From assembly GCA_965215505.1 (NCBI GenBank), contig OZ244065.1, positions 2,176,001 through 2,240,000 of the forward strand: DNA of 64,000 bases. Reading direction: 5' to 3'. The position numbers and the translations under genes were made by a program. Shown one piece after another: positions 1 through 64,000 of the stretch (positions are counted from its first letter, which is position 1; every line of letters begins with the position of its first letter). The notes below the pieces were generated by a model. The model saw nothing but the letters and a program-made list of their open reading frames with translations, had not been told where the DNA came from and ran no database searches. This stretch comes from Capsulimonadaceae bacterium (GTDB taxonomy: Bacteria; Armatimonadota; Armatimonadia; Armatimonadales; Capsulimonadaceae).

Positions 1-2781
1 TACATCTTTTGGAACTTTCAGGAACCTCAGGAGGGCAAGTGGGACTTCTCCGGGGGCCACGATCTGGACGCCTTTCTAAAGCTCGTCAAGCAACTGGGCA
101 TGTACGCGACCGTGCGCGTCGGCCCCTATATCTGCGCCGAATGGGACAGCGGAGGCTTCCCGGTCTGGCTCCGGTTCAAGCCGGGCCTCAAGGTCCGCAC
201 CGATAATCCCGAGTTTGAAGCGGCCGTCGATGATCTCTACGACCACATGCTGCCCATTGTTGCTGCCAACCAGATCAACCACGGCGGCGCGGTAGTCCTC
301 GTGCAGCTCGAAAACGAGGATCCGGATGGCTGGGGCACCGAGCTTCCGAATGGTTACTTCCGACATTTGCAGGCCAAGGCGATCGCCGACGGAATCCAGG
401 TCCCCTACTTCTTCAGCGGTCTCCACCACGGCGGCGATCCCGGAGGAGACAATCCCTGGGCCAGCGCTCCGCGGACGAGCCCCTGGTACACCACCGAATT
501 CTGGCCCGGCTGGGCCGTCAACTACGGGGACCTGAACGCGGGCGACCTCCGCAAGTACGACCGCGGCACCTGGAAGATCGTCGCCCACGGCGGCAACGGC
601 TACAACTACTACATGCTCTGCGGCGGCACCAACTTCGAGACCTGGAACGATGACGAGGTCACTTCCAGCTACGACTACAGCGCTGCCATCGGCGAGTCTG
701 GCGGTCTCCGGCCCATCTACTACCGGTTCAAGCGTGCCGCCTACTTCGCAACCAGTTTTCCCAGCGTGCTGGAAGAGAGCGATAACGCTACCGACGCCTA
801 CCAGAGCGCGGCCACCAACCCTGAGATTCAGGTGACCGCCAGGAAGAGTCCGGCCGGAGCAATCCTCTTCCTGGACAACAACAGCGACAAGCCCGTGCAG
901 ACTCAGGTGAAGGGTCCGGATGGGGTTCTCTACCCGACGGCGGGGTCACTGACGGTCGATTCCGGGCAGATCGTTCCCATTGTCACCGATTACCGACTCC
1001 TTCCGGACGTCACGCTGCAGATGGCGGCCGCCAACATCCTGGGGATCGCCTCGCAGGGAGCCACCACCACCGTGGTTATCTATGGCCCGCCCGGGGACCC
1101 GGCTGAGCTGCGGTTCAGGGCTCCAGCCGGGGCGGTTGTAAAGAGCCAGACGGTGGCTTCATCCGGCTCCCTCTCCGCTGCGGGCAGCCACGGCGAGTTC
1201 GATCTGAAGGTACGGTTTGGGGAGGGCAGGCCGGGCGAAGCGACGTTCGAGATCGGTGCCGAGCGGCTGCGCGTCGTGGCTGCCAGTACGCAGGAAGCCG
1301 ATCACACCTGGTTCGTTGACGGCGGGGGCACGACCTACGTCATCGCAGGACCCGAGTACGTCGGCGACGTCAACGGCGACGCGACGACCGTCAACGTTGA
1401 GGACTACAAGAAGTACGCCGCATCGGCGTCGGCTGACGTGGTGGTCTATGGCCCGGGTGGCAGCGGACGCATTCTGTCCCGTGCCGCGGCCGACCCGAAT
1501 GCCGCGGTTGACTTTAACCCGCCAGCCCTAGGCACATGGGAGGCCCGCAGCGGCAGTGCCCAAGCAGCCGGTGACTACGCCGGTATCGGGTGGCTCGCCA
1601 GCCAGGACCCTCTCCAGATGGGGGCGGATGGCGACTACTCTGCCTATGCCTGGTACCGGGCCACAATCACTCCTCCTGCGGCCGGGACCTACACCCTCAA
1701 CTTCTCGGATGCGGGGGATTGGATCTCGGTCTTTGTCAACGGCAAGCACGCCGCCAGCAGCAAAGTCCAGGAGCGGGACAGCGGCCCCGTCGCCCGGCAC
1801 GTCACTGTCACCCTCCCGGCCGGCCCCAGCGCCGTCGCTGTCCTCGCCGCGCACTATGGGCGGAACAGGCTTCTCGGGATTCTTGGACCGATCGACACGA
1901 TCTACTCGAAGGGAGTCAGCGGTCCGGTCGCCCTCTCCCGATCCACCAATGAGGTCTCCCTCACCACCTGGCGCTGGAAATCCGACGCCAACGGCGAGGG
2001 CGACTCCGCCGCCATGACCGCCTCCGATCTGGATACCGGCGGTGCCGGTTGGAATGCGGGCAAGATCGGCGAGGACATCTTTCACGGGAAGCCGGGCTTT
2101 GCATGGTTCCGGAGCATCCTCCCCGCTGTGAAAGGCGATCACCACCAGCTCCACTTTAAATCGGTGGACGACAACGCCACCGTCTACCTGAACGGGCGCC
2201 GCCTCGCGCATCATGAAGGCTGGACCAGTCCGTTCGACGTCGCCCTGGACTCGGCGTGGAAACAGGGTGGACCCAACAACCTGGCCGTTCTGGTGCAGAA
2301 CGTTGACGGAGGTGGTGGCATCATGGGCGATGTGACGCTCACCAGCTCCGAAGGAGATCAGCCCGTGCGCGGCTGGAAGATGCAGGGCGGGCTGGGCGCC
2401 ATCAGTCCAGACCAGGGCTGGAGCCCGGCTGCCAGCGCCGGCAACACCGCCGACACCGGCGCCGCCATGTTCTACCGGACAGCCTTCACTGTCACCCCGC
2501 CAACTGCCGCCGGTCCCCACCCGATCCTGCGCGTCTCGCTTAACAGAATGTCCCGCGGCTTCGTCTGGCTCAATAGACATAACCTGGGCCGGTATCCTGA
2601 CAGGGAACCGGTGGACGGTCTGTACCTGCCCGAATGCTGGCTCAAGAATGGCGTTAACAGCCTGGTCGTCTTCGACGAAGAGGGGAATGCCCCGTCGGGA
2701 GTCAAGCTGGTTGTGGAGGCCGAAGCCTCCCGCACCATCACGCCGTGGTCCGCCGCGGGCGCCAAGAGCGTCCATCGCTAA
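1..2781 (+). CDS. GH35 beta-galactosidase with C-terminal jelly-roll domains (5' end outside the window)
   Basis: Frame is open from base 1 (YIFWNFQEPQEGKWDFSG...). GH35 motifs RVGPYICAEW, QLENE, TEFWPGW, NYYMLCGGTNF, TSSYDYSA. Confidence 0.9.
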   Translation, partial: YIFWNFQEPQEGKWDFSGGHDLDAFLKLVKQLGMYATVRVGPYICAEWDSGGFPVWLRFKPGLKVRTDNPEFEAAVDDLYDHMLPIVAANQINHGGAVVLVQLENEDPDGWGTELPNGYFRHLQAKAIADGIQVPYFFSGLHHGGDPGGDNPWASAPRTSPWYTTEFWPGWAVNYGDLNAGDLRKYDRGTWKIVAHGGNGYNYYMLCGGTNFETWNDDEVTSSYDYSAAIGESGGLRPIYYRFKRAAYFATSFPSVLEESDNATDAYQSAATNPEIQVTARKSPAGAILFLDNNSDKPVQTQVKGPDGVLYPTAGSLTVDSGQIVPIVTDYRLLPDVTLQMAAANILGIASQGATTTVVIYGPPGDPAELRFRAPAGAVVKSQTVASSGSLSAAGSHGEFDLKVRFGEGRPGEATFEIGAERLRVVAASTQEADHTWFVDGGGTTYVIAGPEYVGDVNGDATTVNVEDYKKYAASASADVVVYGPGGSGRILSRAAADPNAAVDFNPPALGTWEARSGSAQAAGDYAGIGWLASQDPLQMGADGDYSAYAWYRATITPPAAGTYTLNFSDAGDWISVFVNGKHAASSKVQERDSGPVARHVTVTLPAGPSAVAVLAAHYGRNRLLGILGPIDTIYSKGVSGPVALSRSTNEVSLTTWRWKSDANGEGDSAAMTASDLDTGGAGWNAGKIGEDIFHGKPGFAWFRSILPAVKGDHHQLHFKSVDDNATVYLNGRRLAHHEGWTSPFDVALDSAWKQGGPNNLAVLVQNVDGGGGIMGDVTLTSSEGDQPVRGWKMQGGLGAISPDQGWSPAASAGNTADTGAAMFYRTAFTVTPPTAAGPHPILRVSLNRMSRGFVWLNRHNLGRYPDREPVDGLYLPECWLKNGVNSLVVFDEEGNAPSGVKLVVEAEASRTITPWSAAGAKSVHR

Positions 2782-3154
2782 GGTCTCTGAGAAGGAGAGT
2801 CGTCGTGGCGTGCAGACCGGAGCATTGTCGGCACCCTTTGTCACGTCGATCTGCGGGAAACTCCCGCCCAATGCCAAGGGCGGTCACACATGCGCTGGAG
2901 GAGCAAGCGCGAACTGCTCGCACTCAGTAGAACGCAATGCGTCTGCCGACGGCCCAGCGGACGTCTAAGTCTATGTCAACGGCGTCCTCGCGGCGTCCGC
3001 GCCGAGATATACCGACGGCTACACTTTCCTGCCGATGTCCGATGCCGCCCGCGAGGCTCTGCATCCGGGGCAGAATGTGCTGGCTTTCCCTTGTCAACAA
3101 ATGTCATCAAATGATCGGCGGCTAGGTCGCCGATGTCAGAGTCACGGCGGAACA

Positions 3155-4333
3155 ATGAATCACTTCCAAACCTCACGGCGCGTTGCCATCCTGATGATCG
3201 TCGCGGCCATGCTCGCAGTCCTGTGCCTCCAGAGGCCTTGCAGTGCCGATCGGCAGCCTTTCCTGCACGGTGCAGACCTGTCCATGCTCAAGGTTGACGA
3301 GGACGCAGGAGTCGTTTACCGGGATCACGGACGGTCGGGCGACTCCATCCAGATTTTCAAGCAGCACGGCTGGAACATGGTCCGCCTGCGGCTCTGGGTC
3401 CACCCGAGCGGACAGAGTGGGATGGTATGCGATTTGGGTTATGTTGGGGCTTTGGCACGGCGCGCGAAGGCCGCCGGAATGAAGTTCTACTTGGACATCC
3501 ACTACTCCGATACCTGGGCCGATGCGGGCAACCAGAAGAAGCCGGCCGCATGGGCCAACGACACATTCGACACGCCCCGCAAGCTTTACGAGGATGTCTA
3601 CTGGTACACATCGAACGTCCTCTACACGCTGGCCCACACCTACCATGCCGCCCCCGACTATGTCTCGATCGGCAATGAGATCACCTACGGCATGCTCTGG
3701 CCGGACGGCTACCTGGGAGCAGTCAAGGGGGCATGGAGCAACTGGACCAAGTATGCGACCCTGGTGAACAAAGGCATTCAGGGGGCGCAGCGCGGCGCCC
3801 ACAAAGCCGGCATGACGATGCCAAAGTTCATCATTCATGTCTCGTTCGGCCCGTATTGGAACGTCGTCAATGGCTTCTTCAGCGGCCTCACGTCGGCACG
3901 GGACATTACGGGGCAGCCGGTAAGATTCGACGTCATCGGCCTGAGCTACTATCCAAACGACAAGACCGACCTGTCGGACATCAAGGGTGTGCTCGCGAAC
4001 TGCGCCCAGAAGTTCGGCAAGCCGATCTTGCTCTGCGAGACGGCTTATCAATATCGCGAGACCGGCAGCGCAAACAGCGGCCTTTATCCGCAGACCCCGG
4101 CCGGGCAAGCCGCCTATCTATCCGATCTGGTCACCGCCGTGAAAAACACGCCGGATGGACTGGGACTCGGCCTCTGCTACTGGGAACCGGAAGCGCTGCC
4201 GAATCCCGTCACCGACGCCTATGCGTATGGCAGTTGGCGGGACAGCGGATGGAGCGCCTTATTCGATACGCAAACGGGCGAGGCCGAGCCGGGAATCGCC
4301 GCCGTTGGCACAAGCGCCGCGAAGGCGAGATAA
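3155..4333 (+). CDS. GH53 endo-1,4-beta-galactanase, secreted
   Basis: GADLS, RLRLWVHP, DIHYSDTWADAGNQKKP, IGNEI, GLSYYP, CETAY, YWEP motifs; signal peptide after ATG 3155. Confidence 0.9.
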   Translation: MNHFQTSRRVAILMIVAAMLAVLCLQRPCSADRQPFLHGADLSMLKVDEDAGVVYRDHGRSGDSIQIFKQHGWNMVRLRLWVHPSGQSGMVCDLGYVGALARRAKAAGMKFYLDIHYSDTWADAGNQKKPAAWANDTFDTPRKLYEDVYWYTSNVLYTLAHTYHAAPDYVSIGNEITYGMLWPDGYLGAVKGAWSNWTKYATLVNKGIQGAQRGAHKAGMTMPKFIIHVSFGPYWNVVNGFFSGLTSARDITGQPVRFDVIGLSYYPNDKTDLSDIKGVLANCAQKFGKPILLCETAYQYRETGSANSGLYPQTPAGQAAYLSDLVTAVKNTPDGLGLGLCYWEPEALPNPVTDAYAYGSWRDSGWSALFDTQTGEAEPGIAAVGTSAAKAR

Positions 4334-4494
4334 GCTATCACCGGCTACCCTTGGTTTGGCTATCGATTTTGCCCACTGGGCCCGGATTTCGGGGAGAAGA
4401 CGTTAGCGTACGAATTTTGGTTCATCGGCACTTTCGCTGAAGCTTGCCTCCTTACGGCGTCGCGTCAAGATGCCAGGATGGGTAAAACACCCGT

Positions 4495-4685
4495 ATGTCT
4501 ACCCAGTCGATCCTGCCCGGCCTGCATCGCTTGGCGCTTGACGGGCTGCGCCTTTCCCAAGAAGTCGTCGTGGTCCAAGTCCACGCCGTCGGCCACACTG
4601 CTCTGTGCCCCCTCTGCGGCCATGGGGCGGAACGTGTCCACAACCGCTACCCGCGCACACTCCAGGACCTGCGCTGGCAGGGAAA
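4495..4685 (+). pseudogene. ISL3-family transposase N-terminal remnant (zinc-finger part only)
   Basis: CPLCG..RVHNRYPRTLQDLRWQG matches the ISL3 zinc-finger region; similarity stops abruptly after WQG. Confidence 0.7.
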
Positions 4686-6487
4686 TGCCCCTTTCTCACA
4701 CTATCAATCCTACCTTGAAAGTCCACAAGCCTACCACCCTCCTGGAGCCTGAGAAAGCGGTCCGCTAGGACATTTCGGAACGTGTCTGTGTGTCCGCTCG
4801 GCCAGCGCACCCGCACCGTGTCTGCGGCGGTCGCTGCGCCCAGGCCGATGTGAACGCGCTTGTCTGAGGAGGACAGATACGACCCGTCGGCGTGGCAGAG
4901 GCGCGTCTGCACCAGGCCCGGCGTCTCGGCCGTCACCCGCGCCCCGTAGCCGTCCCGGTTGCTCCGGTTGCCGACGAGCGACAGCGACAGCCAGTGGCCG
5001 GTCGTGGCGCTCTCGTTGCGGAGCAGGAGGGGCGCCCCCTCGCTGTCCACGACCAGCGCGTCTTCCCGCCCGTCGTTGTCGAAGTCGCCGACCGCAAGGC
5101 CCCGCCCGACGAGTGGCTTGGACAGGTCTGTCCCTGCCCGCCCACTCATGTCCACGAAGAGGTACCCGTGGTCGTTCCGGAATAGTTGCGTTGCCTGGCG
5201 GTAGCGGGTGGAAGGGTCTGCTTGGGCGATGTTGTCGCGGACGGCCCCATTGGTGATCATCAGGTCCAGCCAGCCATCGTTATCGTAGTCCAGCCACTTC
5301 ACCCCGAAGGCAACGTTGCCCGCCGTGCGGCCCGTGAGCGCGAGGGGGTCCGAGACCTCCTCGAACAGTCCCGCCCCCACATTATGGTAGACGCACTTCG
5401 GCTCCCCCTGGAAGGCCATCACCGTCAAGTCCAGCCGGCCGTCGTTATCGTAGTCGCCCCAGTCCAGTCCCATGCCGGAGTGGATCTTCCCGTGCCCATC
5501 GTAGGCGCTCCCCGACCGGCGTGCCAGGTCTATAAACCTGCCCCCGGCGTTGTGGAACTCCTCCCCCGGCCGGGTGTCATTCGCGAGATAGAAGCTCTGG
5601 CGGCCCGACCCGTCGTAGTCGGCGAAGGCGACCCCGAGGTTCTTGCCGATGCTCTGCACCCGCCACTCGGCGGAGACATCTCGGAACCGCCCCTGCCCCT
5701 CGTTGTGGTACAGCACGCCCTGTTCCGGCGGGTACATCATGGGGCTGCATGTGCCGTCCAGCCGGCCGTCATTGCAGAGCCGGTGCGGGTCGGCCGGGTC
5801 GAACTTGACGTAGCCGCAGACGAACAGGTCGAGCCGCCCGTCGCCGTCTATGTCCCCCCAGGCGCACGAAGTACCCCAGGGCTGGGGCTTCAGACCGGCT
5901 CGCGCCGTCACGTCCCGGAAGGACTTCCCCTTCTCGTTGTGCAGCAGCAGCCCGGTCCGGTAGCCGCTGAGGTAGATGTCGTCGTAGCCGTCATTGTCGT
6001 AGTCGCCGACGGCGCAGCCCAGGAAGTGGCCTTTGAGGGCGTCCAGGCCCATCGAGCGCGAAACGTCGGTGAAGTGTCCGCGCCCGTCGCCCTTGAAGAG
6101 CGCGACATGGTCGGTGCCGACCAGCAGGACCGACAGGTCGCCCGAGTTGTCATAGTCCAGGAAGGCGCAGCCGTTGCCGATAGTCTGCAGGATGTCCAGC
6201 GGCCTTGGCCCCGGCACGGTCCACCGGTAGCGCAGACCGGCCTTCTCCGCCACGTCCACGAAAGACGCCCGCGCCGCGCCCGCGCTCCCGATCGCCGCCG
6301 CGCCGGTCGGGGCGCCCGGCTCCGGGCGGTGAAGCGCCGACCAGGGAGTGCCGCGCCGGACGCTCCTGCCGGGGGCCGCCATCTCCCGCTCGAAATGGTG
6401 CGCAGTGGCGTGATAATGCGCCGCCCCCGCGAGAAGCAGGGCGGCCCCGGCCAGGGCGATCATGGCCGGCAGGCATGACGGTTTCAT
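4499..6487 (-). CDS. CRTAC1-family FG-GAP repeat / ASPIC-UnbV domain protein, secreted
   Basis: Repeated GDYDNDG.D motifs; ASPIC/UnbV segment SNRDGYGARV...SYLSSSDKRVHIGLG...VRWPSG. The last ~60 codons run antisense through the ISL3 remnant. Confidence 0.85.
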   Translation of the reverse strand: MKPSCLPAMIALAGAALLLAGAAHYHATAHHFEREMAAPGRSVRRGTPWSALHRPEPGAPTGAAAIGSAGAARASFVDVAEKAGLRYRWTVPGPRPLDILQTIGNGCAFLDYDNSGDLSVLLVGTDHVALFKGDGRGHFTDVSRSMGLDALKGHFLGCAVGDYDNDGYDDIYLSGYRTGLLLHNEKGKSFRDVTARAGLKPQPWGTSCAWGDIDGDGRLDLFVCGYVKFDPADPHRLCNDGRLDGTCSPMMYPPEQGVLYHNEGQGRFRDVSAEWRVQSIGKNLGVAFADYDGSGRQSFYLANDTRPGEEFHNAGGRFIDLARRSGSAYDGHGKIHSGMGLDWGDYDNDGRLDLTVMAFQGEPKCVYHNVGAGLFEEVSDPLALTGRTAGNVAFGVKWLDYDNDGWLDLMITNGAVRDNIAQADPSTRYRQATQLFRNDHGYLFVDMSGRAGTDLSKPLVGRGLAVGDFDNDGREDALVVDSEGAPLLLRNESATTGHWLSLSLVGNRSNRDGYGARVTAETPGLVQTRLCHADGSYLSSSDKRVHIGLGAATAADTVRVRWPSGHTDTFRNVLADRFLRLQEGGRLVDFQGRIDSVRKGHFPASAGPGVCAGSGCGHVPPHGRRGGTEQCGRRRGLGPRRLLGKGAARQAPSDAGRAGSTG

Positions 6488-6515
6488 GGCATCTTTCTGT
6501 TCCCCGAGATGCGGG

Positions 6516-8537
6516 TCAGCGGGCGAAGGTGCGGAAAAGGTTGACGTGAAAGAGGGTGCCGACGATGCTCCAGGCCGCCCCGGTCACGAAATCACCCAGG
6601 ATGAGGCCCAGGAAGAAAGGCAGGGCGCGGCGGTACACCGCCATGCCCCCGTAGCGCAGGATCAGGGCCTTAAACAGCCAAGCGACGAACATATCGCCCC
6701 AAAAGAAGTCGTTGGCGAAGGTCATATTCAGGGCATAGGGGGCCGGGTGCAGCGGGAAGCCGAGGAAGCGCGCCCGGATGGCGGCCAGCGCCATGGTCAG
6801 GGCCGCGCCGAACACCATTGCCGCCAACGCGTGCGGGTCGGCCGGCTGCGGGTCACGGAGCCAATGCTGCAAGCCGTGCCAGGCTTCCGAGCCTTTGTCG
6901 GTGCGCCAGCCGTTGACGTTCCCGGTCGCGGCGCCGTGAACATAGTAGAGCTGCAAGTCCCACAGGAGCGCCGAGGCCATAGCCACCGCCCCCGCCAGCA
7001 TCAGCGCGGGCACCAGCGGGGATAGCCGGGCGCGCGTCCGCTCCAGCCCGACGAACGCTTCTAGCTGGTGCGGCATCGCCGCCGCTCGGTAATCGAGGTT
7101 GAACCAGGACAGCGTCGCCGTGTGCGCGAGGTCCGCCTGGGAGAGGTTGGCGCTGCCCAGGACGCCGGTCAGGATGCTCTGCGGGTTGACCCACATCAGC
7201 TCAGTGGAGAGCACGGCTGTTTCGGCCCGGATGCGCGAGAGCGTCACCATCAGCAGCAAATAGACGCCCAGGAAGGCGACGGGCAGCCACCACGACCCGC
7301 CCCAGGACCAGACGAAGGCGGACAGTGCTAGGAACCCGACGAGGAAGCCGGCGACCGCCAGGCGAGCGCTCATCGGCTCGTCGGCGTCCAGGACTTTCTC
7401 GCCGCCCCGCAGGGCACGCTGCAGGTAGATCTTGAAGGACCCGCGCCCGGCCCAGAGCGCGCCCAGGCCGAGGATAAGCCAAGCTCCCCACGCCTGGTCA
7501 CCGGTGTAAGGGAACTGGGCGCTCGCATCCACGACCCAGCCGGTCGCCGGCTGGCGCCAGCCCTGGGTGACGCCCCAGACGCTGGCGGCCTTCTTGGCGA
7601 GGTAGAAGAACCAGAGGGAGAACGAGACGTCCGTGTTGACCAGATACCCGAAGCCCACACCCGAGGGGTGAAGCTGATAGAACAGCGACCCGACGCCGGT
7701 CCACGGGAACTGCAACGGGGCGTCCCAGAGCAGATCGTGGGTGCTGTTGATGGGGAACGACGGCAGAGTGGGGTAGACGCTCTGGAGCGAGTTGAGTGAG
7801 TGCAGGGCGCAGGGCAGGGCGAAGCCCAGCCACAGCAGGCGGCTGCGGTAGAGGGGCGCCCCTTCGCGTGTCATCTCCAGGGGCAGGGCGATGACTGGGA
7901 AGGGCAGATGCTCCTCATCGGCCCAGCGGCGGCGAAGGATGGCGGCAAGGCAGAGGGTCGTCCAAAGCAGGATCAGAAAGAAGACGCCCCATGTCAGAAG
8001 GTGCGGTGCCCAGGCGGCCATGACCTCGGGCCGGAAGAAGGTGGAGTGGCCCGCGTAGAACCCCTGTAGGACTGCCGGGTCGCGCGGGCCGACGGCGGGC
8101 GGCAACAGGTGCTGGAACTCGCGCCAGCCGTTGCTGTTGTCGGCGAAATAGAAGGCGTTGGACAGGAACGGGGTGAAGAACCCGATGTTCCCCACACCCG
8201 CCACGGCACTCGACATGGACAGCAGGCTGTAGAGCGCCATCATCTCGGGCTGGTTCATGGCCGCCGCCCCGGCCAGTCGGCGGACTAGGAGGTTCAGCAG
8301 GGTGAGCACGAACAGCAGGAAGGTGACTCCTAGAAAGAGCGTGGAGATGGTCATTTCGGTCATGCCGGCCCGCATCTCCGAGTTCGCGATCCAGCCCGTG
8401 TTGAGGACGATCAGCGGCAGGGTGACGGCGGCGACGTACCCCCAGCGGACGGGGACGGGGTCTGCCGGCGCGCTGCTTCCCTCCGGGGGTGACATCGCTT
8501 GCCCCGGCGCATCATGTGCCGTCTTGTTCATCGGCAT
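6516..8537 (-). CDS. DUF6785/DUF6784-like polytopic membrane protein (putative OPT-like transporter)
   Basis: Many hydrophobic helices; RRRWADEEHLPFP and FPLHPAPY...PFFLGLILGDF motifs typical of this family. Confidence 0.65.
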   Translation of the reverse strand: MPMNKTAHDAPGQAMSPPEGSSAPADPVPVRWGYVAAVTLPLIVLNTGWIANSEMRAGMTEMTISTLFLGVTFLLFVLTLLNLLVRRLAGAAAMNQPEMMALYSLLSMSSAVAGVGNIGFFTPFLSNAFYFADNSNGWREFQHLLPPAVGPRDPAVLQGFYAGHSTFFRPEVMAAWAPHLLTWGVFFLILLWTTLCLAAILRRRWADEEHLPFPVIALPLEMTREGAPLYRSRLLWLGFALPCALHSLNSLQSVYPTLPSFPINSTHDLLWDAPLQFPWTGVGSLFYQLHPSGVGFGYLVNTDVSFSLWFFYLAKKAASVWGVTQGWRQPATGWVVDASAQFPYTGDQAWGAWLILGLGALWAGRGSFKIYLQRALRGGEKVLDADEPMSARLAVAGFLVGFLALSAFVWSWGGSWWLPVAFLGVYLLLMVTLSRIRAETAVLSTELMWVNPQSILTGVLGSANLSQADLAHTATLSWFNLDYRAAAMPHQLEAFVGLERTRARLSPLVPALMLAGAVAMASALLWDLQLYYVHGAATGNVNGWRTDKGSEAWHGLQHWLRDPQPADPHALAAMVFGAALTMALAAIRARFLGFPLHPAPYALNMTFANDFFWGDMFVAWLFKALILRYGGMAVYRRALPFFLGLILGDFVTGAAWSIVGTLFHVNLFRTFAR

Positions 8538-8585
8538 TGTTGTTCATCGGTCTTTTCGTACATCGGCATTGTTGTTCGTCGTCCG

Positions 8586-8642
8586 TCACCTCTGGTAGAC
8601 CCAGGTGTACGTGTAATGTCGCGTCGGGGTCGGGTCATTAAG
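8586..8642 (-). pseudogene. C-terminal remnant of a fourth DUF2961 paralogue
   Basis: Translates LNDPTPTRHYTYTWVYQR*, versus [18 protein letters not shown] in the intact paralogues. Confidence 0.65.
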
Positions 8643-8837
8643 ACCGGAGAGGATGCGCCTGCCGCGTCCGGCGTCGGGCCTTCTCCCGGTCTCTCATTAG
8701 GTCCGTTTTGCATGACAAGTTCCGTTTTCCGCGCCACGACTCCGGCTGCACTGCACCTGACGCCTAGTTGCCGAAACGCCCTGTCCGGGCTTTCCCGGCC
8801 CAGCTGCATCCACGGCGTTGGCTCCGGCACCGCGACC

Positions 8838-11462
8838 TCATCTCTTCTGGACTGTTTCAGCGCTACTTGGTACTGTTAGCCACAGGGAATTCTCCACGTC
8901 CAGTGTCTGCGGTTCCGGCAAGTCTATGACACCGCCCTGGGAAAGCTCCAGTCTTTTAAGCTTCAGTTCCCCAAACATCACCTGCACCGTCACTTCCGTG
9001 CCGGACTCGACCGGCTTCTGTCGGCACGTCCCCCACACCGATCCGTTTGACCAGAACCATTGGCATGGTTCTGGCGAAGACCGGAAGCGGAGCGTCTGAG
9101 CCACAGCGTCATAGTGAAACCCGGTCAGCGCCAGCACCGCCGACCAGCTCGCCATCGCGCGGAAGTAGTGGTGGCCGCACTCGGCCTCGTCGAACGGGCT
9201 GCGCTTGCGCCCGTCATACCGATCACGGATCGCCTGGATGACGCGCAGGCCGTCCTCGCATTGGCCTTCGTAGAGCATCCCGACCGCTGCGACGTGTTCG
9301 TAGCCGGTCATCACCTCGTTGTAATAGGGGAACGGGCGCTTGGGGCGGCGGCCCAGTGGGTAGGTTGCCATCAGCATCGCCGACTCTTCCTGCAGCGCGA
9401 ACGTCCGCAGGTGGTTGAAGTGGCCGTACAGGTCGGTCTTGAAGTTGTAGCGCATCAGGCTGCGCAGGGTCGCCCGTACGTGTTCCGGGTCCAGCAGGTA
9501 GTCCAAGCCGCAGACGTGCGCCAGGTACTGCCCGACCAGTTGGTCTATCAGGCAGCCCGCGCCGAGCTGCAGTTCCGGGTCGGAGAGGTCGCGGGCACCC
9601 ATGCTCTCGTGCCGCAGGCCGGGCGCGATAGCGGCCTCATCACTGATGGGCCGTATCTGGTGCTCGTAATACTCGCCGTTGAAGAGATGCCGGTCTATCC
9701 AGCGACTGCCTCGATCAAAAAGGTCGCGGCAGGTAGCGGCGAACTCGCCTTCGCCCAGGTGACGCGCCATCTCTTCGCACGCGCGCAGTGCGCCCAGGTA
9801 CCACGCCCCCATCTGCGGGTTAGGGCCGTAGTATTCCACATCCATCGTGTTGTGCTGGCAGCCTTCCATCACGCCGTCTTTGTCCGCGTCCCAGCCGCCC
9901 TCGATCCAGCAGAACTCCAACGCCTTTTTTGCACGGGGCCAAAGCGAACTGAGCATGGCCTCATCGCCGGATAGACGCCAGTCCCGGTAGAGCTTCATCA
10001 GGCAGCCCATCTGCCCGTCCGCCGCCGCCAAGCCCCACTCTTGCGCCCGGCCCAGGGGCAGGTTGACTCGGAAGCTCATCAGGCCGTTCGGGGCGGTCGT
10101 GTGGCCGAACTCGACCTCGCGCATGGCGCGGGACAGGTCGCCGAACAGGAACGCCGTTGCCGTCTCGTAGTTGAAGACGTGGGTGCAGCTGCCGTGGCAG
10201 CACCCGCTCTTGTCGCCGCAGCCCTCCCACCCGTAGAACCGTCCGTCCGCCGTGCGGAAGCAGGTCTGCGTGCGCAGCGTCGAGAGGTTGAACAGAGCCG
10301 CCTCTTTCACCACGTCCGGCAGGTCGCTGCCGCAGAAGGCGCGCACGAATGCCACAGTGTCCTTCTCCAGACTGGGCAGGGCCACAACAGTGCGCTTGGC
10401 GACATCCCAGGCGTCGCGGTACTGGGTCGCGTAATGGTTGCCGATCCAGTCGGGATTGTCGGCCGGGTCGCCGCAGGAGCCATCCGCACAACCGCAGCTG
10501 TCGGCTTGGTTGGTAAGAGCCGGAGTCCAGGTCATTCGGTTGGGGAAGTGCCACGTCAGCAGGAACGTGATCTCCTGGCTGGAGCCGGCGGGTAGGTCCA
10601 GCGTCACCGCCAGGGAGGCGGTCGGCGCGTCTTCGTCCGTGGCCGTGCGTTCTTCCAGCCTGCCATCCTCGCTGAAGTCGTCCCAGAAGTCCAGCAGCGA
10701 GTCGCCCCAGCTCAGGGACGGCCAGGCGGTGCGATAGGTCACGCCGTCGGTCGTCGTCGTGCCGACCGCCATCGTCCCCCACTGTTCGGCCTGCGGGTCC
10801 ACGCCCTCGGAGCGCAGGAACACGCCGGACAAGCCGTCCGTCTGTCGGAAGACGTTCCTGTTTTTGCTTGGCTTCCCGTTCGACCCGTCCTGACCGATGA
10901 AGTTCTGGACGCTGCCGCAGACCGAGGCCGTCAGCGCGCCGTCCGTCCTGTTCGTCAGTACATAGCGCAGGAACGCGATGGGGATGCCGCTGCGCTCGGC
11001 GTCGCCTGGAATCAGCGGGTTAAAGGCCTGCAGCCGGACCTCGACCGGGACATCGGGATCGGAAAGAAGCACCTGCCCCAGCGGGTACGCCGCCTCGAAC
11101 CGGGCAGAGCGGAAACGCGGCAGGCCGTGGTTCTTAGCCGTGCTGCCGAAGTCACCCTCGTAGGCGGTCACGTCCAGCGGCCCTTCCAGAGCGCGCGTGA
11201 CGGAAAGCCCGTTGTCCGACCGAACATTCAGGGCGAAAAAGGTTCGCTCCGGCGTGAAGCCTTTCGCGGGTCGGTTGACCACCTCCCAATCCCGCAGGTC
11301 GCCGCGCCCGCCGAGCGAGACGGTCCCCGTGCCGATGCCGCCCAAGGGTAGGGCGATCCGCGCCAGATGGTCCTGGTCGTACTCACGCAGGACCGGCCAT
11401 GTTTCCGTCGGCAGTCGTCGTTCCTTCACGCTGTGTTGCTCCGCTGCCGCTGTGTGATTCAC
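8838..11462 (-). CDS. GH116 glycoside hydrolase
   Basis: IALPLGGIGTG, FYGWEGC, GSCTHV, AADGQMG, HNTMDVE, DQLVGQ, EAECGHHYFRAMASW. Confidence 0.9.
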   Translation of the reverse strand: MNHTAAAEQHSVKERRLPTETWPVLREYDQDHLARIALPLGGIGTGTVSLGGRGDLRDWEVVNRPAKGFTPERTFFALNVRSDNGLSVTRALEGPLDVTAYEGDFGSTAKNHGLPRFRSARFEAAYPLGQVLLSDPDVPVEVRLQAFNPLIPGDAERSGIPIAFLRYVLTNRTDGALTASVCGSVQNFIGQDGSNGKPSKNRNVFRQTDGLSGVFLRSEGVDPQAEQWGTMAVGTTTTDGVTYRTAWPSLSWGDSLLDFWDDFSEDGRLEERTATDEDAPTASLAVTLDLPAGSSQEITFLLTWHFPNRMTWTPALTNQADSCGCADGSCGDPADNPDWIGNHYATQYRDAWDVAKRTVVALPSLEKDTVAFVRAFCGSDLPDVVKEAALFNLSTLRTQTCFRTADGRFYGWEGCGDKSGCCHGSCTHVFNYETATAFLFGDLSRAMREVEFGHTTAPNGLMSFRVNLPLGRAQEWGLAAADGQMGCLMKLYRDWRLSGDEAMLSSLWPRAKKALEFCWIEGGWDADKDGVMEGCQHNTMDVEYYGPNPQMGAWYLGALRACEEMARHLGEGEFAATCRDLFDRGSRWIDRHLFNGEYYEHQIRPISDEAAIAPGLRHESMGARDLSDPELQLGAGCLIDQLVGQYLAHVCGLDYLLDPEHVRATLRSLMRYNFKTDLYGHFNHLRTFALQEESAMLMATYPLGRRPKRPFPYYNEVMTGYEHVAAVGMLYEGQCEDGLRVIQAIRDRYDGRKRSPFDEAECGHHYFRAMASWSAVLALTGFHYDAVAQTLRFRSSPEPCQWFWSNGSVWGTCRQKPVESGTEVTVQVMFGELKLKRLELSQGGVIDLPEPQTLDVENSLWLTVPSSAETVQKR

Positions 11463-11510
11463 GTGATTTCTCCTTCGTCAGGGTTTGCCGACCTGGACAG
11501 GGACATTTTG

Positions 11511-12557
11511 TCACCATTGGTAGAGGAAAACGTAGGTCCTGTATTCGGTCGGCGGGGGATCGCCGATCACCCCATAAACACCGCCGTAGCGTTCGCCGTC
11601 CCGGCAGGTGAGTCGGAAGCCGTGCTGGAAGAAGACGGGGTCGTCGTCGTGGAACCGGTACGCCGAGAAGGCGTTCTCGGCCTTGTTGATGTAGGTCAGT
11701 CCGGCGACCGCCCCGTAGTAGAGCTGGCTCTGATGGAAATAGCCCGACCCCAGGAAGTAGTCCTCCAGGCCCGACGACAGAAGCTCGGGATCCTTCGAGC
11801 CGTCGATATAGGCCCGGATGTTTCCCTCCATATAACTCAGGTCCGTCCAGTTGCCGGTCGCCTTGCGCTGCCCCTGTGCCGCCATCACGACCAGGTAGAG
11901 CATGCCTGCGCCCCGGACGTTGCACATATCGAACTCTTCCAGCGGCTTGGCGTCGTAGGGCTCCAGCGTGTAGAGCCTCAGTCGGGCATTGTCGGGCAGG
12001 CGCATTCCGCCGACGATCGTCGGCAGGTTGTCCGTTCCCCGGATCGTCCACCAGCCCTTTTTGCCCGTGCCGGCGTTGAAGACGTTCGTCATCGGGAAGA
12101 TGGTCACACGGACGCTTTTGCCGTAGGGGATGCGGTAGGTGTTGAACTGCGCTCCGTAGCGGCCCATCTTCGGGCTGCCGAAGGGCGCGGGCGAGCCGCC
12201 GAAGGCGTACCCGTGCCCCAGGTCCAGCGCCATGTCGATCGAGGGGCGCGCCTCCCCGTCCACATACACGCGCACCCGCACCCGCTCGTCCATGGCGAAG
12301 AACATATAGGTCAGGCAGCCATGGCCGGTGTGGCTGAGGAGTTCCGTTTCCTTGCCCGCCTGCAGCACGTCGCCGCCTTTGCCGCTGGCGCTGAAAGTCT
12401 TCAGGGCGTTAAAAGCGATGGCCGGGGTCCCTTTGACACTCTTCCCGGCGGGGCTCGCGGGCATGGCCGTGTCACGCTGAGGCGCGGCGCAGGAGGCGAG
12501 GGCCGTCAGCAGCACCACGGCGCTAAGTGTCAGGGACAGAGTGGCGTGACATTTCAT
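11511..12557 (-). CDS. DUF2961 (GH172-like) glycoside hydrolase, lipoprotein
   Basis: Lipobox [33 protein letters not shown]. Start set at MKCHAT; the ORF is open to 12632. Confidence 0.8.
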   Translation of the reverse strand: MKCHATLSLTLSAVVLLTALASCAAPQRDTAMPASPAGKSVKGTPAIAFNALKTFSASGKGGDVLQAGKETELLSHTGHGCLTYMFFAMDERVRVRVYVDGEARPSIDMALDLGHGYAFGGSPAPFGSPKMGRYGAQFNTYRIPYGKSVRVTIFPMTNVFNAGTGKKGWWTIRGTDNLPTIVGGMRLPDNARLRLYTLEPYDAKPLEEFDMCNVRGAGMLYLVVMAAQGQRKATGNWTDLSYMEGNIRAYIDGSKDPELLSSGLEDYFLGSGYFHQSQLYYGAVAGLTYINKAENAFSAYRFHDDDPVFFQHGFRLTCRDGERYGGVYGVIGDPPPTEYRTYVFLYQW

Positions 12558-12625
12558 TGTGGTTGAAGAGTGGCGCTTCATTGCCAGACGGTTCTTTCTT
12601 GGGCGTCCCTGCCGGACCATGGGAT

Positions 12626-13543
12626 TCACCATTCATAGACCCAGGTGTAGGTCGTGAAGCGCGTCGGCGGCGGGTCGTGGAGCACGGCGCCGTTCAGCTC
12701 CTCGCCGCACCGGCAGGTCAGCCGCAGGCCCGCCCGGAAGAAGATGGGGTCGTCATCGTGGAACCGGTACGCCGAGAAGGCTTTGCGCGCAGCGTCCAGG
12801 AACGTCAGGCCGGCGACCGCGCCGTAATAGAGCTGGTTCTGGTGGAAGTAACCCGAGCCGAGGAAGTAGTCTTCCAAGCCCGAAGACAGATACTGCGGCT
12901 CGGTCCCGCCGTTCAGGTAGGCCCGTATGCAGCCTTCCATGTAGCTGATATCTTTCCAGTCGCCAACGTTCCGCAGGCTCTCCGCGGCTATGGTGACTAA
13001 ATAGAGCAGGCCCGCGCCGGGGACGTCGCACAGGGCGAACTCCTCCAGAGGCTCGGCCTCGTGTCCCTCCAGGCGGTGCAGCCGCAGCCGCGCCCCGTCC
13101 GGCAGGCGCTGACCAGCGACCACAAGGGACAGATCTTCCGTCCCCCGGATGATCCACCAGATCTTCCGCCCTGTGACCCAGTCGAAGACAGCGGACGTGG
13201 GGAGCAGTGTGACGCGCACCCCGTCGCCGTAGGGGATGTGGTAGGTGTTGAAATGTCCCCCATACCTCCCCATCTTCGGACTGCCGAAGGGGGACGGCGA
13301 GCCCCCAAAGGCATACCCGTGGCCCATGTCCATTGCCATGTCGATCGAGGCCGCCGCCTCGCCGTCCACATAGACGCGGATGCGGACGCGCGGGTCCATG
13401 GCGAACCACATGTGTGTCAGGACGCCCCGCCCGGCGCGGCGGAACAGCTCGATCTCCCGGCCCGCTTCCAGCGCCTCGATCTCTTTGCCCATGGCGCTGA
13501 AGGTGTCCAACGTGTCCAAACTGTTCAACCGCTTACCACTCAT
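12626..13543 (-). CDS. DUF2961 (GH172-like) glycoside hydrolase
   Basis: [35 protein letters not shown]. Confidence 0.85.
   Translation of the reverse strand: MSGKRLNSLDTLDTFSAMGKEIEALEAGREIELFRRAGRGVLTHMWFAMDPRVRIRVYVDGEAAASIDMAMDMGHGYAFGGSPSPFGSPKMGRYGGHFNTYHIPYGDGVRVTLLPTSAVFDWVTGRKIWWIIRGTEDLSLVVAGQRLPDGARLRLHRLEGHEAEPLEEFALCDVPGAGLLYLVTIAAESLRNVGDWKDISYMEGCIRAYLNGGTEPQYLSSGLEDYFLGSGYFHQNQLYYGAVAGLTFLDAARKAFSAYRFHDDDPIFFRAGLRLTCRCGEELNGAVLHDPPPTRFTTYTWVYEW
12633..12775. repeat. 143-bp direct repeat, copy 1 (3' end of a DUF2961 gene)
   Basis: Matches 13540-13682 with one mismatch by manual alignment. Confidence 0.9.
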
Positions 13544-14558
13544 AGACCCAGGTGTAGGTCGTGAAGCGCGTCGGCGGCGGGTCGTGGAGCACGGCGCCGT
13601 TCAGCTCCTCGCCGCACCGGCAGGTCAGCCGCAGGCCCGCCCGGAAGAAGATGGGGTCGTCGTCGTGGAACCGGTACGCCGAAAACGCGTTCTTTTCGGC
13701 GTCGAAGTGCGTCAGCCCGGCCAGGGCGTTCGCGTACAACCCCCGGTTAAAGTAGTAGGTGCCCAGGAAGTAGTCTTCCAGGCCCGAGGAGAGCAGGACC
13801 GGGGCCGGCTCGCCGTTCACATAGGCCCGCACGATGGCCTCCAGGTAGCTGATGTCCTTCCAGTCGCCGACGTTCCGCAGGCTCTCCGCGGCCATGGTGA
13901 CCTGGTACAGCGCGCCCGCACCCGGAACGTCGCACAGCACGAACTCTTCCAGGGGCGGGGCGACAAAGTCCGCGTGGGTATGCAGGCGCAGCCGCGCCCG
14001 GTCCGGCAGGCGCACGCCCGCTAACGTCACCGGGAGGTTCTTGGTGCCGCGCACGATCCACCAGAAGGCGGCCCCGTCGGGCGAGGCGGCATCCCGCTGG
14101 GCGGTCACCCGGACGCCTGCGCCGAAGGGGATCTTGTAGGTGTTGTAGACGCCGCTGGGATGGCCGGTCTTGCCCATCTTTTCGGTGCCCCAGGGCGCGG
14201 CCGTGTCCCCAAACCCGTAGCCGTGGCCCAGCCCCATTTCCATCTCGATGGAGGGGTGCGTTTCGCCGTCCACATAGACGCGCAGCCGCGTCTTCTCAAA
14301 GCCGGGCCAGTCGCCCCCGAACCACATGTGGGTGAGGCAGCCCCGGCCTTCCACGCGCAGCAGCTCCGCCTCGGCGTAACCGTCCAGCACGAGGACCTCC
14401 TTGCCGATGGCGCAGAAGGTCTCCAGCGAGGCGACGTCGTCGGCCGACCCGGCGTGCGGTGCTGCCGTCAAAGCCGTCCCGTTCGCGCCCGGTTTCGTGT
14501 CAGATGCAGTCACGGGCAGTGCCTCTCCGCCATTCAAAAATACCTCTCCGCTAATCAA
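13533..14558 (-). CDS. DUF2961 (GH172-like) glycoside hydrolase
   Basis: [43 protein letters not shown]; exact start uncertain. Confidence 0.85.
13540..13682. repeat. 143-bp direct repeat, copy 2
   Basis: Matches 12633-12775. Confidence 0.9.
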
Positions 14559-15633
14559 AGACGATCACCACTTTCCCGCTCTGGCCCCTGTCGGCCACCT
14601 CATATGCTTCGGCGGCCTGGTCCAGCCGGAACCGGTGCGTCACCGTCTTCTCCGGGTGCAGGTCCCACCGCGACAGACGCTCCACCAGGTCCTCCATGTG
14701 GCTCAGCGACGTCACCCACGACCCGTACAGCGTGATCTGCGGGTGGATCAGGAAGGGGGACACGTCGAAATCCACCGTCCCGCCTTCGCCCACGAACGCG
14801 CACCGGCCCCACTGCCGAGTCCCCCGCAGGGCCAGCTTGCGGGCGGGAGCCGCCCCGGAACAGTCAATGCTGGCCTCGCAGCCCTTGCCCCCCGTCGTCG
14901 CCTTGATCTTGTCCAGCGCACCGGCGTCGCTCAGGAACGCCGCGTCCACCAGGCCTAACTCGCATGCCAGATCAATCCGGCCCTGGCTGGTGTCCACGCC
15001 GATCACCTGCGTCGCCCCCAGCGCCCGCCCCAGCATCGCCGCCGCCAGGCCCACCGGACCCAGGCCCGTCACCAGCAGCCGGTCCCGGCCGCCGACGTTG
15101 ATCCGCGTCAGCGCCTCCCAGGCTGTGCCGAAGCCGCAGGCGACCAGGGCGCCGTCAATATAGCTCAGGTTGTCGGGGAGGGCGATGCAGGTGTTCTCCT
15201 CGGCCAGCAGGAACGGTGCGTGGCCGCCGTCCCGCTGCCAGCCGTAGGCGGCCCGGAACGGCGAGTGGCAGGAGATCATGTACCCGGCCTGGCAGTCCTC
15301 GCAGACCCCGCAGCCGCTGATGTGGTACAGGACCACCCGGTCGCCCACTTTAAAGCGCTTGCAGCCCGGCCCGACTTCGGCGATCTGCCCGCACGGCTCG
15401 TGGCCAGCCAGGACGCCCTTGTACGCCTCGTCGCCGACGCCCAGGTGCTCGCGGTAGATGGCCCGGATGTCGCTGCCGCAGATGGAGGACGCCTTCATCT
15501 GGACCAAGACCTGCCCGTGCCCCGGCGTGGGGATCGGCTGCTCCCGGAAGGCGACGGTGCTGTTGCCGGGCAGCACAACGCCCCGCATCGCTCTTCCTGC
15601 CGTCCCGCGCGTTGGAGTTGTTTGTGTCATCAT
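14551..15633 (-). CDS. Zinc-dependent (MDR family) sugar/alcohol dehydrogenase
   Basis: [20 protein letters not shown]....C structural Zn site, GLGPVG. Confidence 0.9.
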
Positions 15634-15668
15634 CAGTCTCTTCCCTTCGAGTATCGGTCACTTCGGTG

Positions 15669-16727
15669 TCAAGGAGGCGTGATCTCACCGGTCACGTCCC
15701 ACAGATCCTCCCAGGTCTGGCCGTCTTTCCACAGGAAGACGTGGCCCTTGATCAACCGATTGTTCTTGTCAATGCCCGCAATGGCCTGCATCTCCGCCTC
15801 GGTCAGCGGGTCGCCGCCGACGCCTTGCAGGGTCGCCAGATACTGCGAGCGCTTGACCGAGAACGGGATCGCCGCTCCCCCGCGCTGCACTGCCCACTTG
15901 ACGCAGACCACGGCGGGGTGGACGCCAAGACGCTGGGCGATGCGTACGATGACCGGGTCTTCCACGTCCACGGTGTCATCGGGCGTCCGGTCTCGTTCGG
16001 GACGGGAGGGTGAGCCGATGGGGGAATAGCCGATGGGCAGGATGCCGTTGTCCACAATGTACTGGAACAGGTCCGGCTGCTGGAAGTGGGGGTGCAGTTC
16101 CATCTCGTTGGCGGCGGGTTTGATGTCCGCATCGCGCAGGAGGAGCTCCAGCTTGGGGATCGTCATGTTGGACGTGCCGATATGCCGAACCAGGCCCGCC
16201 TCAACCAGCTGCTCCATCTGCCGCCACGTTCGCACATAGTCGTCGTGGAGGTAGGCCCTGGCGTGGGGGTCGCGGGAATGGGCGTCCACGCCTTTGCCGT
16301 GCGAATTGGGGAAGGGCCAATGGACAAGATAAAGATCGAGGTAGTCGAGCTGTAAGTCCCGCAACGACTGCCGGCAGGACTCGATGACCTGGCCGTGCTT
16401 GTCGTTCCAGACTTTGGAGGTGATCCACAGGTCTTCGCGGGGGATGTCGCCCTCCATGATGGCCCGGAGGGAGCGGCCCACGGCGTCCTCGTTGCCGTAG
16501 ACGCTGGCGCAGTCGAAGTGGCGGTAGCCGACCGAAGCGGCGCCGACGACGGCCTTGGCGATCTGCTCGGTGGAATAGTTGTCCGAGCCGAAGGTGCCCA
16601 GGCCGAGGGCAGGCATGGCCGCGCCGGTCGGCAGGGTCATGTGGGGGACACGGCTGGGGTCTACCCCATCGGCGGCGGTAGCAAACGGCGCCAGATCAGT
16701 TCCACTCGGATCATCCATAACTGTCAT
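15669..16727 (-). CDS. Aldo/keto reductase
   Basis: MPALGLGT, GYRHFDCASVYGNE, TSKVWN, LDYLDLYLVHWP, IGTSN. The ATG at 16727 overlaps the LacI stop (ATGA). Confidence 0.9.
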   Translation of the reverse strand: MTVMDDPSGTDLAPFATAADGVDPSRVPHMTLPTGAAMPALGLGTFGSDNYSTEQIAKAVVGAASVGYRHFDCASVYGNEDAVGRSLRAIMEGDIPREDLWITSKVWNDKHGQVIESCRQSLRDLQLDYLDLYLVHWPFPNSHGKGVDAHSRDPHARAYLHDDYVRTWRQMEQLVEAGLVRHIGTSNMTIPKLELLLRDADIKPAANEMELHPHFQQPDLFQYIVDNGILPIGYSPIGSPSRPERDRTPDDTVDVEDPVIVRIAQRLGVHPAVVCVKWAVQRGGAAIPFSVKRSQYLATLQGVGGDPLTEAEMQAIAGIDKNNRLIKGHVFLWKDGQTWEDLWDVTGEITPP

Positions 16728-17779
16728 AGTCTGTTTTCTATACTCTCTGCGGGCCCGCGCCATTCGCCACTAGAACGTCGCACAATGAGTTCGCCGTCGA
16801 GCAAAACTTCACGGAACGGGGGCGGGTCCTTGGCGTCGAGGCGCGTGAGCAGGATTTCAACGGCTTTTCGCCCCATCTCATAGGCAGGCTGGTCTACCAC
16901 CGTAAGGAAAGGAAAGGTCACAAAGGCCGGCGGGAGATCGTCAAAGGCGACCAGCGCCACGTCCTCCGGTACCCGTCTCCCGGCATCGTGCAGCGCATTC
17001 AGTGCGCCGATGGCGAGGAAGTTGTTGGTCGCAAAGAGGGCGGTCGGGCTTGGCGCATCAGACAATGCTCGCAAGGTCATGTCGTACCCGCTCTTCTGGG
17101 TCAGGTTGCCGTAATAGACCGGGGCGATGTCGCCGTGATAGACGCGGGCACCCCGCTCGAGGCCAGCCTCCGCCAGCGCCCTCTGGAAACCCGCGACCCG
17201 GTCGTCGGAGGTGAGTAGGCCCTGCGGCCCCGCCACCGTCGCCACCGTCCGGTGACCAAGCGAGACGAGCAGCCGGCCCAGCTGATAAGCCCCCTGCCCC
17301 GAGTCACACCGCACCACGTCCACATTCGCTCCACCGACGCGGCGGTCCAGCACCACCACGGGCGTCTGCTGGTGCTGGATGACGCGGAGCGACTCCGTGG
17401 CGTCGCCTGCGGGCACCAGCAGGACGCCGTCCACCTGCTTTTGCAGCAGCATCTGGAGGGATCGCCGCTCCTTGGCCTCGTGCTCGTCGGTGTTGCTCAG
17501 GATGACCATGAAGCCCGCGTCGCTGGCCGCATCTTCGACGCCGCGGGCGACCGTGGTGAAGAACGGGTTGGTGACGTCGGTCACGACCAGAGCCAGCGTG
17601 TTCGTGCGCCGGGAGCGCAGGCTCCGCGCCAGGGTATTCGGAACGTATCCGAGATCGGCAATGGCCGTCTCGACCCGCGCCCGCATCGCCTCGGCGACGT
17701 AGCCGGACTTGTTGACCACGCGGGAAACGGTCATCGGCGCGACGCCCGCCTGCTTGGCGACATCCTGGATTGTAGGCAT
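16724..17779 (-). CDS. LacI-family transcriptional regulator
   Basis: TIQDVAKQAGVAPMTVSRVVN HTH, YVPNTLARSL hinge, VPEDVALVAFDD. Confidence 0.95.
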   Translation of the reverse strand: MPTIQDVAKQAGVAPMTVSRVVNKSGYVAEAMRARVETAIADLGYVPNTLARSLRSRRTNTLALVVTDVTNPFFTTVARGVEDAASDAGFMVILSNTDEHEAKERRSLQMLLQKQVDGVLLVPAGDATESLRVIQHQQTPVVVLDRRVGGANVDVVRCDSGQGAYQLGRLLVSLGHRTVATVAGPQGLLTSDDRVAGFQRALAEAGLERGARVYHGDIAPVYYGNLTQKSGYDMTLRALSDAPSPTALFATNNFLAIGALNALHDAGRRVPEDVALVAFDDLPPAFVTFPFLTVVDQPAYEMGRKAVEILLTRLDAKDPPPFREVLLDGELIVRRSSGEWRGPAESIENRL

Positions 17780-17804
17780 AAGCGCATTCTACCACCGGCT
17801 GCGA

Positions 17805-18653
17805 TTAATTTGGGCTGAACGTGACGTACATGCCATTTTGTCCCATGGTCTGCGTGCCGGCGGCGGAGCAGCAGGGGACGCCCGCGCTGCCCGCCGGGAC
17901 GTCCTGGGGATTGTTCGGACTCGGGTTAGTGCCGCCAGGGGATACCTGCGAGGGCCGGAACCATTTCACATGGCCGTCCAGCATGGCGAAGTTACTGCCG
18001 TCCGAGTGGCGGCCGGTCTGCTTGTTCCAGGCGTCCTGGCGGCCCAGATGATGCACGGGGCTTCCCATCCAGCCCGTGTCGTACTGGGCGATGCTATTCG
18101 GACGAACGCCCGGAATCTGGTCGATCCAGCCGGCCCCGCCCTCACCGCCGTCCCCAGCAGGGGCACCCTTGCTCGGTGAGGCGAGTTCGGCGTCAGCGCT
18201 CGTCGGGTCCGTCTGAGCATTAGTCGTTTCGAACAAAAGTACAGTAACGGCTGGCGAGTTGTGGGTGGAGATATTGCCGTTCGGCCCGAAGGCATTGAGC
18301 TGATCGTTGACCCCATAAGACATCGGCACGAGGTTACCGTTCGCCGGGGTCGGGTCATCAGGGCAGAGAAAAATGCCGGTGCTCTTCGCGAACGGGTAGA
18401 TGAAGTGCGCCCAGCCGCGCCCCGGCGAGCCGTTGTCGGGCGGCATCAGCTCGTCGCTGTCCTGGGTGTACTGGAGGAAGGTCAGCGTGATCTGTTTCTC
18501 ATTAGACTGGCAGGAGGCGCGGCGCGCGTTCTCCCGGACCTTCTGGAAGACGGGGAAGAGAATGGCGGCAAGAATCGCAATGATAGCGATTACGACAAGA
18601 AGCTCGATCAGTGTGAAGCCCTGCTGGCCTCTACGACCTGTTGCAAGAAACAT
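17805..18653 (-). CDS. DUF1559 prepilin-type N-methylation protein with H-X9-DG C-terminal motif
   Basis: [54 protein letters not shown]. Confidence 0.9.
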
Positions 18654-18701
18654 GTGACCTCCTCAAAAATGGCGCAACTCCGCTGAAGCGCCGCCCTAGA
18701 C

Positions 18702-18740
18702 TGTGATAACGATATCACAATATGTGGTATCGTTATCATA
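18702..18740. promoter_or_regulatory. Two LacI-type operators
   Basis: TGTGATAACGATATCACA (18702-18719) and TGTGGTATCGTTATCATA (18723-18740): near-palindromes with central CG, inverted relative to each other with 2 mismatches. Confidence 0.8.
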
Positions 18741-18766
18741 CTAACACAGATTTTTGGAAATGTCAA
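18738..18766 (-). promoter_or_regulatory. Sigma70 promoter of the sugar operon
   Basis: TTGACA (18766-18761), 17 bp, TAGTAT (18743-18738) with an extended TG; the -10 box overlaps operator 2. Confidence 0.75.
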
Positions 18767-19029
18767 GCCCAAGGAAAATAATTTGCTTCTTCTTTAGATT
18801 GTCTTGCCCCCTCTTGAACTTGCATGCTATAACCCCGTGATCTGTTCACAACCAGAGTGCATTTTCCAAATGTCATCTGAGCCAGAGCCTTATGCTGGCT
18901 CAAGTCACGAGCGCTTGGTAGCTTACCTTGGTCTTGTCGTACCGGATCGCCACCCACCGTGACTGCTTCAGCCGCAGAAAGGTTCGCTCGATCACGTCGC
19001 GCTCTTTGTATGACTCGGCGTCGAACTTG

Positions 19030-19463
19030 TAGGGACGCTAGCCGGCACGCCCTTTCCCCTGGCGATGCGCGCGCTGGTCCCGCCGCTCCGGGATCAGCAT
19101 CTTTTCCGGGATCAGTATCTTCACGCCCTGCCCCGGAGCAGACGGCGGCAGGAGGGATGGCTGTACCCCTTGTCGCCCAGCACACAAACCGGACGCTTGC
19201 ACGGGTGACCGCGCCCGCCGCCATCCTCTCCGATGTGCTAGGGCGCCCGATCCGGCACATCCAGGTCTCGCCTAACCAGGCGCGGGACGCCTTCCTGAGC
19301 ATAGGTGCCAGCCCGGCCTCCACCGCCCTCTACGTGGAGATGTATCAGGGCTTCTCCCACGATCCGACGCGCGGCCGAGCCGCGCTCGCCCGAAACTGCC
19401 ACGCCGACTACCTTGGACGTCTTAGCGGGCGAGGTGCTGGCGCCGCTGGTCAAGGCCCCCTAG
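19030..19463 (+). pseudogene. Degraded NmrA-like NAD(P)-binding protein
   Basis: Fragments AAILSDVLGRPIRHIQVS...LYVEMYQGF and, in another frame, PETATPTTLDVLAGEVLAP*; no intact N-terminus. Confidence 0.45.
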
Positions 19464-19598
19464 CCGCGAGGGCGGCGGGGGCTTTGCCCCGCCGCCCTGC
19501 CCCGTCGTCATGAACTGTACTTGCCCCAGCGGGATGGCCCACAGGAGCAGACGCGTCCCTGTGTTTTGTTGCATTACTCGTCACAGACTAAAATCTGG

Positions 19599-19620
19599 AC
19601 GTATAAATGACGTTATACGT
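19599..19620. other. Putative tyrosine-recombinase core site
   Basis: ACGTATAA-atgacg-TTATACGT: perfect 8-bp inverted arms around a 6-bp spacer, directly upstream of the recombinase gene. Confidence 0.7.
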
Positions 19621-19648
19621 TGACTTTCGCTCGGTCTCGGCGTATAAT
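19620..19648 (+). promoter_or_regulatory. Sigma70 promoter of the recombinase gene
   Basis: TTGACT (19620-19625), 17 bp, TATAAT (19643-19648). Confidence 0.75.
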
Positions 19649-19723
19649 TGTCCCAGACCGGCGGGGTTATCCGCCGAAAAACTGTGCGTATAATACTTTT
19701 CCCATCATACCGCTGAGAATCCC

Positions 19724-20650
19724 ATGGACAAGCAGACCGTCTTCCCCACCCCACCGAGTCTGGACCTCCCCTGTCTGGCTCAGTTCGCCGAGCACCTGCG
19801 CCACCGGGAGTGCAGCCCGCTGACCGTCAAGAACTACTTGGCCGACCTCCGCGCCTTCGCCCGCTGGTTCGAGCAGACCAACGGCGACGGCCTGTCCCCG
19901 GACCGGGTCACGCCCACCGACCTGCGCGAGTTCAAACGGCATCTAGTCCAGGGGAAGCTCAAGCCGGCCAGCATCAACCGCAAGCTCGCCACTCTTAAGA
20001 GCTTCCTGAAGTGGGCCACGGAGGCAGGGCTGGCGACGGGCACGGCGATCCTGAAGATGCCCAAGGCCGAGCGCCAGTCGCGCCTCGGCCCGCGCTGGCT
20101 GGACCGGCGCGAGCAGAACGCGCTGTTGCGGGCTGTCGAGCGCGGCGGCAGCGTCCGTGACCTAGCGGCGGTCACGCTGATGCTGCACTGTGGCCTGCGG
20201 GTGGCAGAGCTGTGCGCCCTGACCTGGACGGACGTCGCGGTCGGCGACCGGAAGGGAGTGCTGACGGTCCGCAGCGGCAAGGGCGGCAAGCGGCGCGAGG
20301 TGCCGCTCAACGCCGACGCGCGTGCGACCCTGCTGGGTTTAGGCTATGCCGGGCTGTCCGGACGTCCGGACAGAATGTTCCTGGGACAGCGCGGCCCACT
20401 GACGCCCCGGGGGGTGCAGTCTATGCTGACTGGGTATGCAAGGACGGCTGGCCAACTGGGGTTAGATGGGCTCTCCCCTCACGCACTGCGCCACACCTTC
20501 TGCAAGAACCTAGTAGATGCCGGCGTGGGATTAGAGCAAGTGGCTGCTCTTGCCTCACATGAGTCGCTGGACACTACGCGGAGGTATATCGAGCCGTCGC
20601 TGAGGGACTTAACAAAAGCCGTGGAACTGGTTAGTCAAGAGGGCAAATGA
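19724..20650 (+). CDS. Tyrosine recombinase (XerC/TnpI-like)
   Basis: SAM-like N-terminal domain; GLRVAEL, GKGGK, HALRHT, ASHES, RRY catalytic residues. Confidence 0.92.
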   Translation: MDKQTVFPTPPSLDLPCLAQFAEHLRHRECSPLTVKNYLADLRAFARWFEQTNGDGLSPDRVTPTDLREFKRHLVQGKLKPASINRKLATLKSFLKWATEAGLATGTAILKMPKAERQSRLGPRWLDRREQNALLRAVERGGSVRDLAAVTLMLHCGLRVAELCALTWTDVAVGDRKGVLTVRSGKGGKRREVPLNADARATLLGLGYAGLSGRPDRMFLGQRGPLTPRGVQSMLTGYARTAGQLGLDGLSPHALRHTFCKNLVDAGVGLEQVAALASHESLDTTRRYIEPSLRDLTKAVELVSQEGK

Positions 20651-20945
20651 TGGAAAGTACTGTCCCTCTCGTCAGACGCGTCTAAACCACGACCTGGATT
20701 TATACAAAACCGCAATGACAGCTCGTATCCGCGTGACCTGTTTTCTATTTCACCCTAGTAAATACCGTTAGACTTGAACTTGTTTAGATTCAAATAGACA
20801 TATCGCCCGAAGAGGTCCCGGCCGAAGCCGTTGCGTCTTTTGATCAGTGAACAGCGACACCTCCGACGAGATGGCCTTGTCATGTAAGCGGCTTTCTGCT
20901 TTAGTTAAGTATCGGCCTACAGGTTACGACGGATCCGGACCATTT

Positions 20946-23690
20946 ATGCGCCCCGAAACCACCACACGGCAGGAAATCATCGACGATCAGCTCCGCCGTG
21001 CCGGCTGGGCCGTCGAGCGCCGGAACCTCCTTAAAGAGTACCCGCTACGCCCTGACCTCTCCGAGATCCACGAGGCCAGTGCATCTTATGCGACCGGCGC
21101 TGAGTTCGCCGATTATGTCCTGCTCGGGCCAGACCACAAGCCTCTCGCTGTCGTCGAAGCTAAACACACCGGTCGGGACGCCCTCGCCGGGCAGCGCCAG
21201 GCCGCTGACTATGCCGACCGTCTCCGCGCCCAGCATGGCTTCGATCCCTTTGTCTTCCTCAGCAACGGCGTGGACTGTTGGTTCTGGGACCGGGACCGGT
21301 ATCCTCTGCGACGCGTCAGCGGCTTCTTCACGCCCGACGACCTCCAGCGCCTCGCTTTCCAGCGCCAGTACGGCAAGCTGCTGCGCGGGCTCGCCGCGGC
21401 ACCCACCATCGCCGGACGGCCCTACCAAGTCGAAGCCATCAAGCGTACCACCGAGGCAATCGAGACCGGCCAACGCAAGTTCCTGCTCGTCATGGCCACC
21501 GGCACCGGCAAGACCCGCACCGTCGTCGCCCTGATCGACTTGCTCCTAAGGGCGGGCCGCGCCCAGCGCATCCTCTTCCTCGCCGACCGCCGTGAGTTGG
21601 CCCGCCAGGCCCTCGCCGCCTTCAAAGAACACCTGCCCAACGAGACCCGGGCCACCATCGAAGGCGGCGTCGCCGACCCGAGCGCCCGCCTCCACGTCGC
21701 CACCTATCCCAGCATGATGCAGGTCTACGGGACGCTCTCCCCCGGCTACTACGATCTGATCGTCGCCGACGAAAGCCATCGCTCCATCTACAACCGTTAC
21801 AGCGCCCTGTTCACACACTTTGACGCCCTCCAGCTCGGCCTCACCGCCACGCCAACCGACTATATCGACCACAACACGTTCGAACTGTTCGAGTGCCCCG
21901 ACGGCCTGCCGACCTTCGTCTATCCCTACGAAAGCGCTGTAGACGAAGGCTACCTCGTCACCTACCGCGTCCTGGCCGCACAAACCACGTTCCAGCTCCA
22001 GGGCATCAAGGCGGGCCAGCTCCCCCTCGAGATCCAGCGCCAAGTCGCCGAGCAAGGAATCGACCTCGGCGAGATCGACTTCGAAGGCAGCGAGTTGGAA
22101 CGCCGCGTCACCAATACCAGCACCAACGACGCCATCGTGCAGGAGTTTATGACCAAGGCCCGCAAGGACTCTATGGACACCTTGCCCGCCAAAACCATCC
22201 TTTTCGCCATCAGCCACGCCCACGCCGTCGAACTCTGGGAAAGCTTCAATCGCCTGTATCCCGACCTCCAGCGGCGCGGCTTCGCCGAAATTATCGACAG
22301 CCACATGGAGCGCGCCGACCAGACCCTCGACGACTTCAAGCGCCGCGACATGCCCCGGGTCGCCCTGTCCGTGGATATGCTCGACACCGGTGTTGATGTC
22401 CCTGCCCTCCAGAATCTCGTGTTCGCCAAGCCCGTCTTCAGCCAGGTCAAGTTCTGGCAGATGATCGGGCGCGGCACCCGCCTCTACACGGACCCCCTCA
22501 GCGGACAGGTTAAGGCTGACTTCCTCATCATCGACTACTGGAACAACTTCGCCTACTTCAACATGAGCCCTGACGGCGAGATCAGTCACCCCACCGAGCC
22601 GCTCCCCGTCCGCCTGTTCCGCCTTCGCCTTGACACCTGGCGCCTCCTAGCTGGCCAGTGCCGGGACGAAGAGGCCGCCGCTGTCCGCACCCAGCTTCAA
22701 GGCATGCTTGCCCAACTCCCTACGGACAACAGCAGCGTCCGTTCCTACCTCGCCGATCTGGCCGAGTTGGGGCGCCCTGAGGCCTGGGACACCCCGACAC
22801 TGCCCTTTCTGGAACGCCTCAGTGCCGCCATCGCCCCCGCCCTGCGCTTCCTGCCCGACATCACCCTGCCCGTGATGTCCTTCGAAGCCCTCACCGAACG
22901 TCTCATCGTCTCCCATTTGGAAGGAAACGCCGCTGCCATCCCCGCTATGCAGGAAAAAGTCATCCGCGACTTGAATCTCCTGCCGGACACGCTCCGCGAG
23001 GTGCAGGAACACGCGCCCCAGCGGCTCTGGATGACAAGTTCCCCATTCTGGGCGGCCCTAGACTACGGGCGGCTCCGGGATCTGCAAACGGCCTTCGCGC
23101 CGCTCATGCGGTATCGTCGTCCCGAACGCGCCGACGTCGTCCGGCTCAGCCTGCCCGACCAGATCGGCAGCCGCCGCTGGATCGTCTACGGGCCCGGCGG
23201 CGAGGGCGCCTTCGCCGAGACCTATCGCGAACAGGTCGAGGCTTACGTCCGTGGCTTGGCCGATAGCCTGCCCGCACTCCGCAAGCTGCGCCAGGGCACC
23301 CCGCTTGCCGACGCCGACCTGAACGCACTCGCGGACGCACTCAATCGCGCCGACCTGTTCATTACCGAAGACACGCTCCGCCAGGTCTACGGGCAGGCCG
23401 ATGTGGATCTGTCAGCCTTTCTACGGCATATCCTGGGCCTGCACGCCTTGCCCAGTCGCGAAGACCAGATAGGGGCGGTATTCGAGAGCTTTCTCGCCGA
23501 GCAACCGCATTTTACAGCCACCCAGGTGCTCTTCCTGCGCACTGTCCGCTCCGCCGTCTTGCGCGGCACCCGGTTGACCGAAGAGGACCTCCGGCGCCTA
23601 CCCTTCAGCCGCGTCGGCGCCGTGTCCCGCCTGTTCCACCCGAATCAGGTCGCCCGTATTATCGAATTCGCCAACGCGCTGGCGGCCTGA
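20946..23690 (+). CDS. hsdR: Type I restriction enzyme R subunit (EcoEI-like)
   Basis: ADYVL..VVEAK nuclease, MATGTGKT, DESHRS, GLTATP, DMLDTGVD, QMIGRGTR. Confidence 0.92.
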   Translation: MRPETTTRQEIIDDQLRRAGWAVERRNLLKEYPLRPDLSEIHEASASYATGAEFADYVLLGPDHKPLAVVEAKHTGRDALAGQRQAADYADRLRAQHGFDPFVFLSNGVDCWFWDRDRYPLRRVSGFFTPDDLQRLAFQRQYGKLLRGLAAAPTIAGRPYQVEAIKRTTEAIETGQRKFLLVMATGTGKTRTVVALIDLLLRAGRAQRILFLADRRELARQALAAFKEHLPNETRATIEGGVADPSARLHVATYPSMMQVYGTLSPGYYDLIVADESHRSIYNRYSALFTHFDALQLGLTATPTDYIDHNTFELFECPDGLPTFVYPYESAVDEGYLVTYRVLAAQTTFQLQGIKAGQLPLEIQRQVAEQGIDLGEIDFEGSELERRVTNTSTNDAIVQEFMTKARKDSMDTLPAKTILFAISHAHAVELWESFNRLYPDLQRRGFAEIIDSHMERADQTLDDFKRRDMPRVALSVDMLDTGVDVPALQNLVFAKPVFSQVKFWQMIGRGTRLYTDPLSGQVKADFLIIDYWNNFAYFNMSPDGEISHPTEPLPVRLFRLRLDTWRLLAGQCRDEEAAAVRTQLQGMLAQLPTDNSSVRSYLADLAELGRPEAWDTPTLPFLERLSAAIAPALRFLPDITLPVMSFEALTERLIVSHLEGNAAAIPAMQEKVIRDLNLLPDTLREVQEHAPQRLWMTSSPFWAALDYGRLRDLQTAFAPLMRYRRPERADVVRLSLPDQIGSRRWIVYGPGGEGAFAETYREQVEAYVRGLADSLPALRKLRQGTPLADADLNALADALNRADLFITEDTLRQVYGQADVDLSAFLRHILGLHALPSREDQIGAVFESFLAEQPHFTATQVLFLRTVRSAVLRGTRLTEEDLRRLPFSRVGAVSRLFHPNQVARIIEFANALAA

Positions 23691-23718
23691 CCCCGCCGCG
23701 CTGTAAACCGAGGATGCC

Positions 23719-25464
23719 ATGCTTTCGCCCCAGCTTAAGACCGAGATCGACAAGCTCTGGAACCGCTTCTGGTCCAGTGGCATCGCCAACCCACTCACCG
23801 CCATCGAACAGATAACATACCTGATCTTCCTCAAACGCCTGGAAGACCAGGACAAAGAGCGCATCACTCAGGCCGGCGACCGTGTCGTCCCGTCCGTCTA
23901 CGCCGGTACTGCCAACCAATTTCGCTGGAGCCGGCTCTTATACATGCCTGGCGATGAGGCCCTGCGCTTCATCCAGGGCCCCGTCATGGACTGGCTCAAA
24001 ACCATGCCCGGCGCCCAGGAGCAGATGCAGGATGCCGTCTTCGTCCTCCCCAACGCCAGCCTCCTTCGGGGCGCAATGGACGCCGTCAACACGCTCATCG
24101 TCCCGGAACGCAACCAAGATACCCTCGGCGACATCTTCGAATACCTCCTCAGCGAGATCGCAACCGCCGGCAAGAACGGCCAGTTCCGCACCCCGCGCCA
24201 CATCATCCGTGCCATGTGCGAGCTGACCAACCCCAAGTTCGGCGAACGCATCTGCGACCCCGCCTGCGGCACCGCCGGATTTCTCGTCAACGCCTACCAG
24301 CACATCCTCCAACAGCACACCAGCCGCGACATCCTGGAATTCGCGGCCGACGGCACCCCCTTGAACCTCATCGGCGACCGGCTCAGCGCCGACCAACACG
24401 ACGCCCTCCGGCAGAACCATTTCTACGGCTTCGATTTTGACCGCACCATGGTCCGGCTGGGCTGGATGAACATGGTCCTGCACGGCCTCGAAAACGCCCA
24501 GGTCCACTACGGCGACACCCTCGGCAGCAAGTTCAACGAAGGCGTCCGCGAGGGGCGCACCGGCCACTTCGATGTTATCCTCGCCAATCCACCCTTCGCT
24601 GGCAGCCTGGACAAAAGCGACGTCGGCGAGTCTCTGCGCAGCCTGGGCACCAACAAGACCGAACTGCTCTTCCTCGACCTCATCCTCCAGCTCCTGCGCC
24701 CCGGAGGACGCGCCGCCGTCATCGTTTCCGAGGGCGTCCTCTTCGGCTCCACCGGCGCGCACCGCGCGATCCGTCGTCGCCTGCTCGAAGAGAACCAGCT
24801 CGTTGCTGTCGTTTCCCTCCCCAGCGGCGTCTTCCAGCCCTACACCGGCGTCAAGACTTCCATTCTGTTCTTCACCAAAGGCGGCAGCACCGAGCGCGTC
24901 TGGTTTTACGACGTCACCGCCGACGGCTACACGCTCAATGCTCGCCGCACCGAACAGCCCGAGAAGAACGACCTGTGGGACCTGACACTTCAAGCAAAAA
25001 CGTCTCTCAACGTTGATCCCTCCACTCAAACGACTCGTCGAAATCCAGAGGTACGAGACCTTCCATTTGAGCAAACACCGGCCTTCATCGCGAAACCCTT
25101 GTGGGAAGAGTGGCGCGCTCGCATCGGTCCGGACCCTTCCTATTATCAGGCATCGTTTAAGACAGAAATCCGCGAAATTGATGATGAACCTAACCTTTCG
25201 GGCACTCTGATAACACCTGTTCCCATTCATCTTCTTCAGAGTCTCGAAGTGGTCACGCCTACTGAGCCGAAACACAGGTTCATCTCTGCTGTCCAGATCC
25301 GCGAGAACGACTTCAACTTATCCGCCGGGCGCTACAAAGCGGCCGCCGCCGCCACGGATATTTATGAACCGCCCGCTGATCTCATCCGCCAATTGCAGGC
25401 ATTGGAAGAAGACATCCAGAACGATCTCGGCAACCTGCTGGCGATGGTGGAGAACCGCGTATGA
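23719..25464 (+). CDS. hsdM: Type I R-M N6-adenine methyltransferase
   Basis: GQFRTPRHI, DPACGTAGFL, NPPF, GVFQPYTGVKT. Confidence 0.95.
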   Translation: MLSPQLKTEIDKLWNRFWSSGIANPLTAIEQITYLIFLKRLEDQDKERITQAGDRVVPSVYAGTANQFRWSRLLYMPGDEALRFIQGPVMDWLKTMPGAQEQMQDAVFVLPNASLLRGAMDAVNTLIVPERNQDTLGDIFEYLLSEIATAGKNGQFRTPRHIIRAMCELTNPKFGERICDPACGTAGFLVNAYQHILQQHTSRDILEFAADGTPLNLIGDRLSADQHDALRQNHFYGFDFDRTMVRLGWMNMVLHGLENAQVHYGDTLGSKFNEGVREGRTGHFDVILANPPFAGSLDKSDVGESLRSLGTNKTELLFLDLILQLLRPGGRAAVIVSEGVLFGSTGAHRAIRRRLLEENQLVAVVSLPSGVFQPYTGVKTSILFFTKGGSTERVWFYDVTADGYTLNARRTEQPEKNDLWDLTLQAKTSLNVDPSTQTTRRNPEVRDLPFEQTPAFIAKPLWEEWRARIGPDPSYYQASFKTEIREIDDEPNLSGTLITPVPIHLLQSLEVVTPTEPKHRFISAVQIRENDFNLSAGRYKAAAAATDIYEPPADLIRQLQALEEDIQNDLGNLLAMVENRV

Positions 25465-27494
25465 ACACTTCTAATACCCCTGAGACTTGGACCGAGGTCA
25501 AGCTTCGGGAGGTGGCGCGAGTTGTTTACGGGAAGGCGCTCCACACATCAAGACGTGAGCCCGGAGGCGATATCCCTGTTTATGGTTCCAGCGGCGAAGT
25601 CGGACATCATGATAAAAGCCTACACCCTGGGCCAAGTATTGTCATAGGCCGTAAGGGTACAGTCGGTTCTGTCTATTATATTGCCGCGCCATTTTGGTGT
25701 ATAGATACTGCTTTCTATCTGGACGGTATTCGGCAAGATGTTGATATTGAATACCTTGCCTACGCCTTGCGAAAACAGAATTTAGTTCGCCTTTCGCTTT
25801 TTGCGGCTGTTCCCGGTCTTGGCAGAGCAGACTTAGAATCTGTTATAATCCCCCTTCCCCCACTCCCCGAGCAGCGCCGCATCGTCGCCATCCTGCGCCA
25901 AGCCGAAGAGATACGTAGGAAACGACGGGAGGCAGAAGATATTGCCGCGAAATTTCTGCCATCTATGTTCCATGGGATGTTCGGCAGTCCCATTCAGAAT
26001 GAAATGGAATGGCCCACCAAACCCCTGGATGGTATGGGAACTGTCATGACAGGGAATACGCCGCCACGGCAGCAAGAAGAATATTATGGTGATGACGTAG
26101 AGTGGATCAAGTCCGATAATCTGGACACCCGAATTGACTACGTCACTCAAAGCAAAGAGGGTCTGTCACTTTTGGGGGCCGAGCGAGCCAGAATTGCAGA
26201 AGCAGGCTCGACACTCATCACGTGCATAGCTGGCAGTCCTGACTCAATCGGAAAAGCGGCGCTGACAGACAGGGATGTTGCATTCAATCAACAAATCAAC
26301 GCGATTACGCCAAACTTTGATGTGCCCTCTGTTTATTTGTACGGTGCAATCAAAGCGTTGAAGCCGGCCATTCAAGCACTTTCCAGCGGCGGCATGAAAG
26401 GAATCGTCAATAAATCTAGTTTGGAGCAACTCCTTACCATTGACCCACCCCCACGTCTAAGGAAAGAATTCACGCGGCGCGCCGAAGCAGCGATTTTGTT
26501 AAAAGCAAGTGTCGTAGAAGCGGCTGATAAAGCCGACATGTTAGTCATATCACTTATGGCCAAGGCATTTACCGGCGAGTTGACGGCGGCGTGGCGAGAG
26601 ATGCACCGGGAGGAACTAGCCGAGACCCCGGAAACGGTGATGGTGCCGGAAGCGCTAGAAACGCGGCTGGCGCAGGGGATTGCCACGTCCGCCGACCTGG
26701 AGGAAGCACAACGACGTATCGAGAACAGCATCCGGGAAGTTCTCGGACCTCTCGGAGTGATGTTGATCAACGCGCCGAATGACATCGGAGGGCTGGATAC
26801 TGCGCCGATGGTCCGGTTCGCCCAATTCATTCAACTCGTCAAGCCCTACGAGAACGCACTTATTGAGGCGGGGATTATCCGAATACTGTCCGAAACCACC
26901 GCCGCTGTCCTGCCGCCCGAGTTGCGAGATTTCACGCTCAACCCCGCCGATAATCTCTTCCTCGGCCTCATGTGGGATCAGTTAAATGAGATCTTCGCGA
27001 ACGGTGATCTGGCGCTGACAGACGCCATCCTGGCGCTGCAAGAGGTGAGCGATGAACTGAAGACGATTGAGTTCACCCGTCACGTCCGTGTTCTGGACCC
27101 CGACGATCCTCGCTTTCACCTGCTGCGCGAACTCAGCGAAGCGCAGAAGACCGTGTATTGGGAAGTCAGAAACGCTCCAGGCTATGTCACACCCGCGATG
27201 CTGCATGAGACCAAGGATATCAACCTGGCTGTCGCCCGGCGCGGACTGCTACTGCTTGCCCGCACCGGCCTCATCCAGGCTATCTCGCTGCCAAATTCCG
27301 ATGGCGCCTCCCAGTCCATGCCGAGCTTCGTGGACGCTTACCGGAAACTTCGCCCGGAGGACGACGATGGCAAGGCGGATTTTGATCCCGCCGTCACAAC
27401 CGCACCTTCCCAGCCCGGCAAGAGTTTAGCCGAGACGAAGGCCGATGTCCTGGGCTTCAATCGAACCTCCAATGATACGCCGCATCTCACCTAA
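25461..27494 (+). CDS. hsdS: Type I R-M specificity subunit with a ~300-aa C-terminal extension
   Basis: Two TRDs, PLPPLPEQRRIV repeat, FNQQIN, KAFTGEL (~aa 374), then an extra region. Confidence 0.85.
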   Translation: MNTSNTPETWTEVKLREVARVVYGKALHTSRREPGGDIPVYGSSGEVGHHDKSLHPGPSIVIGRKGTVGSVYYIAAPFWCIDTAFYLDGIRQDVDIEYLAYALRKQNLVRLSLFAAVPGLGRADLESVIIPLPPLPEQRRIVAILRQAEEIRRKRREAEDIAAKFLPSMFHGMFGSPIQNEMEWPTKPLDGMGTVMTGNTPPRQQEEYYGDDVEWIKSDNLDTRIDYVTQSKEGLSLLGAERARIAEAGSTLITCIAGSPDSIGKAALTDRDVAFNQQINAITPNFDVPSVYLYGAIKALKPAIQALSSGGMKGIVNKSSLEQLLTIDPPPRLRKEFTRRAEAAILLKASVVEAADKADMLVISLMAKAFTGELTAAWREMHREELAETPETVMVPEALETRLAQGIATSADLEEAQRRIENSIREVLGPLGVMLINAPNDIGGLDTAPMVRFAQFIQLVKPYENALIEAGIIRILSETTAAVLPPELRDFTLNPADNLFLGLMWDQLNEIFANGDLALTDAILALQEVSDELKTIEFTRHVRVLDPDDPRFHLLRELSEAQKTVYWEVRNAPGYVTPAMLHETKDINLAVARRGLLLLARTGLIQAISLPNSDGASQSMPSFVDAYRKLRPEDDDGKADFDPAVTTAPSQPGKSLAETKADVLGFNRTSNDTPHLT

Positions 27495-27498
27495 ACCC

Positions 27499-29415
27499 AT
27501 GAAAATTCGCTACCTGCGCGTCCAAAACCTGCCGCCGCTCGACGACATCACCCTCCACTTTGGTCATGAGCCCATGCTCGGGCGGCCCGTCGCCATCCAT
27601 TTCGTCGTCGGCGTCAACGGCAGCGGCAAAAGCCGCGTGCTCCAGGCCCTCGCCGAGATCGTCCTATCGACCGAATCCCTCCGCTGGCCTGATTTCCCCT
27701 TCAGCCTCGTCTACGATCTCGGTAGCGCCCCCGTGCAGACGATTATCTTCCATAAGCCCGGACACGACAACGCCGAGGCCGCCGTCTTCGTCTTGCCCCG
27801 GATGGCCGACCCTGTCGAAGGATGGACTGCCTGGCTCGCCCGCGACTGGCGCATCGCGACCCAGCACCCGCTCGGCGTCAGCCCCAGCATCCTCGGCAAA
27901 CTCGACGGCACCACCCTCATCGGCTCTGTACTTCCCAGCGCCGTCCTCACCGCTACCTCCGGCCACACCGAACCATGGGATGAGATGCTGGCCCGCCATG
28001 GGGCTTACTCTATGGAGACAGACACCGCCTTCCCAGCCAGCCCCACCCCCGACGACGAACGCCCCGCCGGCTGGACCGCCCGCCAGGAACGGGAACGCTA
28101 TCTCACCAACCCAGCCGACGCCATGCCACTGCCCGACGCCATACCGCCGGACCGAACGGTTTCTAGCCGCGTCACGTTCGTCCCGCCCCGACGCCTCAAA
28201 TTCGCCCTCGCCGCCGTCGCCCTCACCCACTCCGCCCAAGAATTTGCCTACAACACCAGCCTTGAGACGGAGGAGAAATTCATCAGAAGAATCCAAGATT
28301 GGCAGGCGCGCGGCGAGCGCATGAGCGGTCTGCGCGGCATTCTTAACGAAGTCGATTGGCTCTGGCCGCTTGTCCTCAGCCTCGATCTGCAATGGGACCC
28401 AGACAACATCGAACCCAGTCGCCTCCGCCAAATCCAGACCCTGGCCCAACTCGCCAGCGGCATCCGTCGCGAACCGGGAAACGGCCCAGGCCGCACACTC
28501 ACCTTTGACCTGCGCCGCCCTTTGGCCGACCGAGACTATGAACGAACCCTCACCGACGCCCTTCTGGAAGCCATGGGTGGCGGCATCACAGGAAGCGCGT
28601 TCGGGGCATTCACCACCCTTTGCACCTGGCAGGATGAGGGCTTGCTCCTGGACCTATCCCTTTCACTCCGAAAACACAACCTCGAAGACGTCCTACTCTT
28701 CGACTGGCTCAGCGACGGCGAACGCCTCTTCCTGGGCCGCATGGCCCTCTTCTACCTGCTCCGCGACCAGACCGGCCACAGCCGCCCCGACGCCCTGATC
28801 TTACTGGACGAACCCGAAACCCATTTTAACGACGTCTGGAAACGCGAGATCGTCGACATCATCGACGAAAGCCTCGGCGACGCCGCCAGCGACGCCATCA
28901 TCACCACCCACTCCAGCATCTGCCTCACCGACGTTTTCGACGACGAGATCGCTCTGCTCAAAAAGGAAAACGGTGTCATCAGTCAGAACACTGACCGACG
29001 CCGCAGCTTCGGGGCGTCCCCCACCGACATCATGCAGGACATATTTGGTGCTACCGACACCGTTGGCCTGCGCGCCGCCAAGTTCCTCGACCTCGTCCTC
29101 GTTGTTGCCGCCGAACCTCAGATTGCCATGGACGCCTGGCGTCTGCACCAGACACAGCCCACGGAGACCAACGCCGCCTGGATTGCACTGCGCGAGAAGG
29201 TCCGGGCCCTCCCCCATGACTACGGCTCCGTCGCTGAACTCGACGCGCGCCTCCTGAACGTCCTATCGGTCATGGACAGCTATTCACCCGATGATCCTGA
29301 TCTTACCACCCAGGGACTCGTAGACATGGTCGCCCTGGTCGAAGAGCGCCTCGGGTCCGGGTATTACCAATTCGAATTCCGCCGACGCCTCCGGGCACTC
29401 CGACAACTCCTCTGA
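27499..29415 (+). CDS. ABC/AAA_21-type ATPase (restriction-system-associated, PtuA-like)
   Basis: Walker A GVNGSGKS, signature LSDGE, Walker B LILLDEPETHFN, H-loop IITTHS. Confidence 0.85.
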   Translation: MKIRYLRVQNLPPLDDITLHFGHEPMLGRPVAIHFVVGVNGSGKSRVLQALAEIVLSTESLRWPDFPFSLVYDLGSAPVQTIIFHKPGHDNAEAAVFVLPRMADPVEGWTAWLARDWRIATQHPLGVSPSILGKLDGTTLIGSVLPSAVLTATSGHTEPWDEMLARHGAYSMETDTAFPASPTPDDERPAGWTARQERERYLTNPADAMPLPDAIPPDRTVSSRVTFVPPRRLKFALAAVALTHSAQEFAYNTSLETEEKFIRRIQDWQARGERMSGLRGILNEVDWLWPLVLSLDLQWDPDNIEPSRLRQIQTLAQLASGIRREPGNGPGRTLTFDLRRPLADRDYERTLTDALLEAMGGGITGSAFGAFTTLCTWQDEGLLLDLSLSLRKHNLEDVLLFDWLSDGERLFLGRMALFYLLRDQTGHSRPDALILLDEPETHFNDVWKREIVDIIDESLGDAASDAIITTHSSICLTDVFDDEIALLKKENGVISQNTDRRRSFGASPTDIMQDIFGATDTVGLRAAKFLDLVLVVAAEPQIAMDAWRLHQTQPTETNAAWIALREKVRALPHDYGSVAELDARLLNVLSVMDSYSPDDPDLTTQGLVDMVALVEERLGSGYYQFEFRRRLRALRQLL

Positions 29416-29424
29416 GTAACCGAC

Positions 29425-30615
29425 ATGCTTCACAAAATCAATCGGCCCCAATCCTGGCAGCAGATGGAGAATCTTCTCCAATTCCAGCAGAACGTCCTGA
29501 GTCTCTTGTGTGACTCCGCGACTCCGGTACCCCTTGATGATATCGAGGCTCCTCAGCCCACTCTGCTGGCCGCCTTTCACACTCACCTTGGTACGGCTCC
29601 CGGCGACTGGTTTTGGGGCAAGCGGGGCCGCCAGATCAAGAGCGGCGGGACTCTCCTGAAGGCCCTCAAGGATGTCGTGACCCATGTCTATGCCCACCCT
29701 GCCGAAGGTCCCAAAATCTTAGCGGCATTCCATCACGACACTACGTTCCACAAGGACAACACCAACCAGACGACCTTCGCATTCGAGTATCACACACAAC
29801 TGACCGACGACGCCCGCAAAGTCCTTAAACCACTCTTCCAGGCATTCTACACGGACCTGCTCGCCGGCGGCTTCCCGGCTTCCATCCATGGCGGTCCGCC
29901 TGGCAATTTCGACCGTGACAGCTTCATCTCTGCCTTTTGGGAGGCAAATAAAGAGATGAGCGTCTGCCCCGCCTGTGATGGTCCCCGCTCAGACACGGAG
30001 GGGGACAAGCACTTCGACGATGCCGACCATTATCTGCCCAAATCCGAATACCCATTCTTTTCTCTGCATCCGGCGAACCTGGTTCCCCTGTGTCTCCAGT
30101 GCAACCGCACCTTCAAAGGTGATCGTGACCCTGCCGATACACGTTCACTCACGCCCCAGGAACGGGACCCTTTGTATCAGCAGACACACGGCCCCCTTAC
30201 AGGCGCTTTCTTTCCTTATGCGAAGCTGCCCGCCGTCAGCCAGCTTACGCTCCATGTCACCCGCTCTCCGACCGGGGAGCGGCAGATGTGTTTCGAGGAT
30301 CACAGCGGGATGCCGTCCCGACGCGCCGCCAGTTACACCCGTGTGTTCCACATCCCTGGCCGATGGAAAGGGCGCTTAGATGACCAGATCAAAAGTCTTC
30401 GCAACGAACTTGCCCAAACCGGCCGAAGCCATGTCCGCCTCATGCGTCGACTGAGTGATACGGAGCTAAAGCAGGAAATCTTTTATATGCTCGATGACCG
30501 AATAAAATTGATCAGCCAGGAAGAGAATCTTGTTGTGCAGACAAGCTATCTGCGTTATGCCCTGAGCGACAGCGACGAGTTCCAGGAACTCTACAGCCAA
30601 TATCTGGGCCAATAA
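29425..30615 (+). CDS. HNH endonuclease (PtuB-like)
   Basis: CPACDG...DADHYLPKSEYPFFSLHPANLVPLCLQCN..K. Confidence 0.8.
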   Translation: MLHKINRPQSWQQMENLLQFQQNVLSLLCDSATPVPLDDIEAPQPTLLAAFHTHLGTAPGDWFWGKRGRQIKSGGTLLKALKDVVTHVYAHPAEGPKILAAFHHDTTFHKDNTNQTTFAFEYHTQLTDDARKVLKPLFQAFYTDLLAGGFPASIHGGPPGNFDRDSFISAFWEANKEMSVCPACDGPRSDTEGDKHFDDADHYLPKSEYPFFSLHPANLVPLCLQCNRTFKGDRDPADTRSLTPQERDPLYQQTHGPLTGAFFPYAKLPAVSQLTLHVTRSPTGERQMCFEDHSGMPSRRAASYTRVFHIPGRWKGRLDDQIKSLRNELAQTGRSHVRLMRRLSDTELKQEIFYMLDDRIKLISQEENLVVQTSYLRYALSDSDEFQELYSQYLGQ

Positions 30616-30743
30616 TAAGCGGCTGTGCATCCACTGCACAGCCGTTTAAAGCAGAACCCCCCCGCCAATATGCCCCTACGATTTCGATGACCGATGGGTA
30701 GCCCGGCAAGTGCTCCGCCCAGCGAGAACAGCAACGCGGCGGC

Positions 30744-32894
30744 TCAATCTTGGACGTGGGCGGGATTGTCCGGGAACACTGGCGTCCCGGTCTGAGTGGC
30801 GTCGGACGCCGCATCCCCATCGGAGAGCGGCGCGTAGAGCTGCGGCATCAGGCGCAGGTTGGAGGCCGGCTTCGGACTGTTGCGGGCGAACAGCGGTGTG
30901 CCGCCTGACGCCGGTGGCTGCGGCCAGTCCCGCATCAGTCCGTCGATATCCCCTAAGACCTTTTTGACCTGTCCGACCCACTGATCGGTCTTCACATCCC
31001 AGTGGAGATCACCCGAAGAGCGATAGCCATAGGGAAAACCTTTCCGCTGCTGTTCTCCCAGCAGCCGTCCGGCATCGAACTTTGCCTGCTCCGCCGGTGG
31101 CTTCACAACGAGCCGATCCTGCATCTCGCGCAGTTCGGCCTCCAGTTGCCCCATGACTACGCGGAAGCGAGTCCACTGATGCTCGTCGAGATCGAAATCG
31201 GAAAGAAGCCCTTCTCCCGCCATCTTTCCTTTCTCCGCAATCCCCCGGAGCGTCTCCGACGGCATGTCCAGATTTAGGCCGCCCTCCGTTTTCTTCAAGC
31301 GCACCTGGATGATCCGCTCCCGATAACTCGGGAGTTGCGATTGCTGATTATCCCGGTAATTCTGCATCACCGACACGATCGCCCCCAGGAACGAAACCAG
31401 AGTTGGCAATGCATTCACGATCTTCGGTGTGTTTTCACTCGCCCGGGGCAGATAAACTGCGGCCGCCGGGTCACCCACCTGGCGTTTCTTGTTCCGCCCT
31501 TCGGACTCGCCGGGGGTCGGGGGGGCCGAAAACATCGCAGCCTGCATCATCTCTCCCTGGACGGAAGTCTGCGGCACATCTTGGCCGTTTTTGACGAACG
31601 CCTCCGGGGGATAAGCCGTGAGGTTAATGCCGAATGTCGGGCGAGTTGGTAGCCAACTGTCGAAGAAATGGATAGGGAAGTTGCTTGACAGGCCCCCGTC
31701 GCTGAACCAGTTCTCATTCAAGTCATCCTTTGTCAGCGCCTCAGCATGTTTCCTGTTGATCTTGGTGAATGCGGTCGCTCCCAGTGTCCAGAGCGGCACA
31801 GCACTGAGCAGAATCGGAAAGCTCAGGCTCATCCTCATTGCGACTACGATAGGCAGATCATTTGCGTCCGGCAGGAAAAAGAATCCGGGCGGCGGCTGCA
31901 GGCCACGACCTGAGCGGTGCCTTTTCCCCACCAGATGATCGACGACATCGCGAGGGAAATACTCCCGCATCTTGGATTCCTCGAACAAGAAGCGATTATT
32001 TTCGAACGGAAGCACATACGGCAGTTCCTCGCTGATGTTGGTGGTCATCATCTTCAGGACGATCGGATTTGATCTGCTTTGCAGGTCCCCGAATGTTAGC
32101 GGCATTTTGTATTTGCGCCCCGCCCCCGACAGCCCCTTCTCTACGGTCGCCCACTCATTTTTGGCTCCGATGCCCTCGATCTGCCCGATCAGCCAGTCGA
32201 TCAGCACTGGCTTCCCTTCATCCGGTATGCTCCCTTTCGCCTTCGGATTGTGCCCAATACAGATGCCAAAACCATTGTTCGGCAGGTCAAAAAAGAGTTT
32301 GCGCAGCAGTGCCCATCCGGGGCCGACCAGTGCCCCCAGAATCCCATACAGTCCCAGGAAAATCTTACGGCGTACCCCCGTCGCCGTCCCACCGTCCAGC
32401 GCCGACAGTCCCCAGCCGACTCCTATACCTGCCAAAGCCCCGAGTCCCAGTTCTGCCGCCGTGTTCCGAAAGAGAGCCCGTGTCATCCAGAGGATTTTCT
32501 GCACCACGCGCACGACGGCGAAGCGGCTTGTCTTGCTCATCATGGCTGCAGAGGCGACATTCATCAGCGCCGCCGTCTTCGGCGAGGGTTGGAACAGGTC
32601 CCGCAGGAAAGACTGTTCGCACAACTTGTCATTGAGCGCCCCCAACCGGTCGAAACCGTCTTTACCGGCGGCATCCCTAGCCTCTCGTCCATACTCTGCT
32701 GCCGCAGACGCCGCCGCCGCGATCGCTCCTGCCGAGGTCCCACCAATGTTGCAAAATCGGTACGTGTCTTTTAGCGCCAGTACCGCCTTGGGGTACACGA
32801 TCCCGCTCGTGATCCCCCCCTTCATTACCAAGTCACACTCCAAGAAGGGATTGTTCCCCTTCGTCTCTGTTCCTGTCGTCACTTCACTGCTCAT
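30744..32894 (-). CDS. Patatin-like phospholipase with internal hydrophobic helices
   Basis: DLVMKGGITSG, GGTSAG nucleophile elbow, RMSLSFP, FSDGG. Confidence 0.85.
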   Translation of the reverse strand: MSSEVTTGTETKGNNPFLECDLVMKGGITSGIVYPKAVLALKDTYRFCNIGGTSAGAIAAAASAAAEYGREARDAAGKDGFDRLGALNDKLCEQSFLRDLFQPSPKTAALMNVASAAMMSKTSRFAVVRVVQKILWMTRALFRNTAAELGLGALAGIGVGWGLSALDGGTATGVRRKIFLGLYGILGALVGPGWALLRKLFFDLPNNGFGICIGHNPKAKGSIPDEGKPVLIDWLIGQIEGIGAKNEWATVEKGLSGAGRKYKMPLTFGDLQSRSNPIVLKMMTTNISEELPYVLPFENNRFLFEESKMREYFPRDVVDHLVGKRHRSGRGLQPPPGFFFLPDANDLPIVVAMRMSLSFPILLSAVPLWTLGATAFTKINRKHAEALTKDDLNENWFSDGGLSSNFPIHFFDSWLPTRPTFGINLTAYPPEAFVKNGQDVPQTSVQGEMMQAAMFSAPPTPGESEGRNKKRQVGDPAAAVYLPRASENTPKIVNALPTLVSFLGAIVSVMQNYRDNQQSQLPSYRERIIQVRLKKTEGGLNLDMPSETLRGIAEKGKMAGEGLLSDFDLDEHQWTRFRVVMGQLEAELREMQDRLVVKPPAEQAKFDAGRLLGEQQRKGFPYGYRSSGDLHWDVKTDQWVGQVKKVLGDIDGLMRDWPQPPASGGTPLFARNSPKPASNLRLMPQLYAPLSDGDAASDATQTGTPVFPDNPAHVQD

Positions 32895-33606
32895 AATCAC
32901 CTCGCTTCGCCCTATCGGCGGTCTTAGATATCAGAATTAAGATGTGTCGGTTTTGGAAGGCATGGCCCACCTTTTAAGGGAGCGGTTACCGCATATGTAA
33001 GGCACAAAATAGGTAGAGTACAAAGGCAGAGCAAAATGAGAAAGGCGGCTAAAAATGAAGAGAATTTCTGAGGGTGAATTATCAGTTTTTGGGTCAAAAC
33101 GTCAGGTAAACGCCTGAGAGATGACACCGTGACGAGGGTGTAGAGCAGTCAAGAAGTAACATGTTTCCCCTTTCCTGGCAATCTTCCGTACAGTTGGCGA
33201 AAGGCTCGAGCTTTTACCAAACCTTGTGGATGAAAGTTGCAGCAAACAATTGGTAGTACAGGAGGAACAGGTAAAACACAGTAACTGGACAACAGGACAC
33301 TGCCAGGATAGAATAACACATGAGCAACAAAGTTGTCAATACTAGCAACAGACAAATGGACACTGATGTCGAATGGTAGACAGACTGCGGTATGCGCCAA
33401 CGATTTCGCCATTCTGGAGCATTCTTATATACAAAGGTTTTGGGCGTCCTGTATTCACTGTTTTCTTCCAAGTGTTCAACAATGCGTAGAAAATGGGGTA
33501 AGATATCAACACTTCGTTTCCGGAAATATGGGGGATGAGGGGCCGTAAATTCGTGGTTTATTGCCATACATCGAACTTTGATGGTAGTAAATAACAGGTC
33601 GAGGTC

Positions 33607-33656
33607 GCACTTCGTTGACATCGAAGGGGTCACAAGTTCGAATCTTGTACTGTCCA
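33607..33656 (+). mobile_element. 3' fragment of tRNA-Val(GAC), putative att site
   Basis: CTTCG-TTGACAT-CGAAG anticodon arm, ACAAG-TTCGAAT-CTTGT T arm, ACTGTCCA acceptor strand; no matching 5' acceptor strand or D arm upstream. Confidence 0.75.
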
Positions 33657-33778
33657 TTCCTCGCTCTGAGATCATGATAGGTGACTGTGGCTTTGGCTGG
33701 CTCAGTCACTTCAAGATCGTCATTCCCATCCTCGAATAAACCCGTCCTGAACTTACAGAAAACGCAAGGAGAAGCCGA

Positions 33779-34258
33779 ATGGCCGGTCCGAAAACCAGTC
33801 CTCCGCCAAAAGGGTCCTCCGTAGACACAGGGGGAGTCCACGCCAATAGAGGCCCTGCAAAGATGTACGCGGACAGTCCTTTGGCGATGCTTCCCGACAA
33901 GATTGAAGTCACCGGGCATCCGGCAAGGCATGATGAAATTGCCTATCTTCAGGAACTCTACACGGCTGAGAGTTGGAATGATGTACTCGGGTTCCTAATG
34001 GACAACCCCGCTCTGGCACCGCTTCTTTTGGAGGCCCGCCCTCGCCTGCATGACGTCTTCGCAGGAAGCCGATCCGTTCAACTACGCCTAGTTCCGGGCT
34101 ATGAGGAAGACGAACCGGCTTTGCTGTTCGCCGACATCATGACCACGGCGGACCCGATGCTTGCTTTCGATCAGATGAACCGGTTTGAAGACGAGTGGTG
34201 GCTCGATTCCATGACTCCCGCTCAAGGGCTTCTGCATTTTTCGGTGGAGTTCGCCTGA
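33779..34258 (+). CDS. Hypothetical protein, putative antitoxin partner of the HEPN protein
   Basis: TGATG coupling to the HEPN gene; acidic RFEDEWWLD C-terminus. Confidence 0.55.
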   Translation: MAGPKTSPPPKGSSVDTGGVHANRGPAKMYADSPLAMLPDKIEVTGHPARHDEIAYLQELYTAESWNDVLGFLMDNPALAPLLLEARPRLHDVFAGSRSVQLRLVPGYEEDEPALLFADIMTTADPMLAFDQMNRFEDEWWLDSMTPAQGLLHFSVEFA

Positions 34259-34665
34259 TGCCGTTTGACTGGCGGGACTATCTGATACTGGCGGATGGTC
34301 TGGTCGGGATGACGGCAGAGTCCGCCAAACGCTCGGCCATAAGCCGGGCCTATTATGCCGCGTTCCATAAAGCGGAAGAAGTCTACTCCAACAATCATGC
34401 GACCTACCTTCAGACACGCGGGACGCAGTCGCACTATGATGTCTGGAACTGGTTTGAGTCCCACCCAGCACTGAGCTACAAGAAGATCGGAACAGCGGGC
34501 AAGAACTTAAAACGTCGGCGCGAAGATGCTGACTACAGAGACATGTTCCCTGGAATCGCAGAGCAGGCGGTATATCAGGTAGCAAGGGCGAAAGAGATCA
34601 CTCAGGGTATCGACCGGATTTCCGCGCCACCTAGAGGCGTTCCGCCCTCAGAAGACCAGTCTTGA
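34258..34665 (+). CDS. HEPN-domain protein (UPF0332-like)
   Basis: MPFDWRDYL, RSAISRAYYAAFH, SH..V, LKRRREDADY. Confidence 0.75.
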   Translation: MPFDWRDYLILADGLVGMTAESAKRSAISRAYYAAFHKAEEVYSNNHATYLQTRGTQSHYDVWNWFESHPALSYKKIGTAGKNLKRRREDADYRDMFPGIAEQAVYQVARAKEITQGIDRISAPPRGVPPSEDQS

Positions 34666-34890
34666 GAAGACCCAAAACAAAACGACGTTGCCTGTCGGCA
34701 GATTGTACTGCCCGTTTCTCCCCCGACCAACCCGACCACTTGTTCATAAGCCATCGCAATGCTGCTTCCACCTCGACCCGGCTCCTCAAGATCGCGCTTA
34801 TGACCCCGCCGGAGGGTATGTCTGGAAAAGCCCCGAATGACAATCGGCAATAGGAGTAGTGACACTATAGTCAGGGAAGGACGTCGAGAG

Positions 34891-36189
34891 ATGCGGAGCG
34901 CGCGGGTTTCTGCGCTGCTGATGGCCTTGCTGCTGACGCTGCTGCCGGGCTGCGGACGGGACACGGGCCGCCGGGAGGCCGGGCCGGTGCGTGTGCAGGT
35001 CTGGTCCATGTGGAGCGGCGACGAGGAGCGCGATTTCGAGCAGGTACTGGACTACTACAACCGCGCTCATCCCGGCGTCGTCGTCGAGAACCTGGGCGCG
35101 GTGGATGACGCCAAGACCGTCCGCGCCATCATCGCCGCCGACCCGCCCGACCTCTGCACCCTGGCGGAACCGTCCTACCTCGGCGCTTTGGCGGCAAACG
35201 GTGCCGTGCAGCCGCTCGACGCGCAGTTCCGGGCGTCCGGCTTCAAGGGAGCCGACTACACGCCCGGTTCCCTCAGCCAGTGCCGCTACGGCGGGCACCT
35301 GTACGCCGTTCCCTACCTATTGGACTGCATCGCCCTCCTGTATAACAAGGACGTTTTCCGGGCGGCGGGCCTCGACCCGGATCGGCCGCCACGCACATTG
35401 GAGGAGATGGAGGCCGACTGCCGCAAGATCACCCGCCGCGACGCCGTGGGGCATCTGACCCGGCTGGGCCTGCGCCCGCCGGACGCGGTCCAGCTCCTGT
35501 CGCTCTACGGCGGCGGCTTCCTGGACTCGGCGACCGGGCGGATCACGGCGGACAACCCGCGCAACCTGGAGGCCGCCGCCTTCGACAAGGGGCTGATGGA
35601 CGCGCAGGGCGGCTATGAGAGTGTGCAGAGCTTTTCCCAGGGCTTCGCCAGCGACATGGGCAGCTTCAACCCGTTCTTCCTCGGCCAGATCGGCATGACC
35701 TTCAGCGGCCAGTGGAACACCTACTGGGCCTACCATTACAGCCCGCAGACCCACTACGGCATCGCGCCGCTGCCCTTCCCCGCCGCCCATCCGGAGCGGG
35801 CGGGGATGGTCTGGCTGGGCGGCAACCTGTTCTGCATCCCGCGCGGCGCGAAACACCCCAAGGAGGCGTGGGACTTCCTGGCCTGGTCGCAGTCGCCCGA
35901 GGGCCAGCGGCGGTTCGCGATGAGCCTGCACGGCATCCCCAACATCCGCGCCTCGCTCCGCGACCCCGCCCTGCGGACCGGCACGGCCTGGCGGCCTCAG
36001 TACGGACGGTTCATGGACCTCTCGGACAGCCCCAACGCGGCCCATTTCCCGCCGATGCCGGTGGCGACGCTTTATCAGAACGCGCTGGCGAACGCCATGG
36101 ACTCCGTCCGCTACGGCCACAAGTCGCCGCCGCAGGCGCTCACCGCCGTCCGCCTGCGCGTCCAGCGCGAGATGAATGACTACCGGTGA
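34891..36189 (+). CDS. Sugar ABC transporter substrate-binding lipoprotein
   Basis: Lipobox LLPGC; LYAVP, LLYNKDVFRAAGLDP. Confidence 0.9.
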   Translation: MRSARVSALLMALLLTLLPGCGRDTGRREAGPVRVQVWSMWSGDEERDFEQVLDYYNRAHPGVVVENLGAVDDAKTVRAIIAADPPDLCTLAEPSYLGALAANGAVQPLDAQFRASGFKGADYTPGSLSQCRYGGHLYAVPYLLDCIALLYNKDVFRAAGLDPDRPPRTLEEMEADCRKITRRDAVGHLTRLGLRPPDAVQLLSLYGGGFLDSATGRITADNPRNLEAAAFDKGLMDAQGGYESVQSFSQGFASDMGSFNPFFLGQIGMTFSGQWNTYWAYHYSPQTHYGIAPLPFPAAHPERAGMVWLGGNLFCIPRGAKHPKEAWDFLAWSQSPEGQRRFAMSLHGIPNIRASLRDPALRTGTAWRPQYGRFMDLSDSPNAAHFPPMPVATLYQNALANAMDSVRYGHKSPPQALTAVRLRVQREMNDYR

Positions 36190-36195
36190 CACAAC

Positions 36196-37089
36196 ATGGC
36201 TAAAGACAGGGCTAAAACAAGACCGGTCCTGACGGGGCTGCTGTTCATCTCCCCCTGGCTGCTCGGCTTCCTGGTCTTCACGGTCTTCCCCGTCATCGCC
36301 TCGCTCTACCTCAGCTTCACCGACTACCGCGTGCTGTCGCCGCCGCGCTGGGTCGGCCTCGCCAATTACCGGTCCCTGCTCGGGGACACGGACTACTTCT
36401 GGCCCGCCCTCGGCAACACGGTCTTCTTGTTCCTGGAACTGCCGCTGTCCCTTTGCCTCGGCCTGGCCCTGGCGCTGCTGCTCAACCAGAAGCTGCGCGG
36501 CATTGCCCTCTACCGGACATTCCTTTTCGTCCCGTCCATCGTCCCCGTGGTCGCGAGCGCCATGCTGTGGCTGTGGGTGCTGAACCCCGAACACGGCCTG
36601 CTGAACGCCGGGCTGCGCGCCGCCCACCTGCCCGCCCCGCCCTGGCTGGCCTCGCCGCTCTGGGCGAAACCCGCGATGATCCTGATGGACCTGTGGGGCG
36701 TGGGCGGCGGCATGGTCATCTATCTCGCCGCCCTCCAGGCGGTCCCGGCGGCGCTGTACGAAGCGGCCGCGCTCGACGGGGCGAGCTTCTGGCAGCGCAC
36801 CCGGCACATCACGCTGCCCTCGATCTCGCCGGTGATCTTTTTCAACCTCATCATGGGCGTCATCGGGACCTTCCAGTACTTCACGCAGACGTTCGTGATG
36901 ACCAGGGGCGGGCCGGACAACTCGACGCTCTTTTATGCGCTGTACCTTTACGAGAATGCCTTCGAGTACTTTCGGATGGGGACGGCCTGCGCCATGGCCT
37001 GGATACTGTTTATCCTCACGCTGGCGGCGACCGCGCTGGTCTTCAAAAGCTCCGCGCGCTGGGTCTATTATGAAGGCGAGCCGAAATGA
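36196..37089 (+). CDS. Sugar ABC transporter permease
   Basis: LYEAAALDGAS EAA motif; TM helices. Confidence 0.92.
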   Translation: MAKDRAKTRPVLTGLLFISPWLLGFLVFTVFPVIASLYLSFTDYRVLSPPRWVGLANYRSLLGDTDYFWPALGNTVFLFLELPLSLCLGLALALLLNQKLRGIALYRTFLFVPSIVPVVASAMLWLWVLNPEHGLLNAGLRAAHLPAPPWLASPLWAKPAMILMDLWGVGGGMVIYLAALQAVPAALYEAAALDGASFWQRTRHITLPSISPVIFFNLIMGVIGTFQYFTQTFVMTRGGPDNSTLFYALYLYENAFEYFRMGTACAMAWILFILTLAATALVFKSSARWVYYEGEPK

Positions 37090-37907
37090 ATAGAACACTT
37101 TCTCAGGTCTTCGGCCATGCCGCGCTCCTGGCCCTCAGCGTCCTCTTCCTCGCCCCCGCCCTGTTCATGCTCTCCACGTCGCTCAAAGACGACGGCCAGA
37201 TCTTCACCCGGACGATCCGATGGATTCCGCACCCGGCGCTGTGGAAGAACTACCCGGCGGCTCTGGAATACTTCCCGTTCTGGCTCTATCTTCGCAACAC
37301 GCTGGTGATCTGTGTCGGGACCGTCGTCGGCACACTCGTCTCGGCCGCCCTGCCGGCCTATGGCTTCGCGCGCCTGCGCTGGCGCGGGCGCAACGCGCTG
37401 TTCTTCGTGATGATCGCGACCATCATGCTGCCGGGACAGGTGACCCTGCTGCCGGTCTTCCTGCTGTTCCGGCACCTCGGCTGGACGGGGAGCTTCCTGC
37501 CGCTGATCGTCCCCAGCTTCTTCGGCAACGCCTTCAGCATCTTCCTCCTGCGCCAGTTCTTCCTCGGCATCCCGCAGGAGCTGTCCGACGCCGCCCGCAT
37601 TGACGGGTGTTCGGAGTTCGGCATCTTCCGAAGGATCATCCTGCCGCTCGCCAAGCCCGCCCTGGCGACTGTCGCGCTGTTCGCGTTCATGGGGGCCTGG
37701 ACGGACTTCCAGGGGCCTCTGATCTATTTGCATGACGAGCATCAGTACACGCTGGCGATCGGCCTGAGCAGTTTCCTGGGCCGGCACGGGGGTGAGTGGA
37801 ACCTGCTGATGGCCGCCTCGACGGTGGTCACGCTGCCGCTCATCATCGGCTTCTTTTTCGCCCAGCGGACGTTCATCCAGGGGATCGCGTTCACCGGTTC
37901 CAAGTAA
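37086..37907 (+). CDS. Carbohydrate ABC transporter permease
   Basis: ELSDAARIDGC EAA motif; QRTFIQGI C-terminus. Confidence 0.92.
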   Translation: MNRTLSQVFGHAALLALSVLFLAPALFMLSTSLKDDGQIFTRTIRWIPHPALWKNYPAALEYFPFWLYLRNTLVICVGTVVGTLVSAALPAYGFARLRWRGRNALFFVMIATIMLPGQVTLLPVFLLFRHLGWTGSFLPLIVPSFFGNAFSIFLLRQFFLGIPQELSDAARIDGCSEFGIFRRIILPLAKPALATVALFAFMGAWTDFQGPLIYLHDEHQYTLAIGLSSFLGRHGGEWNLLMAASTVVTLPLIIGFFFAQRTFIQGIAFTGSK

Positions 37908-38059
37908 GGGGGCGGAAGCAGGTCCGCGCGCCGCCTTCCCGCATTTGTTTTTAGGCCCTAAAGAACTCCCCTCGACATCCCGATACATATACCTATCTAG
38001 TTTTCCTGTAAAGGCGAATGCAAGGCCCTGTTGATGGGGGTTCTTGCTTAGGAAGGCCC

Positions 38060-39520
38060 ATGACCGCCCCATTACCGCCCGACGAGACCGAACGCCTGCG
38101 CGCCCTGTACGAGTGCAGCATCTTGGACACCGCGCCCGAGGAAGTGTTCGACGATATTACCCGCTTGGCCGCCCAGGTCTGCGGCGTGCCCATCGCCGCC
38201 GTTACCCTCATTGACGCGGAGCGGCAGTGGCTCAAATCCGTCGTGGGCCTGAGCGGCAGGGAAACTCCGCGCGATGTGGCCTTCTGCGCCCACACGATCC
38301 TCCAGGCGAATATTTTGGTCGTCCCCGACGCCCGCGCCGACCTCCGATTTGCCGACAACCCCCAGGTGACGGGGCCTCCACACATCCGCTTCTATGCGGG
38401 CGTGCCGCTGATCTCCGAGGAGGGACGTGCGCTCGGCTCCCTGTGCGTCATTGACACTCTTCCCAGGACTCTCACGCCGGACCAGGAGGCGACCCTGTGC
38501 CTGCTGTCGCGTCAGGTCTGTAGCCATCTCCGGGCGGCCCGCCGGGCCACTGAGCGGGAACGGGCCGAGGCCGCCCTCGTCCAGACCCATTCGGCGCTGC
38601 GGACGGTCCTGGAGAGCGCGCCCCTCATCCTCTACGCCGCCGACGCCGACGGGACGGTGACCCTGTCCGAGGGAAAGGGCCTGTCGGCGCTCGGGCTGGG
38701 GCCGAGCGATGCGGTCGGGCACTCCGTCTTCGAGTTCAGCGCGGGGGACACCGAGAACGAGACGAATATGCGCCGCGCATTGGCGGGCGAAGCGATTTCC
38801 TACGACGCCCGCGTGAACAGCGTGTGGCTGCACACTGAGGTGCGGCCCCTGCACAATGCGGACGGGACGCCCTCGGGCATCATCGGCGTCTGCCTGGATG
38901 TGACCGAGCGGATGCGGGCGGAGGAGCGGGTCAATGACCATGTGGTCATCCTGGAGTTCCAGGAGCTGCAAAAGAATGAGCTGGAGAAGGCGAACGCGGA
39001 ACTCGCGTCGCTCGCGACCACAGACGGGCTGACGGGCCTAAAAAATCATCGGGCTTTCCAGGAGAGGCTGGCGGAGGAGGTCAGCCGGAGCGCCCGCTAC
39101 GGGACGCCGCTGTCGCTGATCCTGCTCGATGTGGACCGATTCAAGCACTATAACGATGCTCACGGCCACCCGGCGGGGGATGCAGTCCTCATGGCGGTGG
39201 CGAGCATCCTCCAGCAGAGCGCGCGGGAGACGGATTTGGTCGCCCGATACGGGGGCGAGGAATTCGTGCTGATCCTGCCCCAGACCGACCTGGACGGGGC
39301 ATCGGCCTTCGCCGAGCGCCTGCGCGTCTCAGTCGAGGGCCATTCCTGGCCGGTGCGCGCCGTCACCGCCTCCTTCGGGGTGGCATCCCTGCGGCTGGAG
39401 GACTGCGGCTCGGACGTGATCGCCCGCGCGGACGAGGCGCTGTACCGGTCCAAGGCGGCGGGGCGGAACCGGGTGACGTCCTCAGCCGGGCCTTGCGGCC
39501 CCGTCGTCCGGCATCCGTGA
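38060..39520 (+). CDS. GAF-PAS-GGDEF diguanylate cyclase
   Basis: GAF (AFCAHTIL, RFYAGVPL), PAS, DGLTGL, RETD I-site, RYGGEEF. Confidence 0.92.
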   Translation: MTAPLPPDETERLRALYECSILDTAPEEVFDDITRLAAQVCGVPIAAVTLIDAERQWLKSVVGLSGRETPRDVAFCAHTILQANILVVPDARADLRFADNPQVTGPPHIRFYAGVPLISEEGRALGSLCVIDTLPRTLTPDQEATLCLLSRQVCSHLRAARRATERERAEAALVQTHSALRTVLESAPLILYAADADGTVTLSEGKGLSALGLGPSDAVGHSVFEFSAGDTENETNMRRALAGEAISYDARVNSVWLHTEVRPLHNADGTPSGIIGVCLDVTERMRAEERVNDHVVILEFQELQKNELEKANAELASLATTDGLTGLKNHRAFQERLAEEVSRSARYGTPLSLILLDVDRFKHYNDAHGHPAGDAVLMAVASILQQSARETDLVARYGGEEFVLILPQTDLDGASAFAERLRVSVEGHSWPVRAVTASFGVASLRLEDCGSDVIARADEALYRSKAAGRNRVTSSAGPCGPVVRHP

Positions 39521-40564
39521 CAGCTCCGCCTCGATCTGCCCGACGGTCGGCAGACTGTCCAGGAGGTCATCGGGGAGGGCGTCGGTGACGCGGAACCCGG
39601 CGACTCCGATGGGCGTGGCGTTGTTCCGCAGCGCGTATTCCACCGTGACCTGCTCGCGCGTCTTGCACAGGATCAGGCCCAGGCTCGGCGCGTCCGTCGC
39701 GTGGCGCATCAGGTCATCCACGGCGGACAGGTAGAAATTCATCTTGCCCGCGAACTCCGGCACGAACTCGGTCATCTTCAGGTCCACGACGACGAAGCAG
39801 CGCAGGCGCAGGTGGTAGAACAGAAGGTCGAGGTAATAGTCCTTGCCGCCGACCTCTAGGTGGTGCTGGCTCGCGACGAACGAAAACCCGGTGCCCATTT
39901 CCAGCAGGAACTTCTGGAGGTGTGCCAGCAGCCCGTGTTCAAGATGCCGCTCCTGGGCGTCCGGTCCCAGCGTGAGGAAGTCGAAGTTGTACGGGTCCTT
40001 CAAAATCTGCTGGGCCAGGTCCGACTGGGGTGGGGGCAGCGCGCGTGAGAAGTTCGTTAGCGCCTGGCCCTGACGCCCGTACAGGCCGCTCCCGATCTGG
40101 TGTTCCAGGACGGCCCGGCTCCAGCCGTGTTCATGCGCGGCACGGATATACCAGAGCCGCTGGTCAGCGTCTTTGACCCGGTCCAGCAGCCGAACGTGGT
40201 GGCCCCAGGGCAGCGGCGAATTGTGCAACAACTGTTGCACAATTGCGGAGTCGGGATAGGCTTCCGCGAACGCGCGCATGTATTTGAGGTTGCGCGGAGA
40301 AAAGCCCTCCACCCCTGGAAACGCCGCCTTTAGGTCCACCGCCAGGCGATCCACGACTTTCGCGCCCCAGCCGTGCCGCGCCTGCCGCTGCCGGACCTCA
40401 TCGCCGATCTGCCAGTAGAGCCAGACCACCTCGCGGCTGAGGGACAGGGCCGCCCGCACCTGTGCCGTCTGGATGCGGCCCTTGATGTCCGTGAGGAAGT
40501 CCGCGTACCCCTCGAAGCCTCGGGCGATCCCGCCGGCCTCCTCTTCAGTCTCTCCTTGATCCAT
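39482..40564 (-). CDS. YhcG/DUF1016 PD-(D/E)XK nuclease family protein
   Basis: LYWQIG, GFSPRNLKYMR, KDPYNFDFL, DLLFYHLRLRCFVVVDLK, GKMNFYL. Confidence 0.9.
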   Translation of the reverse strand: MDQGETEEEAGGIARGFEGYADFLTDIKGRIQTAQVRAALSLSREVVWLYWQIGDEVRQRQARHGWGAKVVDRLAVDLKAAFPGVEGFSPRNLKYMRAFAEAYPDSAIVQQLLHNSPLPWGHHVRLLDRVKDADQRLWYIRAAHEHGWSRAVLEHQIGSGLYGRQGQALTNFSRALPPPQSDLAQQILKDPYNFDFLTLGPDAQERHLEHGLLAHLQKFLLEMGTGFSFVASQHHLEVGGKDYYLDLLFYHLRLRCFVVVDLKMTEFVPEFAGKMNFYLSAVDDLMRHATDAPSLGLILCKTREQVTVEYALRNNATPIGVAGFRVTDALPDDLLDSLPTVGQIEAELSRMPDDGAARPG

Positions 40565-40800
40565 GTGCTGCTTCCTTTCGATGCGCTCGTTCCTCGGATC
40601 CCTATCACCCTACTCGACAGGTGCGCTGGGAAGCGGAAAAATAGCAAAAACCATTTTTAGGGCTTGGGCGGCGCGGTGGGGGTGACGCTAACTTCGCCGC
40701 ATTTCCAGCGAATCCTGCTTACGCCTGACCGAGAAGTCGCCGTGTCGCCTTGTGCGCCCGCGTTTGTGGGTATGAGGGATCACTGAAGGAGACACCCCCA

Positions 40801-41787
40801 ATGGACTATGTGAAGCTCGGCAAGACCGGCCTCAAGGTTTCGCGCATCTGCCTCGGCTGCATGAGCTACGGCATCCCGGAGCGCGGCGCGCACCCGTGGT
40901 CGCTGGACGAGGAGGCAAGCCGGCCGTTCATCCAGCGCGCCCTGGAACTCGGCATCAACTTCTTTGACACCGCCAACGTCTACTCCGACGGCACCAGCGA
41001 GGAGATCACGGGCCGCGCCCTGCGCGACTTCGCCCGGCGCGAGGAGATGGTGATCGCCACCAAGGTACACGGGCGGATGCGGGCCGATTCCAACGGCGCG
41101 GGCCTGTCCCGCAAGGCGATCATGGCGGAGATAGACCACAGCCTCCAGCGACTGGGCACCGACTATGTGGACCTCTACCAGATCCACCGGTTCGATTCCG
41201 AGACACCCATCGAGGAGACTTTGGAGGCACTGCACGACGTGGTCAAGTCCGGCAAGGCGCGCTACATCGGCGCATCCTCCATGTATGCCTGGCAGTTCGC
41301 CAAGGCGCTGTACCTCGCGGACCGGCACGGGTGGACGCGGTTTGTCAGCATGCAGAACCACTATAACCTGCTCTACCGGGAGGAGGAGCGAGAGATGATG
41401 GGGCTGTGCCGTGAGGAGAGCATCGGCGTCATCCCCTGGAGTCCCCTGGCGCGTGGCCGTCTGGCCCGCCCCTGGGAGGAGCGGTCGGGGACCGAGCGGG
41501 CCGGGTCGGACCAGTTCGGCAAGACGCTTTATGTCCGGACGGAGGAGGCCGACCATAAAGTCGTTGACCGCGTGGGGGAGATCGCCGAGGCGCGCGACGT
41601 CCCGCGCGCCCAGGTCGCCCTGGCCTGGCTGCTGCAAGCGCCGGGCGTGACCGCCCCCATCGTCGGCGCGACGAAGACGCATCACCTACAGGACGCCGTT
41701 GCCGCCCTGTCCCTGACCCTCTCGCCCGAGGAGGTCACATCGCTCCAAGAGCCGTATGTGCCGCATCCAGTCCTTGGGTTCTCGTAG
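40801..41787 (+). CDS. Aldo/keto reductase (YajO-like)
   Basis: LKVSRICLGCMSYG, FFDTANVYS, GTDYVDLYQIHR, MQNHYNLLYREEERE. Confidence 0.92.
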   Translation: MDYVKLGKTGLKVSRICLGCMSYGIPERGAHPWSLDEEASRPFIQRALELGINFFDTANVYSDGTSEEITGRALRDFARREEMVIATKVHGRMRADSNGAGLSRKAIMAEIDHSLQRLGTDYVDLYQIHRFDSETPIEETLEALHDVVKSGKARYIGASSMYAWQFAKALYLADRHGWTRFVSMQNHYNLLYREEEREMMGLCREESIGVIPWSPLARGRLARPWEERSGTERAGSDQFGKTLYVRTEEADHKVVDRVGEIAEARDVPRAQVALAWLLQAPGVTAPIVGATKTHHLQDAVAALSLTLSPEEVTSLQEPYVPHPVLGFS

Positions 41788-41842
41788 GTATACTGCGTAG
41801 GTATACTAACGGCGTCGGCACATCAAAGGAGACAAACACGTT

Positions 41843-42316
41843 ATGGCGGAACTGGATCTGGCCGCGCAGCTACGCGCGACGACGGAGAGGGCCTACAGCA
41901 ACCTGGTCAACGACCTGAACGCGCTGGACGAGGAGAAGGCGAGCGGCAGCCCGGATACGGCACTGCGCCCGGCGATCAAGGTAGTGGCGGAGTGCGGGTC
42001 GGTCAACGGGCTTCTGGCGGAACTGGTGACGACCGGCACCGCGACGAGGCCGTCGCCGGAAGAGCGGGAGGTCTATTACGCCTCCATCACGACGCGCGCC
42101 GAGGCGCTGGCCGAGCTGGAGAAGGGGACGCAAAAGCTGTACGCGGCCATTGACGGCGTCGCCCCGGACCGCTGGGGCGAGACGGTGCCGACGCCTCTTG
42201 GCCCGATGACTGTCCTGGGGGCGGCAAACTTCGCCGCCCTGCACATGATGTACCATGACGGGCAGATCAACTACCTGCACATGCTGCACGGCGACACGGA
42301 GATGCACTGGACGTAG
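41843..42316 (+). CDS. DinB-family protein
   Basis: Helical protein ending HMMYHDGQINY; AAGGAG RBS. Confidence 0.7.
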   Translation: MAELDLAAQLRATTERAYSNLVNDLNALDEEKASGSPDTALRPAIKVVAECGSVNGLLAELVTTGTATRPSPEEREVYYASITTRAEALAELEKGTQKLYAAIDGVAPDRWGETVPTPLGPMTVLGAANFAALHMMYHDGQINYLHMLHGDTEMHWT

Positions 42317-42342
42317 GCGGCTGACGGCGGGCGCGGGGGCGG

Positions 42343-43413
42343 TCAGCGCCCCCGCGACCGACCGGCTTGGAGTGTGACGAGGCCCGTCCCATCGGGGTTC
42401 TCCACCAGCGCGGCCTCGACGGGCAGGAACTGCGGGACGACCCACAGCACGGTCCGCAGGTGTTCTGTCACCTGAGAGGTCGTCCAGCGGCTCTCGCCCG
42501 CCGTCAGCGCCATCGGCAGGACAAGCTGGTCCGCCAGATGCTCCTCGCAGGCCGCGCCCGTCTCCCACCACGCTTTGAAGGCGTGGCAGACCTCCTCGGC
42601 GACGGCTTCCATGCGCTTGCCGCGCTCGCCGATGGCGGAGAAACCCGCCAACCCGCCTTCGCACTCGGCGACCAGAAGAACGGCAGCCCCCGCCCCGACC
42701 GAGGGCGCTTCGCGCATCTCGGTGGATAGCTCCACCGGCAGGCGACCCACTTCCTGACGCACGGCGGCGACGCCTCTCTCAGCGACGGTCGGAGGCAGCC
42801 CTGATGTCACGACGAGGGCCGTCACGGCGCGCAATCCGCCCCGCTCCGTCAACGTGATAGGCGAAATCGCGGCGTTCCCCGCGACCTCGGCACTCACCGC
42901 CCCTCCCCCTTTAGGAAAGAACCCCGCCTTCGGCGACAGCAGAGAAGCGGCCAGGCCGTGCCGCGCCAGTGTCGGCAGATAGACGCGCTCCAGGTAGTCC
43001 GCCGTCGGCGCGTGCGAGACGTGCGTCCCGCCGGTGACGGTGACGCGGGAGGCGGCAGGGGCAAAGGCGAGCGGCATCAGGACGGTTTGCAGGACGAGGG
43101 CCGTCGCCCCCGCCGTGCCGATGGCGAAGTGGTAGACGCCGTGCGTCGGCGGTGCCTGTGGGGCGAAGCGGAGGCGGACCGACCCGATCTCCGCGCCTTC
43201 CAGCGAGGCCGCACACAGCTCGGCTGCGGCCTTGACCGAGGCAAGATGCTGGGGCTGGAGGCCGGGCCGGGCGCGGCCCGCGCGTATCCGCACGATCTCG
43301 ACGGGCCGCCCCGTCAGGGCCGATAGGGACAGGCTCGTCCGCAAAATCTGCCCGCCGCCCTCCCCGTGCGACCCGTCAATGGTGACGCTGGATTGTGTGT
43401 CTAAGTTCTTCAT
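42343..43413 (-). CDS. rtcA: RNA 3'-terminal phosphate cyclase
   Basis: DGSHGEGGGQILRTSLSLS, RPGLQPQHL, GGTH, EHLADQL, TEHLRT. Confidence 0.95.
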   Translation of the reverse strand: MKNLDTQSSVTIDGSHGEGGGQILRTSLSLSALTGRPVEIVRIRAGRARPGLQPQHLASVKAAAELCAASLEGAEIGSVRLRFAPQAPPTHGVYHFAIGTAGATALVLQTVLMPLAFAPAASRVTVTGGTHVSHAPTADYLERVYLPTLARHGLAASLLSPKAGFFPKGGGAVSAEVAGNAAISPITLTERGGLRAVTALVVTSGLPPTVAERGVAAVRQEVGRLPVELSTEMREAPSVGAGAAVLLVAECEGGLAGFSAIGERGKRMEAVAEEVCHAFKAWWETGAACEEHLADQLVLPMALTAGESRWTTSQVTEHLRTVLWVVPQFLPVEAALVENPDGTGLVTLQAGRSRGR

Positions 43414-43430
43414 GGCTGTCTTAGTATTCC

Positions 43431-43558
43431 CGTGCAGGCAGCGCGCCTATCCGAGACTTGTGCCCCTTCGGGGGCGGCAGGCGTCGGATCTTGGTGTTCG
43501 CTTTTGGAGACACGGACCGCCCGTGACCTCCCTTGATGGCGGCGCGCATGCATGCACG
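43431..43558 (-). ncRNA. Candidate ~128-nt structured RNA between tRNA-Arg and rtcA
   Basis: Ends pair (CGTGCA-t-GCA-t-GCGCGCC with GGCGCGC-TGC-c-TGCACG) and enclose two hairpins; no family recognised. Confidence 0.35.
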
Positions 43559-43561
43559 AAG

Positions 43562-43637
43562 TGGTGCTCCCGACAGGATTTGAACCTGTGGCCTCGACCG
43601 TCGCAGGATCGCGTTCTATCCGCTGAACTACGAGAGC
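43562..43637 (-). tRNA. tRNA-Arg(GCG)
   Basis: 76-nt cloverleaf: GCTCTCG/CGGGAGC, A20, anticodon loop CT-GCG-AC, TTCAAAT, encoded CCA. Confidence 0.85.
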
Positions 43638-43647
43638 AATTCGAAAA

Positions 43648-43718
43648 CTCCTCGACCCGGATTCGAACCAGGGCGAACGCATTAACAGTGCGTGATGCTG
43701 CCGCTACATCATCGAGGA
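43648..43718 (-). tRNA. tRNA-Asn(GTT)
   Basis: TCCTCGA/TCGAGGA, G73, ACGCA-CTGTTAA-TGCGT, TTCGAAT; no CCA. Confidence 0.85.
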
Positions 43719-43763
43719 TCACGGCCCAGCGGTCTGTCATGACCGCCGGACCAAGTTAGAGAA

Positions 43764-43836
43764 TCGTGGCGGTGGGAATTGAACCCACGATTTACAGGGT
43801 ATGAGCCTGCCGCCTTACCAGCTTGGCTTCGCCACA
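43764..43836 (-). tRNA. tRNA-Met(CAT), atypical
   Basis: TGTGGCG/CGCCACG-A, GCAGG-CTCATAC-CCTGT, GTGGG-TTCAATT-CCCAC; no CCA. Confidence 0.8.
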
Positions 43837-43889
43837 ATGCCGTCTCTCGCTGCCCCTACCAGTCAGGGGGCAGGGGCAGAGTCCGGACG

Positions 43890-44123
43890 TCAGATGTCTG
43901 ACGCCCGGCGCGTGTGCTTGTAGTCCTGGCTGCGCTCGCGGACATATTCCACGGGCTGCCGCGCCCCGGCCCCGGTGACCTCCCAGCCGTCCTGGGTGAT
44001 TCCGTCCTCCGTCAGCCGCAGGAACCGCCCGACGACGGCGTGCTTCTCCGGTATCCAGGCCATCTGGTGCGCTGGCCCCCGCCGGAGCCGGCACTGGACG
44101 TAGTACTGTGTGTAGCCGGACAT
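43890..44123 (-). CDS. Small hypothetical protein (77 aa)
   Basis: MSGYTQYYVQCRLRR...RRASDI*; strong RBS GAAGGAG. Confidence 0.7.
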   Translation of the reverse strand: MSGYTQYYVQCRLRRGPAHQMAWIPEKHAVVGRFLRLTEDGITQDGWEVTGAGARQPVEYVRERSQDYKHTRRASDI

Positions 44124-44149
44124 GATGTTTCTCCTTCCCTTTCTGACTG

Positions 44150-44782
44150 TTACACGGCGGCCCGCGCGACCAGCGCCTGGCTGATCGCGGCGGGTACTTC
44201 GGCGTAACCGGCGACGCTCATCGAGAACGACGCCCGCCCCTGCGTCAGCGAGCGCAGGTCGGTCGTGTAGCCGAACGTCTCGGCGACCGGGACGGTGGCC
44301 CGCACGACGGCCGTGCCGTCGGCCAATGCGCTCTGGCCCAGAAGATGCCCGCGACGCCGGGCGATGTCCCCCAGCACCGGCCCGACGAAGCCGCCCGGCG
44401 TCAGCACTTCGACCAGGCCGATCGGCTCGATGAGGATCATCGGCGCGTGCTTGCAGGCATCCAGGAACGCGAGACGCCCCGCCTCGGCGAAGGCGTAGTC
44501 GGTCGAGTCCACCGCGTGCCAGCTCCCGTCCACGACCGCCACCCGCACGTCCACCACGGGGTAGCCCGCCAGGACGCCGCCGGCCATCGCACTCCTGACG
44601 CCCTTCGCGATGCTCGGGAGGAAGATGCGGGGGATGACGCCGCCCACGAGGCCGCTGACGAACTCGAACCCCGCCCCCGCCTCCAGGGCTTCCAGCATAA
44701 GGACGCAGTACGCCTTCTGGCCTTTGCCGCCGTTCTGCTTGTCCACGCGGCCTTCGCCGCGATATCTGGTCTGGTCGGTCAT
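44150..44782 (-). CDS. Stand-alone elongation factor G domain IV-V protein (no GTPase domain)
   Basis: KQNGGKGQ, GGVIP, GYPVVDV, DGSWHAVDS, EPI, GDIARRRG, FGYTTDLRSLTQGRA; own RBS GAAGGAG, with a tRNA directly upstream. Confidence 0.88.
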   Translation of the reverse strand: MTDQTRYRGEGRVDKQNGGKGQKAYCVLMLEALEAGAGFEFVSGLVGGVIPRIFLPSIAKGVRSAMAGGVLAGYPVVDVRVAVVDGSWHAVDSTDYAFAEAGRLAFLDACKHAPMILIEPIGLVEVLTPGGFVGPVLGDIARRRGHLLGQSALADGTAVVRATVPVAETFGYTTDLRSLTQGRASFSMSVAGYAEVPAAISQALVARAAV

Positions 44783-44815
44783 GGTCTTTCTCCTTCGTTC
44801 CCGGCGTTCGAGTGA

Positions 44816-44888
44816 AGCGGAAGGCGGGGCTTGAACCCGCAGCCTTCATGGTGGCACCGTGACGCTCCGCCGATTGAGCTACTTCCGC
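44816..44888 (-). tRNA. tRNA-Gly(GCC)
   Basis: GCGGAAG/CTTCCGC, U73, TCACG-GTGCCAC-CATGA, TTCAAGC; no CCA. Confidence 0.8.
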
Positions 44889-44925
44889 ATTGACTTAGTT
44901 CCGCGTGTCCTGCTCGTGGCAGGGA

Positions 44926-45000
44926 TGGAGATGGTCGGAATCGAACCGACGGCCTCCTGTTCTTCAGACAGGCGCTGCTACCGGACTGAGCTACATCTCC
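44926..45000 (-). tRNA. tRNA-Phe(GAA)
   Basis: GGAGATG/CATCTCC-A, CCTGT-CTGAAGA-ACAGG, TTCGATT; no CCA. Confidence 0.85.
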
Positions 45001-45016
45001 ACAATCAACAGCCGAG

Positions 45017-45053
45017 ACAAACAAAACGGCCTCTCGCGTAGTGCGGGAGGCCG
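45017..45053 (-). terminator. Intrinsic terminator C, upstream of tRNA-Phe
   Basis: GGCCTCCCGC-actac-GCGAGAGGCC followed by GTTTTGTTTGT. Confidence 0.75.
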
Positions 45054-45082
45054 GAGGGTTCATGGTGTGGCAGGATCGCTTG

Positions 45083-45247
45083 CTACAGCAAACGCTCCCT
45101 CCCCCATAAACCCTTCGCCCCCGCCATAAAGCGGGCACCGCCCATCGCCTGGACCTGACCTAACCCCGGCGTGACACGGCTCAGAATCAGGCGGCTTCCC
45201 GCCTGGTTCGCTTGAGCCGGTATGAAATTATTATTTGTCGCTATCAT
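45083..45247 (-). CDS. Putative leader peptide C (54 aa)
   Basis: MIATNNNFIPAQANQAGSRLILSRVTPGLGQVQAMGGARFMAGAKGLWGRERLL*; contains a G-rich segment complementary to the 5' arm of terminator C. Confidence 0.55.
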   Translation of the reverse strand: MIATNNNFIPAQANQAGSRLILSRVTPGLGQVQAMGGARFMAGAKGLWGRERLL

Positions 45248-45258
45248 TGCTGTTTAGG

Positions 45259-45267
45259 AGTATACCA
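45259..45267 (-). promoter_or_regulatory. Extended -10 promoter (internal P2)
   Basis: TGG-TATACT, 11 nt upstream of the leader C ATG, in an AT-rich stretch; no clear -35. Confidence 0.5.
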
Positions 45268-45337
45268 CGGTTTCATGGCAAATAACCATAAAGTTTACGG
45301 AGCTATCAATTTTATTTTCATGGCCGGTTGATCTGGA

Positions 45338-45409
45338 TGGGGACGCAGGGAGTTGAACCCTGACTTCGCGCTTAAAAGGCGCACACACTGACCGTTATGT
45401 TACATCCCC
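45338..45409 (-). tRNA. tRNA-Lys(TTT)
   Basis: GGGGATG/CGTCCCC-A, TGCGC-CTTTTAA-GCGCG, CAGGG-TTCAACT-CCCTG; no CCA. Confidence 0.82.
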
Positions 45410-45425
45410 GTCTTCTGACGCCGCC

Positions 45426-45464
45426 ACAAAAAGATCGGCCCCGCGCTGTCTGCACGGGACCGAT
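45426..45464 (-). terminator. Intrinsic terminator B, upstream of tRNA-Lys
   Basis: ATCGGTCCCGTGC-agaca-GCGCGGGGCCGAT followed by CTTTTTGT. Confidence 0.78.
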
Positions 45465-45488
45465 TGTGTCTGTCTCTTTTCCTCTTCC

Positions 45489-45641
45489 CTAAAGCGGTGG
45501 GAGGAGCCGCCGATGAGGCGGCGACACGATCGGTCCCAGTATGAAGTTTTTGAGAAAGCCTGAAGCCGGGCGTAGCAGAGCCACGGCCAGGCGGTGACCC
45601 GGCATCATCTTTGTATTGCGTTTCGTCGTCAGGCTGGTCAT
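45489..45641 (-). CDS. Putative leader peptide B (50 aa)
   Basis: MTSLTTKRNTKMMPGHRLAVALLRPASGFLKNFILGPIVSPPHRRLLPPL*; contains GGGACCGAT, the exact complement of the terminator B 5' arm. Confidence 0.55.
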   Translation of the reverse strand: MTSLTTKRNTKMMPGHRLAVALLRPASGFLKNFILGPIVSPPHRRLLPPL

Positions 45642-45676
45642 TAGGTTTCGTCTCGGGTCAAGTAGGCGGGCGAATG

Positions 45677-45721
45677 CAAACACAAAACGCCCGCCTTCGG
45701 CACGGTGGCAGAAGGCGGGCG
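45677..45721 (-). terminator. Intrinsic terminator A
   Basis: CGCCCGCCTTC...GAAGGCGGGCG (11-bp perfect stem) followed by TTTTGTGTTTG. Confidence 0.8.
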
Positions 45722-45757
45722 CTCGGAAAAAGGTCTTCCTGCGGGCTGGGCGCGAGG

Positions 45758-45874
45758 TCACTCGCGCCAGCCACCTCCTGCGGGGATAGGGCGACGCCCC
45801 TGGAAACCGAATGAGGGTTTCAGGGTGCCGCCGACCATCGGGCCGTTATTCGGTTGTTTCAGGGGCGAGTTCAT
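45758..45874 (-). CDS. Putative leader peptide A (38 aa)
   Basis: MNSPLKQPNNGPMVGGTLKPSFGFQGRRPIPAGGGWRE*; GCAGGAGGTGG can pair with CCGCCTTCTGC of terminator A. Confidence 0.6.
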   Translation of the reverse strand: MNSPLKQPNNGPMVGGTLKPSFGFQGRRPIPAGGGWRE

Positions 45875-45884
45875 CGTGGGGGAC

Positions 45885-45914
45885 ACTCTACCCGACGCGC
45901 ACTGCCGTTGTCAA
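45885..45914 (-). promoter_or_regulatory. Sigma70 promoter P1 of the tRNA/rtcA locus
   Basis: TTGACA (45914-45909), 18 bp, TAGAGT; leader A ATG 10 nt downstream (near-leaderless). Confidence 0.6.
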
Positions 45915-45983
45915 GAGCAGACGGAAAGTTTTTCGCGGCGGCAGGAATTCCGCCGTGCGTGCGGTATAGTCTAGGGGAAAGAA

Positions 45984-48527
45984 ATGTCACCTAACGCCCC
46001 CACGAAGCCTCATTCCAAGCGCCCCCCGGCCGCACTGGCGACTGTCGTCCTGTTGTCGCTGCTGTCCTGGATGGCGCTGGCCGGTCCCGCCGCGCCGGAT
46101 GCTGTCGCGATCCGGCCTCTTGACAAGGCCGAAGCGCGCGGTGTCAATTACCGGCATCAGATCCAGCCGCTTCTGGCAAGCCGCTGCGGCCAGTGCCACG
46201 GCGGGGCCGCGCCGTCGGGGGGCCTCAGCGTCGTGTCACTGGCCGCGCTCCTGCGGGGCGGCGCGCACGGGTTGGACATAGTGGTCGGCAAGCCCGACGA
46301 GAGCGCGCTGATCCAGTATGTGCGCGGGCTGAGGACGCCCCGGATGCCGATGAGCGGCCCCGCCCTCTCGGTAGACGAGGTCCACTTGCTGCGCGAATGG
46401 GTTTTCGCCGGGGCGCGTGACGACGCGGTGGCAGGTGGCGCGGCGGGCGTCCAAGCGCGTCCCATCGCTCAGTTGCCAATCGAGGACGAGTCGGGATTGA
46501 GTCTCGCCGAGCTGCGGGTCAAGCACCTGGCCCGGCTGCCCCGCGCGCCTGCCGTCCCGGTCGTCAGTGCGCCCGCCTTCAACGAGATCGACCGCTTTAT
46601 CGCGGCGAAGTGGCGGGAAAAGAAATTCCCCACGCCGCCGGTCTGCGACGATAATGCCTTCGTGCGGCGGGTCTATCTAGACGTGGTCGGCGTCATCCCA
46701 ACGACCGCGCAAGCGCTGGCCTTTGTGCAGGACAGGACTCCCGGCAAACGAACGCGCCTCGTGGACGGTCTGTTGGCCCGTGATGACGACTACGCAGCCA
46801 ATTGGACTCCCTTCTGGGAGGACGCGCTGGCCTCCAACGGCGCGCACCAGGGCGGGGCCGGGTCACGCCCCAACCTGCGGTCCTGGCTTGCCGAGAACCT
46901 GCGGCACAACCGGCCCTATGATGAGATGGTCGCCGAACTGATCGACCCCACTTCTAGCGGCCCGACGGCCCCGCTGGCGCGCGGCTGGATACAGAACGCC
47001 GACCACACCGAGACGGCCCAGAGCGCGGCGTATGTCGCCCAGGTCTTCATGGGCACGGCGGTCAAGTGCGCCTCCTGCCACAACCACTTCCTGAACCCCG
47101 AGTGGCCCCAGAAGAAGTTCATGGGCTATGCCAGCTACTTTACGCCCCAGAACATGGAGGTGATCCGGTGCGAGGTGCATGAAGGCGAGTTCGTCCCGCC
47201 CACCTTCCTGTTCGACCAGCCGAGCGCGCGCAATGCCGCCGCCCACACGCCGCTCGATCAGGACCACCGCCTGCGTCAAGTTTCGCGGCTGATCGTGGAC
47301 CCCGAAAACCCCCGCTTCGCGACCTGTATCGTCAACCGCCTTTGGAAGCGCTACTTCGGCCTGGGCCTGGTCGAGCCGGCCGACGACTTCCGGGCGGAGG
47401 GCCGCGCTCCGAGCCACCCGGCCCTGCTGTCCTGGCTGGCCGATGATTTCATGCGCCACGGCTACGACCTGAAGCACACGATCCGGCTGATGCTGACCAG
47501 CCGCACCTATCAGCTCCGCTATGACCCGCGCCTGGCCGACACGTTCAGCGCCGCCGCCCCGGACGCCCCGCGCTTTTACCGCTCCCCCACCCTGCGCCGC
47601 CTGACCGAGGAGCAGCTTCTGGACAGCGTGAACGTCGCCATCGGCAACACGGGTGCGCCGCGCGCTTATTTGGACGGCGACTCGACCGCCCTTTCGCGCG
47701 CCCTCGGCAAGCCCGCCGCCCGTAACGAAGTTTCGACATCGCGCTCCGATGATGTCGCCGTCGTGCAGGCTCTGGAACTCCTGAACGGCGGGGAGTTCAA
47801 CCGCCGCGTCGCACTTGGAACGCTGGACCGGGAGTTGTCGGAGGAGCCGGAGTGGCCGCGCATCGTCAGCCGCGCTTATTGGGCGACACTGGGCCGCGCG
47901 CCGACTTCTAAAGAACTCGGGGCCGGCAACCAGTTTTTAGAAGCCGCACCGCCCATCCCGCCGAGCAGTCAGACCCCAACCGAGGCCATGTGGTGGGAGG
48001 ACGGCCCGCCCGCCGGGACGATGCTGCAAGGGCCGTGGCAGATAACCTCGGGCCTCGTCTACTCCGGCAAACAGGCCCACACCGCGCCCATCATGGCGGG
48101 CGCACAGCAGCACTACTTTCTGGGCGCGGCCACGCCGCTCTCCGTCGGGATGGGTGATACGCTGTTTACCTACGCTTATCTTGACCCGAAGGCCATGCCG
48201 CGCGAGGTCATGCTTCAGTGGAACGACGGCCTCTGGGAGCATCGGGCGTTCTGGGGCGAAGACCTGATCAACTTCGGCACGACGGCCACAACAAGCCGTC
48301 GGCGAATGGGCGACCTGCCCGCACCGGGAAAATGGGTGCGCCTGGAGGTCGCCGCCGACGCCGTGGGTCTGGCCGGGCACGAGATCGGTGGGATGTCTTT
48401 CGACCAGTTTGACGGGCGTGTCACGTTCGACCACAGCGGCGTGGTCCACGCCGTCCCGCCGCGCCCGGCCATCGTGGATATGCTGTGGGCGTTGACGGTC
48501 AGCCCGGAGTTCCAGTATATCCGGTGA
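45984..48527 (+). CDS. Planctomycete-type cytochrome c + DUF1549/DUF1553 (PSD1) protein
   Basis: CGQCH haem motif, FVRRVYLDVVG, CASCHNH, VNRLWKRYFGLGLV, PSHPALLSWLA, SPEFQY. Confidence 0.88.
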   Translation: MSPNAPTKPHSKRPPAALATVVLLSLLSWMALAGPAAPDAVAIRPLDKAEARGVNYRHQIQPLLASRCGQCHGGAAPSGGLSVVSLAALLRGGAHGLDIVVGKPDESALIQYVRGLRTPRMPMSGPALSVDEVHLLREWVFAGARDDAVAGGAAGVQARPIAQLPIEDESGLSLAELRVKHLARLPRAPAVPVVSAPAFNEIDRFIAAKWREKKFPTPPVCDDNAFVRRVYLDVVGVIPTTAQALAFVQDRTPGKRTRLVDGLLARDDDYAANWTPFWEDALASNGAHQGGAGSRPNLRSWLAENLRHNRPYDEMVAELIDPTSSGPTAPLARGWIQNADHTETAQSAAYVAQVFMGTAVKCASCHNHFLNPEWPQKKFMGYASYFTPQNMEVIRCEVHEGEFVPPTFLFDQPSARNAAAHTPLDQDHRLRQVSRLIVDPENPRFATCIVNRLWKRYFGLGLVEPADDFRAEGRAPSHPALLSWLADDFMRHGYDLKHTIRLMLTSRTYQLRYDPRLADTFSAAAPDAPRFYRSPTLRRLTEEQLLDSVNVAIGNTGAPRAYLDGDSTALSRALGKPAARNEVSTSRSDDVAVVQALELLNGGEFNRRVALGTLDRELSEEPEWPRIVSRAYWATLGRAPTSKELGAGNQFLEAAPPIPPSSQTPTEAMWWEDGPPAGTMLQGPWQITSGLVYSGKQAHTAPIMAGAQQHYFLGAATPLSVGMGDTLFTYAYLDPKAMPREVMLQWNDGLWEHRAFWGEDLINFGTTATTSRRRMGDLPAPGKWVRLEVAADAVGLAGHEIGGMSFDQFDGRVTFDHSGVVHAVPPRPAIVDMLWALTVSPEFQYIR

Positions 48528-48537
48528 CGAAGCACGA

Positions 48538-48684
48538 GCAGACGGAGGACGAGTGAATGAATTCACTCGCTTCGGGGAGAAGCGTCCAGGGGACGCGAGA
48601 ACGGCAAAGGCAGTCAGCACGTCTTCTGTCCCCTGGACAGGTCTTACAGGAGCGAGTGAATTCATTCACTCGTCCTCCGTCTGC
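48538..48684. repeat. REPIN/MITE-like element, copy A
   Basis: Perfect 34-bp terminal inverted repeat, plus inner GTCCAGGGGAC/GTCCCCTGGAC. Confidence 0.85.
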
Positions 48685-48698
48685 GTAACAAGGCTTAC

Positions 48699-48896
48699 AT
48701 GATGAAGAAATACTTGCCCGGTGCCGTCAGCTTCGCCTTGTTCCAGTTCGTGCCAATCATGATGAGACACACCCGGTTCAAGGAGTACACCACAGCCTAT
48801 ACCGGCATTCTCTTTGGCCTAGAAGTGCTGCTTCTCGCTGCCGTCCTGATCGTCCGACGTAACCGCCGAAAAATGCCCCCCGTCGCCCGTCTCTGA
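48699..48896 (+). CDS. Small two-helix membrane protein
   Basis: Two hydrophobic stretches and a basic tail; co-oriented, fills the gap. Confidence 0.45.
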   Translation: MMKKYLPGAVSFALFQFVPIMMRHTRFKEYTTAYTGILFGLEVLLLAAVLIVRRNRRKMPPVARL

Positions 48897-48925
48897 AAAT
48901 CCGCCATCGTAAGGAACCACCGTCC

Positions 48926-50902
48926 ATGAAGACCTTCCCCCGTACACTACTTCTGTGCGCCGCATTCGCCGCACCCCTGCCCGCGCTCGCTCAGGTGGCG
49001 GCGCCCCCGCCCGCCGACCGCCCGTTCCTGAACCCGCTGTTCAGCGACAGCATGGTACTCCAGCGCGGCCAGTCCGACCCCGTGTGGGGCTGGACAACGC
49101 CCGGCGCGACCGTCCGCGTCAGCATCGCGGGCAAGAACGCGCGGGCCGTGGCGGGCGCAGACGGCATGTGGATGGCGAAACTGCCGCCGCTGCCAACGGG
49201 TGGGCCGTACACGCTGAAGGTCACGGGTCCACAGACCGTGACCCTGACCGACGTGCAGGTGGGCGACGTGTGGGTCTGCTCCGGCCAGTCCAACATGGAG
49301 TTCGGGCTGGGCAATGTGGTCAACGCCGACCAGGAAACGGCGGCGGCGAACTACCCAAAGATACGGCTGTTCATGGTCCAGCACAACGTCAAGACGGACC
49401 CGCAGGCGACCGCCCCCGTCGCGCCCTGGGTGGCCTGCACCCCGCAGACTGTCCGGCAGGGCGGGTGGAACGGCTTCAGCGCCGTCGGCTACTTCTTCGG
49501 GCGCGAGCTGTACCAGAACCAGCACGTCCCCATCGGCCTGATCGAGACGGACTGGGGCGGGACGCCCGCCGAGGCCTGGACGAGCGGCCCGGCCCTGGCG
49601 AAGATGCCGGACTTCCAGGCCGCCGTGGCGCGGTTGACCGACCAGAGCGGCATGGCGTTAAGCCAAGCGCAGCAGATGAGCGCCTGGTACGCGAAGAACG
49701 ACCCCGGCCTGGCGTCCAAATGGTCCGACTCGGCGGCGGACGACGCGGCCTGGCCGACGATGACTCTGCCCGTGCTTTTCCAGGACGCGGGCATCACCGA
49801 ACTGAGCCGGTTCAACGGCATCATCTGGTTCCGCAAGACGGTTGATATTCCGGCCGACGTGGCCGGCAAAGACGTGACGCTGCACTTCATGGCGGACGAC
49901 AACGACACCACCTGGGTCAACGGTGTGCAGGTGGGCGCGACGGAGGGCTACAACGTCCCCCGCGCGTACCACATCCCCGCCGGGGTCCTCAAAGCCGGAC
50001 CGAACACCATCGCGGTCCGCGTCCTGGACACGGGCGGCAAGGGCGGCATCTACGGCGACCCGGCGGGCCTGTCCCTGGAAGTACCAGGGGGCCAGGCCGT
50101 CTCCCTCGCCGGGCCGTGGCGGTATCAGGCTGGCATCTCGCTGACGAAGGCGACGCCGCTGCCGCACGGCCCCGTGGACCAGAACACTCCGATGACGCTC
50201 TTCAACGGCATGGTCAACCCGCTCATCCCCTTCGGCATCAAGGGCGCGATCTGGTATCAGGGTGAGGCGAACGCCGGGCGGGCCTATCAGTACCGGACTC
50301 TGCTGCCGACGATGATCGCCGACTGGCGGGCGCGCTGGGGCGAGGGGAACTTCCCCTTCTACATCGTCCAGCTCGCCAACTGGGCACCCGGCGGCGATGC
50401 CTGGCCCGAGCTTCAGGAGGCACAGTGGCTGACGGCGAAGACCGTCCCGAACGCGGGCATCGCGACGGCCATAGACATCGGGAACTCGACCGACATCCAC
50501 CCCAAGAACAAGCAGGAGGTCGGACGCCGCCTGGCCCTCGTCGCCGAGGCGCAGGCCTTCGGCGAAAAGGTCGAGGACTCCGGCCCGCTCTACAAAGCCA
50601 TGACCGTGAATGGCGGCGCAGTCCGCCTGACCTTCACCCACCTCGGCGGCGGCCTGACGGCCAAAGCCGATGCCCCGCTGACGGGCTTCACCATCGCCGG
50701 CGCGGACAAGAAGTTCGTCCCCGCTAATACCCACATTGACGGCGACACGGTCGTCGTCTCGTCGCCCCAAGTCACGGCCCCCGTCGCCGTCCGGTACGCC
50801 TGGGCCGCCGACCCGGCGATCAGCTTGTACAACAAGGCGGGTTTGCCCGCCCTGCCCTTCCGCACCGACGACTGGCCGGGCGTGACGGCGAACGCCAAGT
50901 AA
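48926..50902 (+). CDS. Sialate O-acetylesterase (SASA) family protein, secreted
   Basis: GDVWVCSGQSNM, WGGTPAEAW, WYQGEAN, DIHPKNK, VRYAW. Confidence 0.9.
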   Translation: MKTFPRTLLLCAAFAAPLPALAQVAAPPPADRPFLNPLFSDSMVLQRGQSDPVWGWTTPGATVRVSIAGKNARAVAGADGMWMAKLPPLPTGGPYTLKVTGPQTVTLTDVQVGDVWVCSGQSNMEFGLGNVVNADQETAAANYPKIRLFMVQHNVKTDPQATAPVAPWVACTPQTVRQGGWNGFSAVGYFFGRELYQNQHVPIGLIETDWGGTPAEAWTSGPALAKMPDFQAAVARLTDQSGMALSQAQQMSAWYAKNDPGLASKWSDSAADDAAWPTMTLPVLFQDAGITELSRFNGIIWFRKTVDIPADVAGKDVTLHFMADDNDTTWVNGVQVGATEGYNVPRAYHIPAGVLKAGPNTIAVRVLDTGGKGGIYGDPAGLSLEVPGGQAVSLAGPWRYQAGISLTKATPLPHGPVDQNTPMTLFNGMVNPLIPFGIKGAIWYQGEANAGRAYQYRTLLPTMIADWRARWGEGNFPFYIVQLANWAPGGDAWPELQEAQWLTAKTVPNAGIATAIDIGNSTDIHPKNKQEVGRRLALVAEAQAFGEKVEDSGPLYKAMTVNGGAVRLTFTHLGGGLTAKADAPLTGFTIAGADKKFVPANTHIDGDTVVVSSPQVTAPVAVRYAWAADPAISLYNKAGLPALPFRTDDWPGVTANAK

Positions 50903-50913
50903 ACGAGGCCCAT

Positions 50914-52371
50914 ATGTCGGACCGGGATGAACAAGCACTGACGCGCCGCCGCCTGCTCCAAATGGGGATAGCGGCGGCAACACTCAACCTGCTCGGCGGT
51001 CGCACCGCTGGTGCCACGTCCGCCAAGACGCCCGCCGCAAAGCTCAAAGCGACTGCAGATTCAGTCATCGTCATCTGGCTGCCGGGCGGCGTCGCCCAGA
51101 CGGACACCTGGGACCCGAAGAAGTTCACCCCCTATGTCCAGGGCATGAAGGGGGGCGAGATCCTCGGCACCTGCCCTTCCATCCCGACTGCCGCCGACGG
51201 CGTCCGGCTGGGTGCGGGGCTGGAAAACATCGCTTCGGTCATGGACAAGGGAACCCTCCTGCGGAGCCTGACCAACCAGACCAAGTTCGGCGCGGTCCAC
51301 CTCAAAGCGCAGTATTACATGATGACCGGCTACCTCTTCCCTGCCGGGGTGGAGGCCCCCAGCCTCGGCGCGGTCGTCAGCCGGACTCTGGGGCGGCGCG
51401 ACCCGAACATCCCAGCCTATATTGACATCGGGCGGGACATCAACACCAGCAACGAGGAGTTCCTGTTCATCAACGAGTTCATGGGGCCGGGGTTTTATGG
51501 TGTCAAGCACGCGCCTTTCATGATCCCCGAGCCGGCCCAGGGCCTGCCGACCTTGAAGGCCGTCGCGGGCATGGATATGACACGTTTAGACCGGCGGCAG
51601 CACTACTTGGAGGCTATTACCGGCCTCTCCGCGCCCGCTTTGCAAACGGCCCACCCCGTCAAAGACTACGTCAAGGTGATGGAGGACGCGCGGGCCATGA
51701 TGGACTCGCCGGTCGAGCGCGCCTTCAAGTTCGCCGAGGAGGAGAAGCCCGAAACGCTCAAAGCCTACGACGTGGGCCACCGATTCGGCTTCGGCTGCCT
51801 GCTCGCCCGGCGTCTAGTGGAGAGCGGCGCACGGTTCGTCCAGGTGGAGTACCAGTACGAGCCGTTCGGCGGCTTCGACATGCACGCCGACGGCCAATCG
51901 CGCATGAAGGCCATGAAGGCGCAGATAGACCGCCCCATCGCCCAGCTCATCCGCGATCTGGACCAGCGCGGACTTTTGGACCGCACCCTGGTCGTCGTCA
52001 TGTCCGAGTTCGGCCGCACCATCGCCAACCAGCCCGCGGCGGGGACGGAGGCGTTCGGCTTTGCCGAGCGGTCCACGGGACAAGACCTGATCATCCAGAA
52101 CGAGAAGATGTACGGCTTCCACGGCCACTTCAGCAGCGGCAACTGCATGCTCTTCTTCGGCGGCGGCTTCAAGAAAGGCTTCGTCTACGGCAAGACCGCC
52201 GACGCCCATCCTCTGTTGCCCATCGAGAACCCGGTGCGATTAGAAGACATCCACGCCACTATTTACAAGGCCTTGGGAATTCCTGCCGACACCTTCTACG
52301 TCACCGAGCAGCGCCCGTTCTACGTCACCAACAACGGCAAAGGCGTCCCAATAGACGCCCTGCTGGCATAG
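50914..52371 (+). CDS. DUF1501 domain protein (Tat signal)
   Basis: LTRRRLL, GG..QTDTWDPK, LLARRLVESGARFV, SEFGRT. Confidence 0.9.
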   Translation: MSDRDEQALTRRRLLQMGIAAATLNLLGGRTAGATSAKTPAAKLKATADSVIVIWLPGGVAQTDTWDPKKFTPYVQGMKGGEILGTCPSIPTAADGVRLGAGLENIASVMDKGTLLRSLTNQTKFGAVHLKAQYYMMTGYLFPAGVEAPSLGAVVSRTLGRRDPNIPAYIDIGRDINTSNEEFLFINEFMGPGFYGVKHAPFMIPEPAQGLPTLKAVAGMDMTRLDRRQHYLEAITGLSAPALQTAHPVKDYVKVMEDARAMMDSPVERAFKFAEEEKPETLKAYDVGHRFGFGCLLARRLVESGARFVQVEYQYEPFGGFDMHADGQSRMKAMKAQIDRPIAQLIRDLDQRGLLDRTLVVVMSEFGRTIANQPAAGTEAFGFAERSTGQDLIIQNEKMYGFHGHFSSGNCMLFFGGGFKKGFVYGKTADAHPLLPIENPVRLEDIHATIYKALGIPADTFYVTEQRPFYVTNNGKGVPIDALLA

Positions 52372-52375
52372 TCTT

Positions 52376-52510
52376 GGCGGGTGGTTGAAAACCACTCGCT
52401 AGGAAAGGTATTCTTCGGATACTGGACATGATCTCATGAAGGCGGGAGCCTGGGATCTGATCCCCGTCCGAAGGACGCTTCTCCTAGCGCGTGGTTTTCA
52501 ACCACTCGCC
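52376..52510. repeat. REPIN/MITE-like element, copy B (diverged)
   Basis: GGCGGGTGGTTGAAAACCACTCGCTAGGA ... TCCTAGCGCGTGGTTTTCAACCACTCGCC. Confidence 0.7.
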
Positions 52511-52703
52511 TTGTCTGGACTCACGGGAACCTTCAGGATGGGGAAAGCCGACACCCGACAATTACCCCAGTTGCCTTACCGAACGTGCTATAATCAGTTA
52601 GCAAGGAAACAGCGAACATGGCAAGACCTGAAATCGAGTTAGCGCCCGAAGAACAGGCCTAGACTCAGCAGGGGGCGTATAAGACTCATGCCCCGAGAAG
52701 AAA

Positions 52704-55133
52704 GTGACACCTTTGCGATTGACCCGCGAAACCTGGAAAACCCGTGTCCAATGGGGCCTGTGGACGGTCGGCCTCCTGGGCATCATCGGCCTGGCGGGGA
52801 TGTCTTCGCCGCCCGCCGCTTCCCCGGCGCCTCCCCCCATGGCCGCTGGGCCGGTTTCGTATGACCGGGACGTCAAGCCGCTGCTGGTGGCCCGCTGCTA
52901 TGCCTGCCATGGCAATGGGACGCGGTTGGGCGGCTTCGCCGTAGACAGCCGCGAGGGCGTCCTGACTGGCGGGCAGGTGCATCCGGGCGTCGTACCGGGC
53001 AGCAGCGCGAAGAGCTACCTCATCAAATTAGTTCAGGGCGAGGTGCCGGACGAAGTCATGCCCGCGCGTGGGCCGCGCCTGACGCCCGCCGAGGTCGGCC
53101 TGCTGCGGGCGTGGATCGATCAGGGCGTGTCGTTCGGCAGCGCCACGACCGCCCTCTGGGTTCCGCCGCTCGCGCCGCGTCATCCGAAGCTGCCGGTCGC
53201 CAAACCGGGGTCCGGGCTGACCAACCCGGTTGACCGGCTCCTTCAGCCCTACTTTGCTGCCAACAAGATCATCCCGCCTGCCCTGGCGGATGACCGGACG
53301 TTTGCGCGGCGCGTCTCCCTGGATACCGTCGGCCTGCTGCCTCCACCCGATGAACTGGACCTCTTCGTCCGTGACCGCCGCCCCGACAAGCGGGCGCGGC
53401 TCGTGCAGCGGCTCCTCGGGGACGACACCGCCTATGCCGACCACTGGCTGACGTTCTGGAACGACATGCTCCGCAACGACTACGCCGGAACGGGCTACAT
53501 CGACGGCGGGCGGACGCAGATCACCGATTGGCTTTACGGCGCGCTCTGGCACAACCTGCCGTATGACAGGTTCGTGGCCCGACTGGTCGCCCCCACCCCG
53601 GACTCGGCGGGCTTCACCAACGGAATCGTCTGGCGTGGCACCGTGAATGCCAGCCAGACGCCCGCCATGCAGGCCGCCCAGAATGTCTCGCAAGTGTTCC
53701 TGGGCGTCAACCTCAAATGCGCCTCGTGCCACAACAGCTTTGTTTCGTCGTGGAAACTGGCCGATGCCTACGGCATGGCGGGCGTGTATTCGCCCTCGGA
53801 TGGCCCATTAGAAATGGTCCGGTGCGACAAGCCGACCGGGCAGACCGCGCCGATCAAGTTCATCTACCCCGCCCTGGGCACGATTGACGGCAGCGCGCCC
53901 CGCGAGAAGCGCATGGCGCAGCTCGCCGCCGTCCTGACCAGCCCGCGCGACGGGCGGCTGACCCGCACCTTCGTCAACCGCCTGTGGGCGAAGCTGATGG
54001 GGCGCGGACTGGTCGAGCCGACCGACGAGATGGACAGCCGCCCCTGGGACCCGGACCTGCTGGACTGGCTGGCCTCCGACTTCGCCGACCACGGCTACGA
54101 CGTCAAGCGCACCATCGGCCTGATCGTCACGTCGCGCGCCTACCAGATGCCCGCCGTCGGTCAGCCCTCGGAGCGCGCCGACGACTACCGTTTCACCGGG
54201 CCGACGGTCAAGCGCATGTCGGCGGAGCAGTTCTGCGACGCCGTTTCGCGGCTCACCGGCGTCTGGCCAGGCCCGGCCAACCCCATGCGGATCGTCAACG
54301 GCCTGCCCCAGCCGCCGCCGGGCCGTCAGGCCACGATCAAGTTCCAGAGCGGCGTCATCAAGTCCGGGTCGGTCCCCGTTGACGTAGACATCACGGGGGC
54401 ACGGTCGCTGTCTCTGGTGGTGACGAACGGCGGAAGCGGCTCGGTCGCCGACGATTGGGCGGATTGGGCCGAGCCGACACTGACCGGCCCGAGAGGCACG
54501 ATCAAGCTGACCGACCTGAAATGGGCCTCGGCGACGACGGGCTACGGCACGGTCCAGATGGACAAGAACATCATCGGGAAGCCGCTGCGCCTGGACGGCA
54601 AGACGTTCACAGGCGGCATCGGCACCCACGCAAACTCTGTCATCACCTACCTGCTGCCGCCCGGCCTGACCCGGTTCCATGCCACAGCCGGGCCGGACAT
54701 GGGCGCGCTCGAAGAGGGCAAGGGCGTCACGACGCTGGCCTTCTTCGTGCTGACCGGCGACCGTTCCCTGGTCGAGACGCGCGCCGCATTGGCCCAGGCG
54801 GACCCGCTCCAACGCGCTTTGGGCCGCCCCAACCGTGAGCAGGTGGTCACGGAGCGCCTGACGGCGGCGACGACGCTGCAAGCCTTAGAACTGACCAACG
54901 GCGAGACGCTGGCGGGGATGCTGGACGCGGGCGCGGCCCGGTGGACCGCAGACAAATCACAGCCGCCCCCGCGCCTCGTCAACGCCCTGTACCTGCAAGC
55001 ACTGGGCCGCCCGCCGACACCCGCCGAGCGCAAGGCCGCGCTGGCCGAGATCGGCTCCCCCGTCCGCTCGGAGGGCGTGCAAGACCTGCTCTGGGCGCTC
55101 GTGATGCTGCCCGAGTTCCAGCTAGTGTATTGA
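52704..55133 (+). CDS. Cytochrome c + DUF1549/DUF1553 protein with an inserted NPCBM/NEW2 domain
   Basis: CYACH, CASCHN; NPCBM-like KWASATTGYG...GIGTHANSVITY and DWADWAEP. Confidence 0.85.
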   Translation: MTPLRLTRETWKTRVQWGLWTVGLLGIIGLAGMSSPPAASPAPPPMAAGPVSYDRDVKPLLVARCYACHGNGTRLGGFAVDSREGVLTGGQVHPGVVPGSSAKSYLIKLVQGEVPDEVMPARGPRLTPAEVGLLRAWIDQGVSFGSATTALWVPPLAPRHPKLPVAKPGSGLTNPVDRLLQPYFAANKIIPPALADDRTFARRVSLDTVGLLPPPDELDLFVRDRRPDKRARLVQRLLGDDTAYADHWLTFWNDMLRNDYAGTGYIDGGRTQITDWLYGALWHNLPYDRFVARLVAPTPDSAGFTNGIVWRGTVNASQTPAMQAAQNVSQVFLGVNLKCASCHNSFVSSWKLADAYGMAGVYSPSDGPLEMVRCDKPTGQTAPIKFIYPALGTIDGSAPREKRMAQLAAVLTSPRDGRLTRTFVNRLWAKLMGRGLVEPTDEMDSRPWDPDLLDWLASDFADHGYDVKRTIGLIVTSRAYQMPAVGQPSERADDYRFTGPTVKRMSAEQFCDAVSRLTGVWPGPANPMRIVNGLPQPPPGRQATIKFQSGVIKSGSVPVDVDITGARSLSLVVTNGGSGSVADDWADWAEPTLTGPRGTIKLTDLKWASATTGYGTVQMDKNIIGKPLRLDGKTFTGGIGTHANSVITYLLPPGLTRFHATAGPDMGALEEGKGVTTLAFFVLTGDRSLVETRAALAQADPLQRALGRPNREQVVTERLTAATTLQALELTNGETLAGMLDAGAARWTADKSQPPPRLVNALYLQALGRPPTPAERKAALAEIGSPVRSEGVQDLLWALVMLPEFQLVY

Positions 55134-55149
55134 GCGGGAAGGCGATTTG

Positions 55150-55305
55150 GACGAGTGAGTGAAATCACTCGCTCCGCGACGGACCTGTCCAGGGGACAGA
55201 AGATAACACGCTGCGGCAGGCGTTATCAGCCACGTCGGCTCTTGAAATTACGCCCTTGTCCCTTGGACAAATCTGGCGCGCAGCGAGTGATTTCAATCAC
55301 TCGTC
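55150..55305. repeat. REPIN/MITE-like element, copy C
   Basis: GACGAGTGAGTGAAATCACTCGCT ... AGCGAGTGATTTCAATCACTCGTC; inner TGTCCAGGGGACA/TGTCCCTTGGACA. Confidence 0.8.
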
Positions 55306-55369
55306 TTGACGAGGCCCGGTACGCCAAGCGCCGCGTAACATCAGTCACTGACTCTCTAGAGGCCCACCC

Positions 55370-56800
55370 ATGATCCGAACCCGTGATCTTACGCGCCGCG
55401 ATTTCCTGAAGACCGCCAGCGCGGCAACGCTCGCCGCCCTGGCCGCAGGCTATCCGCGCGCCCTGCTGGCCGCCACGGAGCCGAAGATCGCGCCGGCGGC
55501 GGACGCGGTCATCGTCCTCTGGATGGCGGGCGGCATGGCCCACACCGAAACCTTCGATCCCAAGCGGTGTGCGCCGTTCACGCCGGGGATGCCTGCCAAC
55601 GCCGTCCTCAGCACGTTTCCGGCGATCCCGACGGCCGTAGACGGTATTCAGTTCTCGCAGGGATTGGAGAAGATCGGGGCGGTCATGGACCGGGGGACGG
55701 TCATCCGCTCCTACCGGGCGGGCGACCTGGGCTTCATCCTGCACTCCCGCCACCAGTACCAGTGGCATACGGGCTATGCGCCGCCCCAGACCGTCGCCGC
55801 GCCGCACCTCGGCGCGGTCATCGCCCGGACGCTCGGCCCCAAAGACCCCGCCGTCCCGCCCTTCATCAACATCGGGCAGCGCTTCGACCTGGGCGAAGGC
55901 GAGGAGCTGAAGGCGTTCACGACGGCAGGGTTTTTGGGCAGCGAGTTCGGCCCGTTCAACCTGCCCTTCCCCGACCAGGCCGCCGAGGCGGTGCGACCGC
56001 CGCACGGGATGACGCCTGGCCGGTTCGAGAGCCGGACGAAATTCTACAAGCGGCTCGTCGCCGACAGCCCTATCACCCAGGCCGGAAGCGACTACCAGCG
56101 TGAGTCGCTGCTGCGCTCGCTTGACAACTCCCACCGCCTCCTCAGCTCGCCCGCCGCCAAAGCCTTCGACCTCACCCTGGAGCCAAAGGCTTCCTATGAC
56201 ACCTACAACACGGGCCGCTTCGGGCAGGGCTGCCTCCTGGCCCGGCGGCTGGTCGAGTCGGGCGCGCGCTACGTCGAGGTGACGACCGAGTACATCCCGT
56301 TCCTCAACTGGGACACGCACGACAACGGACATACGCGCATGGCGGACCTCAAGAAGCAGATCGACGCCCCCGTCGCCCAGCTCATCCTGAACCTGGAACA
56401 GCGCGGCCTGCTCGACCGGACCTTGATCGTGCTGGCGAGCGAGTTCAGCCGCGACATGCTGACCGAGGGCAAGCCGGACCAGAAGGTCAAGGACCAGGTG
56501 ACGGTGCCGGACACCCTGACCGAGATGAAGCACTACGGGATGCACCGTCACTTCACCGACGCCGGCTCCGTCCTGCTCTTCGGCGGCGGCATCAAGAAAG
56601 GCCATGTCCACGGCAGGACGGCGGACGAGCGCCCCTGCAAGACCATCGAGAACCCCGTCGTCATCGAGGACCTGCACGCCACGATTTACCACGCGCTCGG
56701 CATCTCCCCCAAGCTCTCCTACCTCATCGAGAAGCGCCCCTTCTATGTGACGCACGACGGGGTCGGGGAGCCTGTCCGGGACGTTCTGGCGGAGGCATAG
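55370..56800 (+). CDS. DUF1501 domain protein (Tat signal)
   Basis: LTRRDFLK, GGMAHTETFDPK, WDTHDN, SEFSR. Confidence 0.9.
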   Translation: MIRTRDLTRRDFLKTASAATLAALAAGYPRALLAATEPKIAPAADAVIVLWMAGGMAHTETFDPKRCAPFTPGMPANAVLSTFPAIPTAVDGIQFSQGLEKIGAVMDRGTVIRSYRAGDLGFILHSRHQYQWHTGYAPPQTVAAPHLGAVIARTLGPKDPAVPPFINIGQRFDLGEGEELKAFTTAGFLGSEFGPFNLPFPDQAAEAVRPPHGMTPGRFESRTKFYKRLVADSPITQAGSDYQRESLLRSLDNSHRLLSSPAAKAFDLTLEPKASYDTYNTGRFGQGCLLARRLVESGARYVEVTTEYIPFLNWDTHDNGHTRMADLKKQIDAPVAQLILNLEQRGLLDRTLIVLASEFSRDMLTEGKPDQKVKDQVTVPDTLTEMKHYGMHRHFTDAGSVLLFGGGIKKGHVHGRTADERPCKTIENPVVIEDLHATIYHALGISPKLSYLIEKRPFYVTHDGVGEPVRDVLAEA

Positions 56801-56861
56801 GTCCCCCGCACGGCATCAAGCGCCGTGACCCTCCGGCTGCTTCCATACCCATGCGAGCGGC

Positions 56862-58199
56862 CTACTGCCTCCGCAGAATGAACCGGTTCCTGAACCGGTA
56901 ATCCGTTTGCCGCCTGGGGCGATATTCTTCCTGGATCGTCAGGGAGTTAGTCCCGAGCGTGAAACGCATCCGGACATCCGCATCCCGCCCCGGGCTCTTC
57001 CCCTGAAATGCGAACCCGCCCCGAAGCTTCACGAGTTCGCCCACGCCGGCCAGCCGGTGCGAACTCTGCGCCCCACCGTTCGTCACCGTGAACGTCCCCG
57101 CGCGCGCCCCGCCTGTGAATGTGGTGCGGTCCACGGCGGTGGACCCGGTGTAGGCGGCCACAAAGCTGAAGCCGTTCCCGCCGCCGAGGCTGCGGGCGGT
57201 CACGGTCGTCGGATAGGTGAAGTGCTGCCCCGTCCGGTCGTCGGCGTACTCCAGGCTGCCGCGCCAGGTGCCCTCAATCGTCTGGAACGCGCGGCGCTGC
57301 TCGCTCGGACTCATCCGGGGCGGGGGTAAAACACGCCAAACCTGGACGATGCCGACGAGAACCGCTAGGGCCACCACCAAAACAGCGAGCGGTCGGAGGG
57401 CCGACAAGAACAGGAGGAGCAGGGAGACCCGACGCACGGCGGCGGTGACTGATGGTATCCGGACCCCCGGCGGGGCGGCAGGAGGAGCCGAAAGCCGGTC
57501 GAGGAGGGCATCCGGCAGGGCGGACGCGCCGTGTTCCAGCAGCAAAGTAGCCAGCAAGGCGAGCGTGACGGCGACGCCGGCCCGGCTCAGGTGCGCCCGG
57601 ATCTTTGCCAATGACCTCTGGACACGCATCCGGGCGGTGTTCTCCGAGACGCCCAGGCCCGCGCCGACCTCGGCCAGACTCTGCTGCTGCATGAAGCGCA
57701 GCAGCACCGCCTCCCGGTCAGCCGGCTTGAGGCGGCCCAGGGCATCGTCCAAGTGCGGCTCGACCTGCTCCCAGAGCGGGTCGGCGGCGTCCTGTCGGAG
57801 GGCTTCCGAGGCGGCTTCTCGCACGGCGCGGGCTTCGTTCATCTGCCGTCGGCGCTCCTGTTTATGCAAGTTCCGGGAGACATGGCGCGAGGCGGTATAC
57901 AGCCAGTCGGCCAGCGTCTCGCGCTTTTCCAGGCGGTGTGCTTTTTCGCTCAGAAGCAGGAAGACCCCCTGCGCGGCGTCCTCCGCCAGCGTCGGATCAC
58001 CGATCTCGCGCAGGCACGTCGAGTAGACCAGACGGGCGTAGCGCCGCCGCAATTCGGCGAAGGCCGGCTGGGAGCGACCCGCCGCGTAGAGTCGCAGCAG
58101 ATCGCCGTCGCGCTTCCGGCGCAGGCCGGGGGTCTCGGCCCCTTTTCCCGTGCTGCCTTGTTGGGTCGTGTCCGGCGTGTTCATGTTCGATGAGTTCAT
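56862..58199 (-). CDS. ECF sigma-70 factor with transmembrane and extracytoplasmic C-terminal extension
   Basis: AEDAAQGVFLLL, WLY (region 2); DREAVLLRF..SLAEVG..LGVSE (region 4); then TM helix. Confidence 0.85.
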   Translation of the reverse strand: MNSSNMNTPDTTQQGSTGKGAETPGLRRKRDGDLLRLYAAGRSQPAFAELRRRYARLVYSTCLREIGDPTLAEDAAQGVFLLLSEKAHRLEKRETLADWLYTASRHVSRNLHKQERRRQMNEARAVREAASEALRQDAADPLWEQVEPHLDDALGRLKPADREAVLLRFMQQQSLAEVGAGLGVSENTARMRVQRSLAKIRAHLSRAGVAVTLALLATLLLEHGASALPDALLDRLSAPPAAPPGVRIPSVTAAVRRVSLLLLFLSALRPLAVLVVALAVLVGIVQVWRVLPPPRMSPSEQRRAFQTIEGTWRGSLEYADDRTGQHFTYPTTVTARSLGGGNGFSFVAAYTGSTAVDRTTFTGGARAGTFTVTNGGAQSSHRLAGVGELVKLRGGFAFQGKSPGRDADVRMRFTLGTNSLTIQEEYRPRRQTDYRFRNRFILRRQ

Positions 58200-58801
58200 G
58201 GCGTGATCGGGACAATGGCGCAGCCGAAGGACCGCCCGCCCTGGACGGCGACCGGCTTCCCGGCGGCGAGGCTGCGGAGGGCGTCCCGCAGCGGCGTCCT
58301 CCGGACGTGCGCCTCGTCCACGCTGTCATCCAGGCCGCCGTGATAGCGCAGCCGGCCGGCCTTATCAATGACGGCGAAGGTCAAGGATTGACGGACATCG
58401 AAGCGGGCGGCGACCTCGCCCCGGACATCATCCGCGAACGGCATCTTCAAATAGCTCGTCTCGGGCAGTGTGACCGGGGCCTCGGGGTGGAGTTTCTTGC
58501 CGCAGCGGACGCCGACGAACACGAACCCTTTGCCTTCAAAGTCCTGCTCCAGTTTTTGCAGGCGCGCTTTATAGAAATAGGTGATGCCGCACTGTTCGCT
58601 CAGGAAGAAGAGTACCAGATTTTTGCCGCCCTTCTGCCGGCTGAGGCTCATTGTCGCCTCTACGTGATCGGCGCGGATCTGCGGCAGCGTGATGTCCAGC
58701 GCGACCGGGGCGTTCAGCGCGGTGGGCATTGCCCAGGCCGGGGCCATGAGGCAGCAGGCGGCGACGGCAACCGCCGGGAAAACGCGGAAGTGTGTTTTCA
58801 T
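58196..58801 (-). CDS. Secreted redoxin/thioredoxin-fold protein
   Basis: SEQCG, LRYHGGLDD, LRDAL, FGCAI; ATGA overlaps at both ends. Confidence 0.75.
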   Translation of the reverse strand: MKTHFRVFPAVAVAACCLMAPAWAMPTALNAPVALDITLPQIRADHVEATMSLSRQKGGKNLVLFFLSEQCGITYFYKARLQKLEQDFEGKGFVFVGVRCGKKLHPEAPVTLPETSYLKMPFADDVRGEVAARFDVRQSLTFAVIDKAGRLRYHGGLDDSVDEAHVRRTPLRDALRSLAAGKPVAVQGGRSFGCAIVPITP

Positions 58802-60864
58802 TTTTGGCTCCATGAGAACATCCGAGGCAGGCCGTACTTCTTGCCGACGGCTTCAATGAGTTCGTTGCTGAGACGCCAGCTCATGATGCGGTTCTGCATC
58901 ACGACGACGCCGCAGCCATTCTGAAGGTCGGTCATGTGGTTGGCGTAGAATCCATACGAATCCCCGCCGTGAAAGAAGTAGTCCGTGTCCTCACTCTTGA
59001 TCAGGCCCAGCACTCGCTTTGGTCCGGCCACTCGCTGCCACAGATCGCGCCGCTCGGCGGGGAGAATCGCGTTCGGCTTCCCAGCCACGAGCAGATGCAT
59101 CTGGCCGAGCATCCGGGCGAAGTCCCCTGCGGTGGTCCAGAGGCCCGTCTCGCCCTGTTCGGGATAAACGTGGACCCCGTCCAGCATCAGCTCGCCGGTG
59201 GAGTAGTGGCCGAGCGCGGCGTTCACCGCAGGCAGTTCTTCGTAGGTGCTGTGGGTCATACCGCAGGGCAGGAAGATCTCTTCACGCATCAGGTCGGCGA
59301 AGGGCCTGCCGACCGCGTCCACGATCACCTGCTCCAGAACGGCCTGATCGACTCCCGCCCCCACAAAGGCTGTGCCTGGCTCCGACTTGACTTGGAGCGG
59401 CTCCATCTCCGCCGGGTCGGCCCCATGCAGGAGCGCGGCCAGCGTGGGCCGCGCCGCGCCGGGCCGATAGCCGGCGAACTTGTACTGGGTCAGCCCGCTG
59501 GTGCCGTTCAGCAGGTCCAGGACTTTGACCTGACGGTTTTTTGTGAAGTCATTGCCGGGGATCTTTGCCCCCTGGAGGTAGGCGTTCACGTCCCGGTCCA
59601 GATCCAGTCTACCCGACCCGGCCAGCCGCAGCGCGAGCAGGTTGACGAGCGGGCTGCCCATGCCTCCCGCCTGGAAGCGCGTGTCCTCGTCCACCGGCTC
59701 GCCGGTCTCGGTGCTCCTCACGCCGAACGCGCCGACCTCGGCGACGGTGCCGTCCTGGATGCGGGCGATGGAGACGGCGGGGACGTGGTAGAACCGCATC
59801 CGGTCGGCCAGCGTCCACCCCTTGCCATCAGCCATGATTTTCAGATCGCGGAAGCCCGGCCCCTGCGCCGTGCCGGGCGGGGCGGGCGCGAAGTCATCGG
59901 AGGGGCGTTTAGGCCGGCCATGGAAGGTGAGGGTGTCGTTCTTACCCACGAGACGGCCTCGCAGCGCGTCGCCGTCAAACACGGCTTCCCCGTCCCGCGC
60001 ACCGCATAGGGGATTGTCCGGCAGGTGGAACGTGAGCCTCTGGCCTTCGCGCCGGACATCGGCTGCGTTCAGCACTCCGGCCGCCGCGCGGAATGATGCC
60101 GTGGGCGGGTGGCTGTCGAGATCGAATGTGGCATCCACCTTGAGCGGGTCGTCGCGATCCGCGACCTCCGTTTTCCATGTCCTGGCGGTAGCCGCCGTAG
60201 CCTCACCGGCCGCTTTCGCCGGTTTGGGCGCATCCGGTTTGGGCACATAGTGGATGCCGACGCAGGAGACGCGGACCTCGACGGCGTCGGCGACCAGGTC
60301 CGTCGGGATGCCCGCGCTGATGCCGAGTTTGGTCCGGCTGACCTTGAAATGGGTGCGGAGGACGAGTACGTCGCCCTCGAACTGACCGTTCGTGCGCTCC
60401 GCCGCCCGGCCCGGAAAGAAGCTGGCCGTGACGGGGACGGTCATGGGGAGGGTGATCCCCTTGCAGACGAAGTCCGCCTGGACCATGCCCTGATAGACAT
60501 TGGGCGCGGGGTTCGTGACGGACAGGACTTTCTTGAGGATGAACGCGATGGTCGGGTACTTCTTGCCTTCCAGGGCGAACCCGCGCGCCGTCGCGGTATA
60601 GCCCTCGTTGGCGAACTGGACGCTGTCCACGGCGACCTCGATGCTCCCGACAGTCGCCTTCGGGTGGGCGGGGTCAAACCGCACCGTGCCGGAGATGCCT
60701 TTCGCGTAGCCGAAGATGGGTTCCAGATTGGAGTCAATCGTCAGGCTGACCGCGCTGATCTCCTTGGGGTCCTTGTAGTCGAATGTCATGCCTTCCGCCT
60801 CACTCCTCCGTGCCACCAGTAGGGCCAAGATCAGCCCGAACATCATCAGTGCCTCACATCGCAT
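58798..60864 (-). CDS. YceI domain + beta-lactamase/serine-hydrolase-fold fusion, probably inactive
   Basis: YceI-like N-terminus (ISGTVRFDP, YPTIAF, RTKLGI); C-terminal VPAVSIA, TRFQAG, GLWTTAGD, FFHGG. Confidence 0.75.
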   Translation of the reverse strand: MRCEALMMFGLILALLVARRSEAEGMTFDYKDPKEISAVSLTIDSNLEPIFGYAKGISGTVRFDPAHPKATVGSIEVAVDSVQFANEGYTATARGFALEGKKYPTIAFILKKVLSVTNPAPNVYQGMVQADFVCKGITLPMTVPVTASFFPGRAAERTNGQFEGDVLVLRTHFKVSRTKLGISAGIPTDLVADAVEVRVSCVGIHYVPKPDAPKPAKAAGEATAATARTWKTEVADRDDPLKVDATFDLDSHPPTASFRAAAGVLNAADVRREGQRLTFHLPDNPLCGARDGEAVFDGDALRGRLVGKNDTLTFHGRPKRPSDDFAPAPPGTAQGPGFRDLKIMADGKGWTLADRMRFYHVPAVSIARIQDGTVAEVGAFGVRSTETGEPVDEDTRFQAGGMGSPLVNLLALRLAGSGRLDLDRDVNAYLQGAKIPGNDFTKNRQVKVLDLLNGTSGLTQYKFAGYRPGAARPTLAALLHGADPAEMEPLQVKSEPGTAFVGAGVDQAVLEQVIVDAVGRPFADLMREEIFLPCGMTHSTYEELPAVNAALGHYSTGELMLDGVHVYPEQGETGLWTTAGDFARMLGQMHLLVAGKPNAILPAERRDLWQRVAGPKRVLGLIKSEDTDYFFHGGDSYGFYANHMTDLQNGCGVVVMQNRIMSWRLSNELIEAVGKKYGLPRMFSWSQK

Positions 60865-61051
60865 TCTGTCGTCTTCCCTCCTGTCGCTTGAAATACAGTG
60901 GGATATGTACGCCGACGGCGCAGACCGCACAGAATTGTGGGGGCGGACGGAATTATTTTCGGCGGCAAGGAATGTGCGTGGCGTATGGTTAATCGTGCAA
61001 GCGGTCGCGGACACCGCCCGTGCCGGCTTTTCTCGCAGAGGAGACAACACA

Positions 61052-63097
61052 TTGCCCGACACTTTGACCGCCGCCGAACTGGTCTCCAGCCGGTTCCGGC
61101 AGATCCACCTGGACTTCCACACGTCGCCCGAGATCCCCGATGTGGGCCGGGACTTCGACGCGGACGTATTCGGGGACACCCTGGCAGAAGCGCGCGTCAA
61201 CTGGGTGACGCTGTTCGGCAAGTGCCACCACGGCATGAGCTACTACCCGACGAAGGCCGGCGTCATGCACCCGAGCCTGAAGTTCGACCTCTTGGGGGCG
61301 CAGGTTGAGGCCTGCAAGCGGCGCGGGATCGCCGCCCCGGTGTACCTCTCGGTGCGGGTGGACCAGCACATGGGCCTGACGCGGCCCGACCTGATCTGCC
61401 GGCTCTCCGACGGAAGGCTGTGGGGGCCGAACGCGCACGAGGCGTCGTGGTATCAGGTCTGCATGAACAACGCCGAATATGTGGACTATCTGGCGGCGCA
61501 GACGGAAGAGGTCTTTTCGAACTACGACGCGGACGGCATCTTCTACGACATGTGCTACTACCCGCCGGACCCCGGCTGCTTCTGCGAGAAGTGCCTGGCG
61601 CGGCTGGAGAAGTCGGGGCATTCGCGGGATGACGCACAGGCGCACCGGCAGCAGACGTGGGAGATCATGCGCGAGTACACGACGCGGCTGGCGAAGCTGT
61701 GTCGTCAGCTCAAGCCGAACGCGACGACGTTCTTCAACGCCCGCATCAGCCCGAACGTCCACCGGGAGCTGGACGTGCTGACGCAGCTCGAGATCGAGTC
61801 GCTGACGACGGGCGGCTGGGGGTATCTCTTCTTCCCGGCCTGGTCCCGGCTGGTCCGCACCTACCCGCGCCCGATCCAGGGGATGACGGCGCGGTTCCAC
61901 AAGTCCTGGGCCGACTTCGGCGGGCTGAAGACCGTGCCGCAGCTCGGCTACGAGGCCGCGACGATCCTGGCGGCGGGGGGCGTGGTCAACATCGGCGACC
62001 AGCTCCACCCGCGCGGGACACTGGACCGAGGGGCGTACCAGGTGATCGGCGAGGTCTTCCGCCGGGTGGAGGCGATGGAGCCGTACTGCCTGGGTGCCGT
62101 CCCGCAGGCGGACATCACCGTCCTGCTGCTGCCCGAGGCGGCGTCGGTAGACCAGACGCACAAGGGGGGCATGAACATCGCCGCCGTCGGTCATTCCTTT
62201 GAGGGCGCGGCGGCGACGCTGGCGGCCCTGAAGCAGCAGTGGAACGGGGAGACGCCGGACCGGGACAACCTGGCGCGGTACAAGCTGGTCATCATCCCGG
62301 ACGGCGGCATCCTGGAAGAGGACATGCGGGCGAAGCTCGCGGCCTTCCGGGCGGGCGGCGGGGCCGTGCTGTTCTCGCACGAGGCGACGCTGGCGGGCGG
62401 GGCGTTCGCGCTGCCGGACTCGCCGGTCGAGTACGAGGGTCCTTGCCCGTACACGCCGTCCTACATGAAGCTGGGGGAGACGCTGGGGGCGGGCGAGCCG
62501 GACACCGAGTTCGTCAATTACCAGCCCGGCTCGTATGTGAAGCCTACGGCGGGGGCGGAGGCCTTGGGTGAGGTGTGGCGGCCCTACTTCAACCGGACGC
62601 CGGGGCACTTCTCGTCGCACGCCCAGACGCCCGTGGACAAGCCGACCGGGCACCCGGTCGCGGTGCTGTCGGCGGACCGCAGGACGGCCTACGTCTACGC
62701 GGCCCTGTTCAAAGGCTACCGCGAGGACGGCTTCTATCTGTACAAGGCCATGGCGGGGCGGCTGCTGGACGTCCTGCTGCCAGATCCGCTGGTACGGGCC
62801 GGGGCGAACGTCCCCGCCGCCATGGAGATCGCCGTTCTGCGTCAGGAGGCCGAGAACAGGCTGATCGTCCATCTGGTGAGCTTCCAGCCGCAGCGGCGGA
62901 TGGTGGCCAGCGAGTTCATCGAGGACGCCGTGGCCCTGCGCGACGTGTCGTTCGCCTTGCGGACCGAGGCGGCCCCGGCCCGCGTCTTCCTGGCCCCGTC
63001 GGGGGAGGCTCTGCCGTTCCGGCAGGAGGGCCGCTACTGCCGCGTCACGGTGCCGATCGTGCTGACCGCGCAGGCGGTCGTGTTCGAGGGCGTGTAG
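61052..63097 (+). CDS. GHL6-like glycoside hydrolase with beta-galactosidase trimerisation-type domain
   Basis: RQIHLDFHTSP, FGKCHHG.SYYPT, DGIFYD, RFHKSWADFG, IGDQLHP; TTG start after AGGAG. Confidence 0.8.
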   Translation: MPDTLTAAELVSSRFRQIHLDFHTSPEIPDVGRDFDADVFGDTLAEARVNWVTLFGKCHHGMSYYPTKAGVMHPSLKFDLLGAQVEACKRRGIAAPVYLSVRVDQHMGLTRPDLICRLSDGRLWGPNAHEASWYQVCMNNAEYVDYLAAQTEEVFSNYDADGIFYDMCYYPPDPGCFCEKCLARLEKSGHSRDDAQAHRQQTWEIMREYTTRLAKLCRQLKPNATTFFNARISPNVHRELDVLTQLEIESLTTGGWGYLFFPAWSRLVRTYPRPIQGMTARFHKSWADFGGLKTVPQLGYEAATILAAGGVVNIGDQLHPRGTLDRGAYQVIGEVFRRVEAMEPYCLGAVPQADITVLLLPEAASVDQTHKGGMNIAAVGHSFEGAAATLAALKQQWNGETPDRDNLARYKLVIIPDGGILEEDMRAKLAAFRAGGGAVLFSHEATLAGGAFALPDSPVEYEGPCPYTPSYMKLGETLGAGEPDTEFVNYQPGSYVKPTAGAEALGEVWRPYFNRTPGHFSSHAQTPVDKPTGHPVAVLSADRRTAYVYAALFKGYREDGFYLYKAMAGRLLDVLLPDPLVRAGANVPAAMEIAVLRQEAENRLIVHLVSFQPQRRMVASEFIEDAVALRDVSFALRTEAAPARVFLAPSGEALPFRQEGRYCRVTVPIVLTAQAVVFEGV

Positions 63098-63163
63098 TGC
63101 GGCGGACGTGCGGCGAAGGCGGAACCGTGCTATAATAGTGGTGCAATTAGAAAGGCACTACCA

Positions 63164-64000
63164 ATGTTCGTCCCGCGCACAAGCGGTTTCTCTCCTTCGG
63201 CCCCCGCGCTGACCAGGGCCTGTCTGAGCGGCGCGCTGCTGGCCGCGCTGCTCCTCGCCCAGACGCCCTCCGCGCGGGCGGTGGGGGCCTGGACCCCGCT
63301 CGCCAACCAGGCGCCGGAGGCGATCGGCACGATGCTTCTGCTGACGGACGGGACGGTCCTGGCCCAGGGCACGTCCGGCGTACACGACGACGGGGTCAGC
63401 GCCCACTGGTTCAGACTGACCCCGGACGCTTCGGGGAGTTACGCGAACGGCACCTGGACGCGGCTGGCCGACATGCACCACGGGCGTCTCTATTACGCCT
63501 CCGCCGTCCTGCGGAACGGCCAGGTCCTTGTGGCGGGCGGCGAGTACACTGAGGCCGGCTATGTGGACACCAACACGGCGGAAACCTATGACCCGGTGGC
63601 CGACGCCTGGACCGAGATCCTCGGGCCGCCCGGATGGGGCAGCATCGGCGACGCCCCGGTGAAGACCCTGTTCGACGGCACCGTCCTGCTTGGCAACATC
63701 TTCTCCGGCCAGACCGGGCTATACGACTACACGGCCAACACCTGGGCGGTGGGCGGGAGCGCGGCGGCCGTCAATGACGAGGCGAGCTGGGCGCTGCTGC
63801 CGGACCAGACGGTGCTGTCGCTAGACATCAGCCGAAGCCCGCTAGCCGAGAAGTACGTCCCCTCCCTCAAAGCCTGGGTCAGCGCCGGGCAGTCCCCCGT
63901 GAACGTGGTGCAGACCAGTTCCAATGAGATCGGTCCGGGCGTCCTGCTGGCCGACGGCCGGTGCCTCTTCATCGGCGCGACCGGCCACACCGCCCTGTAC
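63164..64000 (+). CDS. Secreted Kelch-repeat protein (3' end outside the window)
   Basis: Signal peptide, MLLLTDGTVL, LTPDASGSYANGTW, RLYYASAVLRNGQVLVAGGEY; open to the window end. Confidence 0.75.
   Translation, partial: MFVPRTSGFSPSAPALTRACLSGALLAALLLAQTPSARAVGAWTPLANQAPEAIGTMLLLTDGTVLAQGTSGVHDDGVSAHWFRLTPDASGSYANGTWTRLADMHHGRLYYASAVLRNGQVLVAGGEYTEAGYVDTNTAETYDPVADAWTEILGPPGWGSIGDAPVKTLFDGTVLLGNIFSGQTGLYDYTANTWAVGGSAAAVNDEASWALLPDQTVLSLDISRSPLAEKYVPSLKAWVSAGQSPVNVVQTSSNEIGPGVLLADGRCLFIGATGHTALY

Follow-up and report, generated by a model that had tools for sequence, protein, structure and literature searches.

The locus at 42343-45914 of the window (the whole 64-kb stretch of DNA that was analysed) lies on the minus strand and comprises a candidate promoter P1, three leaders (A, B and C) with terminators, six tRNA genes, a mini EF-G, a 77-aa open reading frame (orf77) and rtcA. 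A sequence-only reading had proposed these elements in this order, and ARAGORN, Rfam, Pfam and a terminator and promoter scan bore out both the inventory and the arrangement. Its interpretation as a whole, a normally silent module that rescues translation under stress, is partly supported. The features are listed from upstream to downstream.

45885-45914, minus strand: candidate sigma-70-like promoter P1, TTGACA (45914-45909), 18-nt spacer, TAGAGT (45890-45885); 10/12 matches in the scan
45758-45874, minus strand: leader A, a 38-codon ORF whose stop codon lies in a hairpin loop and whose 3' block, ATCCCCGCAGGAGGTGGC, is invariant
45677-45722, minus strand: terminator A, a GC-rich 12-bp stem followed by TTTTGTGTTT, reported by the scan
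45489-45641, minus strand: leader B, a putative leader-peptide ORF of 50 codons, MTSLTTKRNTKMM...NFILGPIVSPPHRRLLPPL before the stop
45523-45537, minus strand: antiterminator 5' strand, GGGACCGATCGTGTC, inside the leader B ORF (codons for GPIV)
45470-45456, minus strand: antiterminator 3' strand, overlapping terminator B
45424-45470, minus strand: terminator B, stem 45464-45434 (13 pairs) and T tract 45433-45424, reported by the scan
45338-45409, minus strand: tRNA-Lys(UUU) by ARAGORN and Rfam, an extra copy identical to the housekeeping copy at 42/75 positions
45253-45268, minus strand: candidate promoter P2, extended -10 TGgTATACT (45267-45259) in the AT-rich block GTGGTATACTCCTAAA
45083-45247, minus strand: leader C, a 54-codon ORF beginning MIATNNN, with AAT AAT AAT at 45235-45227
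45017-45053, minus strand: terminator C, CGGCCTC...GAGGCCG (45053-45027) followed by TTTTGTTTGT, read from the sequence
44923-45001, minus strand: tRNA-Phe(GAA) by ARAGORN and Rfam, an extra copy with G37
44816-44888, minus strand: tRNA-Gly(GCC) by ARAGORN and Rfam, an extra copy
44150-44782, minus strand: mini EF-G, 210 aa; Pfam EFG_IV (3e-29) and EFG_C (2e-24), nothing else
43890-44123, minus strand: orf77, a 77-aa ORF and tRNA-array marker
43763-43837, minus strand: tRNA-Met(CAU) by ARAGORN and Rfam, elongator-like or Ile2-like
43648-43718, minus strand: tRNA-Asn(GUU) by ARAGORN and Rfam, an extra copy
43562-43637, minus strand: tRNA-Arg(GCG) by ARAGORN and Rfam, an extra copy with CCA encoded
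43414-43561, minus strand: structured spacer between tRNA-Arg and rtcA
42343-43413, minus strand: rtcA, RNA 3'-terminal phosphate cyclase; Pfam RTC (1.4e-76)

The flanks are ordinary chromosomal genes (aldo-keto reductase, DinB and PSCyt/PSD1 by Pfam), and the protein genes of the locus have a host-like G+C content. An Rfam scan of 41500-46500 returned no family besides tRNA and no Y-RNA. The terminator scan reported five terminator-like sites in total against 2.7 +/- 1.7 in shuffled sequences, a number that alone is not beyond chance; terminators A, B and C are credited because they are conserved in kin, not because of this total.

Spare tRNAs in a trimmed array

ARAGORN finds exactly six tRNAs in the whole window, and Rfam agrees on all six, with scores of 52.6-66.9 bits where the gathering score is 29. 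The Met tRNA had been read as fMet-type, which does not hold up, as the initiator hallmarks are absent. The genome encodes 63 tRNAs and one tmRNA, and the array tRNAs, proposed earlier as replacements, are not the sole copies of their isoacceptors: each of the six has a housekeeping copy elsewhere. The two sets share only 56-70% identity across the six pairs, their anticodon loops differ in four of six, and the array contributes no anticodon new to the genome.

The locus represents, in trimmed form, a family of accessory tRNA arrays that is specific to this lineage. Arrays in close kin hold 13-21 tRNAs in the same order (15 in G321, 13 in the metagenome contig L129, 19 in G184 and 21 in G277), and those of G321 and L129 also carry the mini EF-G, orf77 and rtcA. 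By Pfam, the repair genes of kin arrays include RtcB, an RNA ligase with a PHA02142 OB domain and Ro60/TROVE, and two kinds of RNA ligase occur among them. Abundant in the kin arrays are tRNAs that read NAN and A/U-ending boxes, namely Lys-UUU, Glu-UUC, Gln-UUG, Leu-UAA, Leu-UAG, Ile-UAU, Asn, Asp, Tyr and His. In a host of 66.5% G+C, this abundance would suit an array whose extra tRNAs are made constitutively or from P2, for example for the rare codons of acquired genes, with the protein genes as passengers, and phage tRNAs have classically been explained by codon compensation (PMC10264068). We regard such a supplement as quite improbable here: the array brings no new anticodon, terminators stand before the tRNAs, and codon supply leaves unexplained the RNA-repair enzymes embedded in or attached to the arrays of several genomes.

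Relative to its kin, our array has lost at least 7 tRNAs compared with L129 and 9 compared with G321; elsewhere, G414 lacks terminator B and the run from Lys to His, and G417 is reduced to two tRNAs plus rtcA. A second island in the own genome, likewise gated by a leader and terminator, carries tRNA-Tyr, a T4 Rnl1-like ligase, a second ligase, RtcB and tRNA-Ile(UAU), and its RtcB is split over two reading frames. The tRNA losses and the split RtcB could be signs of decay. They are what would be expected of a phage-derived or mobile tRNA-repair island that is being lost piecemeal, its terminators serving only to quiet foreign tRNAs and having no regulated role. The stepwise nature of the deletions (6 tRNAs against 13-15 in the nearest kin) and a patchy presence, with orf77 in 10 of 17 genomes sampled within the genus and the mini EF-G in 3 of 71 within the order, point in the same direction, and the authors of the Anabaena study have argued that silencing favours the fixation of such arrays (PMC8421152). 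We nonetheless consider this explanation unlikely in view of the selection acting on the three proteins and the conservation of the regulatory region.

Mini EF-G, orf77 and RtcA under purifying selection

All three proteins of the locus are under purifying selection, with dN/dS values of 0.14-0.28 for the mini EF-G, 0.11-0.16 for orf77 and 0.17 for RtcA, which argues against decaying cargo. The mini EF-G consists of EF-G domains IV-V only; its residues 10-205 align to residues 494-688 of Thermus thermophilus EF-G with a single one-residue gap. It belongs to one clade of 35 sequences (support 1.0) in which the domain IV tip residues that reach the decoding centre are retained, the histidine of the SxHxVDS loop in 35 of 35, again unlike a gene in decay. 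The protein is rare, occurring in 3 of 71 genomes within the order and in 2 of 401 of a phylum sample, and two scans of viral contigs did not find it. All four mini EF-G loci examined lie within tRNA arrays that also carry orf77, and in three of these four, as in three further kin, rtcA comes after the array; the synteny is conserved.

The orf77 product (fold model pLDDT 77) belongs to a large, uncharacterised family that is also found beside the tRNA arrays of large phages. In 10 of 14 kin loci a tRNA is found no more than 1 kb from the gene; in six of six annotated phage records inspected the gene follows a tRNA by 200 nt or less, and in both IMG/VR contigs it adjoins tRNA arrays. The family is shared with large phages of Caulobacter and Sinorhizobium and with IMG/VR jumbo contigs; a search of 121 genomes from a cyanobacterial order returned no member.

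The rtcA gene is the sole copy in the genome. Its product aligns to residues 5-339 of E. coli RtcA and keeps the catalytic His309 position as H318, a further point against decay. The spacer upstream folds unusually well (z = -3.5, with 0 of 200 shuffles as good); it measures only 21 nt in G414, and the structured form is therefore not needed everywhere.

Leaders, promoters and terminators

The -10 block of P1, GGGTAGAGTGT, is unchanged across our locus, G321 and L129. The leader A ORF has an identical length in three of three sequences, and its invariant block is also present in G417. Its dN/dS of 0.5-0.97 indicates no protein-level constraint. Terminator A, whose T tract is weak in G321, folds at every modelled ribosome position with a probability of 0.93-1.00, and no alternative fold was found in any of the three modelled sequences. 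Because terminator A stands upstream and lacks a switch, leader B would matter only if terminator A leaks or is bypassed.

The leader B ORF is kept in five of five loci from two genera, with lengths of 50, 70, 70, 91 and 89 codons and with an in-frame 57-nt indel. Its peptide has a conserved C-terminus (..YQDNFIxGPIV..PPA/L before the stop) and a dN/dS of 0.55. None of the five loci has a Shine-Dalgarno sequence upstream of leader B, in contrast to the strong ones that precede the mini EF-G and orf77. Leader B is without a clear run of any one regulatory codon.

Within leader B, the antiterminator strand at 45523-45537 pairs with 45470-45456, and the resulting helix and terminator B are mutually exclusive in folding models. 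Across five sequences, the only ones on which these helices rest, 96% of cells are paired in the antiterminator (two compensatory pairs) and 95.4% in terminator B (one compensatory pair), against 25-49% in slid controls; RNAalifold independently predicts the antiterminator helix. Shuffle controls of covariation were not significant, with 60/500 (antiterminator) and 26/500 (terminator B) reaching the observed score. In the models, which are purely thermodynamic, masking a ribosome footprint at codons 53-63 of 70 in G321, or 53-65 of 70 in L129, restores the terminator, which the antiterminator otherwise replaces. In our own leader B, the terminator is already the minimum-energy fold when no ribosome is present, and the antiterminator prevails only when the ribosome is fixed at codons 1-7, 11, 15 or 27, among positions sampled every second codon. 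The predicted default without leader B translation is read-through in two of the three models.

The P2 block is exact in five distinct places (our locus, G321, L129, G410 and G346) and present as a variant in G414. The P2 site listed by the scan was dropped in favour of the extended -10 at 45267-45259, a better candidate. Leader C retains an ORF of 54-59 codons in our locus, G321, L129 and G410 and of 64 codons in G346, and an Asn-rich start in six loci (NNN, NNN, NNN, NSN, SNN and NDS), including G414, in which the start alone was read. Terminator C was missed by the terminator scan; it is conserved in our locus, G321, L129 and G414 and partly in L022.

All three leaders had been put forward as attenuators that gate the terminators. 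That proposal survives for leader B, for which the ribosome-sensing anatomy of a leader-peptide attenuator is credible on the modelling, but is not supported for leader A, which shows no switch in three sequences, or for leader C, where a switch is modelled in only one of three and is thus not consistent. Could the leaders instead be small-protein or RNA genes with ordinary terminators, the downstream genes being transcribed from other starts? Terminator A forms wherever the ribosome stands, the leader ORFs stay open in all kin, P2 immediately precedes leader C, and the conserved C-terminus of leader B could mean a functional peptide. In our scan, however, no promoter-like site turned up in the interval from terminator B to tRNA-Lys or in that from terminator C to tRNA-Phe, the leader B module directly heads a tRNA run in all five loci, and the leader ORFs have high dN/dS values (0.5-0.97). 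Furthermore, GGGACCGAT.GTGTC and its complement are conserved at the nucleotide level with compensatory changes, as an RNA switch predicts. Independent genes are therefore improbable in our judgement, somewhat more so than decaying cargo. Mere silencing of such cargo would not require the leaders, P2 and the antiterminator, which are conserved across two genera.

A proposed gate and its known relatives

The explanation we favour, with confidence a little better than even, is that a phage-type accessory tRNA array, spread by horizontal transfer, is present here on the chromosome in reduced form, gated by terminators with leader B as the attenuator, and serves in translational stress. P1 and the internal P2 would start transcription, and the intrinsic terminators before the first tRNA and before tRNA-Phe would hold it back. 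Ribosomes that read the 50-codon leader B ORF to its end would cover the GPIV codons, which form the antiterminator 5' strand, so that terminator B would fold and the array would stay off. If leader B translation were slow, stalled early or absent, the GPIV strand would instead capture the 5' arm of terminator B, allowing RNA polymerase to read through. The stops to transcription thus appear designed to give way once translation is impaired. A single read-through transcript would yield spare Lys, Phe, Gly, Met, Asn and Arg tRNAs together with the mini EF-G, orf77 and RtcA, and the coding segments would be released where RNase P and RNase Z cleave at the tRNAs. The spare tRNAs would replace damaged ones, RtcA would ready the 3' ends of broken RNA for joining by RtcB and Rnl ligases, whose genes lie elsewhere in the genome, and the mini EF-G and orf77 may take part in the same response, whose purpose, we infer, is to sustain translation after tRNA damage or other translational stress.

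The sequence-only reading knew of no described system with this combination, a claim that does not stand: Anabaena and jumbo phages already provide examples of stress-induced tRNA arrays tied to RNA repair. What is new is the proposed attenuator, together with the mini EF-G and the 77-aa marker; a literature search found no leader-peptide attenuator controlling a tRNA array. The type case of long tRNA arrays (L-arrays) is the trn operon of Anabaena sp. PCC 7120 (Santamaria-Gomez et al. 2021, PMC8421152), which is silent, induced by ribosome-targeting antibiotics and co-regulated with rtcB. Like our locus, L-arrays comprise supernumerary tRNA copies without new anticodons, spread patchily and horizontally, and the genes around them are enriched for RNA processing and translation, with rtcB among them. 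The account of the L-arrays in PMC8421152 makes no mention of a mini EF-G, and its supplements may list neighbouring genes. The Anabaena operon is repressed by TrcR via direct repeats at its promoter (PMC10272220), unlike our array of six tRNAs, where the gates are intrinsic terminators with leader ORFs.

In phage T4, Rnl1 and Pnkp counter PrrC. Jumbo-phage tRNA sets are supplemented by RtcB, Rnl1, Rnl2 and TROVE (Iyer et al. 2021, PMC7824862), and enzymes of these same families occur in the kin arrays and the second island. Our copy differs in being chromosomal and in having RtcA attached rather than Pnkp.

Leader-peptide attenuators are known from the trp, his and pheA leaders and from those of antibiotic-inducible ABCF resistance genes. 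As modelled, leader B resembles them in its short ORF, intrinsic terminator and ribosome-position-dependent antiterminator; its targets are tRNAs and translation and repair factors rather than biosynthetic or resistance genes. RNA-repair operons include RtcR-rtcBA of E. coli and rsr-yrlBA-rtcBA of Salmonella, the latter cited in PMC8421152 (its reference 85). TROVE proteins are present in the kin arrays. PrfH-RtcB2 is a repair system with a translation-factor paralogue (PMC9304027). In our locus, too, a repair enzyme of the Rtc family is linked to a factor-like protein, one that might sense ribosomes that are damaged or stalled, although this protein derives from EF-G rather than from a release factor and rtcA stands without an adjacent rtcB.

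A foreign-looking set of tRNAs beside an RNA-repair gene

Across the 64-kb window, ARAGORN finds six tRNA genes, all on the minus strand between 43562 and 45409, and the Rfam tRNA model gives each of them 52.6-66.9 bits against a gathering score of 29. The sequence-only reading had called for such a search, and every tRNA, ORF, promoter and terminator that it had listed is found in the window.

Main features of the locus
45914-45885, minus strand: promoter P1, sigma-70-type, TTGACA-18-TAGAGT
45722-45677, minus strand: terminator A, hairpin with T-tract, from the automatic scan
45464-45424, minus strand: terminator B, hairpin with T-tract, from the automatic scan
45053-45017, minus strand: terminator C, hairpin with T-tract, not listed by the automatic scan
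43562-45409, minus strand: tRNA genes Lys-UUU, Phe-GAA, Gly-GCC, Met-CAU, Asn-GUU and Arg-GCG, from ARAGORN and Rfam
44150-44782, minus strand: mini EF-G, 210 aa, Pfam EFG_IV and EFG_C only, strong Shine-Dalgarno
43890-44123, minus strand: orf77, a 77-aa ORF between tRNA-Gly and tRNA-Met, strong Shine-Dalgarno
42343-43413, minus strand: rtcA, Pfam RTC at 1.4e-76

The source genome is a single contig of 6.18 Mb (66.5% G+C) with 63 tRNA genes and a tmRNA. Each of the six anticodons occurs again elsewhere in it, so the locus genes are supernumerary in the sense used for tRNA array units. They are not the sole isoacceptor copies; sole copies would, for the sequence-only reading, have refuted its proposal. 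The locus tRNAs agree with their housekeeping copies at 42-53 of 73-79 positions (56-70%) and with the corresponding array tRNAs of a congener at 92-97%. Four of the six (Arg, Met, Gly and Phe) have an anticodon loop unlike that of the housekeeping copy, and the array tRNA-Phe carries G37. Judged by their sequences, the six are a second, foreign-looking set.

Bacterial initiator tRNAs are recognized by an anticodon stem that ends in three G:C pairs at its base and by a mismatch between positions 1 and 72. The array tRNA-Met, with the stem GCAGG/CCUGU and a U1.G72 pair, lacks these hallmarks; the housekeeping Met copy at genome position 1145180, with the stem UCGGG/CCCGA and C as its first base, has the three initiator-type G:C pairs. 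The link drawn earlier to fMet-cleaving VapC thus has no basis at this locus.

To count as a tRNA array unit as defined in the relevant part of PMC4758250, a locus needs 20 or more tRNA genes, with no fewer than two per kb. With six tRNAs in 1.85 kb, our locus reaches the density but not the number; its kin G277 has 21 tRNAs in about 6.9 kb and G184 has 19. The closest comparisons are the kin genome G321, with 15 tRNAs in the order Lys, Glu, Gln, His, a spacer, Phe, Gly, mini EF-G, orf77, Leu, Leu, Met, Asn, Ile, Asp, Arg and rtcA, and the metagenome contig L129, with 13 tRNAs in the same order. Because gene order is shared with these fuller kin, the locus is a unit of their type minus at least seven tRNAs, and it is best called a reduced derivative of arrays that satisfy the 20-gene definition. 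Other kin are reduced still further: G414 has lost terminator B and the Lys-to-His run, and G417 retains one leader, two tRNAs and rtcA.

The kin were surveyed with the orf77 protein as probe in 401 genomes of the phylum. Of 17 genomes sampled from the genus, 10 have it, as do both of the sister genus, one genome of the order's other family and, at 40% identity, one genome further afield; another four matches, weak and with in-frame stops, were left out of this count. The patchy distribution fits horizontal spread, and relatives of orf77 also occur in phages. In about 12 kb examined around each of 14 kin copies, a tRNA lies within 1 kb of orf77 in 10, and most copies are inside long arrays. 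Two of the four copies without a nearby tRNA directly follow a 336-aa ORF whose N-terminus resembles that of RNA ligases from other arrays, themselves tested with Pfam. In G301 (L025:4787-6010), an orf77 without a nearby tRNA is preceded by a 408-aa protein with a PcfJ-like domain (6.8e-11).

The last gene of the locus, rtcA, follows tRNA-Arg after a spacer of 148 nt. Its product scores 257 bits with RTC (cut-off 27) and 59.8 bits with RTC_insert (cut-off 23). When it is aligned to E. coli RtcA (chain 1qmh_A), its H318 stands opposite residue 309, the nucleophilic histidine. No other rtcA is found in the genome, which encodes a TROVE protein at 1.683 Mb and RtcB at 0.248 Mb. Pfam identifies RNA-repair genes in the gaps of kin arrays, namely RtcB (complete in G277, and in two pieces 2.2 kb apart in G184, L029:6498-7385 and 9622-10095), an RNA ligase with a PHA02142 OB domain (G277 and G210) and a TROVE/Ro60 protein (G112).

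The genome also carries a second island of this kind (locus L221, G000:C1 about 5944300-5948339). There, a promoter (TTGACA-18-TATTAT) and a leader ORF of 73 codons, which is similar to leader B of the sister genus, precede a terminator (5944451-5944486) like the one that follows that leader; downstream lie tRNA-Tyr, a T4 Rnl1-type ligase, a PHA02142-type ligase, RtcB and tRNA-Ile(UAU). The island's RtcB (G000:C1:5946792-5948227) is divided into two parts that are separated by about 130 nt and do not share a reading frame. The split of the array-linked RtcB genes may be due to a frameshift or pseudogene, to an element that has inserted, or to an insertion of the intein kind.

Directly after rtcA in G321 (L020:8268-8849) is a gene for a 193-aa P-loop kinase (Pfam Zeta_toxin 1.1e-11, AAA_33 5e-08), which is absent from this place in the window. 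It could be an end-healing enzyme of the polynucleotide-kinase type.

Leader peptides and terminators

The automatic scan returns five terminator-like sites in total, an unremarkable number against 2.7 +/- 1.7 in shuffled sequences. The case for terminators A, B and C is made by their conservation: in an alignment of our locus with G321 and L129, the -10 of the promoter, the three leaders and the three terminators are kept at 71-81% identity. Rfam, searched at E up to 1 over 41500-46500, gives nothing better than weak, chance-level matches in the leaders and spacers. Since the gaps of the locus are short (26-148 nt) and on the same strand and no terminator is predicted after C, the sequence is consistent with a single transcript that is cut at the tRNAs.

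The ORF of leader B is present in all five loci compared, which span two genera. It counts 50, 70, 70, 91 and 89 codons, with a difference of 57 nt within the genus that preserves the frame, and the C-terminus is conserved as ..YQDNFIxGPIV..PPA*. As a candidate run of regulatory codons, T-K-R-N/D-T-K is shared by the three sequences of our genus and is not found in the sister-genus loci G410 and G346. No Shine-Dalgarno sequence is visible before the ORF. In our locus, it ends 24 nt before the terminator stem, and in every case the module heads a tRNA run.

The codons for GPIV, GGGACCGAT.GTGTC (45537-45523), are complementary to GACAC.ATCGGTCCC (45470-45456), a stretch that takes in the 5' flank of terminator B together with its first nine bases. 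The antiterminator formed in this way (alignment columns 24-38 with 105-119) is 96% paired with two compensatory pairs, and terminator B (columns 111-123 with 129-141) is 95.4% paired with one, both in five sequences only and with shuffle controls that are not significant. Columns 111-119 belong to both structures, which makes them mutually exclusive, with covariation in the antiterminator across these five sequences. Pairing of the antiterminator falls to 25-49% when the partner is slid by 1-3 columns, and RNAalifold predicts it unprompted.

To model translation, the ribosome footprint was masked codon by codon and the minimum-energy fold taken, a treatment of thermodynamics without kinetics. 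In G321 and L129, the antiterminator is the minimum-energy fold except when the ribosome stands at codons 53-63 and 53-65, respectively, of 70, where the terminator takes its place. Our locus folds into the terminator by default and changes to the antiterminator with the ribosome at codons 1-7, a weaker switch than in G321 and L129. As far as the folding model goes, leader B has the anatomy of a leader-peptide attenuator that would open when translation of the leader is slow or absent.

Leader A is a different matter. Its 38-codon ORF is constant in length, and its dN/dS of 0.5-0.97 indicates no constraint at the protein level. An invariant 3' block within the ORF (45775-45792) contains the perfect Shine-Dalgarno-like AGGAGGTG; a hairpin follows at once, with the stop codon in its loop. 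As a switch, leader A was rejected by the same ribosome-mask folding, in which terminator A forms at every modelled ribosome position in all three sequences; this terminator, with no modelled switch of its own, stands upstream of leader B.

Leader C is preceded by a strongly conserved, AT-rich block with an extended -10, TGgTATACT, the candidate internal promoter P2, which is exact in five places. The start of its ORF is rich in Asn, with three AAT codons in the window and NNN in three of six loci (NSN, SNN and NDS in the others). Of three sequences modelled with the ribosome mask, G321 alone gives a switch. In the sister genus, the leader C ORF ends in ..GTAIVS and the leader B-type anti-strand and terminator are reused.

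Mini EF-G and orf77

The 210-aa mini EF-G has no G domain and no domains II and III according to Pfam, and it is, from its domain content, a homologue of EF-G domains IV-V and not an EF-G. Residues 10-205 align with residues 494-688 (of 691) of Thermus thermophilus EF-G with a single one-residue gap, and it is 51% identical to the full-length EF-G of its own genome. In EF-G, the tip loops of domain IV touch the codon-anticodon helix in the A site; we take Q500, G502, G503 and H573 (Thermus numbering) to be the tip that reaches the decoding centre. Both loops are intact here, as KQNGGKGQ and SWHAVDS.

The sequence-only reading had asked for a search for proteins composed of EFG_IV and EFG_C only, and 35 such proteins of 178-225 aa, with 53-93% identity to the query, are among the matches listed (P0001-P0033, P0036 and P0037), some on contigs of up to 1.3 Mb. 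Most of the other matches listed come from short contigs and represent C-terminal pieces of full-length EF-G. In a FastTree phylogeny of 65 sequences, our protein, P0001-P0033 and P0037 form a clade of 35 with a support of 1.0 and a stem of 0.38 substitutions per site; P0036 groups with ordinary EF-G fragments outside this clade. The loops KQxGG.GQ and SxHxVDS are retained across the clade (H, D and S in 35/35, Q in 30/35, GG in 33-35/35). The gene is found in 3 of 71 genomes of the order and 2 of 401 of the phylum sample, its dN/dS is 0.14-0.28, and all four loci examined have it inside a tRNA array together with orf77. Taken together, the sequence comparisons indicate that mini EF-G is a real, rare family.

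Viral contigs yield no match with the single mini EF-G protein as query, and the sole locus retrieved from them with the family alignment was discarded as a 692-aa full-length EF-G. Phage records give 25 matches, counted irrespective of length, all at 45% identity or less. A scan of genome contigs, in a collection that omits records close to our own genome, gives 80 loci among the matches listed, all at 52% or less. A metagenome scan likewise lists 80 loci; of the three examined (L129, L130 and L135), only L129 encodes a mini form, L130 and L135 being rejected for their open frames of 715 and 732 aa, and the remaining 77 are at 51% or less. Our literature search found no paper on natural stand-alone proteins of EF-G domains IV-V; a Stenotrophomonas phage paper mentions an ORF with an EFG_IV domain without context of use here.

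The second protein, orf77, has no Pfam match and corresponds to PHROG 25356, a family without an assigned function. With a profile built from 18 sequences, 2,520 cluster representatives are retrieved at E <= 1e-3, of which 948 also pass E <= 1e-10, and nearly all cluster representatives among the matches listed are 60-120 aa long. The family shares the C-terminal motif ERSQDYKHTRxASDI, and a dN/dS of 0.11-0.16 indicates purifying selection. By tblastn, relatives are found in 23 phage records, which belong to jumbo phages of Caulobacter, to phiM12-like phages of Sinorhizobium and to a single uncultured phage of 595 kb. In all six annotated records inspected, orf77 starts within 200 nt after a same-strand tRNA gene, which closes a tRNA run in four Caulobacter phages; in the unannotated 595-kb phage, a tRNA-Leu lies 620 nt away. 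On IMG/VR contigs of 358 kb and 157 kb, orf77 adjoins 12 and 28 tRNAs, respectively. This association with tRNA arrays argues for a role of orf77 that is tied to the array tRNAs.

The fold model of orf77 is a small beta-rich domain with C-terminal helices (pLDDT 77). Nothing significant is found for it in the PDB (best E 0.16, TM 0.32, with bL19-like and Hfq-like chains), the search of BFVD returns its own uncharacterised phage relatives, and the Atlas gives a single weak lead (score 0.76) in a cluster that is 76% viral. It may conceivably be similar to a small protein of tRNA maturation in T4. The part of PMC8421152 on Anabaena arrays describes a hypothetical protein near them, all4315. The orf77 profile has no match in three cyanobacterial genomes or in 121 genomes of a cyanobacterial order, and we therefore draw no link between the two.

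Two phage neighbourhoods of orf77 relatives have further features. The Sinorhizobium phages phiM12 (L210:3737-3937) and phiN3 (L226:2347-2526) carry a tiny UBA-domain protein annotated as 'elongation factor Ts-like' just upstream of the tRNAs and the orf77 homologue, a translation-factor fragment that parallels mini EF-G. The array of the 157-kb contig (L127; features at 4463-4807 and 8820-8974) includes a tmRNA with the tag ADIELLAA, a tRNA whose anticodon is CUA and a tRNA-like gene for which an anticodon of four bases is called.

Proposed working and relation to known systems

The reading that we consider most likely is that of a terminator-gated backup module. In normal growth, transcripts from P1 and P2 would stop at A, B and C; ribosomes that fail to finish the leader peptides would allow read-through, and the presumably co-transcribed locus would then supply spare tRNAs, mini EF-G, the orf77 protein and RtcA. 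By analogy with the known activities of its family, RtcA would cyclise 3'-phosphate ends for the RtcB encoded elsewhere. The earlier interpretation of a stress-induced rescue operon survives in part: duplicate tRNAs, conserved synteny and the attenuator anatomy of leader B support it, and it loses an fMet-type tRNA-Met and a switch in leader A.

A further-reaching version, to which we give a rather low probability, is a self-contained translation-emergency circuit in which a leader peptide senses the performance of ribosomes, opens a terminator when they falter and so frees nuclease-insensitive spare tRNAs and two helpers. The first, the GTPase-less mini EF-G with its intact domain IV tip, would move into the A site of ribosomes that have stalled with this site empty or damaged, as a protein mimic of tRNA, working with RtcA and the genome's RtcB and Rnl ligases in the way that PrfH works with RtcB2; the second, orf77, would bind or protect the array tRNAs. 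If this circuit were real, phage and bacterial tRNA arrays would share a so far unnamed protein cofactor, and attenuation could act in cis to control the supply of tRNAs in bacteria.

A growing view of spare tRNA arrays is that they serve in conflicts in which toxins or immune nucleases cleave tRNAs. To our knowledge, their bacterial control is understood for one cyanobacterium only, where it is by a repressor. The locus offers a second, cis-acting control logic for such arrays that can be tested with simple reporters, and two unstudied proteins, either of which could be a new translation or tRNA-protection factor: orf77, whose family numbers about 2,500 cluster representatives and accompanies tRNA arrays of bacteria as well as large phages, and mini EF-G, a rare case of EF-G of which little more than the portion in contact with the decoding centre is left.

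The sequence-only reading knew of no described system with this combination; the concept and the enzyme kit both have precedents. As far as the relevant parts of PMC8421152 and PMC10272220 describe it, Anabaena has a horizontally acquired tRNA array that is normally silent, induced by translational stress and tied to RNA repair. It is controlled by the repressor TrcR, whereas our locus is predicted to have a cis-acting gate of intrinsic terminators and leader peptides. In the passages of Iyer and colleagues (PMC7824862) on jumbo phages, tRNAs are complemented by RtcB, Rnl1, Rnl2 and TROVE, which is the enzyme set of the kin arrays and of our genome's second island (RtcB, ligases and TROVE). 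Phage tRNAs have been proposed, in the portion of PMC10264068 concerned, as a counter to anticodon nucleases, and mycobacterial arrays are called a putative anti-defence system in the corresponding part of a 2026 paper (PMC12803027). Our literature search found no precedent for a leader-peptide gate on tRNA arrays. New here are this cis-acting gate, the mini EF-G clade and orf77 as a marker shared by phage and bacterial arrays.

Two other features of the window were recorded. Just after a PSCyt/PSD1 gene, at 48538-48684, is a 57-nt inverted repeat, 88% complementary with its arms 33 nt apart, which gives rise to look-alike ORFs on both strands. YhcG/DUF1016 nuclease genes often occur in mobile or defence contexts, and one of the PD-(D/E)XK type, with Pfam E-values of 3.4e-60 and 2.8e-42, is located at 39482-40564, some 1.8 kb past rtcA.

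What the first reader, a model, noticed from the sequence alone, without database searches (positions are those of the whole stretch)
44150..44782. Stand-alone EF-G domain IV-V protein embedded among tRNA genes
Seen: an intact 210-aa ORF with its own strong RBS that begins at the domain IV boundary, 34 bp after tRNA-Gly. It keeps the domain IV tip loops (KQNGGKGQ, GSWHAVDS) and domain V, with no G, II or III domains. Established: EF-G domain IV mimics the tRNA anticodon arm and enters the A site; domain V contacts the GTPase-associated centre. Inference: a tRNA-mimic decoy for nucleases or toxins, or a ribosome A-site protection/hibernation factor, rather than a decayed fusA.
Basis: partly seen in the sequence, partly recalled or inferred. 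Interest (0 to 1): 0.78.

Follow-up and report, generated by a model that had tools for sequence, protein, structure and literature searches.

The report
Stand-alone EF-G tail in tRNA array
A conserved small protein made only of the last two domains of the ribosome translocation factor EF-G sits inside a horizontally acquired cluster of spare tRNA genes and RNA-repair genes; it probably binds ribosomes when the translation machinery is under attack, but that is untested.

Summary
Window 44150..44782 (-) is an intact 210-aa gene made only of EF-G domains IV and V. It has an AGGAG ribosome-binding site and starts 33 nt after tRNA-Gly.

It is not a decayed fusA:
- The genome has a normal 722-aa EF-G elsewhere.
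- The short protein belongs to a family of 33 protein clusters, mostly 204-221 aa, 58-93% identical, with a shared start.
- The family forms one clade next to the host lineage's EF-G.
- dN/dS is 0.26-0.30.
- It keeps 42 universally conserved EF-G residues, including the A-site tip His and Gln.

New context: in all 3 genomes where I could read the locus, the gene lies inside a patchily distributed array of foreign, supernumerary tRNA genes. These arrays carry RNA-repair genes (RtcA here; RtcB, an RNA ligase and a Ro60-like protein in relatives). They also carry a conserved 77-aa protein that recurs in the tRNA array of Caulobacter jumbo phage CcrColossus. The short gene was found in 3 of 71 genomes of the class.

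Best reading (about 0.4): a GTPase-less ribosome A-site/GTPase-centre binder used during RNA-damage or translational stress. The mechanism is inferred only. Eight literature searches found no description. Interest is moderately high.

The parts
45338..45409 (-). tRNA-Lys(ttt), first gene of the array remnant
   Evidence: ARAGORN; Rfam tRNA 65 bits. A second Lys(ttt) gene elsewhere in the genome is identical at only 44 of 76 aligned positions.
45002..45337 (-). Conserved non-coding spacer with an AT-rich promoter-like stretch and a terminator-like hairpin plus T-run just before tRNA-Phe. It may be a separate promoter/leader for the tRNA-Phe, tRNA-Gly, EF-G IV-V and 77-aa gene unit.
   Evidence: About 82% identical to G012. 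Aligns with G061. The hairpin is kept, with compensatory changes, in 3 of 3 sequences. The consensus scan found only one weak promoter-like site and did not list this hairpin. Function not established.
44923..45001 (-). tRNA-Phe(gaa)
   Evidence: 47 of 80 aligned positions identical to the other Phe(gaa) gene
44816..44888 (-). tRNA-Gly(gcc)
   Evidence: 47 of 74 aligned positions identical to the other Gly(gcc) gene
44790..44794 (-). Shine-Dalgarno AGGAG, 7 nt before the ATG of the EF-G IV-V gene
   Evidence: read from the sequence
44150..44782 (-). Stand-alone EF-G domain IV-V protein, 210 aa ('EFG45')
   Evidence: Pfam EFG_IV + EFG_C only; family of 204-221-aa proteins; one clade; dN/dS 0.26-0.30; AF2 pLDDT 86.6 and EF-G fold
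43890..44123 (-). Conserved 77-aa protein ('small77'), 26 nt after the EFG45 stop, with its own AGGAG. Predicted small beta-barrel with a nearly invariant C-terminal tail.
   Evidence: 88% identical to the G012 copy, dN/dS 0.11; 40 clusters of about 77 aa; PHROG 25356; no Pfam match; lies in the tRNA array of phage CcrColossus; AF2 pLDDT 77.5, no PDB match
43763..43837 (-). tRNA-Met(cat)
43648..43718 (-). tRNA-Asn(gtt)
43562..43637 (-). tRNA-Arg(gcg)
42343..43413 (-). RtcA, RNA 3'-terminal phosphate cyclase, directly downstream of the array on the same strand
   Evidence: Pfam RTC 257 bits + RTC_insert; syntenic and 82% identical in G012, dN/dS 0.18

Best explanation
SHOWN: the gene encodes a genuine, purifying-selected protein consisting only of EF-G domains IV and V. 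It arose once, from an EF-G of the host's own lineage. It now travels as optional cargo of a horizontally spread, phage-like island. That island combines supernumerary foreign tRNA genes with RNA-repair genes (RtcA here; RtcB, an ATP-dependent RNA ligase and a Ro60/TROVE protein in relatives) and a conserved 77-aa protein. INFERRED: the protein keeps almost every universally conserved residue of EF-G IV-V, including the domain IV tip that enters the 30S A site and the domain V motifs. It has lost the GTPase, domain II and domain III. It therefore most likely still docks on the ribosome at the A site and GTPase-associated centre, without GTP turnover. It would be expressed from the tRNA-mRNA transcript when the translation apparatus is damaged or stalled, for example by RNases that cut tRNA or rRNA or by ribosome inhibitors. 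It would occupy and shield vacant or stalled A sites in a hibernation-like way while the array tRNAs replace, and the Rtc/ligase enzymes repair, the damaged RNAs.
For: Identity and selection:
- Pfam finds only EFG_IV + EFG_C.
- 33 clusters (P0001-P0033), lengths 178-221 aa (30 of them 204-221), 58-93% identical, all with only these two domains.
- In 33 of the 34 aligned sequences the start is M plus a few residues followed by a YRGEGR-type motif; P0036 has a canonical EF-G N-terminus instead.
- All 35 short rows form one clade (SH-aLRT 99) grouped with the full-length EF-G of the same phylum (93).
- dN/dS is 0.28, 0.30 and 0.26.
- 9 of the 12 listed population variants inside the ORF are at third codon positions (truncated table).

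Not a split or decayed fusA:
- The genome has a 722-aa EF-G and no N-terminal-only fragment.

Ribosome-contact features kept:
- 42 positions are at least 90% conserved with the same residue in both the short family and 110 canonical EF-Gs.
- Only 4 positions that are at least 90% conserved in canonical EF-G have a different commonest residue in the short family.
- H89 aligns with Thermus H573 and Q16 with Q500 (their role at the A-site tip is recalled knowledge).
- H89, D92, S93, G19, G21, the RRG motif and FG...LRS.TQGR are invariant in the family.
- Net charge is less negative than in canonical IV-V (median -2 against -5.5 and -6).

Context:
- The gene lies inside a tRNA array in 3 of 3 genomes (6, 13 and 17 tRNAs) with RtcA or RtcB within 3 kb.
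- Each of the six array tRNAs duplicates an anticodon present elsewhere in the genome, yet is identical to that other copy at only 44-53 of 74-80 aligned positions.
- Related arrays carry RtcB, RNA ligase and TROVE genes.
- Distribution is patchy: 3 of 71 genomes of the class and 2 of 401 sampled in the phylum.
- Metagenome contigs join tRNA-Gly directly to the 77-aa gene, skipping exactly this gene.

Published parallel:
- Long tRNA arrays spread by HGT, are induced by translational stress and are linked to rtcB (PMC8421152, passages and section 22 read).
Against: - No experiment, no RNA-seq and no ribosome-binding data exist for this protein.
- Conservation of EF-G core residues could partly reflect fold stability rather than ribosome contact.
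- I could not map residues onto a ribosome complex.
- Without the G domain and domain III the affinity for ribosomes may be low.
- A constitutive A-site blocker would be toxic, so tight regulation is required, and none is shown.
- Only three genomic contexts could be read. The other family members (about 30 clusters) are known only as proteins.
- Many arrays of the same kind do without this gene: 8 of the 12 further loci of the 77-aa gene had tRNAs alongside but no EFG45. It is therefore not essential to the island.
- The gene has no PADLOC defence-family match.
Confidence: 0.42

Rival explanations
1. PrfH-like damage sensor. The protein recognises ribosomes whose decoding centre or sarcin-ricin/GTPase centre RNA has been cut. 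It then hands them to RtcB/RtcA for repair (rescue-and-repair coupling) rather than simply shielding them.
For: The gene is linked with RtcA (window, G012) and RtcB (G061). The domain IV tip, which reaches the decoding centre in EF-G, is invariant. There is a precedent of a truncated translation-factor homologue encoded with RtcB that rescues colicin-E3-damaged ribosomes (PMC9304027 and PMC9223846, listing and start of abstracts only; PMC6514570, passages read).
Against: The adjacency to Rtc genes is interrupted by tRNA genes and is not fixed. In G061 it is the 77-aa gene, not EFG45, that abuts RtcB. EFG45 has no catalytic motif comparable to the GGQ of PrfH. No interaction was tested.
Confidence: 0.15
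2. Competitive regulator of EF-G. The fragment competes with full-length EF-G (or with RRF/EF-G recycling) and so slows translocation. This would be a growth brake during stress, or a relic of a phage host-takeover function.
For: It has the same binding determinants as EF-G. The island has a phage-like origin, since the 77-aa neighbour occurs in a jumbo-phage tRNA array. Huge phages encode their own EF-G.
Against: No close relative was found in 2.9 million viral contigs or 50,697 phage records. The two huge-phage hits examined are full length, 681 and 708 aa. Codon usage is host-like (GC3 0.91). The gene has been retained long-term in chromosomes under purifying selection.
Confidence: 0.13
3. 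tRNA-mimic decoy. Domain IV imitates an anticodon arm and soaks up anticodon nucleases or other tRNA-targeting toxins, alongside the spare tRNAs.
For: The gene lies among foreign tRNAs that may themselves serve as replacements or sponges. This idea is voiced for arrays in PMC8421152 (passage read) and for phage tRNAs in PMC10264068 (listing and abstract start only).
Against: The residues kept are those universally conserved in EF-G, including all of domain V, which has no tRNA-mimic role. A decoy would be expected to evolve towards its nuclease targets and could lose domain V. Anticodon nucleases read RNA bases, which a protein cannot present (general knowledge).
Confidence: 0.1
4. Non-ribosomal role. 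The two domains serve as a scaffold for another island component (the 77-aa protein, RtcA/RtcB, a tRNA-processing enzyme) or bind tRNA/RNA directly.
For: There is a tight gene pair with the 77-aa protein in G000 and G012, 26 nt apart. Five further pairs of the two families share a contig length and source in the protein listings, which is inference only. The family has its own conserved residues that canonical EF-G lacks: Y7, R8, G9, C110, P114, R142, L153, D155 and G192.
Against: The 77-aa protein occurs far more widely without EFG45: 15 of 401 genomes against 2 of 401. In G061 the two genes are separated.
Confidence: 0.12
5. Neutral remnant of a fusA duplication that happens to remain open.
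For: It derives from the host lineage's EF-G and even shares the host's unusual Cys after the tip loop.
Against: The family is old and diverse, down to 58% identity, with a fixed start and length. dN/dS is 0.26-0.30. It has its own RBS. No relic of domains I-III lies upstream; a tRNA gene sits 33 nt away.
Confidence: 0.03

Closest known systems
Canonical elongation factor G (fusA), domains IV and V
   Same: Same two Pfam domains and the same fold (Foldseek E 3.7e-28, 46% identity to Thermus EF-G). 42 universally conserved residues are kept, including the tip His/Gln and the domain V RRG and LRS.TQGR motifs. Phylogenetically it derives from the host lineage's EF-G.
   Different: It has no G domain, domain II or domain III. 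It is 51% identical to the genome's own EF-G. It is not in the str operon but inside a foreign tRNA array. It carries family-specific conserved residues and is less acidic.
[quoted passage not shown]
   Same: Same-strand arrays of supernumerary tRNA genes with a sprinkled, HGT-like distribution. Protein genes for RNA processing or translation are embedded or linked, and there is a functional link with rtcB. The paper reports such arrays in seven phyla, Planctomycetes among them.
   Different: The text I read mentions no EF-G fragment; Figure 6B and the supplements were not visible. The window's array is a reduced remnant of 6 tRNAs. Stress induction is not shown here.
PrfH-RtcB2 rescue-and-repair module (PMC9304027, PMC9223846, PMC6514570)
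   Same: A cut-down homologue of an A-site-binding translation factor is genetically associated with an RNA ligase of the Rtc family and has a sporadic, HGT-like distribution.
   Different: PrfH is a release-factor homologue with peptidyl-hydrolase activity. EFG45 is an EF-G fragment with no catalytic motif. The linkage is looser (through a tRNA array), and the window has RtcA, not RtcB, next to it.
Phage tRNA arrays with RNA-repair enzymes (jumbo phages, PMC7824862; phage tRNAs versus anticodon nucleases, PMC10264068, PMC11555353)
   Same: The 77-aa neighbour gene has homologues (34-43% identity) in 16 phage records (15 of Caulobacter phages, 1 uncultured phage); the one locus read, in CcrColossus, lies inside that phage's tRNA array. 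RtcB and ATP-dependent ligases accompany phage tRNAs (passage read).
   Different: No phage structural genes lie nearby; the flanks are ordinary chromosomal genes. No short EF-G was found in phage collections. EF-G is not mentioned in the jumbo-phage survey text.
Ribosomal protection proteins Tet(M)/Tet(O)/Tet(Q)
   Same: EF-G paralogues that use domain IV at the A site for a job other than translocation.
   Different: They keep the GTPase. The NCBIfam score here is 53 bits against a cut-off of 775.
Full-length EF-G genes of huge phages
   Same: They are translation-factor genes on mobile DNA, one directly after a tRNA-Met gene.
   Different: They are full length (681 and 708 aa) and only 40-42% identical.

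Membership tests
EF-G / EF-2 translational GTPases (full-length; NCBIfam TIGR00484, NF009381) | N-terminal GTP-binding (G) domain | tested here: not met
   Pfam finds only EFG_IV and EFG_C. The ORF starts 33 nt after a tRNA gene. The best NCBIfam score is 235 bits against a cut-off of 583.
EF-G / EF-2 translational GTPases (full-length; NCBIfam TIGR00484, NF009381) | Domains II and III | tested here: not met
   All NCBIfam matches cover only model positions of about 470-700. The Thermus alignment starts at residue 493.
EF-G / EF-2 translational GTPases (full-length; NCBIfam TIGR00484, NF009381) | Domain IV with conserved tip loops, and domain V | tested here: met
   EFG_IV 101.7 bits and EFG_C 85.9 bits, both above the gathering score. 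H89 = Thermus H573 and Q16 = Q500. 42 shared conserved positions.
Stand-alone EF-G IV-V family defined in this report | Length of about 204-221 aa, shared start (M plus a few residues, then YRGEGR or a close variant), only EFG_IV + EFG_C, one clade apart from full-length EF-G | tested here: met
   (35 of 35 short rows in one clade, SH-aLRT 99)
Stand-alone EF-G IV-V family defined in this report | Location inside a tRNA array with an Rtc gene nearby | tested here: met
   Met in 3 of 3 genomes whose locus could be read (G000, G012, G061).
Long tRNA arrays (L-arrays, PMC8421152) | Long run of closely spaced same-strand tRNA genes | tested here: inconclusive
   The window has 6 tRNAs in 1.85 kb. 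The syntenic G012 has 13 and G061 has 17. The paper's numerical threshold was not seen. The window copy looks like a reduced remnant.
Long tRNA arrays (L-arrays, PMC8421152) | Supernumerary tRNAs, sprinkled distribution, linked RNA-repair/translation genes | tested here: met
   All 6 anticodons are duplicated elsewhere in the genome. The copies are identical at only 44-53 of 74-80 aligned positions. EFG45 is present in 3 of 71 genomes. RtcA, RtcB, Rnl and TROVE genes are linked.
PrfH-RtcB rescue/repair modules | Release-factor homologue (GGQ peptidyl hydrolase) adjacent to RtcB | tested here: not met
   No RF domain was found in the Pfam-scanned ORFs of the island: EFG45, RtcA and the 77-aa protein. 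The window has RtcA, not RtcB. The resemblance is functional only.
Tet(M)/Tet(O) ribosomal protection proteins | Full EF-G-like architecture with GTPase; NCBIfam cut-off | tested here: not met
   53 bits against a cut-off of 775
Known anti-phage defence families (PADLOC) | Match to a PADLOC model | tested here: not met
   0 families for EFG45, the 77-aa protein and RtcA

The most novel reading that the evidence does not exclude
EFG45 is the first natural GTPase-less EF-G: a stand-alone domain IV-V factor that docks in the ribosomal A site and GTPase centre without nucleotide. It would act together with spare foreign tRNAs, RtcA/RtcB/RNA ligase and the 77-aa protein as a mobile 'translation-apparatus survival kit'. 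That kit would shield or flag ribosomes and restore tRNA/rRNA after attack by RNA-targeting toxins or ribosome inhibitors.
Probability: 0.33. Interest if true: 0.8.

Novelty: new variant of a known kind. Interest (0 to 1): 0.66.

Why it matters
EF-G domain IV is the textbook case of protein-tRNA mimicry, yet it is known only as part of a GTPase. A conserved, selected protein made of domains IV-V alone would show what these domains can do on their own on the ribosome. It also offers a natural tool for probing A-site occupancy.

Its fixed home is a set of horizontally spread tRNA arrays with RNA-repair enzymes. This ties it to two open questions: what long tRNA arrays are for, and how cells or phages survive RNases that cut tRNA and rRNA.

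The same arrays expose a second uncharacterised protein family. The 77-aa protein has 2172 representative clusters and also occurs in a jumbo-phage tRNA array.

Tried and rejected
- **Collection scans for more loci.** The metagenome loci L116-L195 were not used further.
- **Viral contigs.** 11 pattern matches, none a relative.
- **Phage records.** 25 records, all below 60% identity (the 20 listed: 36-45%). The two huge-phage hits examined are full-length EF-G, 681 and 708 aa.
- **Plasmids.** 414 records, all below 60% identity; those with a feature name under the match are fusA paralogues.
- **Complex prediction of EFG45 with the 77-aa protein.** No verdict, score 0.00. This is neither for nor against binding.
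- **The look-up of sequencing runs.** No RNA holder listed, so there is nothing on expression.
- **The listing of cluster members.** Gave no names or accessions.
- **ESM Atlas.** Nearest clusters are 198-222-aa EFG_IV+EFG_C proteins labelled from several phyla. Contig-end fragments cannot be told from true stand-alone genes there. For the 77-aa protein there was only a 0.76 hit to a mostly viral hypothetical cluster.
- **Foldseek of the 77-aa model.** No PDB match at E of 0.001 or less.
- **PADLOC.** No hits for the island genes.
- **Earlier scan notes.** Nothing relevant.
- **Paper not held.** PMC5062991 (Burroughs & Aravind 2016 on RNA repair systems) is not held. It may bear on the novelty claim.
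- **Split-EF-G idea.** Rejected: there is no N-terminal EF-G fragment in the genome.
- **Prophage idea for the window.** Rejected: the neighbours are an ABC transporter, GGDEF, a PDDEXK nuclease, an aldo-keto reductase, DinB and PSCyt/DUF1501 genes.
Full report
**1. The observation**

The ORF at 44150..44782 on the minus strand is intact: 210 aa with an ATG start.
- Pfam assigns only EFG_IV (residues 9-113; profile 16-120 of 121; 101.7 bits) and EFG_C (117-202; 85.9 bits).
- NCBIfam EF-G models match only their C-terminal third and stay far below their cut-offs, e.g. 235 bits against 583.
- The Shine-Dalgarno AGGAG lies 7 nt before the ATG, and tRNA-Gly ends 33 nt upstream.
- GC3 is 0.91, like the surrounding genes.
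- An AlphaFold model built on the family alignment has mean pLDDT 86.6. Its best PDB matches are EF-G structures (E 3.7e-28, 46% identity over about 200 columns).
- The protein starts some 10-15 residues inside domain IV, at the position of Thermus EF-G residue 493.

**2. Not a decayed fusA**

- The genome (one 6.18-Mb contig) has a normal 722-aa EF-G about 180 kb away. It is 51% identical to the short protein.
- There is no N-terminal-only EF-G fragment, so this is not a split gene.
- A length-restricted protein search (115-368 aa) found 1051 proteins at E of 0.001 or less. The top 33 clusters (P0001-P0033) are 58-93% identical, carry only the two domains, and are 178-221 aa long (30 of them 204-221). 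Below them the list turns into contig-end fragments of ordinary EF-G that also carry domain III or II.
- In the alignment of 34 sequences the family shares its start (M, a few residues, then YRGEGR or a close variant) and 40 invariant columns. P0036 has a canonical EF-G N-terminus, so I left it out of the tree.
- The tree has 145 rows: 35 short forms, 30 full-length EF-Gs of the same phylum, and 80 from other phyla. P0018, P0033 and P0036 were left out. The short forms are one clade (SH-aLRT 99) on a 0.33 stem, grouped with the phylum's full-length EF-G (93).
- The host EF-G even shares the Cys after the tip loop.
- dN/dS is 0.28 (G000/G012), 0.30 (G000/G061) and 0.26 (G012/G061).
- In metagenome contigs laid on the locus, 9 of the 12 listed variants inside the ORF fall on third codon positions. 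The table was truncated.

**3. The context**

*The window's array.* Reading along the minus strand, the window holds:
- tRNA-Lys
- a conserved 336-bp spacer
- tRNA-Phe and tRNA-Gly
- EFG45
- a 77-aa ORF that starts 26 nt after the EFG45 stop and has its own AGGAG
- tRNA-Met, tRNA-Asn and tRNA-Arg
- RtcA

*Foreign, supernumerary tRNAs.* The genome has 63 tRNA genes. Each of the six array anticodons occurs again elsewhere. The array copies are identical to those other copies at only 44-53 of 74-80 aligned positions. They are therefore both foreign and supernumerary.

*The same gene in relatives.*
- G012 (same genus; EFG45 83% identical) is syntenic, with 13 tRNAs in this order: Lys, Glu, Gln, His, Phe, Gly, [EFG45, 77-aa gene], Leu, Leu, Met, Asn, Ile, Asp, Arg. 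RtcA and a zeta-toxin/AAA_33-type kinase follow.
- The window copy has lost Glu-Gln-His, Leu-Leu and Ile-Asp relative to G012.
- G061 (another genus; 60% identical) has EFG45 between tRNA-Tyr and tRNA-Pro of a 17-tRNA array. In that array the 77-aa gene directly precedes RtcB.

*Distribution.*
- EFG45 was found in 3 of 71 genomes of the class, which here equals the order.
- It was found in 2 of 24 genomes of the genus.
- It was found in 2 of 401 genomes sampled from the phylum. A third hit there is a 722-aa open frame, i.e. full length.
- Two metagenome contigs join tRNA-Gly directly to the 77-aa gene, skipping 688 and 710 bases that correspond to this gene. EFG45 is therefore a presence/absence cassette.

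*Other cargo of related arrays.*
- The 77-aa protein is much commoner: 15 of 401 genomes, and 10 of 17 sampled in the genus.
- In 8 of the 12 further loci examined it is flanked by tRNA genes in a recurring order.
- Those arrays carry an RNA ligase (PF09414 plus a PHA02142 OB domain), RtcB, a TROVE/Ro60-like protein and a methyltransferase.
- The 77-aa protein matches PHROG 25356.
- It has homologues in 16 phage records, 15 of Caulobacter phages and 1 of an uncultured phage; in the one read, CcrColossus, the homologue gp098 sits 189 nt after a run of 12 tRNA features.
- A profile search finds 2172 representative clusters at E of 0.001 or less. The best 150 are 58-127 aa long, most of them about 70-90 aa.

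*No prophage.* The window's flanks are ordinary chromosomal genes.

**4. What the sequence says about function**

I compared 35 short forms with 110 canonical IV-V regions.
- 42 positions are at least 90% conserved with the same residue in both sets.
- Only 4 positions that are at least 90% conserved in canonical EF-G have a different commonest residue in the short family (G24A, P32A, L166V, E189T).
- 2 more positions keep the canonical residue in fewer than 70% of short forms.
- The tip of domain IV is intact. H89 aligns with Thermus H573 and Q16 with Q500. H89, D92, S93, G19 and G21 are invariant. That these residues contact the codon-anticodon helix in the A site is recalled textbook knowledge, not tested here.
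- The domain V motifs RRG and FG...LRS.TQGR are invariant too.
- The family is less acidic than canonical IV-V: median net charge -2 against -5.5 and -6.
- It has its own conserved residues: Y7, R8, G9, C110, P114, R142, L153, D155 and G192.

The simplest reading is that the ribosome-docking surface is still under selection, while everything needed for GTP-driven translocation has gone.

**5. Mechanism proposed and its rivals**

*Best reading (0.42).* EFG45 is a GTPase-less binder of the ribosomal A site and GTPase centre. It would be made from the tRNA-mRNA transcript of a mobile tRNA/RNA-repair island. It would shield or hold ribosomes while the spare tRNAs replace, and the Rtc/ligase enzymes repair, damaged RNA.

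*Published frame.*
- Long tRNA arrays spread by HGT, add supernumerary tRNAs, are induced by ribosome-targeting antibiotics and are co-regulated with rtcB. Their neighbourhood is enriched in RNA-processing and translation genes (PMC8421152: abstract, passages and section 22 read; PMC10272220: passages).
- Jumbo-phage tRNAs are supplemented by RtcB and ATP-dependent ligases (PMC7824862: passages; no occurrence of 'EF-G' in its main text).

*Rivals.*
- PrfH-like damage sensor that couples rescue to RtcB repair: 0.15 (precedent: PMC9304027 and PMC9223846, listing and abstract start only; PMC6514570, passages).
- Competitor or regulator of EF-G: 0.13.
- tRNA-mimic decoy for anticodon nucleases: 0.10.
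- Non-ribosomal scaffold for island proteins: 0.12.
- Neutral remnant: 0.03.

The identity and context claims I hold at about 0.9. The mechanism is inference only.

**6. Comparison with the known, and novelty**

- By domain content the protein belongs to the EF-G superfamily, but it fails the defining G-domain test for EF-G proper and for Tet-type protection proteins.
- It resembles the PrfH-RtcB logic without being a member of that system.
- The island fits the L-array concept, although the window copy is a 6-tRNA remnant.
- I found no description of a stand-alone EF-G IV-V protein, or of one in tRNA arrays, in eight full-text searches, nor in the trGTPase survey PMC4342817 (passages).
- Figure 6B and the supplements of PMC8421152, the supplements of PMC7824862, and Burroughs & Aravind 2016 (not held) could contain an earlier mention that I could not see.
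- Database clusters of about 200-aa EFG_IV+EFG_C proteins exist in other phyla. They cannot be separated from assembly fragments with these tools.

Verdict: a new variant of a known kind, of moderately high interest (0.66).

Noticed in passing
window 43890-44123 (-); L196 3915-4148 (-); L224 5986-6207: An uncharacterised 77-aa protein family: a predicted small beta-barrel plus a nearly invariant C-terminal tail (consensus RERSQDYKHTRRASDI). It has no Pfam family and matches PHROG 25356. A profile search finds 2172 representative clusters. It sits in tRNA arrays of this bacterial class, in one genome directly before RtcB, and in the tRNA array of Caulobacter jumbo phage CcrColossus.
   Followed up: partly
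window 45002-45337 (-): A conserved spacer between tRNA-Lys and tRNA-Phe, also present after tRNA-His in G012 and G061. It has an AT-rich promoter-like stretch, about 250 nt of GC-rich sequence with a possible short ORF starting MIA.NN, and a terminator-like hairpin with compensatory changes just before tRNA-Phe. It may be a leader or attenuator, or a small RNA.
   Followed up: partly
own genome C1 about 5,944,500-5,948,340 (outside the window): A second array remnant: tRNA-Tyr, an RNA ligase (PF09414), an RtcB that matches in two separate pieces (possibly split or disrupted), then tRNA-Ile(tat). A third RtcB match (open frame 476 aa) lies at about 248 kb.
   Followed up: partly
L217 (G063) about 8998-12595: The RtcB inside this 20-tRNA array is split into two ORFs about 2.2 kb apart. 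This could be an insertion or an intein-like interruption.
   Followed up: no
L212 (G016) 5358-6971: A 537-aa TROVE/Ro60-like protein is encoded inside a tRNA array between tRNA-Glu and tRNA-Tyr. This hints at a Ro/Y-RNA-type RNA quality-control component in these islands.
   Followed up: no
L033, L212, L217, L218, L223 and own genome 1,531,849-1,531,922: The arrays contain tRNA-Leu(tag/taa) genes of only 72-77 nt, lacking the long variable arm expected of bacterial tRNA-Leu. They also hold unusual anticodons: Ile(tat), Ile(aat), Phe(aaa), Thr(agt). In the own genome a 74-nt Leu(tag) sits beside the other Gly(gcc) copy, so that pair may itself derive from an array.
   Followed up: no
window 39482-40564 (-): A YhcG-type PDDEXK nuclease (DUF1016) matches the candidate defence family PDC-S02 of PADLOC at E 4.7e-143.
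   Followed up: no
window 45434-45464 (-): A strong terminator-like hairpin (13 pairs, then a T-run) lies just upstream of tRNA-Lys, in the 574-bp gap to the divergent PSCyt gene.
   Followed up: no
L033 (G012) 12668-13249: A zeta-toxin/AAA_33-type P-loop kinase lies directly after RtcA in G012 but not in the window. It may be a polynucleotide kinase of the repair set.
   Followed up: no

Follow-up and report, generated by a model that had tools for sequence, protein, structure and literature searches.

Comparison with related loci strongly supports the view that the spare tRNA genes of an Armatimonadota bacterium are gated by translated leaders with alternative antiterminator and terminator folds. 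In the window—the whole 64,000-nt stretch of DNA analyzed here, to whose positions all coordinates refer—six tRNA genes within 1.85 kb form a spare cluster accompanied by three modules (A, B and C), each a short open reading frame (ORF) followed by a U-tailed hairpin, with modules and tRNA genes all on the minus strand. The locus probably comprises two transcription units, each headed by ribosome-mediated transcription attenuators of this cluster. Attenuation of tRNA genes by translating ribosomes had been proposed in a preliminary description of this DNA, and its core idea draws strong support from the relatives: from the spacing between leader stop codon and terminator, from covariation in B-type antiterminators and from a frame-specific match between leader residues and downstream tRNAs.

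Leaders and terminators precede a cluster of spare tRNA genes

The window cluster duplicates the housekeeping tRNA set, yet differs from it: all six of its anticodons recur elsewhere among the genome's 63 tRNA genes, and its copies are 59–70% identical to these duplicates. Upstream of the regulated genes lie short ORFs, with an intrinsic terminator in between and no intervening promoter (Table 1); of two promoter-like sites in 43000–47000, neither falls into the 24–25 nt gap between a terminator and its tRNA gene. The segments quoted in the preliminary description were located on the minus strand, the three short ORFs are real open frames and all three U-tailed hairpins exist. Terminators B and C do end ~16 nt before a tRNA 5′ end when measured from the T-run; their stems end 24 and 25 nt before tRNA-Lys and tRNA-Phe, respectively. 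A simple consensus terminator scan listed B in full, A as its 5-pair inner part and C not at all, its two sites comparing with 2.6 expected in shuffles. Upstream of tRNA-Met, -Asn and -Arg, the terminator finder returned no terminator, and the 77-aa ORF matched no Pfam or NCBIfam family.

Table 1 Features of the spare tRNA locus, in order of transcription
Feature	Position	Strand	Details
Promoter of unit A+B	45885–45914	−	TTGACA, 18 nt, TAGAGT; 10/12 consensus matches
Leader ORF A	45758–45874	−	38 codons + TGA (38 aa)
Candidate antiterminator strand of A	45771–45781	−	GCAGGAGGTGG; invariant in G012 and G015
Hairpin with ORF A stop codon in loop	45744–45772	−	Minimum free energy fold
Terminator A	45678–45722	−	Stem-loop 45722–45687, T-run to 45678; −27.2 kcal/mol
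Leader ORF B	45489–45641	−	50 codons + TAG (50 aa)
Antiterminator 5′ strand of B	45524–45537	−	Inside ORF B, codons 35–39; z −5.45; covaries with 3′ strand
Antiterminator 3′ strand of B	45456–45469	−	Overlaps first 9 nt of terminator 5′ arm
Terminator B	45425–45464	−	13-pair stem 45464–45434, T-run; −24.8 kcal/mol; covariation
tRNA-Lys(UUU)	45338–45409	−	Spare copy behind A+B; 59% identical to the genome's other Lys(UUU) gene
Conserved promoter block of unit C	45259–45296	−	Extended −10 (TG, one base, TATACT) at 45267–45259
Leader ORF C	45083–45247	−	54 codons + TAG (54 aa); stop in apical loop of long hairpin
Predicted antiterminator strand of C	45116–45124	−	Partner of terminator 5′ arm before the 3′ arm is made
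Long hairpin of C	45056–45113	−	Base abuts terminator; base helix: 7 pairs with compensatory changes in 9 sequences
Terminator C	45018–45053	−	Stem 45053–45027, T-run; −18.2 kcal/mol; sequence nearly invariant across relatives
tRNA-Phe(GAA), tRNA-Gly(GCC)	44816–45001	−	First genes behind C
Presumed C operon, remainder	43562–44782	−	
ORF with EF-G domains IV–V only	44150–44782	−	In presumed C operon
Conserved 77-aa ORF	43890–44123	−	In presumed C operon
tRNA-Met, -Asn, -Arg	43562–43837	−	In presumed C operon

Both hexamers of the A+B promoter are kept in the syntenic relative G012 and, judged by eye, in four other A-type modules. With only 10 nt between its −10 and the ATG of ORF A, this promoter is predicted to yield a nearly leaderless mRNA. 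The promoter block of unit C is likewise kept in the C-type modules of relatives (by eye), with the ATG of ORF C 11 nt downstream of the −10. A further promoter flagged by the scan tool at 45256–45227 was judged a chance match: relatives keep the extended −10 but not the hexamers of this site. ORF B is without a promoter of its own in this genome, and a Shine-Dalgarno-like motif was not seen by eye before its ATG. A 90-codon GTG frame (45761–45489), which runs through terminator A behind a Shine-Dalgarno-like AGGAGG, was rejected because it is closed in G012 and lacks its GTG in a second relative, G015.

The locus had been pictured as three serial modules with A and B forming a double gate. 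A and B do stand in series before tRNA-Lys, but module C has its own conserved promoter and therefore heads a separate unit. Unit 1 would run from its promoter through leader A and terminator A, then leader B and terminator B, into tRNA-Lys; unit 2 would lead from its promoter (~45296–45259) through leader C and terminator C into tRNA-Phe, tRNA-Gly, the C-terminal EF-G fragment, the small ORF and tRNA-Met, -Asn and -Arg.

ORF-internal strands are predicted to pair with terminator arms

To score complementarity, we took the best duplex that the ORF end forms with the terminator 5′ arm and its flank and compared it with dinucleotide shuffles. In module B, an ORF-distal strand pairs with the terminator 5′ arm: the nine perfect pairs noted earlier between GGGACCGAT (45537–45529) and ATCGGTCCC (45464–45456) are present and extend to 14 positions with one C·A mismatch (45537–45524 with 45469–45456). 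This duplex (−27.3 kcal/mol; z −5.45, last 75 nt of the ORF) was equalled by none of 200 shuffles. The covariation suggested as a check on homologous leaders was borne out for the B-type antiterminator helix, which is 79.7% paired in 19 sequences and has four pairs changed on both sides, with columns 47–60 of alignment A1 covarying with columns 141–154. Its covariation score of 0.180 compares with 0.099 ± 0.013 in shuffled alignments (0/500 as high) and with a maximum of 0.126 when the helix was slid. In the B type, one U has A as its antiterminator partner and G as its terminator partner.

The complementarity proposed for module A also exists—11 pairs, two of them G-U, between GCAGGAGGTGG (45781–45771) and CCGCCTTCTGC (45718–45708)—and exceeds chance only marginally, with 10 of 300 shuffles as good (−28.0 kcal/mol; z −2.17, last 60 nt of the ORF). 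In three of the six A-type modules, which are more distant, pairing did not exceed that of shuffles (z −0.2 to −1.1); the exact A-type pattern occurs in 3 of 71 genomes of the order. Other A-type modules also contain, with differing stem letters, a hairpin whose loop holds or adjoins the stop codon (alignment, by eye).

For module C, the suggested pairing of GGGAGG (45103–45098) with CCTCCC (45050–45045) did not hold up: the letters are there, but the pairing appears in no predicted fold, GGGAGG sits inside the long hairpin (45113–45056) and the terminator arm folds with 45124–45116 instead. Nor is the C duplex above shuffles (−25.2 kcal/mol; z +0.1, 107/200 as good, last 75 nt), a chance level in this G-rich context. 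C-type duplexes reach z −3.8 to −6.6 in five relatives. The C extension onto the invariant terminator is 77.8% paired, and covariation is impossible there. Across 32 curated leaders, 21 have an ORF-to-terminator-arm complementarity that at most 5 of 200 shuffles matched.

Folding with ribosome-footprint constraints, another check put forward in the preliminary description, gave a divided outcome. In B, the predicted terminator probability of 0.91 dropped to 0.15 when a ribosome was placed 20 nt upstream of the strand, and stood at 0.97 when a ribosome occupied the strand. Modules A and C showed no equilibrium switching, their terminator probability being at least 0.96 in every footprint state. 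In truncated transcripts, all three terminator arms are predicted to pair with an ORF-internal strand (in A, with 45781–45771), and less so when a ribosome covers it; the C strand (45124–45116) is paired with a probability of 0.79, and 0.59 with the ribosome covering. A ribosome at the stop codon of B or C leaves the strand uncovered in the folding model, implying that termination in these modules would depend either on a steric effect or on a ribosome lagging over the strand. All three modules fold far better than shuffles (z −6.16, −3.85, −4.95).

Leader modules recur before tRNA and RNA repair genes

The leader frames are conserved. ORF A is open with an unchanged stop position in G012 and G015 despite a 39-nt in-frame deletion, ORF B is open in both relatives, with a 57-nt in-frame insertion in G012, and ORF C is open in G012 with a 3-nt in-frame indel. 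Of 13 leader pairs, 12 allowed dN/dS to be computed; all values were below 1 (0.28 to 0.79), with 0.37 for ORF B versus G012. Different leader types share conserved N-terminal residues, and the C-terminal halves differ freely in both sequence and length.

The window cluster is a reduced relative of long homologous arrays, which comprise 13–24 tRNAs in related genomes. At these loci, a terminator lies 7–65 nt upstream of 36 out of 60 tRNA sub-clusters, and an ORF ends 15–50 nt before it in 35 of those 36. Among the curated leaders, the stop codon precedes the terminator stem by 22–47 nt, and by 24–38 nt in 30 of the 32. Of 32 additional tRNA sub-clusters, most of them single genes, 24 lacked a terminator in the 70 nt upstream (five more had too little upstream sequence), and in the genome containing the window, any hairpin plus T-run was found within 70 nt upstream of 11 of the 63 tRNA genes.

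A covariance-model search added eight new B-type modules, three before tRNAs and five before RtcB or RNA-ligase genes. Strong matches to covariance model R1 were confined to the genus itself (13/151 genomes of the phylum, E ≤ 0.01); weak matches outside the order resembled ordinary terminators after long ORFs and were discarded. Exact-pattern scans of public collections returned nine genome contigs and four metagenome contigs. RtcA and an EF-G fragment lie beside or within clusters. The position of the switch family before RtcB and ligase genes in relatives makes it look like a control element of a translation-damage response; it also shows that the element can exist without codon matching.

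Leader composition follows the downstream tRNAs

We compared leader residues with the tRNAs of the next sub-cluster. The match score was 2.53, as opposed to 0.004 ± 0.35 after permutation (0/20000 as high), and 1 of 50000 permutations over ten leader types was as high, these types being themselves drawn partly by tRNA content; these permutation figures overstate independence because the sequences are related. The deviation had the expected direction in all 17 testable amino acids. Cognate residues made up 20.7% of the leader frame versus 12.3% and 14.1% of the other two frames, and z was 6.6 both under an uncurated ORF rule and with one leader retained per 60% cluster. Cognate residues peak in the 10 codons before the antiterminator strand (31%, compared with 13% in the N-terminal part). 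The pattern is illustrated by the leaders of Trp-Pro-Met-Phe, Trp-Pro-Phe, Pro-Phe and Trp-Pro-Met-Ile clusters, in which Trp, Met, Phe and Ile residues appear and disappear together with the tRNA genes. At the family level, control codons are thus cognate to the product of the regulated genes.

In the window, K, F, M and N account for 26 of 139 leader residues versus a background of 8.2% (p = 6e-5). Residues cognate to the cluster's six tRNAs comprise 19/37 in ORF A (p = 0.003) and 22/53 in ORF C (p = 0.03), including six of the seven codons preceding 45124; ORF B shows no overall enrichment (17/49, p = 0.22). The Lys codon was AAA in 15 of 19 instances against 6.3 expected, and beyond Lys the codon-level match is weak (395/633 versus 367.7 expected). 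Of 15 nearest-pair contrasts, 12 were positive and three negative (p = 0.018). The six closest pairs, all three negatives among them, gave contrasts near zero, so the composition match is not tracked between closest relatives. One of three out-of-sample leaders was significant (p = 0.001, 0.73 and 0.25).

A model of ribosome-gated tRNA supply and its alternatives

In the mechanism we infer, the leaders would be translated, and the mRNAs of A and C would start a few bases upstream of the ATG. A strand located 8–16 codons before the stop codon could pair with the terminator 5′ arm, and the position of the leading ribosome would decide whether it does. Were this ribosome in step with RNA polymerase, it would cover or have passed the strand during terminator synthesis, so that the terminator would form and transcription stop. 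Were it to lag at codons upstream of the strand—codons that are enriched for the amino acids of the downstream tRNAs—the strand would take the terminator arm and polymerase would enter the tRNA genes. As lag would cause read-through, the cluster would be made when decoding is slow, and leaders rich in the amino acids of their own tRNAs would probably switch the spare tRNAs on in that situation. We tentatively extend this model, as a possibility that we would not yet bet on, to closed feedback loops: a near-leaderless test peptide, composed of the amino acids that the downstream tRNAs carry, may admit polymerase only when those tRNAs fail. Together with RtcB and RNA ligase, which are preceded by the same switch family, and with RtcA and the EF-G fragment, such blocks might constitute a ribosome-sensed response to tRNA damage, for example against anticodon nucleases.

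The same translated switches could instead sense any slowing of translation, be it by antibiotics, ribosome damage or general starvation, in place of the supply of specific tRNAs, the composition match then being a by-product or weak tuning. Homologous leaders before RtcB and RNA-ligase genes, where no tRNA can match, fit this reading, as do the alike leader compositions of closest relatives with different tRNA sets, the two non-significant out-of-sample leaders and the weak codon-level match apart from Lys; a long array in cyanobacteria, too, is reported to be induced by general translational stress (PMC8421152). We nevertheless consider it unlikely, given a match that is frame-specific and strong across leader types, the concentration of cognate residues just upstream of the antiterminator strand and the gain and loss of Trp, Met, Phe and Ile residues in parallel with the tRNA genes.

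Two further readings dispense with attenuation. It appears improbable that the ORFs encode independent small proteins, each ORF having a promoter and terminator of its own and merely lying between tRNA blocks, with the tRNAs made by constant leaky read-through and the terminators only holding the spare genes at a low level: no Pfam or NCBIfam family matches any of the three leaders, C-terminal halves are free in length and sequence, composition follows the downstream tRNAs, and in the loci examined the modules always stand 5′ of genes and never alone. Moreover, covariation between the ORF-internal strand and the terminator flank spans a valine/alanine codon change, indicating that the strand is under constraint at the RNA level. 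In favor of this reading are the promoter-ORF-terminator layout in each module, dN/dS values below 1, the N-terminal residues conserved across leader types and the A and C terminators that persist in all equilibrium folds. Very improbable, in our estimate, are untranslated structured RNAs—a riboswitch, a protein- or tRNA-binding T-box-like leader, or hairpins for tRNA-precursor processing—with frames arising incidentally in G+C-rich DNA. The folding of all three modules far beyond shuffles speaks for RNA structure as such, and some conserved hairpins are superfluous to attenuation (the stop-codon hairpin and a small hairpin in A, the long hairpin in C); yet frames are kept open through in-frame indels, stop codon and terminator keep a fixed distance and the composition match is confined to the leader frame. 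Nor did any Rfam family but tRNA reach its gathering score in the window and four related loci, and no T-box was detected in 44700–46100 at E values up to 10. At a permissive Rfam threshold, only weak microRNA-like matches appeared, reflecting the long hairpin of C. Attenuation by translated leaders remains our preferred reading, and the covarying B-type helix and the matched codons offer precise targets for mutation that render it directly testable.

Comparison with known systems

In the classic attenuators (trp, his, phe, thr, leu, ilv), the position of the ribosome on a short translated leader decides which fold forms. The present modules share with them a short leader ORF, an intrinsic terminator, an antiterminator that overlaps the terminator 5′ arm in module B (a candidate one in A and C) and control codons that match what the regulated genes provide. 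Unlike such leader-peptide attenuators, described for amino-acid biosynthesis operons of enterobacteria (PMC1183508, PMC3082878), the modules would regulate tRNA genes (and, in relatives, RNA repair genes) in place of biosynthetic enzymes. Their control codons are a mixed set for several tRNAs, as opposed to a run of one codon, and the leaders span 38–90 codons, with nearly leaderless mRNAs predicted for A and C. The stop codon lies between antiterminator strand and terminator, and no clear anti-antiterminator (1:2) hairpin was established. With a leader peptide that probes decoding to gate tRNA genes, the logic of attenuation would reach beyond amino-acid supply to tRNA supply.

T-box riboswitches bind uncharged tRNA directly, without a ribosome, and control synthetase and amino-acid genes. 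They resemble our proposal in that transcription antitermination reports the state of a specific tRNA. Closer to the proposed sensing of impaired translation are attenuators induced by antibiotic-stalled ribosomes, such as bmrB-bmrCD of Bacillus subtilis (PMC4191407) and the mef/mel leader (PMC4335068), which likewise combine leader and terminator with read-through upon ribosome stalling. As described there, those systems are triggered by drug-bound ribosomes at defined peptide motifs and regulate resistance genes, whereas leader composition here follows the downstream tRNAs and no arrest motif is known.

With respect to the regulated genes, the nearest counterpart is the array of Anabaena PCC 7120, a dense block of divergent, supernumerary tRNA genes reported to be silent by default, induced at impaired translation and linked with rtcB (PMC8421152, PMC10272220); the density, divergence and rtcB link recur in our system. 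Such arrays have also been listed for Planctomycetes and other phyla (PMC8421152), and tRNA array units (L-arrays) have been defined as holding at least 20 tRNA genes at a density of at least 2 per kb (PMC4758250), a size that the window cluster, with its six genes in 1.85 kb, does not reach. The control described in Anabaena is exerted at the promoter by the repressor TrcR and direct repeats, unlike the control at elongation via leader peptides proposed here. The Anabaena repeat motif had no match in the window with up to one mismatch allowed, and PMC8421152 does not contain the words attenuat-, leader or terminator. Its authors call the regulation of individual tRNA genes largely unknown, and our literature search found no published description of leader-peptide attenuators gating tRNA genes, an arrangement that the preliminary description had already called unusual. 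If the model is true, these would be the first tRNA genes known under leader-peptide attenuation. The association with RtcB, RNA ligase and RtcA suggests a coherent tRNA-damage response, and long tRNA arrays would gain a second, mechanistically explicit mode of control besides the cyanobacterial repressor.

Layout of the tRNA locus

The modules, tRNA genes and promoters of the locus all lie on the minus strand, and PSCyt, PSD1 and DUF1501 domains are found in the flanking proteins. Each of the three modules, A, B and C, combines a leader ORF with a terminator upstream of tRNA genes.

Features of the tRNA locus (window coordinates)
Feature	Position	Strand	Remarks
Sigma-70-like promoter of unit A+B	45914-45885	-	TTGACA, 18 nt, TAGAGT; 10 nt to ORF A
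ORF A	45874-45758	-	38 codons
Hairpin with ORF A stop codon in its loop, then small hairpin	between ORF A and terminator A	-	
Terminator A	45722-45687 (stem)	-	followed by T-run
ORF B	45641-45489	-	50 codons
Terminator B	45464-45434 (stem)	-	followed by T-run
tRNA-Lys(UUU)		-	24 nt 3' of terminator B
Extended -10 upstream of ORF C	45267-45259	-	within A+T-rich block
ORF C	45247-45083	-	54 codons
Long hairpin of C	45113-45056	-	contains final codons and stop of ORF C; abuts terminator C
Terminator C	45053-45027	-	
tRNA-Phe, tRNA-Gly		-	25 nt 3' of terminator C
EF-G fragment ORF	44150-44782	-	after tRNA-Gly; 210 aa; only EF-G domains IV and V (PF03764, PF00679)
77-aa ORF	43890-44123	-	after EF-G fragment; conserved inside relatives' arrays
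tRNA-Met, tRNA-Asn, tRNA-Arg		-	3' of 77-aa ORF, before RtcA
RtcA (RNA 3'-phosphate cyclase)	42343-43413	-	148 nt past last tRNA, same strand

The EF-G fragment inside the tRNA cluster is stand-alone, has a Shine-Dalgarno-like motif and aligns to ~487-690 of EF-G models; the same fragment occurs in the arrays of two relatives (G012 and G061). The 77-aa ORF matched nothing in Pfam or NCBIfam. At least eight relatives also have it in their arrays, mostly right before a Leu/Ile/Met/Asn block, and it follows an RNA-ligase gene in G013 and G008. Among relatives, RtcB or an RNA ligase lies within or adjoining the tRNA arrays.

A spare tRNA cluster with counterparts in relatives

The window cluster is spare, since all six of its anticodons recur elsewhere among the 63 tRNA genes of the genome, the same-anticodon genes sharing only 59-70% identity with the window copies. 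Homologous arrays in relatives comprise 13-24 tRNAs in a common order. Between these tRNAs lie the same modules, as well as the EF-G fragment, the small ORF, RtcB and an RNA ligase. A second array fragment lies outside the window in the same genome (L082, 539-817 and about 4400-4540). It carries a B-type promoter, a 73-codon leader, a terminator and tRNA-Tyr. Next come an RtcB-like ORF and tRNA-Ile(UAU), and a separate terminator of that ORF lies 7 nt upstream of this last tRNA.

Of the nine public contigs sharing the C terminator, seven bear the name Armatimonadota, Armatimonadales or Capsulimonadaceae. Two loci with an exact C-type terminator (L025 and L030) belong to MAGs labelled Janthinobacterium and Sulfurifustis, and the tRNA order of L025 is that of the Armatimonadota relative G018, suggesting mis-binning or transfer. 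In G018 itself (L012/L070), the tRNA-Phe after the C-type module is apparently split into parts about 110-150 nt apart, the 3' part running from the anticodon arm onward; ARAGORN made no call, and the gap may be an intron or insertion. Array spacers of four relatives (L067 of G066, about 3170-3420; L071 of G005; L072 of G016; L068 of G014) share a conserved element of ~200 nt, terminating in a T-arm and acceptor end like those of a tRNA. Only the tRNA family passed the Rfam threshold in the two loci scanned (L067 and L071), and the element may represent an atypical tRNA, for instance one with an intron.

Conservation of the leader modules

The syntenic relative G012 keeps modules A, B and C with in-frame indels of 57 and 3 nt and unmoved stops; in G015, A and B precede tRNA-Pro and tRNA-Met, and ORF A has a 39-nt in-frame deletion. 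A-type modules occur in six genomes from three genera, and the A-then-B order is also found in G012, G015 and G066 and, with an intervening ORF, in G061 and G062. Among the related loci examined, 36 of 60 tRNA sub-clusters (tRNA blocks within an array) have a terminator 7-65 nt upstream, preceded in 35 of these 36 by an ORF ending 15-50 nt before it; the stop-to-stem distance is 24-38 nt in 30 of 32 curated leaders. In a sister family of mostly single or paired tRNA genes, 24 of 32 sub-clusters lack a terminator and three, all multi-gene, have one, with too little upstream sequence in five. The dN/dS of the leader frame is 0.28-0.79 (12 computable pairs of 13), a range that protein-guided alignments may bias downwards. 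These conserved modules are genuine and very probably cis-regulatory.

Individual loci depart from this layout. The ORF between terminator A and leader B in G062 (L063) and G061 (L066) is conserved, encodes 66-73 aa and has a strong Shine-Dalgarno sequence, so that the first gene under module A there would be protein-coding. In G012 (L062, 12434-12470) the terminator A hairpin is present with a degraded T-run; this first gate may be weak or lost. At many loci, B- and C-type leaders that otherwise differ have two features in common: their N-terminal codons are conserved, Asn being encoded at about positions 5-7, and a GTCACGYC-like DNA motif lies in the centre. Both may stem from a demand that the switch places on peptide or RNA.

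Pairing between leader and terminator

The preliminary description had proposed that each ORF contains a segment complementary to the terminator 5' arm, and all segments it quoted are present where it had placed them. Scoring ORF end against arm relative to dinucleotide shuffles upheld this complementarity for B (z -5.45; 0/200 shuffles as good). For A, the segments exist but their excess over chance is marginal (z -2.17, 10/300). The pairing claimed for C does not exceed chance (z +0.1, 107/200). Its GGGAGG lies inside the long hairpin, and folding pairs the terminator arm with 45124-45116 instead.

Covariation pointed the same way for the B type. Across 19 sequences, the ORF-internal strand and the terminator flank plus 5' arm are 79.7% paired, with four pairs changed on both sides and a covariation score of 0.180; shuffles gave 0.099±0.013 (0/500 reached the observed score) and slid controls no more than 0.126. 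This antiterminator helix is comparable to the terminator, which is 85.7% paired and scores 0.233. One compensatory pair spans a valine/alanine codon change, so the constraint acts on the RNA. In the C type (nine sequences), seven pairs in the helix at the base of the long hairpin show compensatory changes, and this helix adjoins a terminator that hardly varies in sequence. Where the helix may continue onto the terminator arm, pairing is 77.8%, and covariation there is impossible. A-type pairing exceeds shuffles only in the three closest of six genomes.

Folding with a ribosome footprint bore out the proposed switching for B, but gave none at equilibrium for A and C. In B, antiterminator and terminator folds are near-equal in energy and the MFE switches with the transcript ends chosen; placing a ribosome 20 nt upstream of the strand lowers the predicted terminator probability from 0.91 to 0.15, and placing it on the strand or at the stop gives 0.97. 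Terminators A and C keep a predicted probability of at least 0.96 in all equilibrium states. When transcripts are truncated ahead of the terminator 3' arm, all three 5' arms pair with an ORF-internal strand (P 0.79-0.86), a pairing reduced to 0.40-0.59 by a ribosome over the strand. Classic attenuators likewise have the terminator as the more stable fold and make the choice kinetically, so the stability computed for A and C would not by itself refute attenuation.

Leader composition matches the downstream tRNAs

Leaders are enriched in cognate residues, those with a tRNA in the next sub-cluster. Their summed excess frequency across 32 leaders was 2.53, compared with 0.004±0.35 when tRNA sets were permuted (0/20000 as high), although permutation figures overstate independence among related sequences. 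All 17 testable amino acids deviate in the expected direction, and the cognate fraction is 20.7% (412/1995) in the leader frame, with the remaining two frames at 12.3% and 14.1%. Choosing ORFs by an uncurated rule (35 modules) gave z 6.6, as did keeping a single leader per 60%-identity cluster (n=27). After collapse into ten types, 1/50000 permutations was as high and the own tRNA set ranked 1-3 in nine, a test weakened by the types having been drawn partly by tRNA content. Cognate residues peak at 31% in the ten codons preceding the antiterminator strand (N-terminal 13%, post-strand 16%). Lys codons are AAA in 15/19 cases (6.3 expected); beyond Lys, leaders and tRNAs agree only weakly at the level of codons (395/633, 367.7 expected).

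Within the window, cognate residues make up 19/37 in A (p=0.003), 22/53 in C (p=0.03) and 17/49 in B (p=0.22), and 6/7 and 5/7 of the codons preceding the strand in C and B, respectively. Pooled, the rarer K, F, M and N account for 26/139 residues against an 8.2% background (p=6e-5), and the genome-rare codons AAA (4/6 Lys) and AAT (5/9 Asn) are over-used. Nearest-pair contrasts were positive in 12 of 15 cases and negative in three (p=0.018), but the six closest are near zero and include all three negatives, which counts against the match. Among three out-of-sample leaders, that of a Trp-Pro-Met-Ile cluster was significant (13/33, p=0.001) and two were not (p=0.73, 0.25).

The B-type element also precedes RNA-repair genes

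A covariance model of the B-type terminator and flank matched 13 of 151 genomes of the phylum, with strong matches only in the own genus. It returned eight new modules, three upstream of tRNAs (Lys-Phe, Tyr and Lys) and five upstream of RNA-repair genes: two RNA ligases (PF09414 with a PHA02142 OB fold) and three RtcB (PF01139), one assigned by Pfam scan and two by eye from likeness. Given these repair targets, the element very probably acts in cis, from the 5' side, to control a broader set of translation-repair genes. One RtcB follows an endonuclease-like ORF (L131 of G013, 627-1481, minus strand), situated between the leader-terminator and RtcB; its weak NUMOD3, DUF559 and restriction-endonuclease-like matches suggest that it may be a homing-endonuclease-type insertion.

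Proposed mechanism

Anatomy, conservation, B-type covariation, the composition match and the spare tRNAs together make ribosome-mediated attenuation of spare tRNA genes the best-supported reading and, on balance, a probable one. They argue strongly for it in module B, moderately in the family as a whole, and weakly on the structural side of A and C in the window. Transcripts of A and C would start 4-6 nt before the ATG, and the first ribosome would trail the polymerase on the leader. Moving freely, it would cover the strand, or occupy the gap between strand and arm, as the terminator emerges, and transcription would end; lagging at matched codons, it would let the strand capture the terminator arm and the polymerase enter the tRNA genes. 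A and B would act in series on tRNA-Lys, and C on the second unit.

Comparison with known systems

In the openly accessible full-text literature, we found no description of attenuation of tRNA genes. The spare tRNA array of Anabaena PCC 7120, with its repressor TrcR, is reported to be controlled at the promoter, in a paper in which the terms attenuat-, leader and terminator do not occur (PMC8421152); its promoter motif was absent from a scan of the window. An Rfam search did not place the window modules among T-boxes. Their proposed logic is that of the leader-peptide attenuators of amino-acid operons, from which they differ in their targets, mixed control codons, predicted leaderless layout and stop-codon position.
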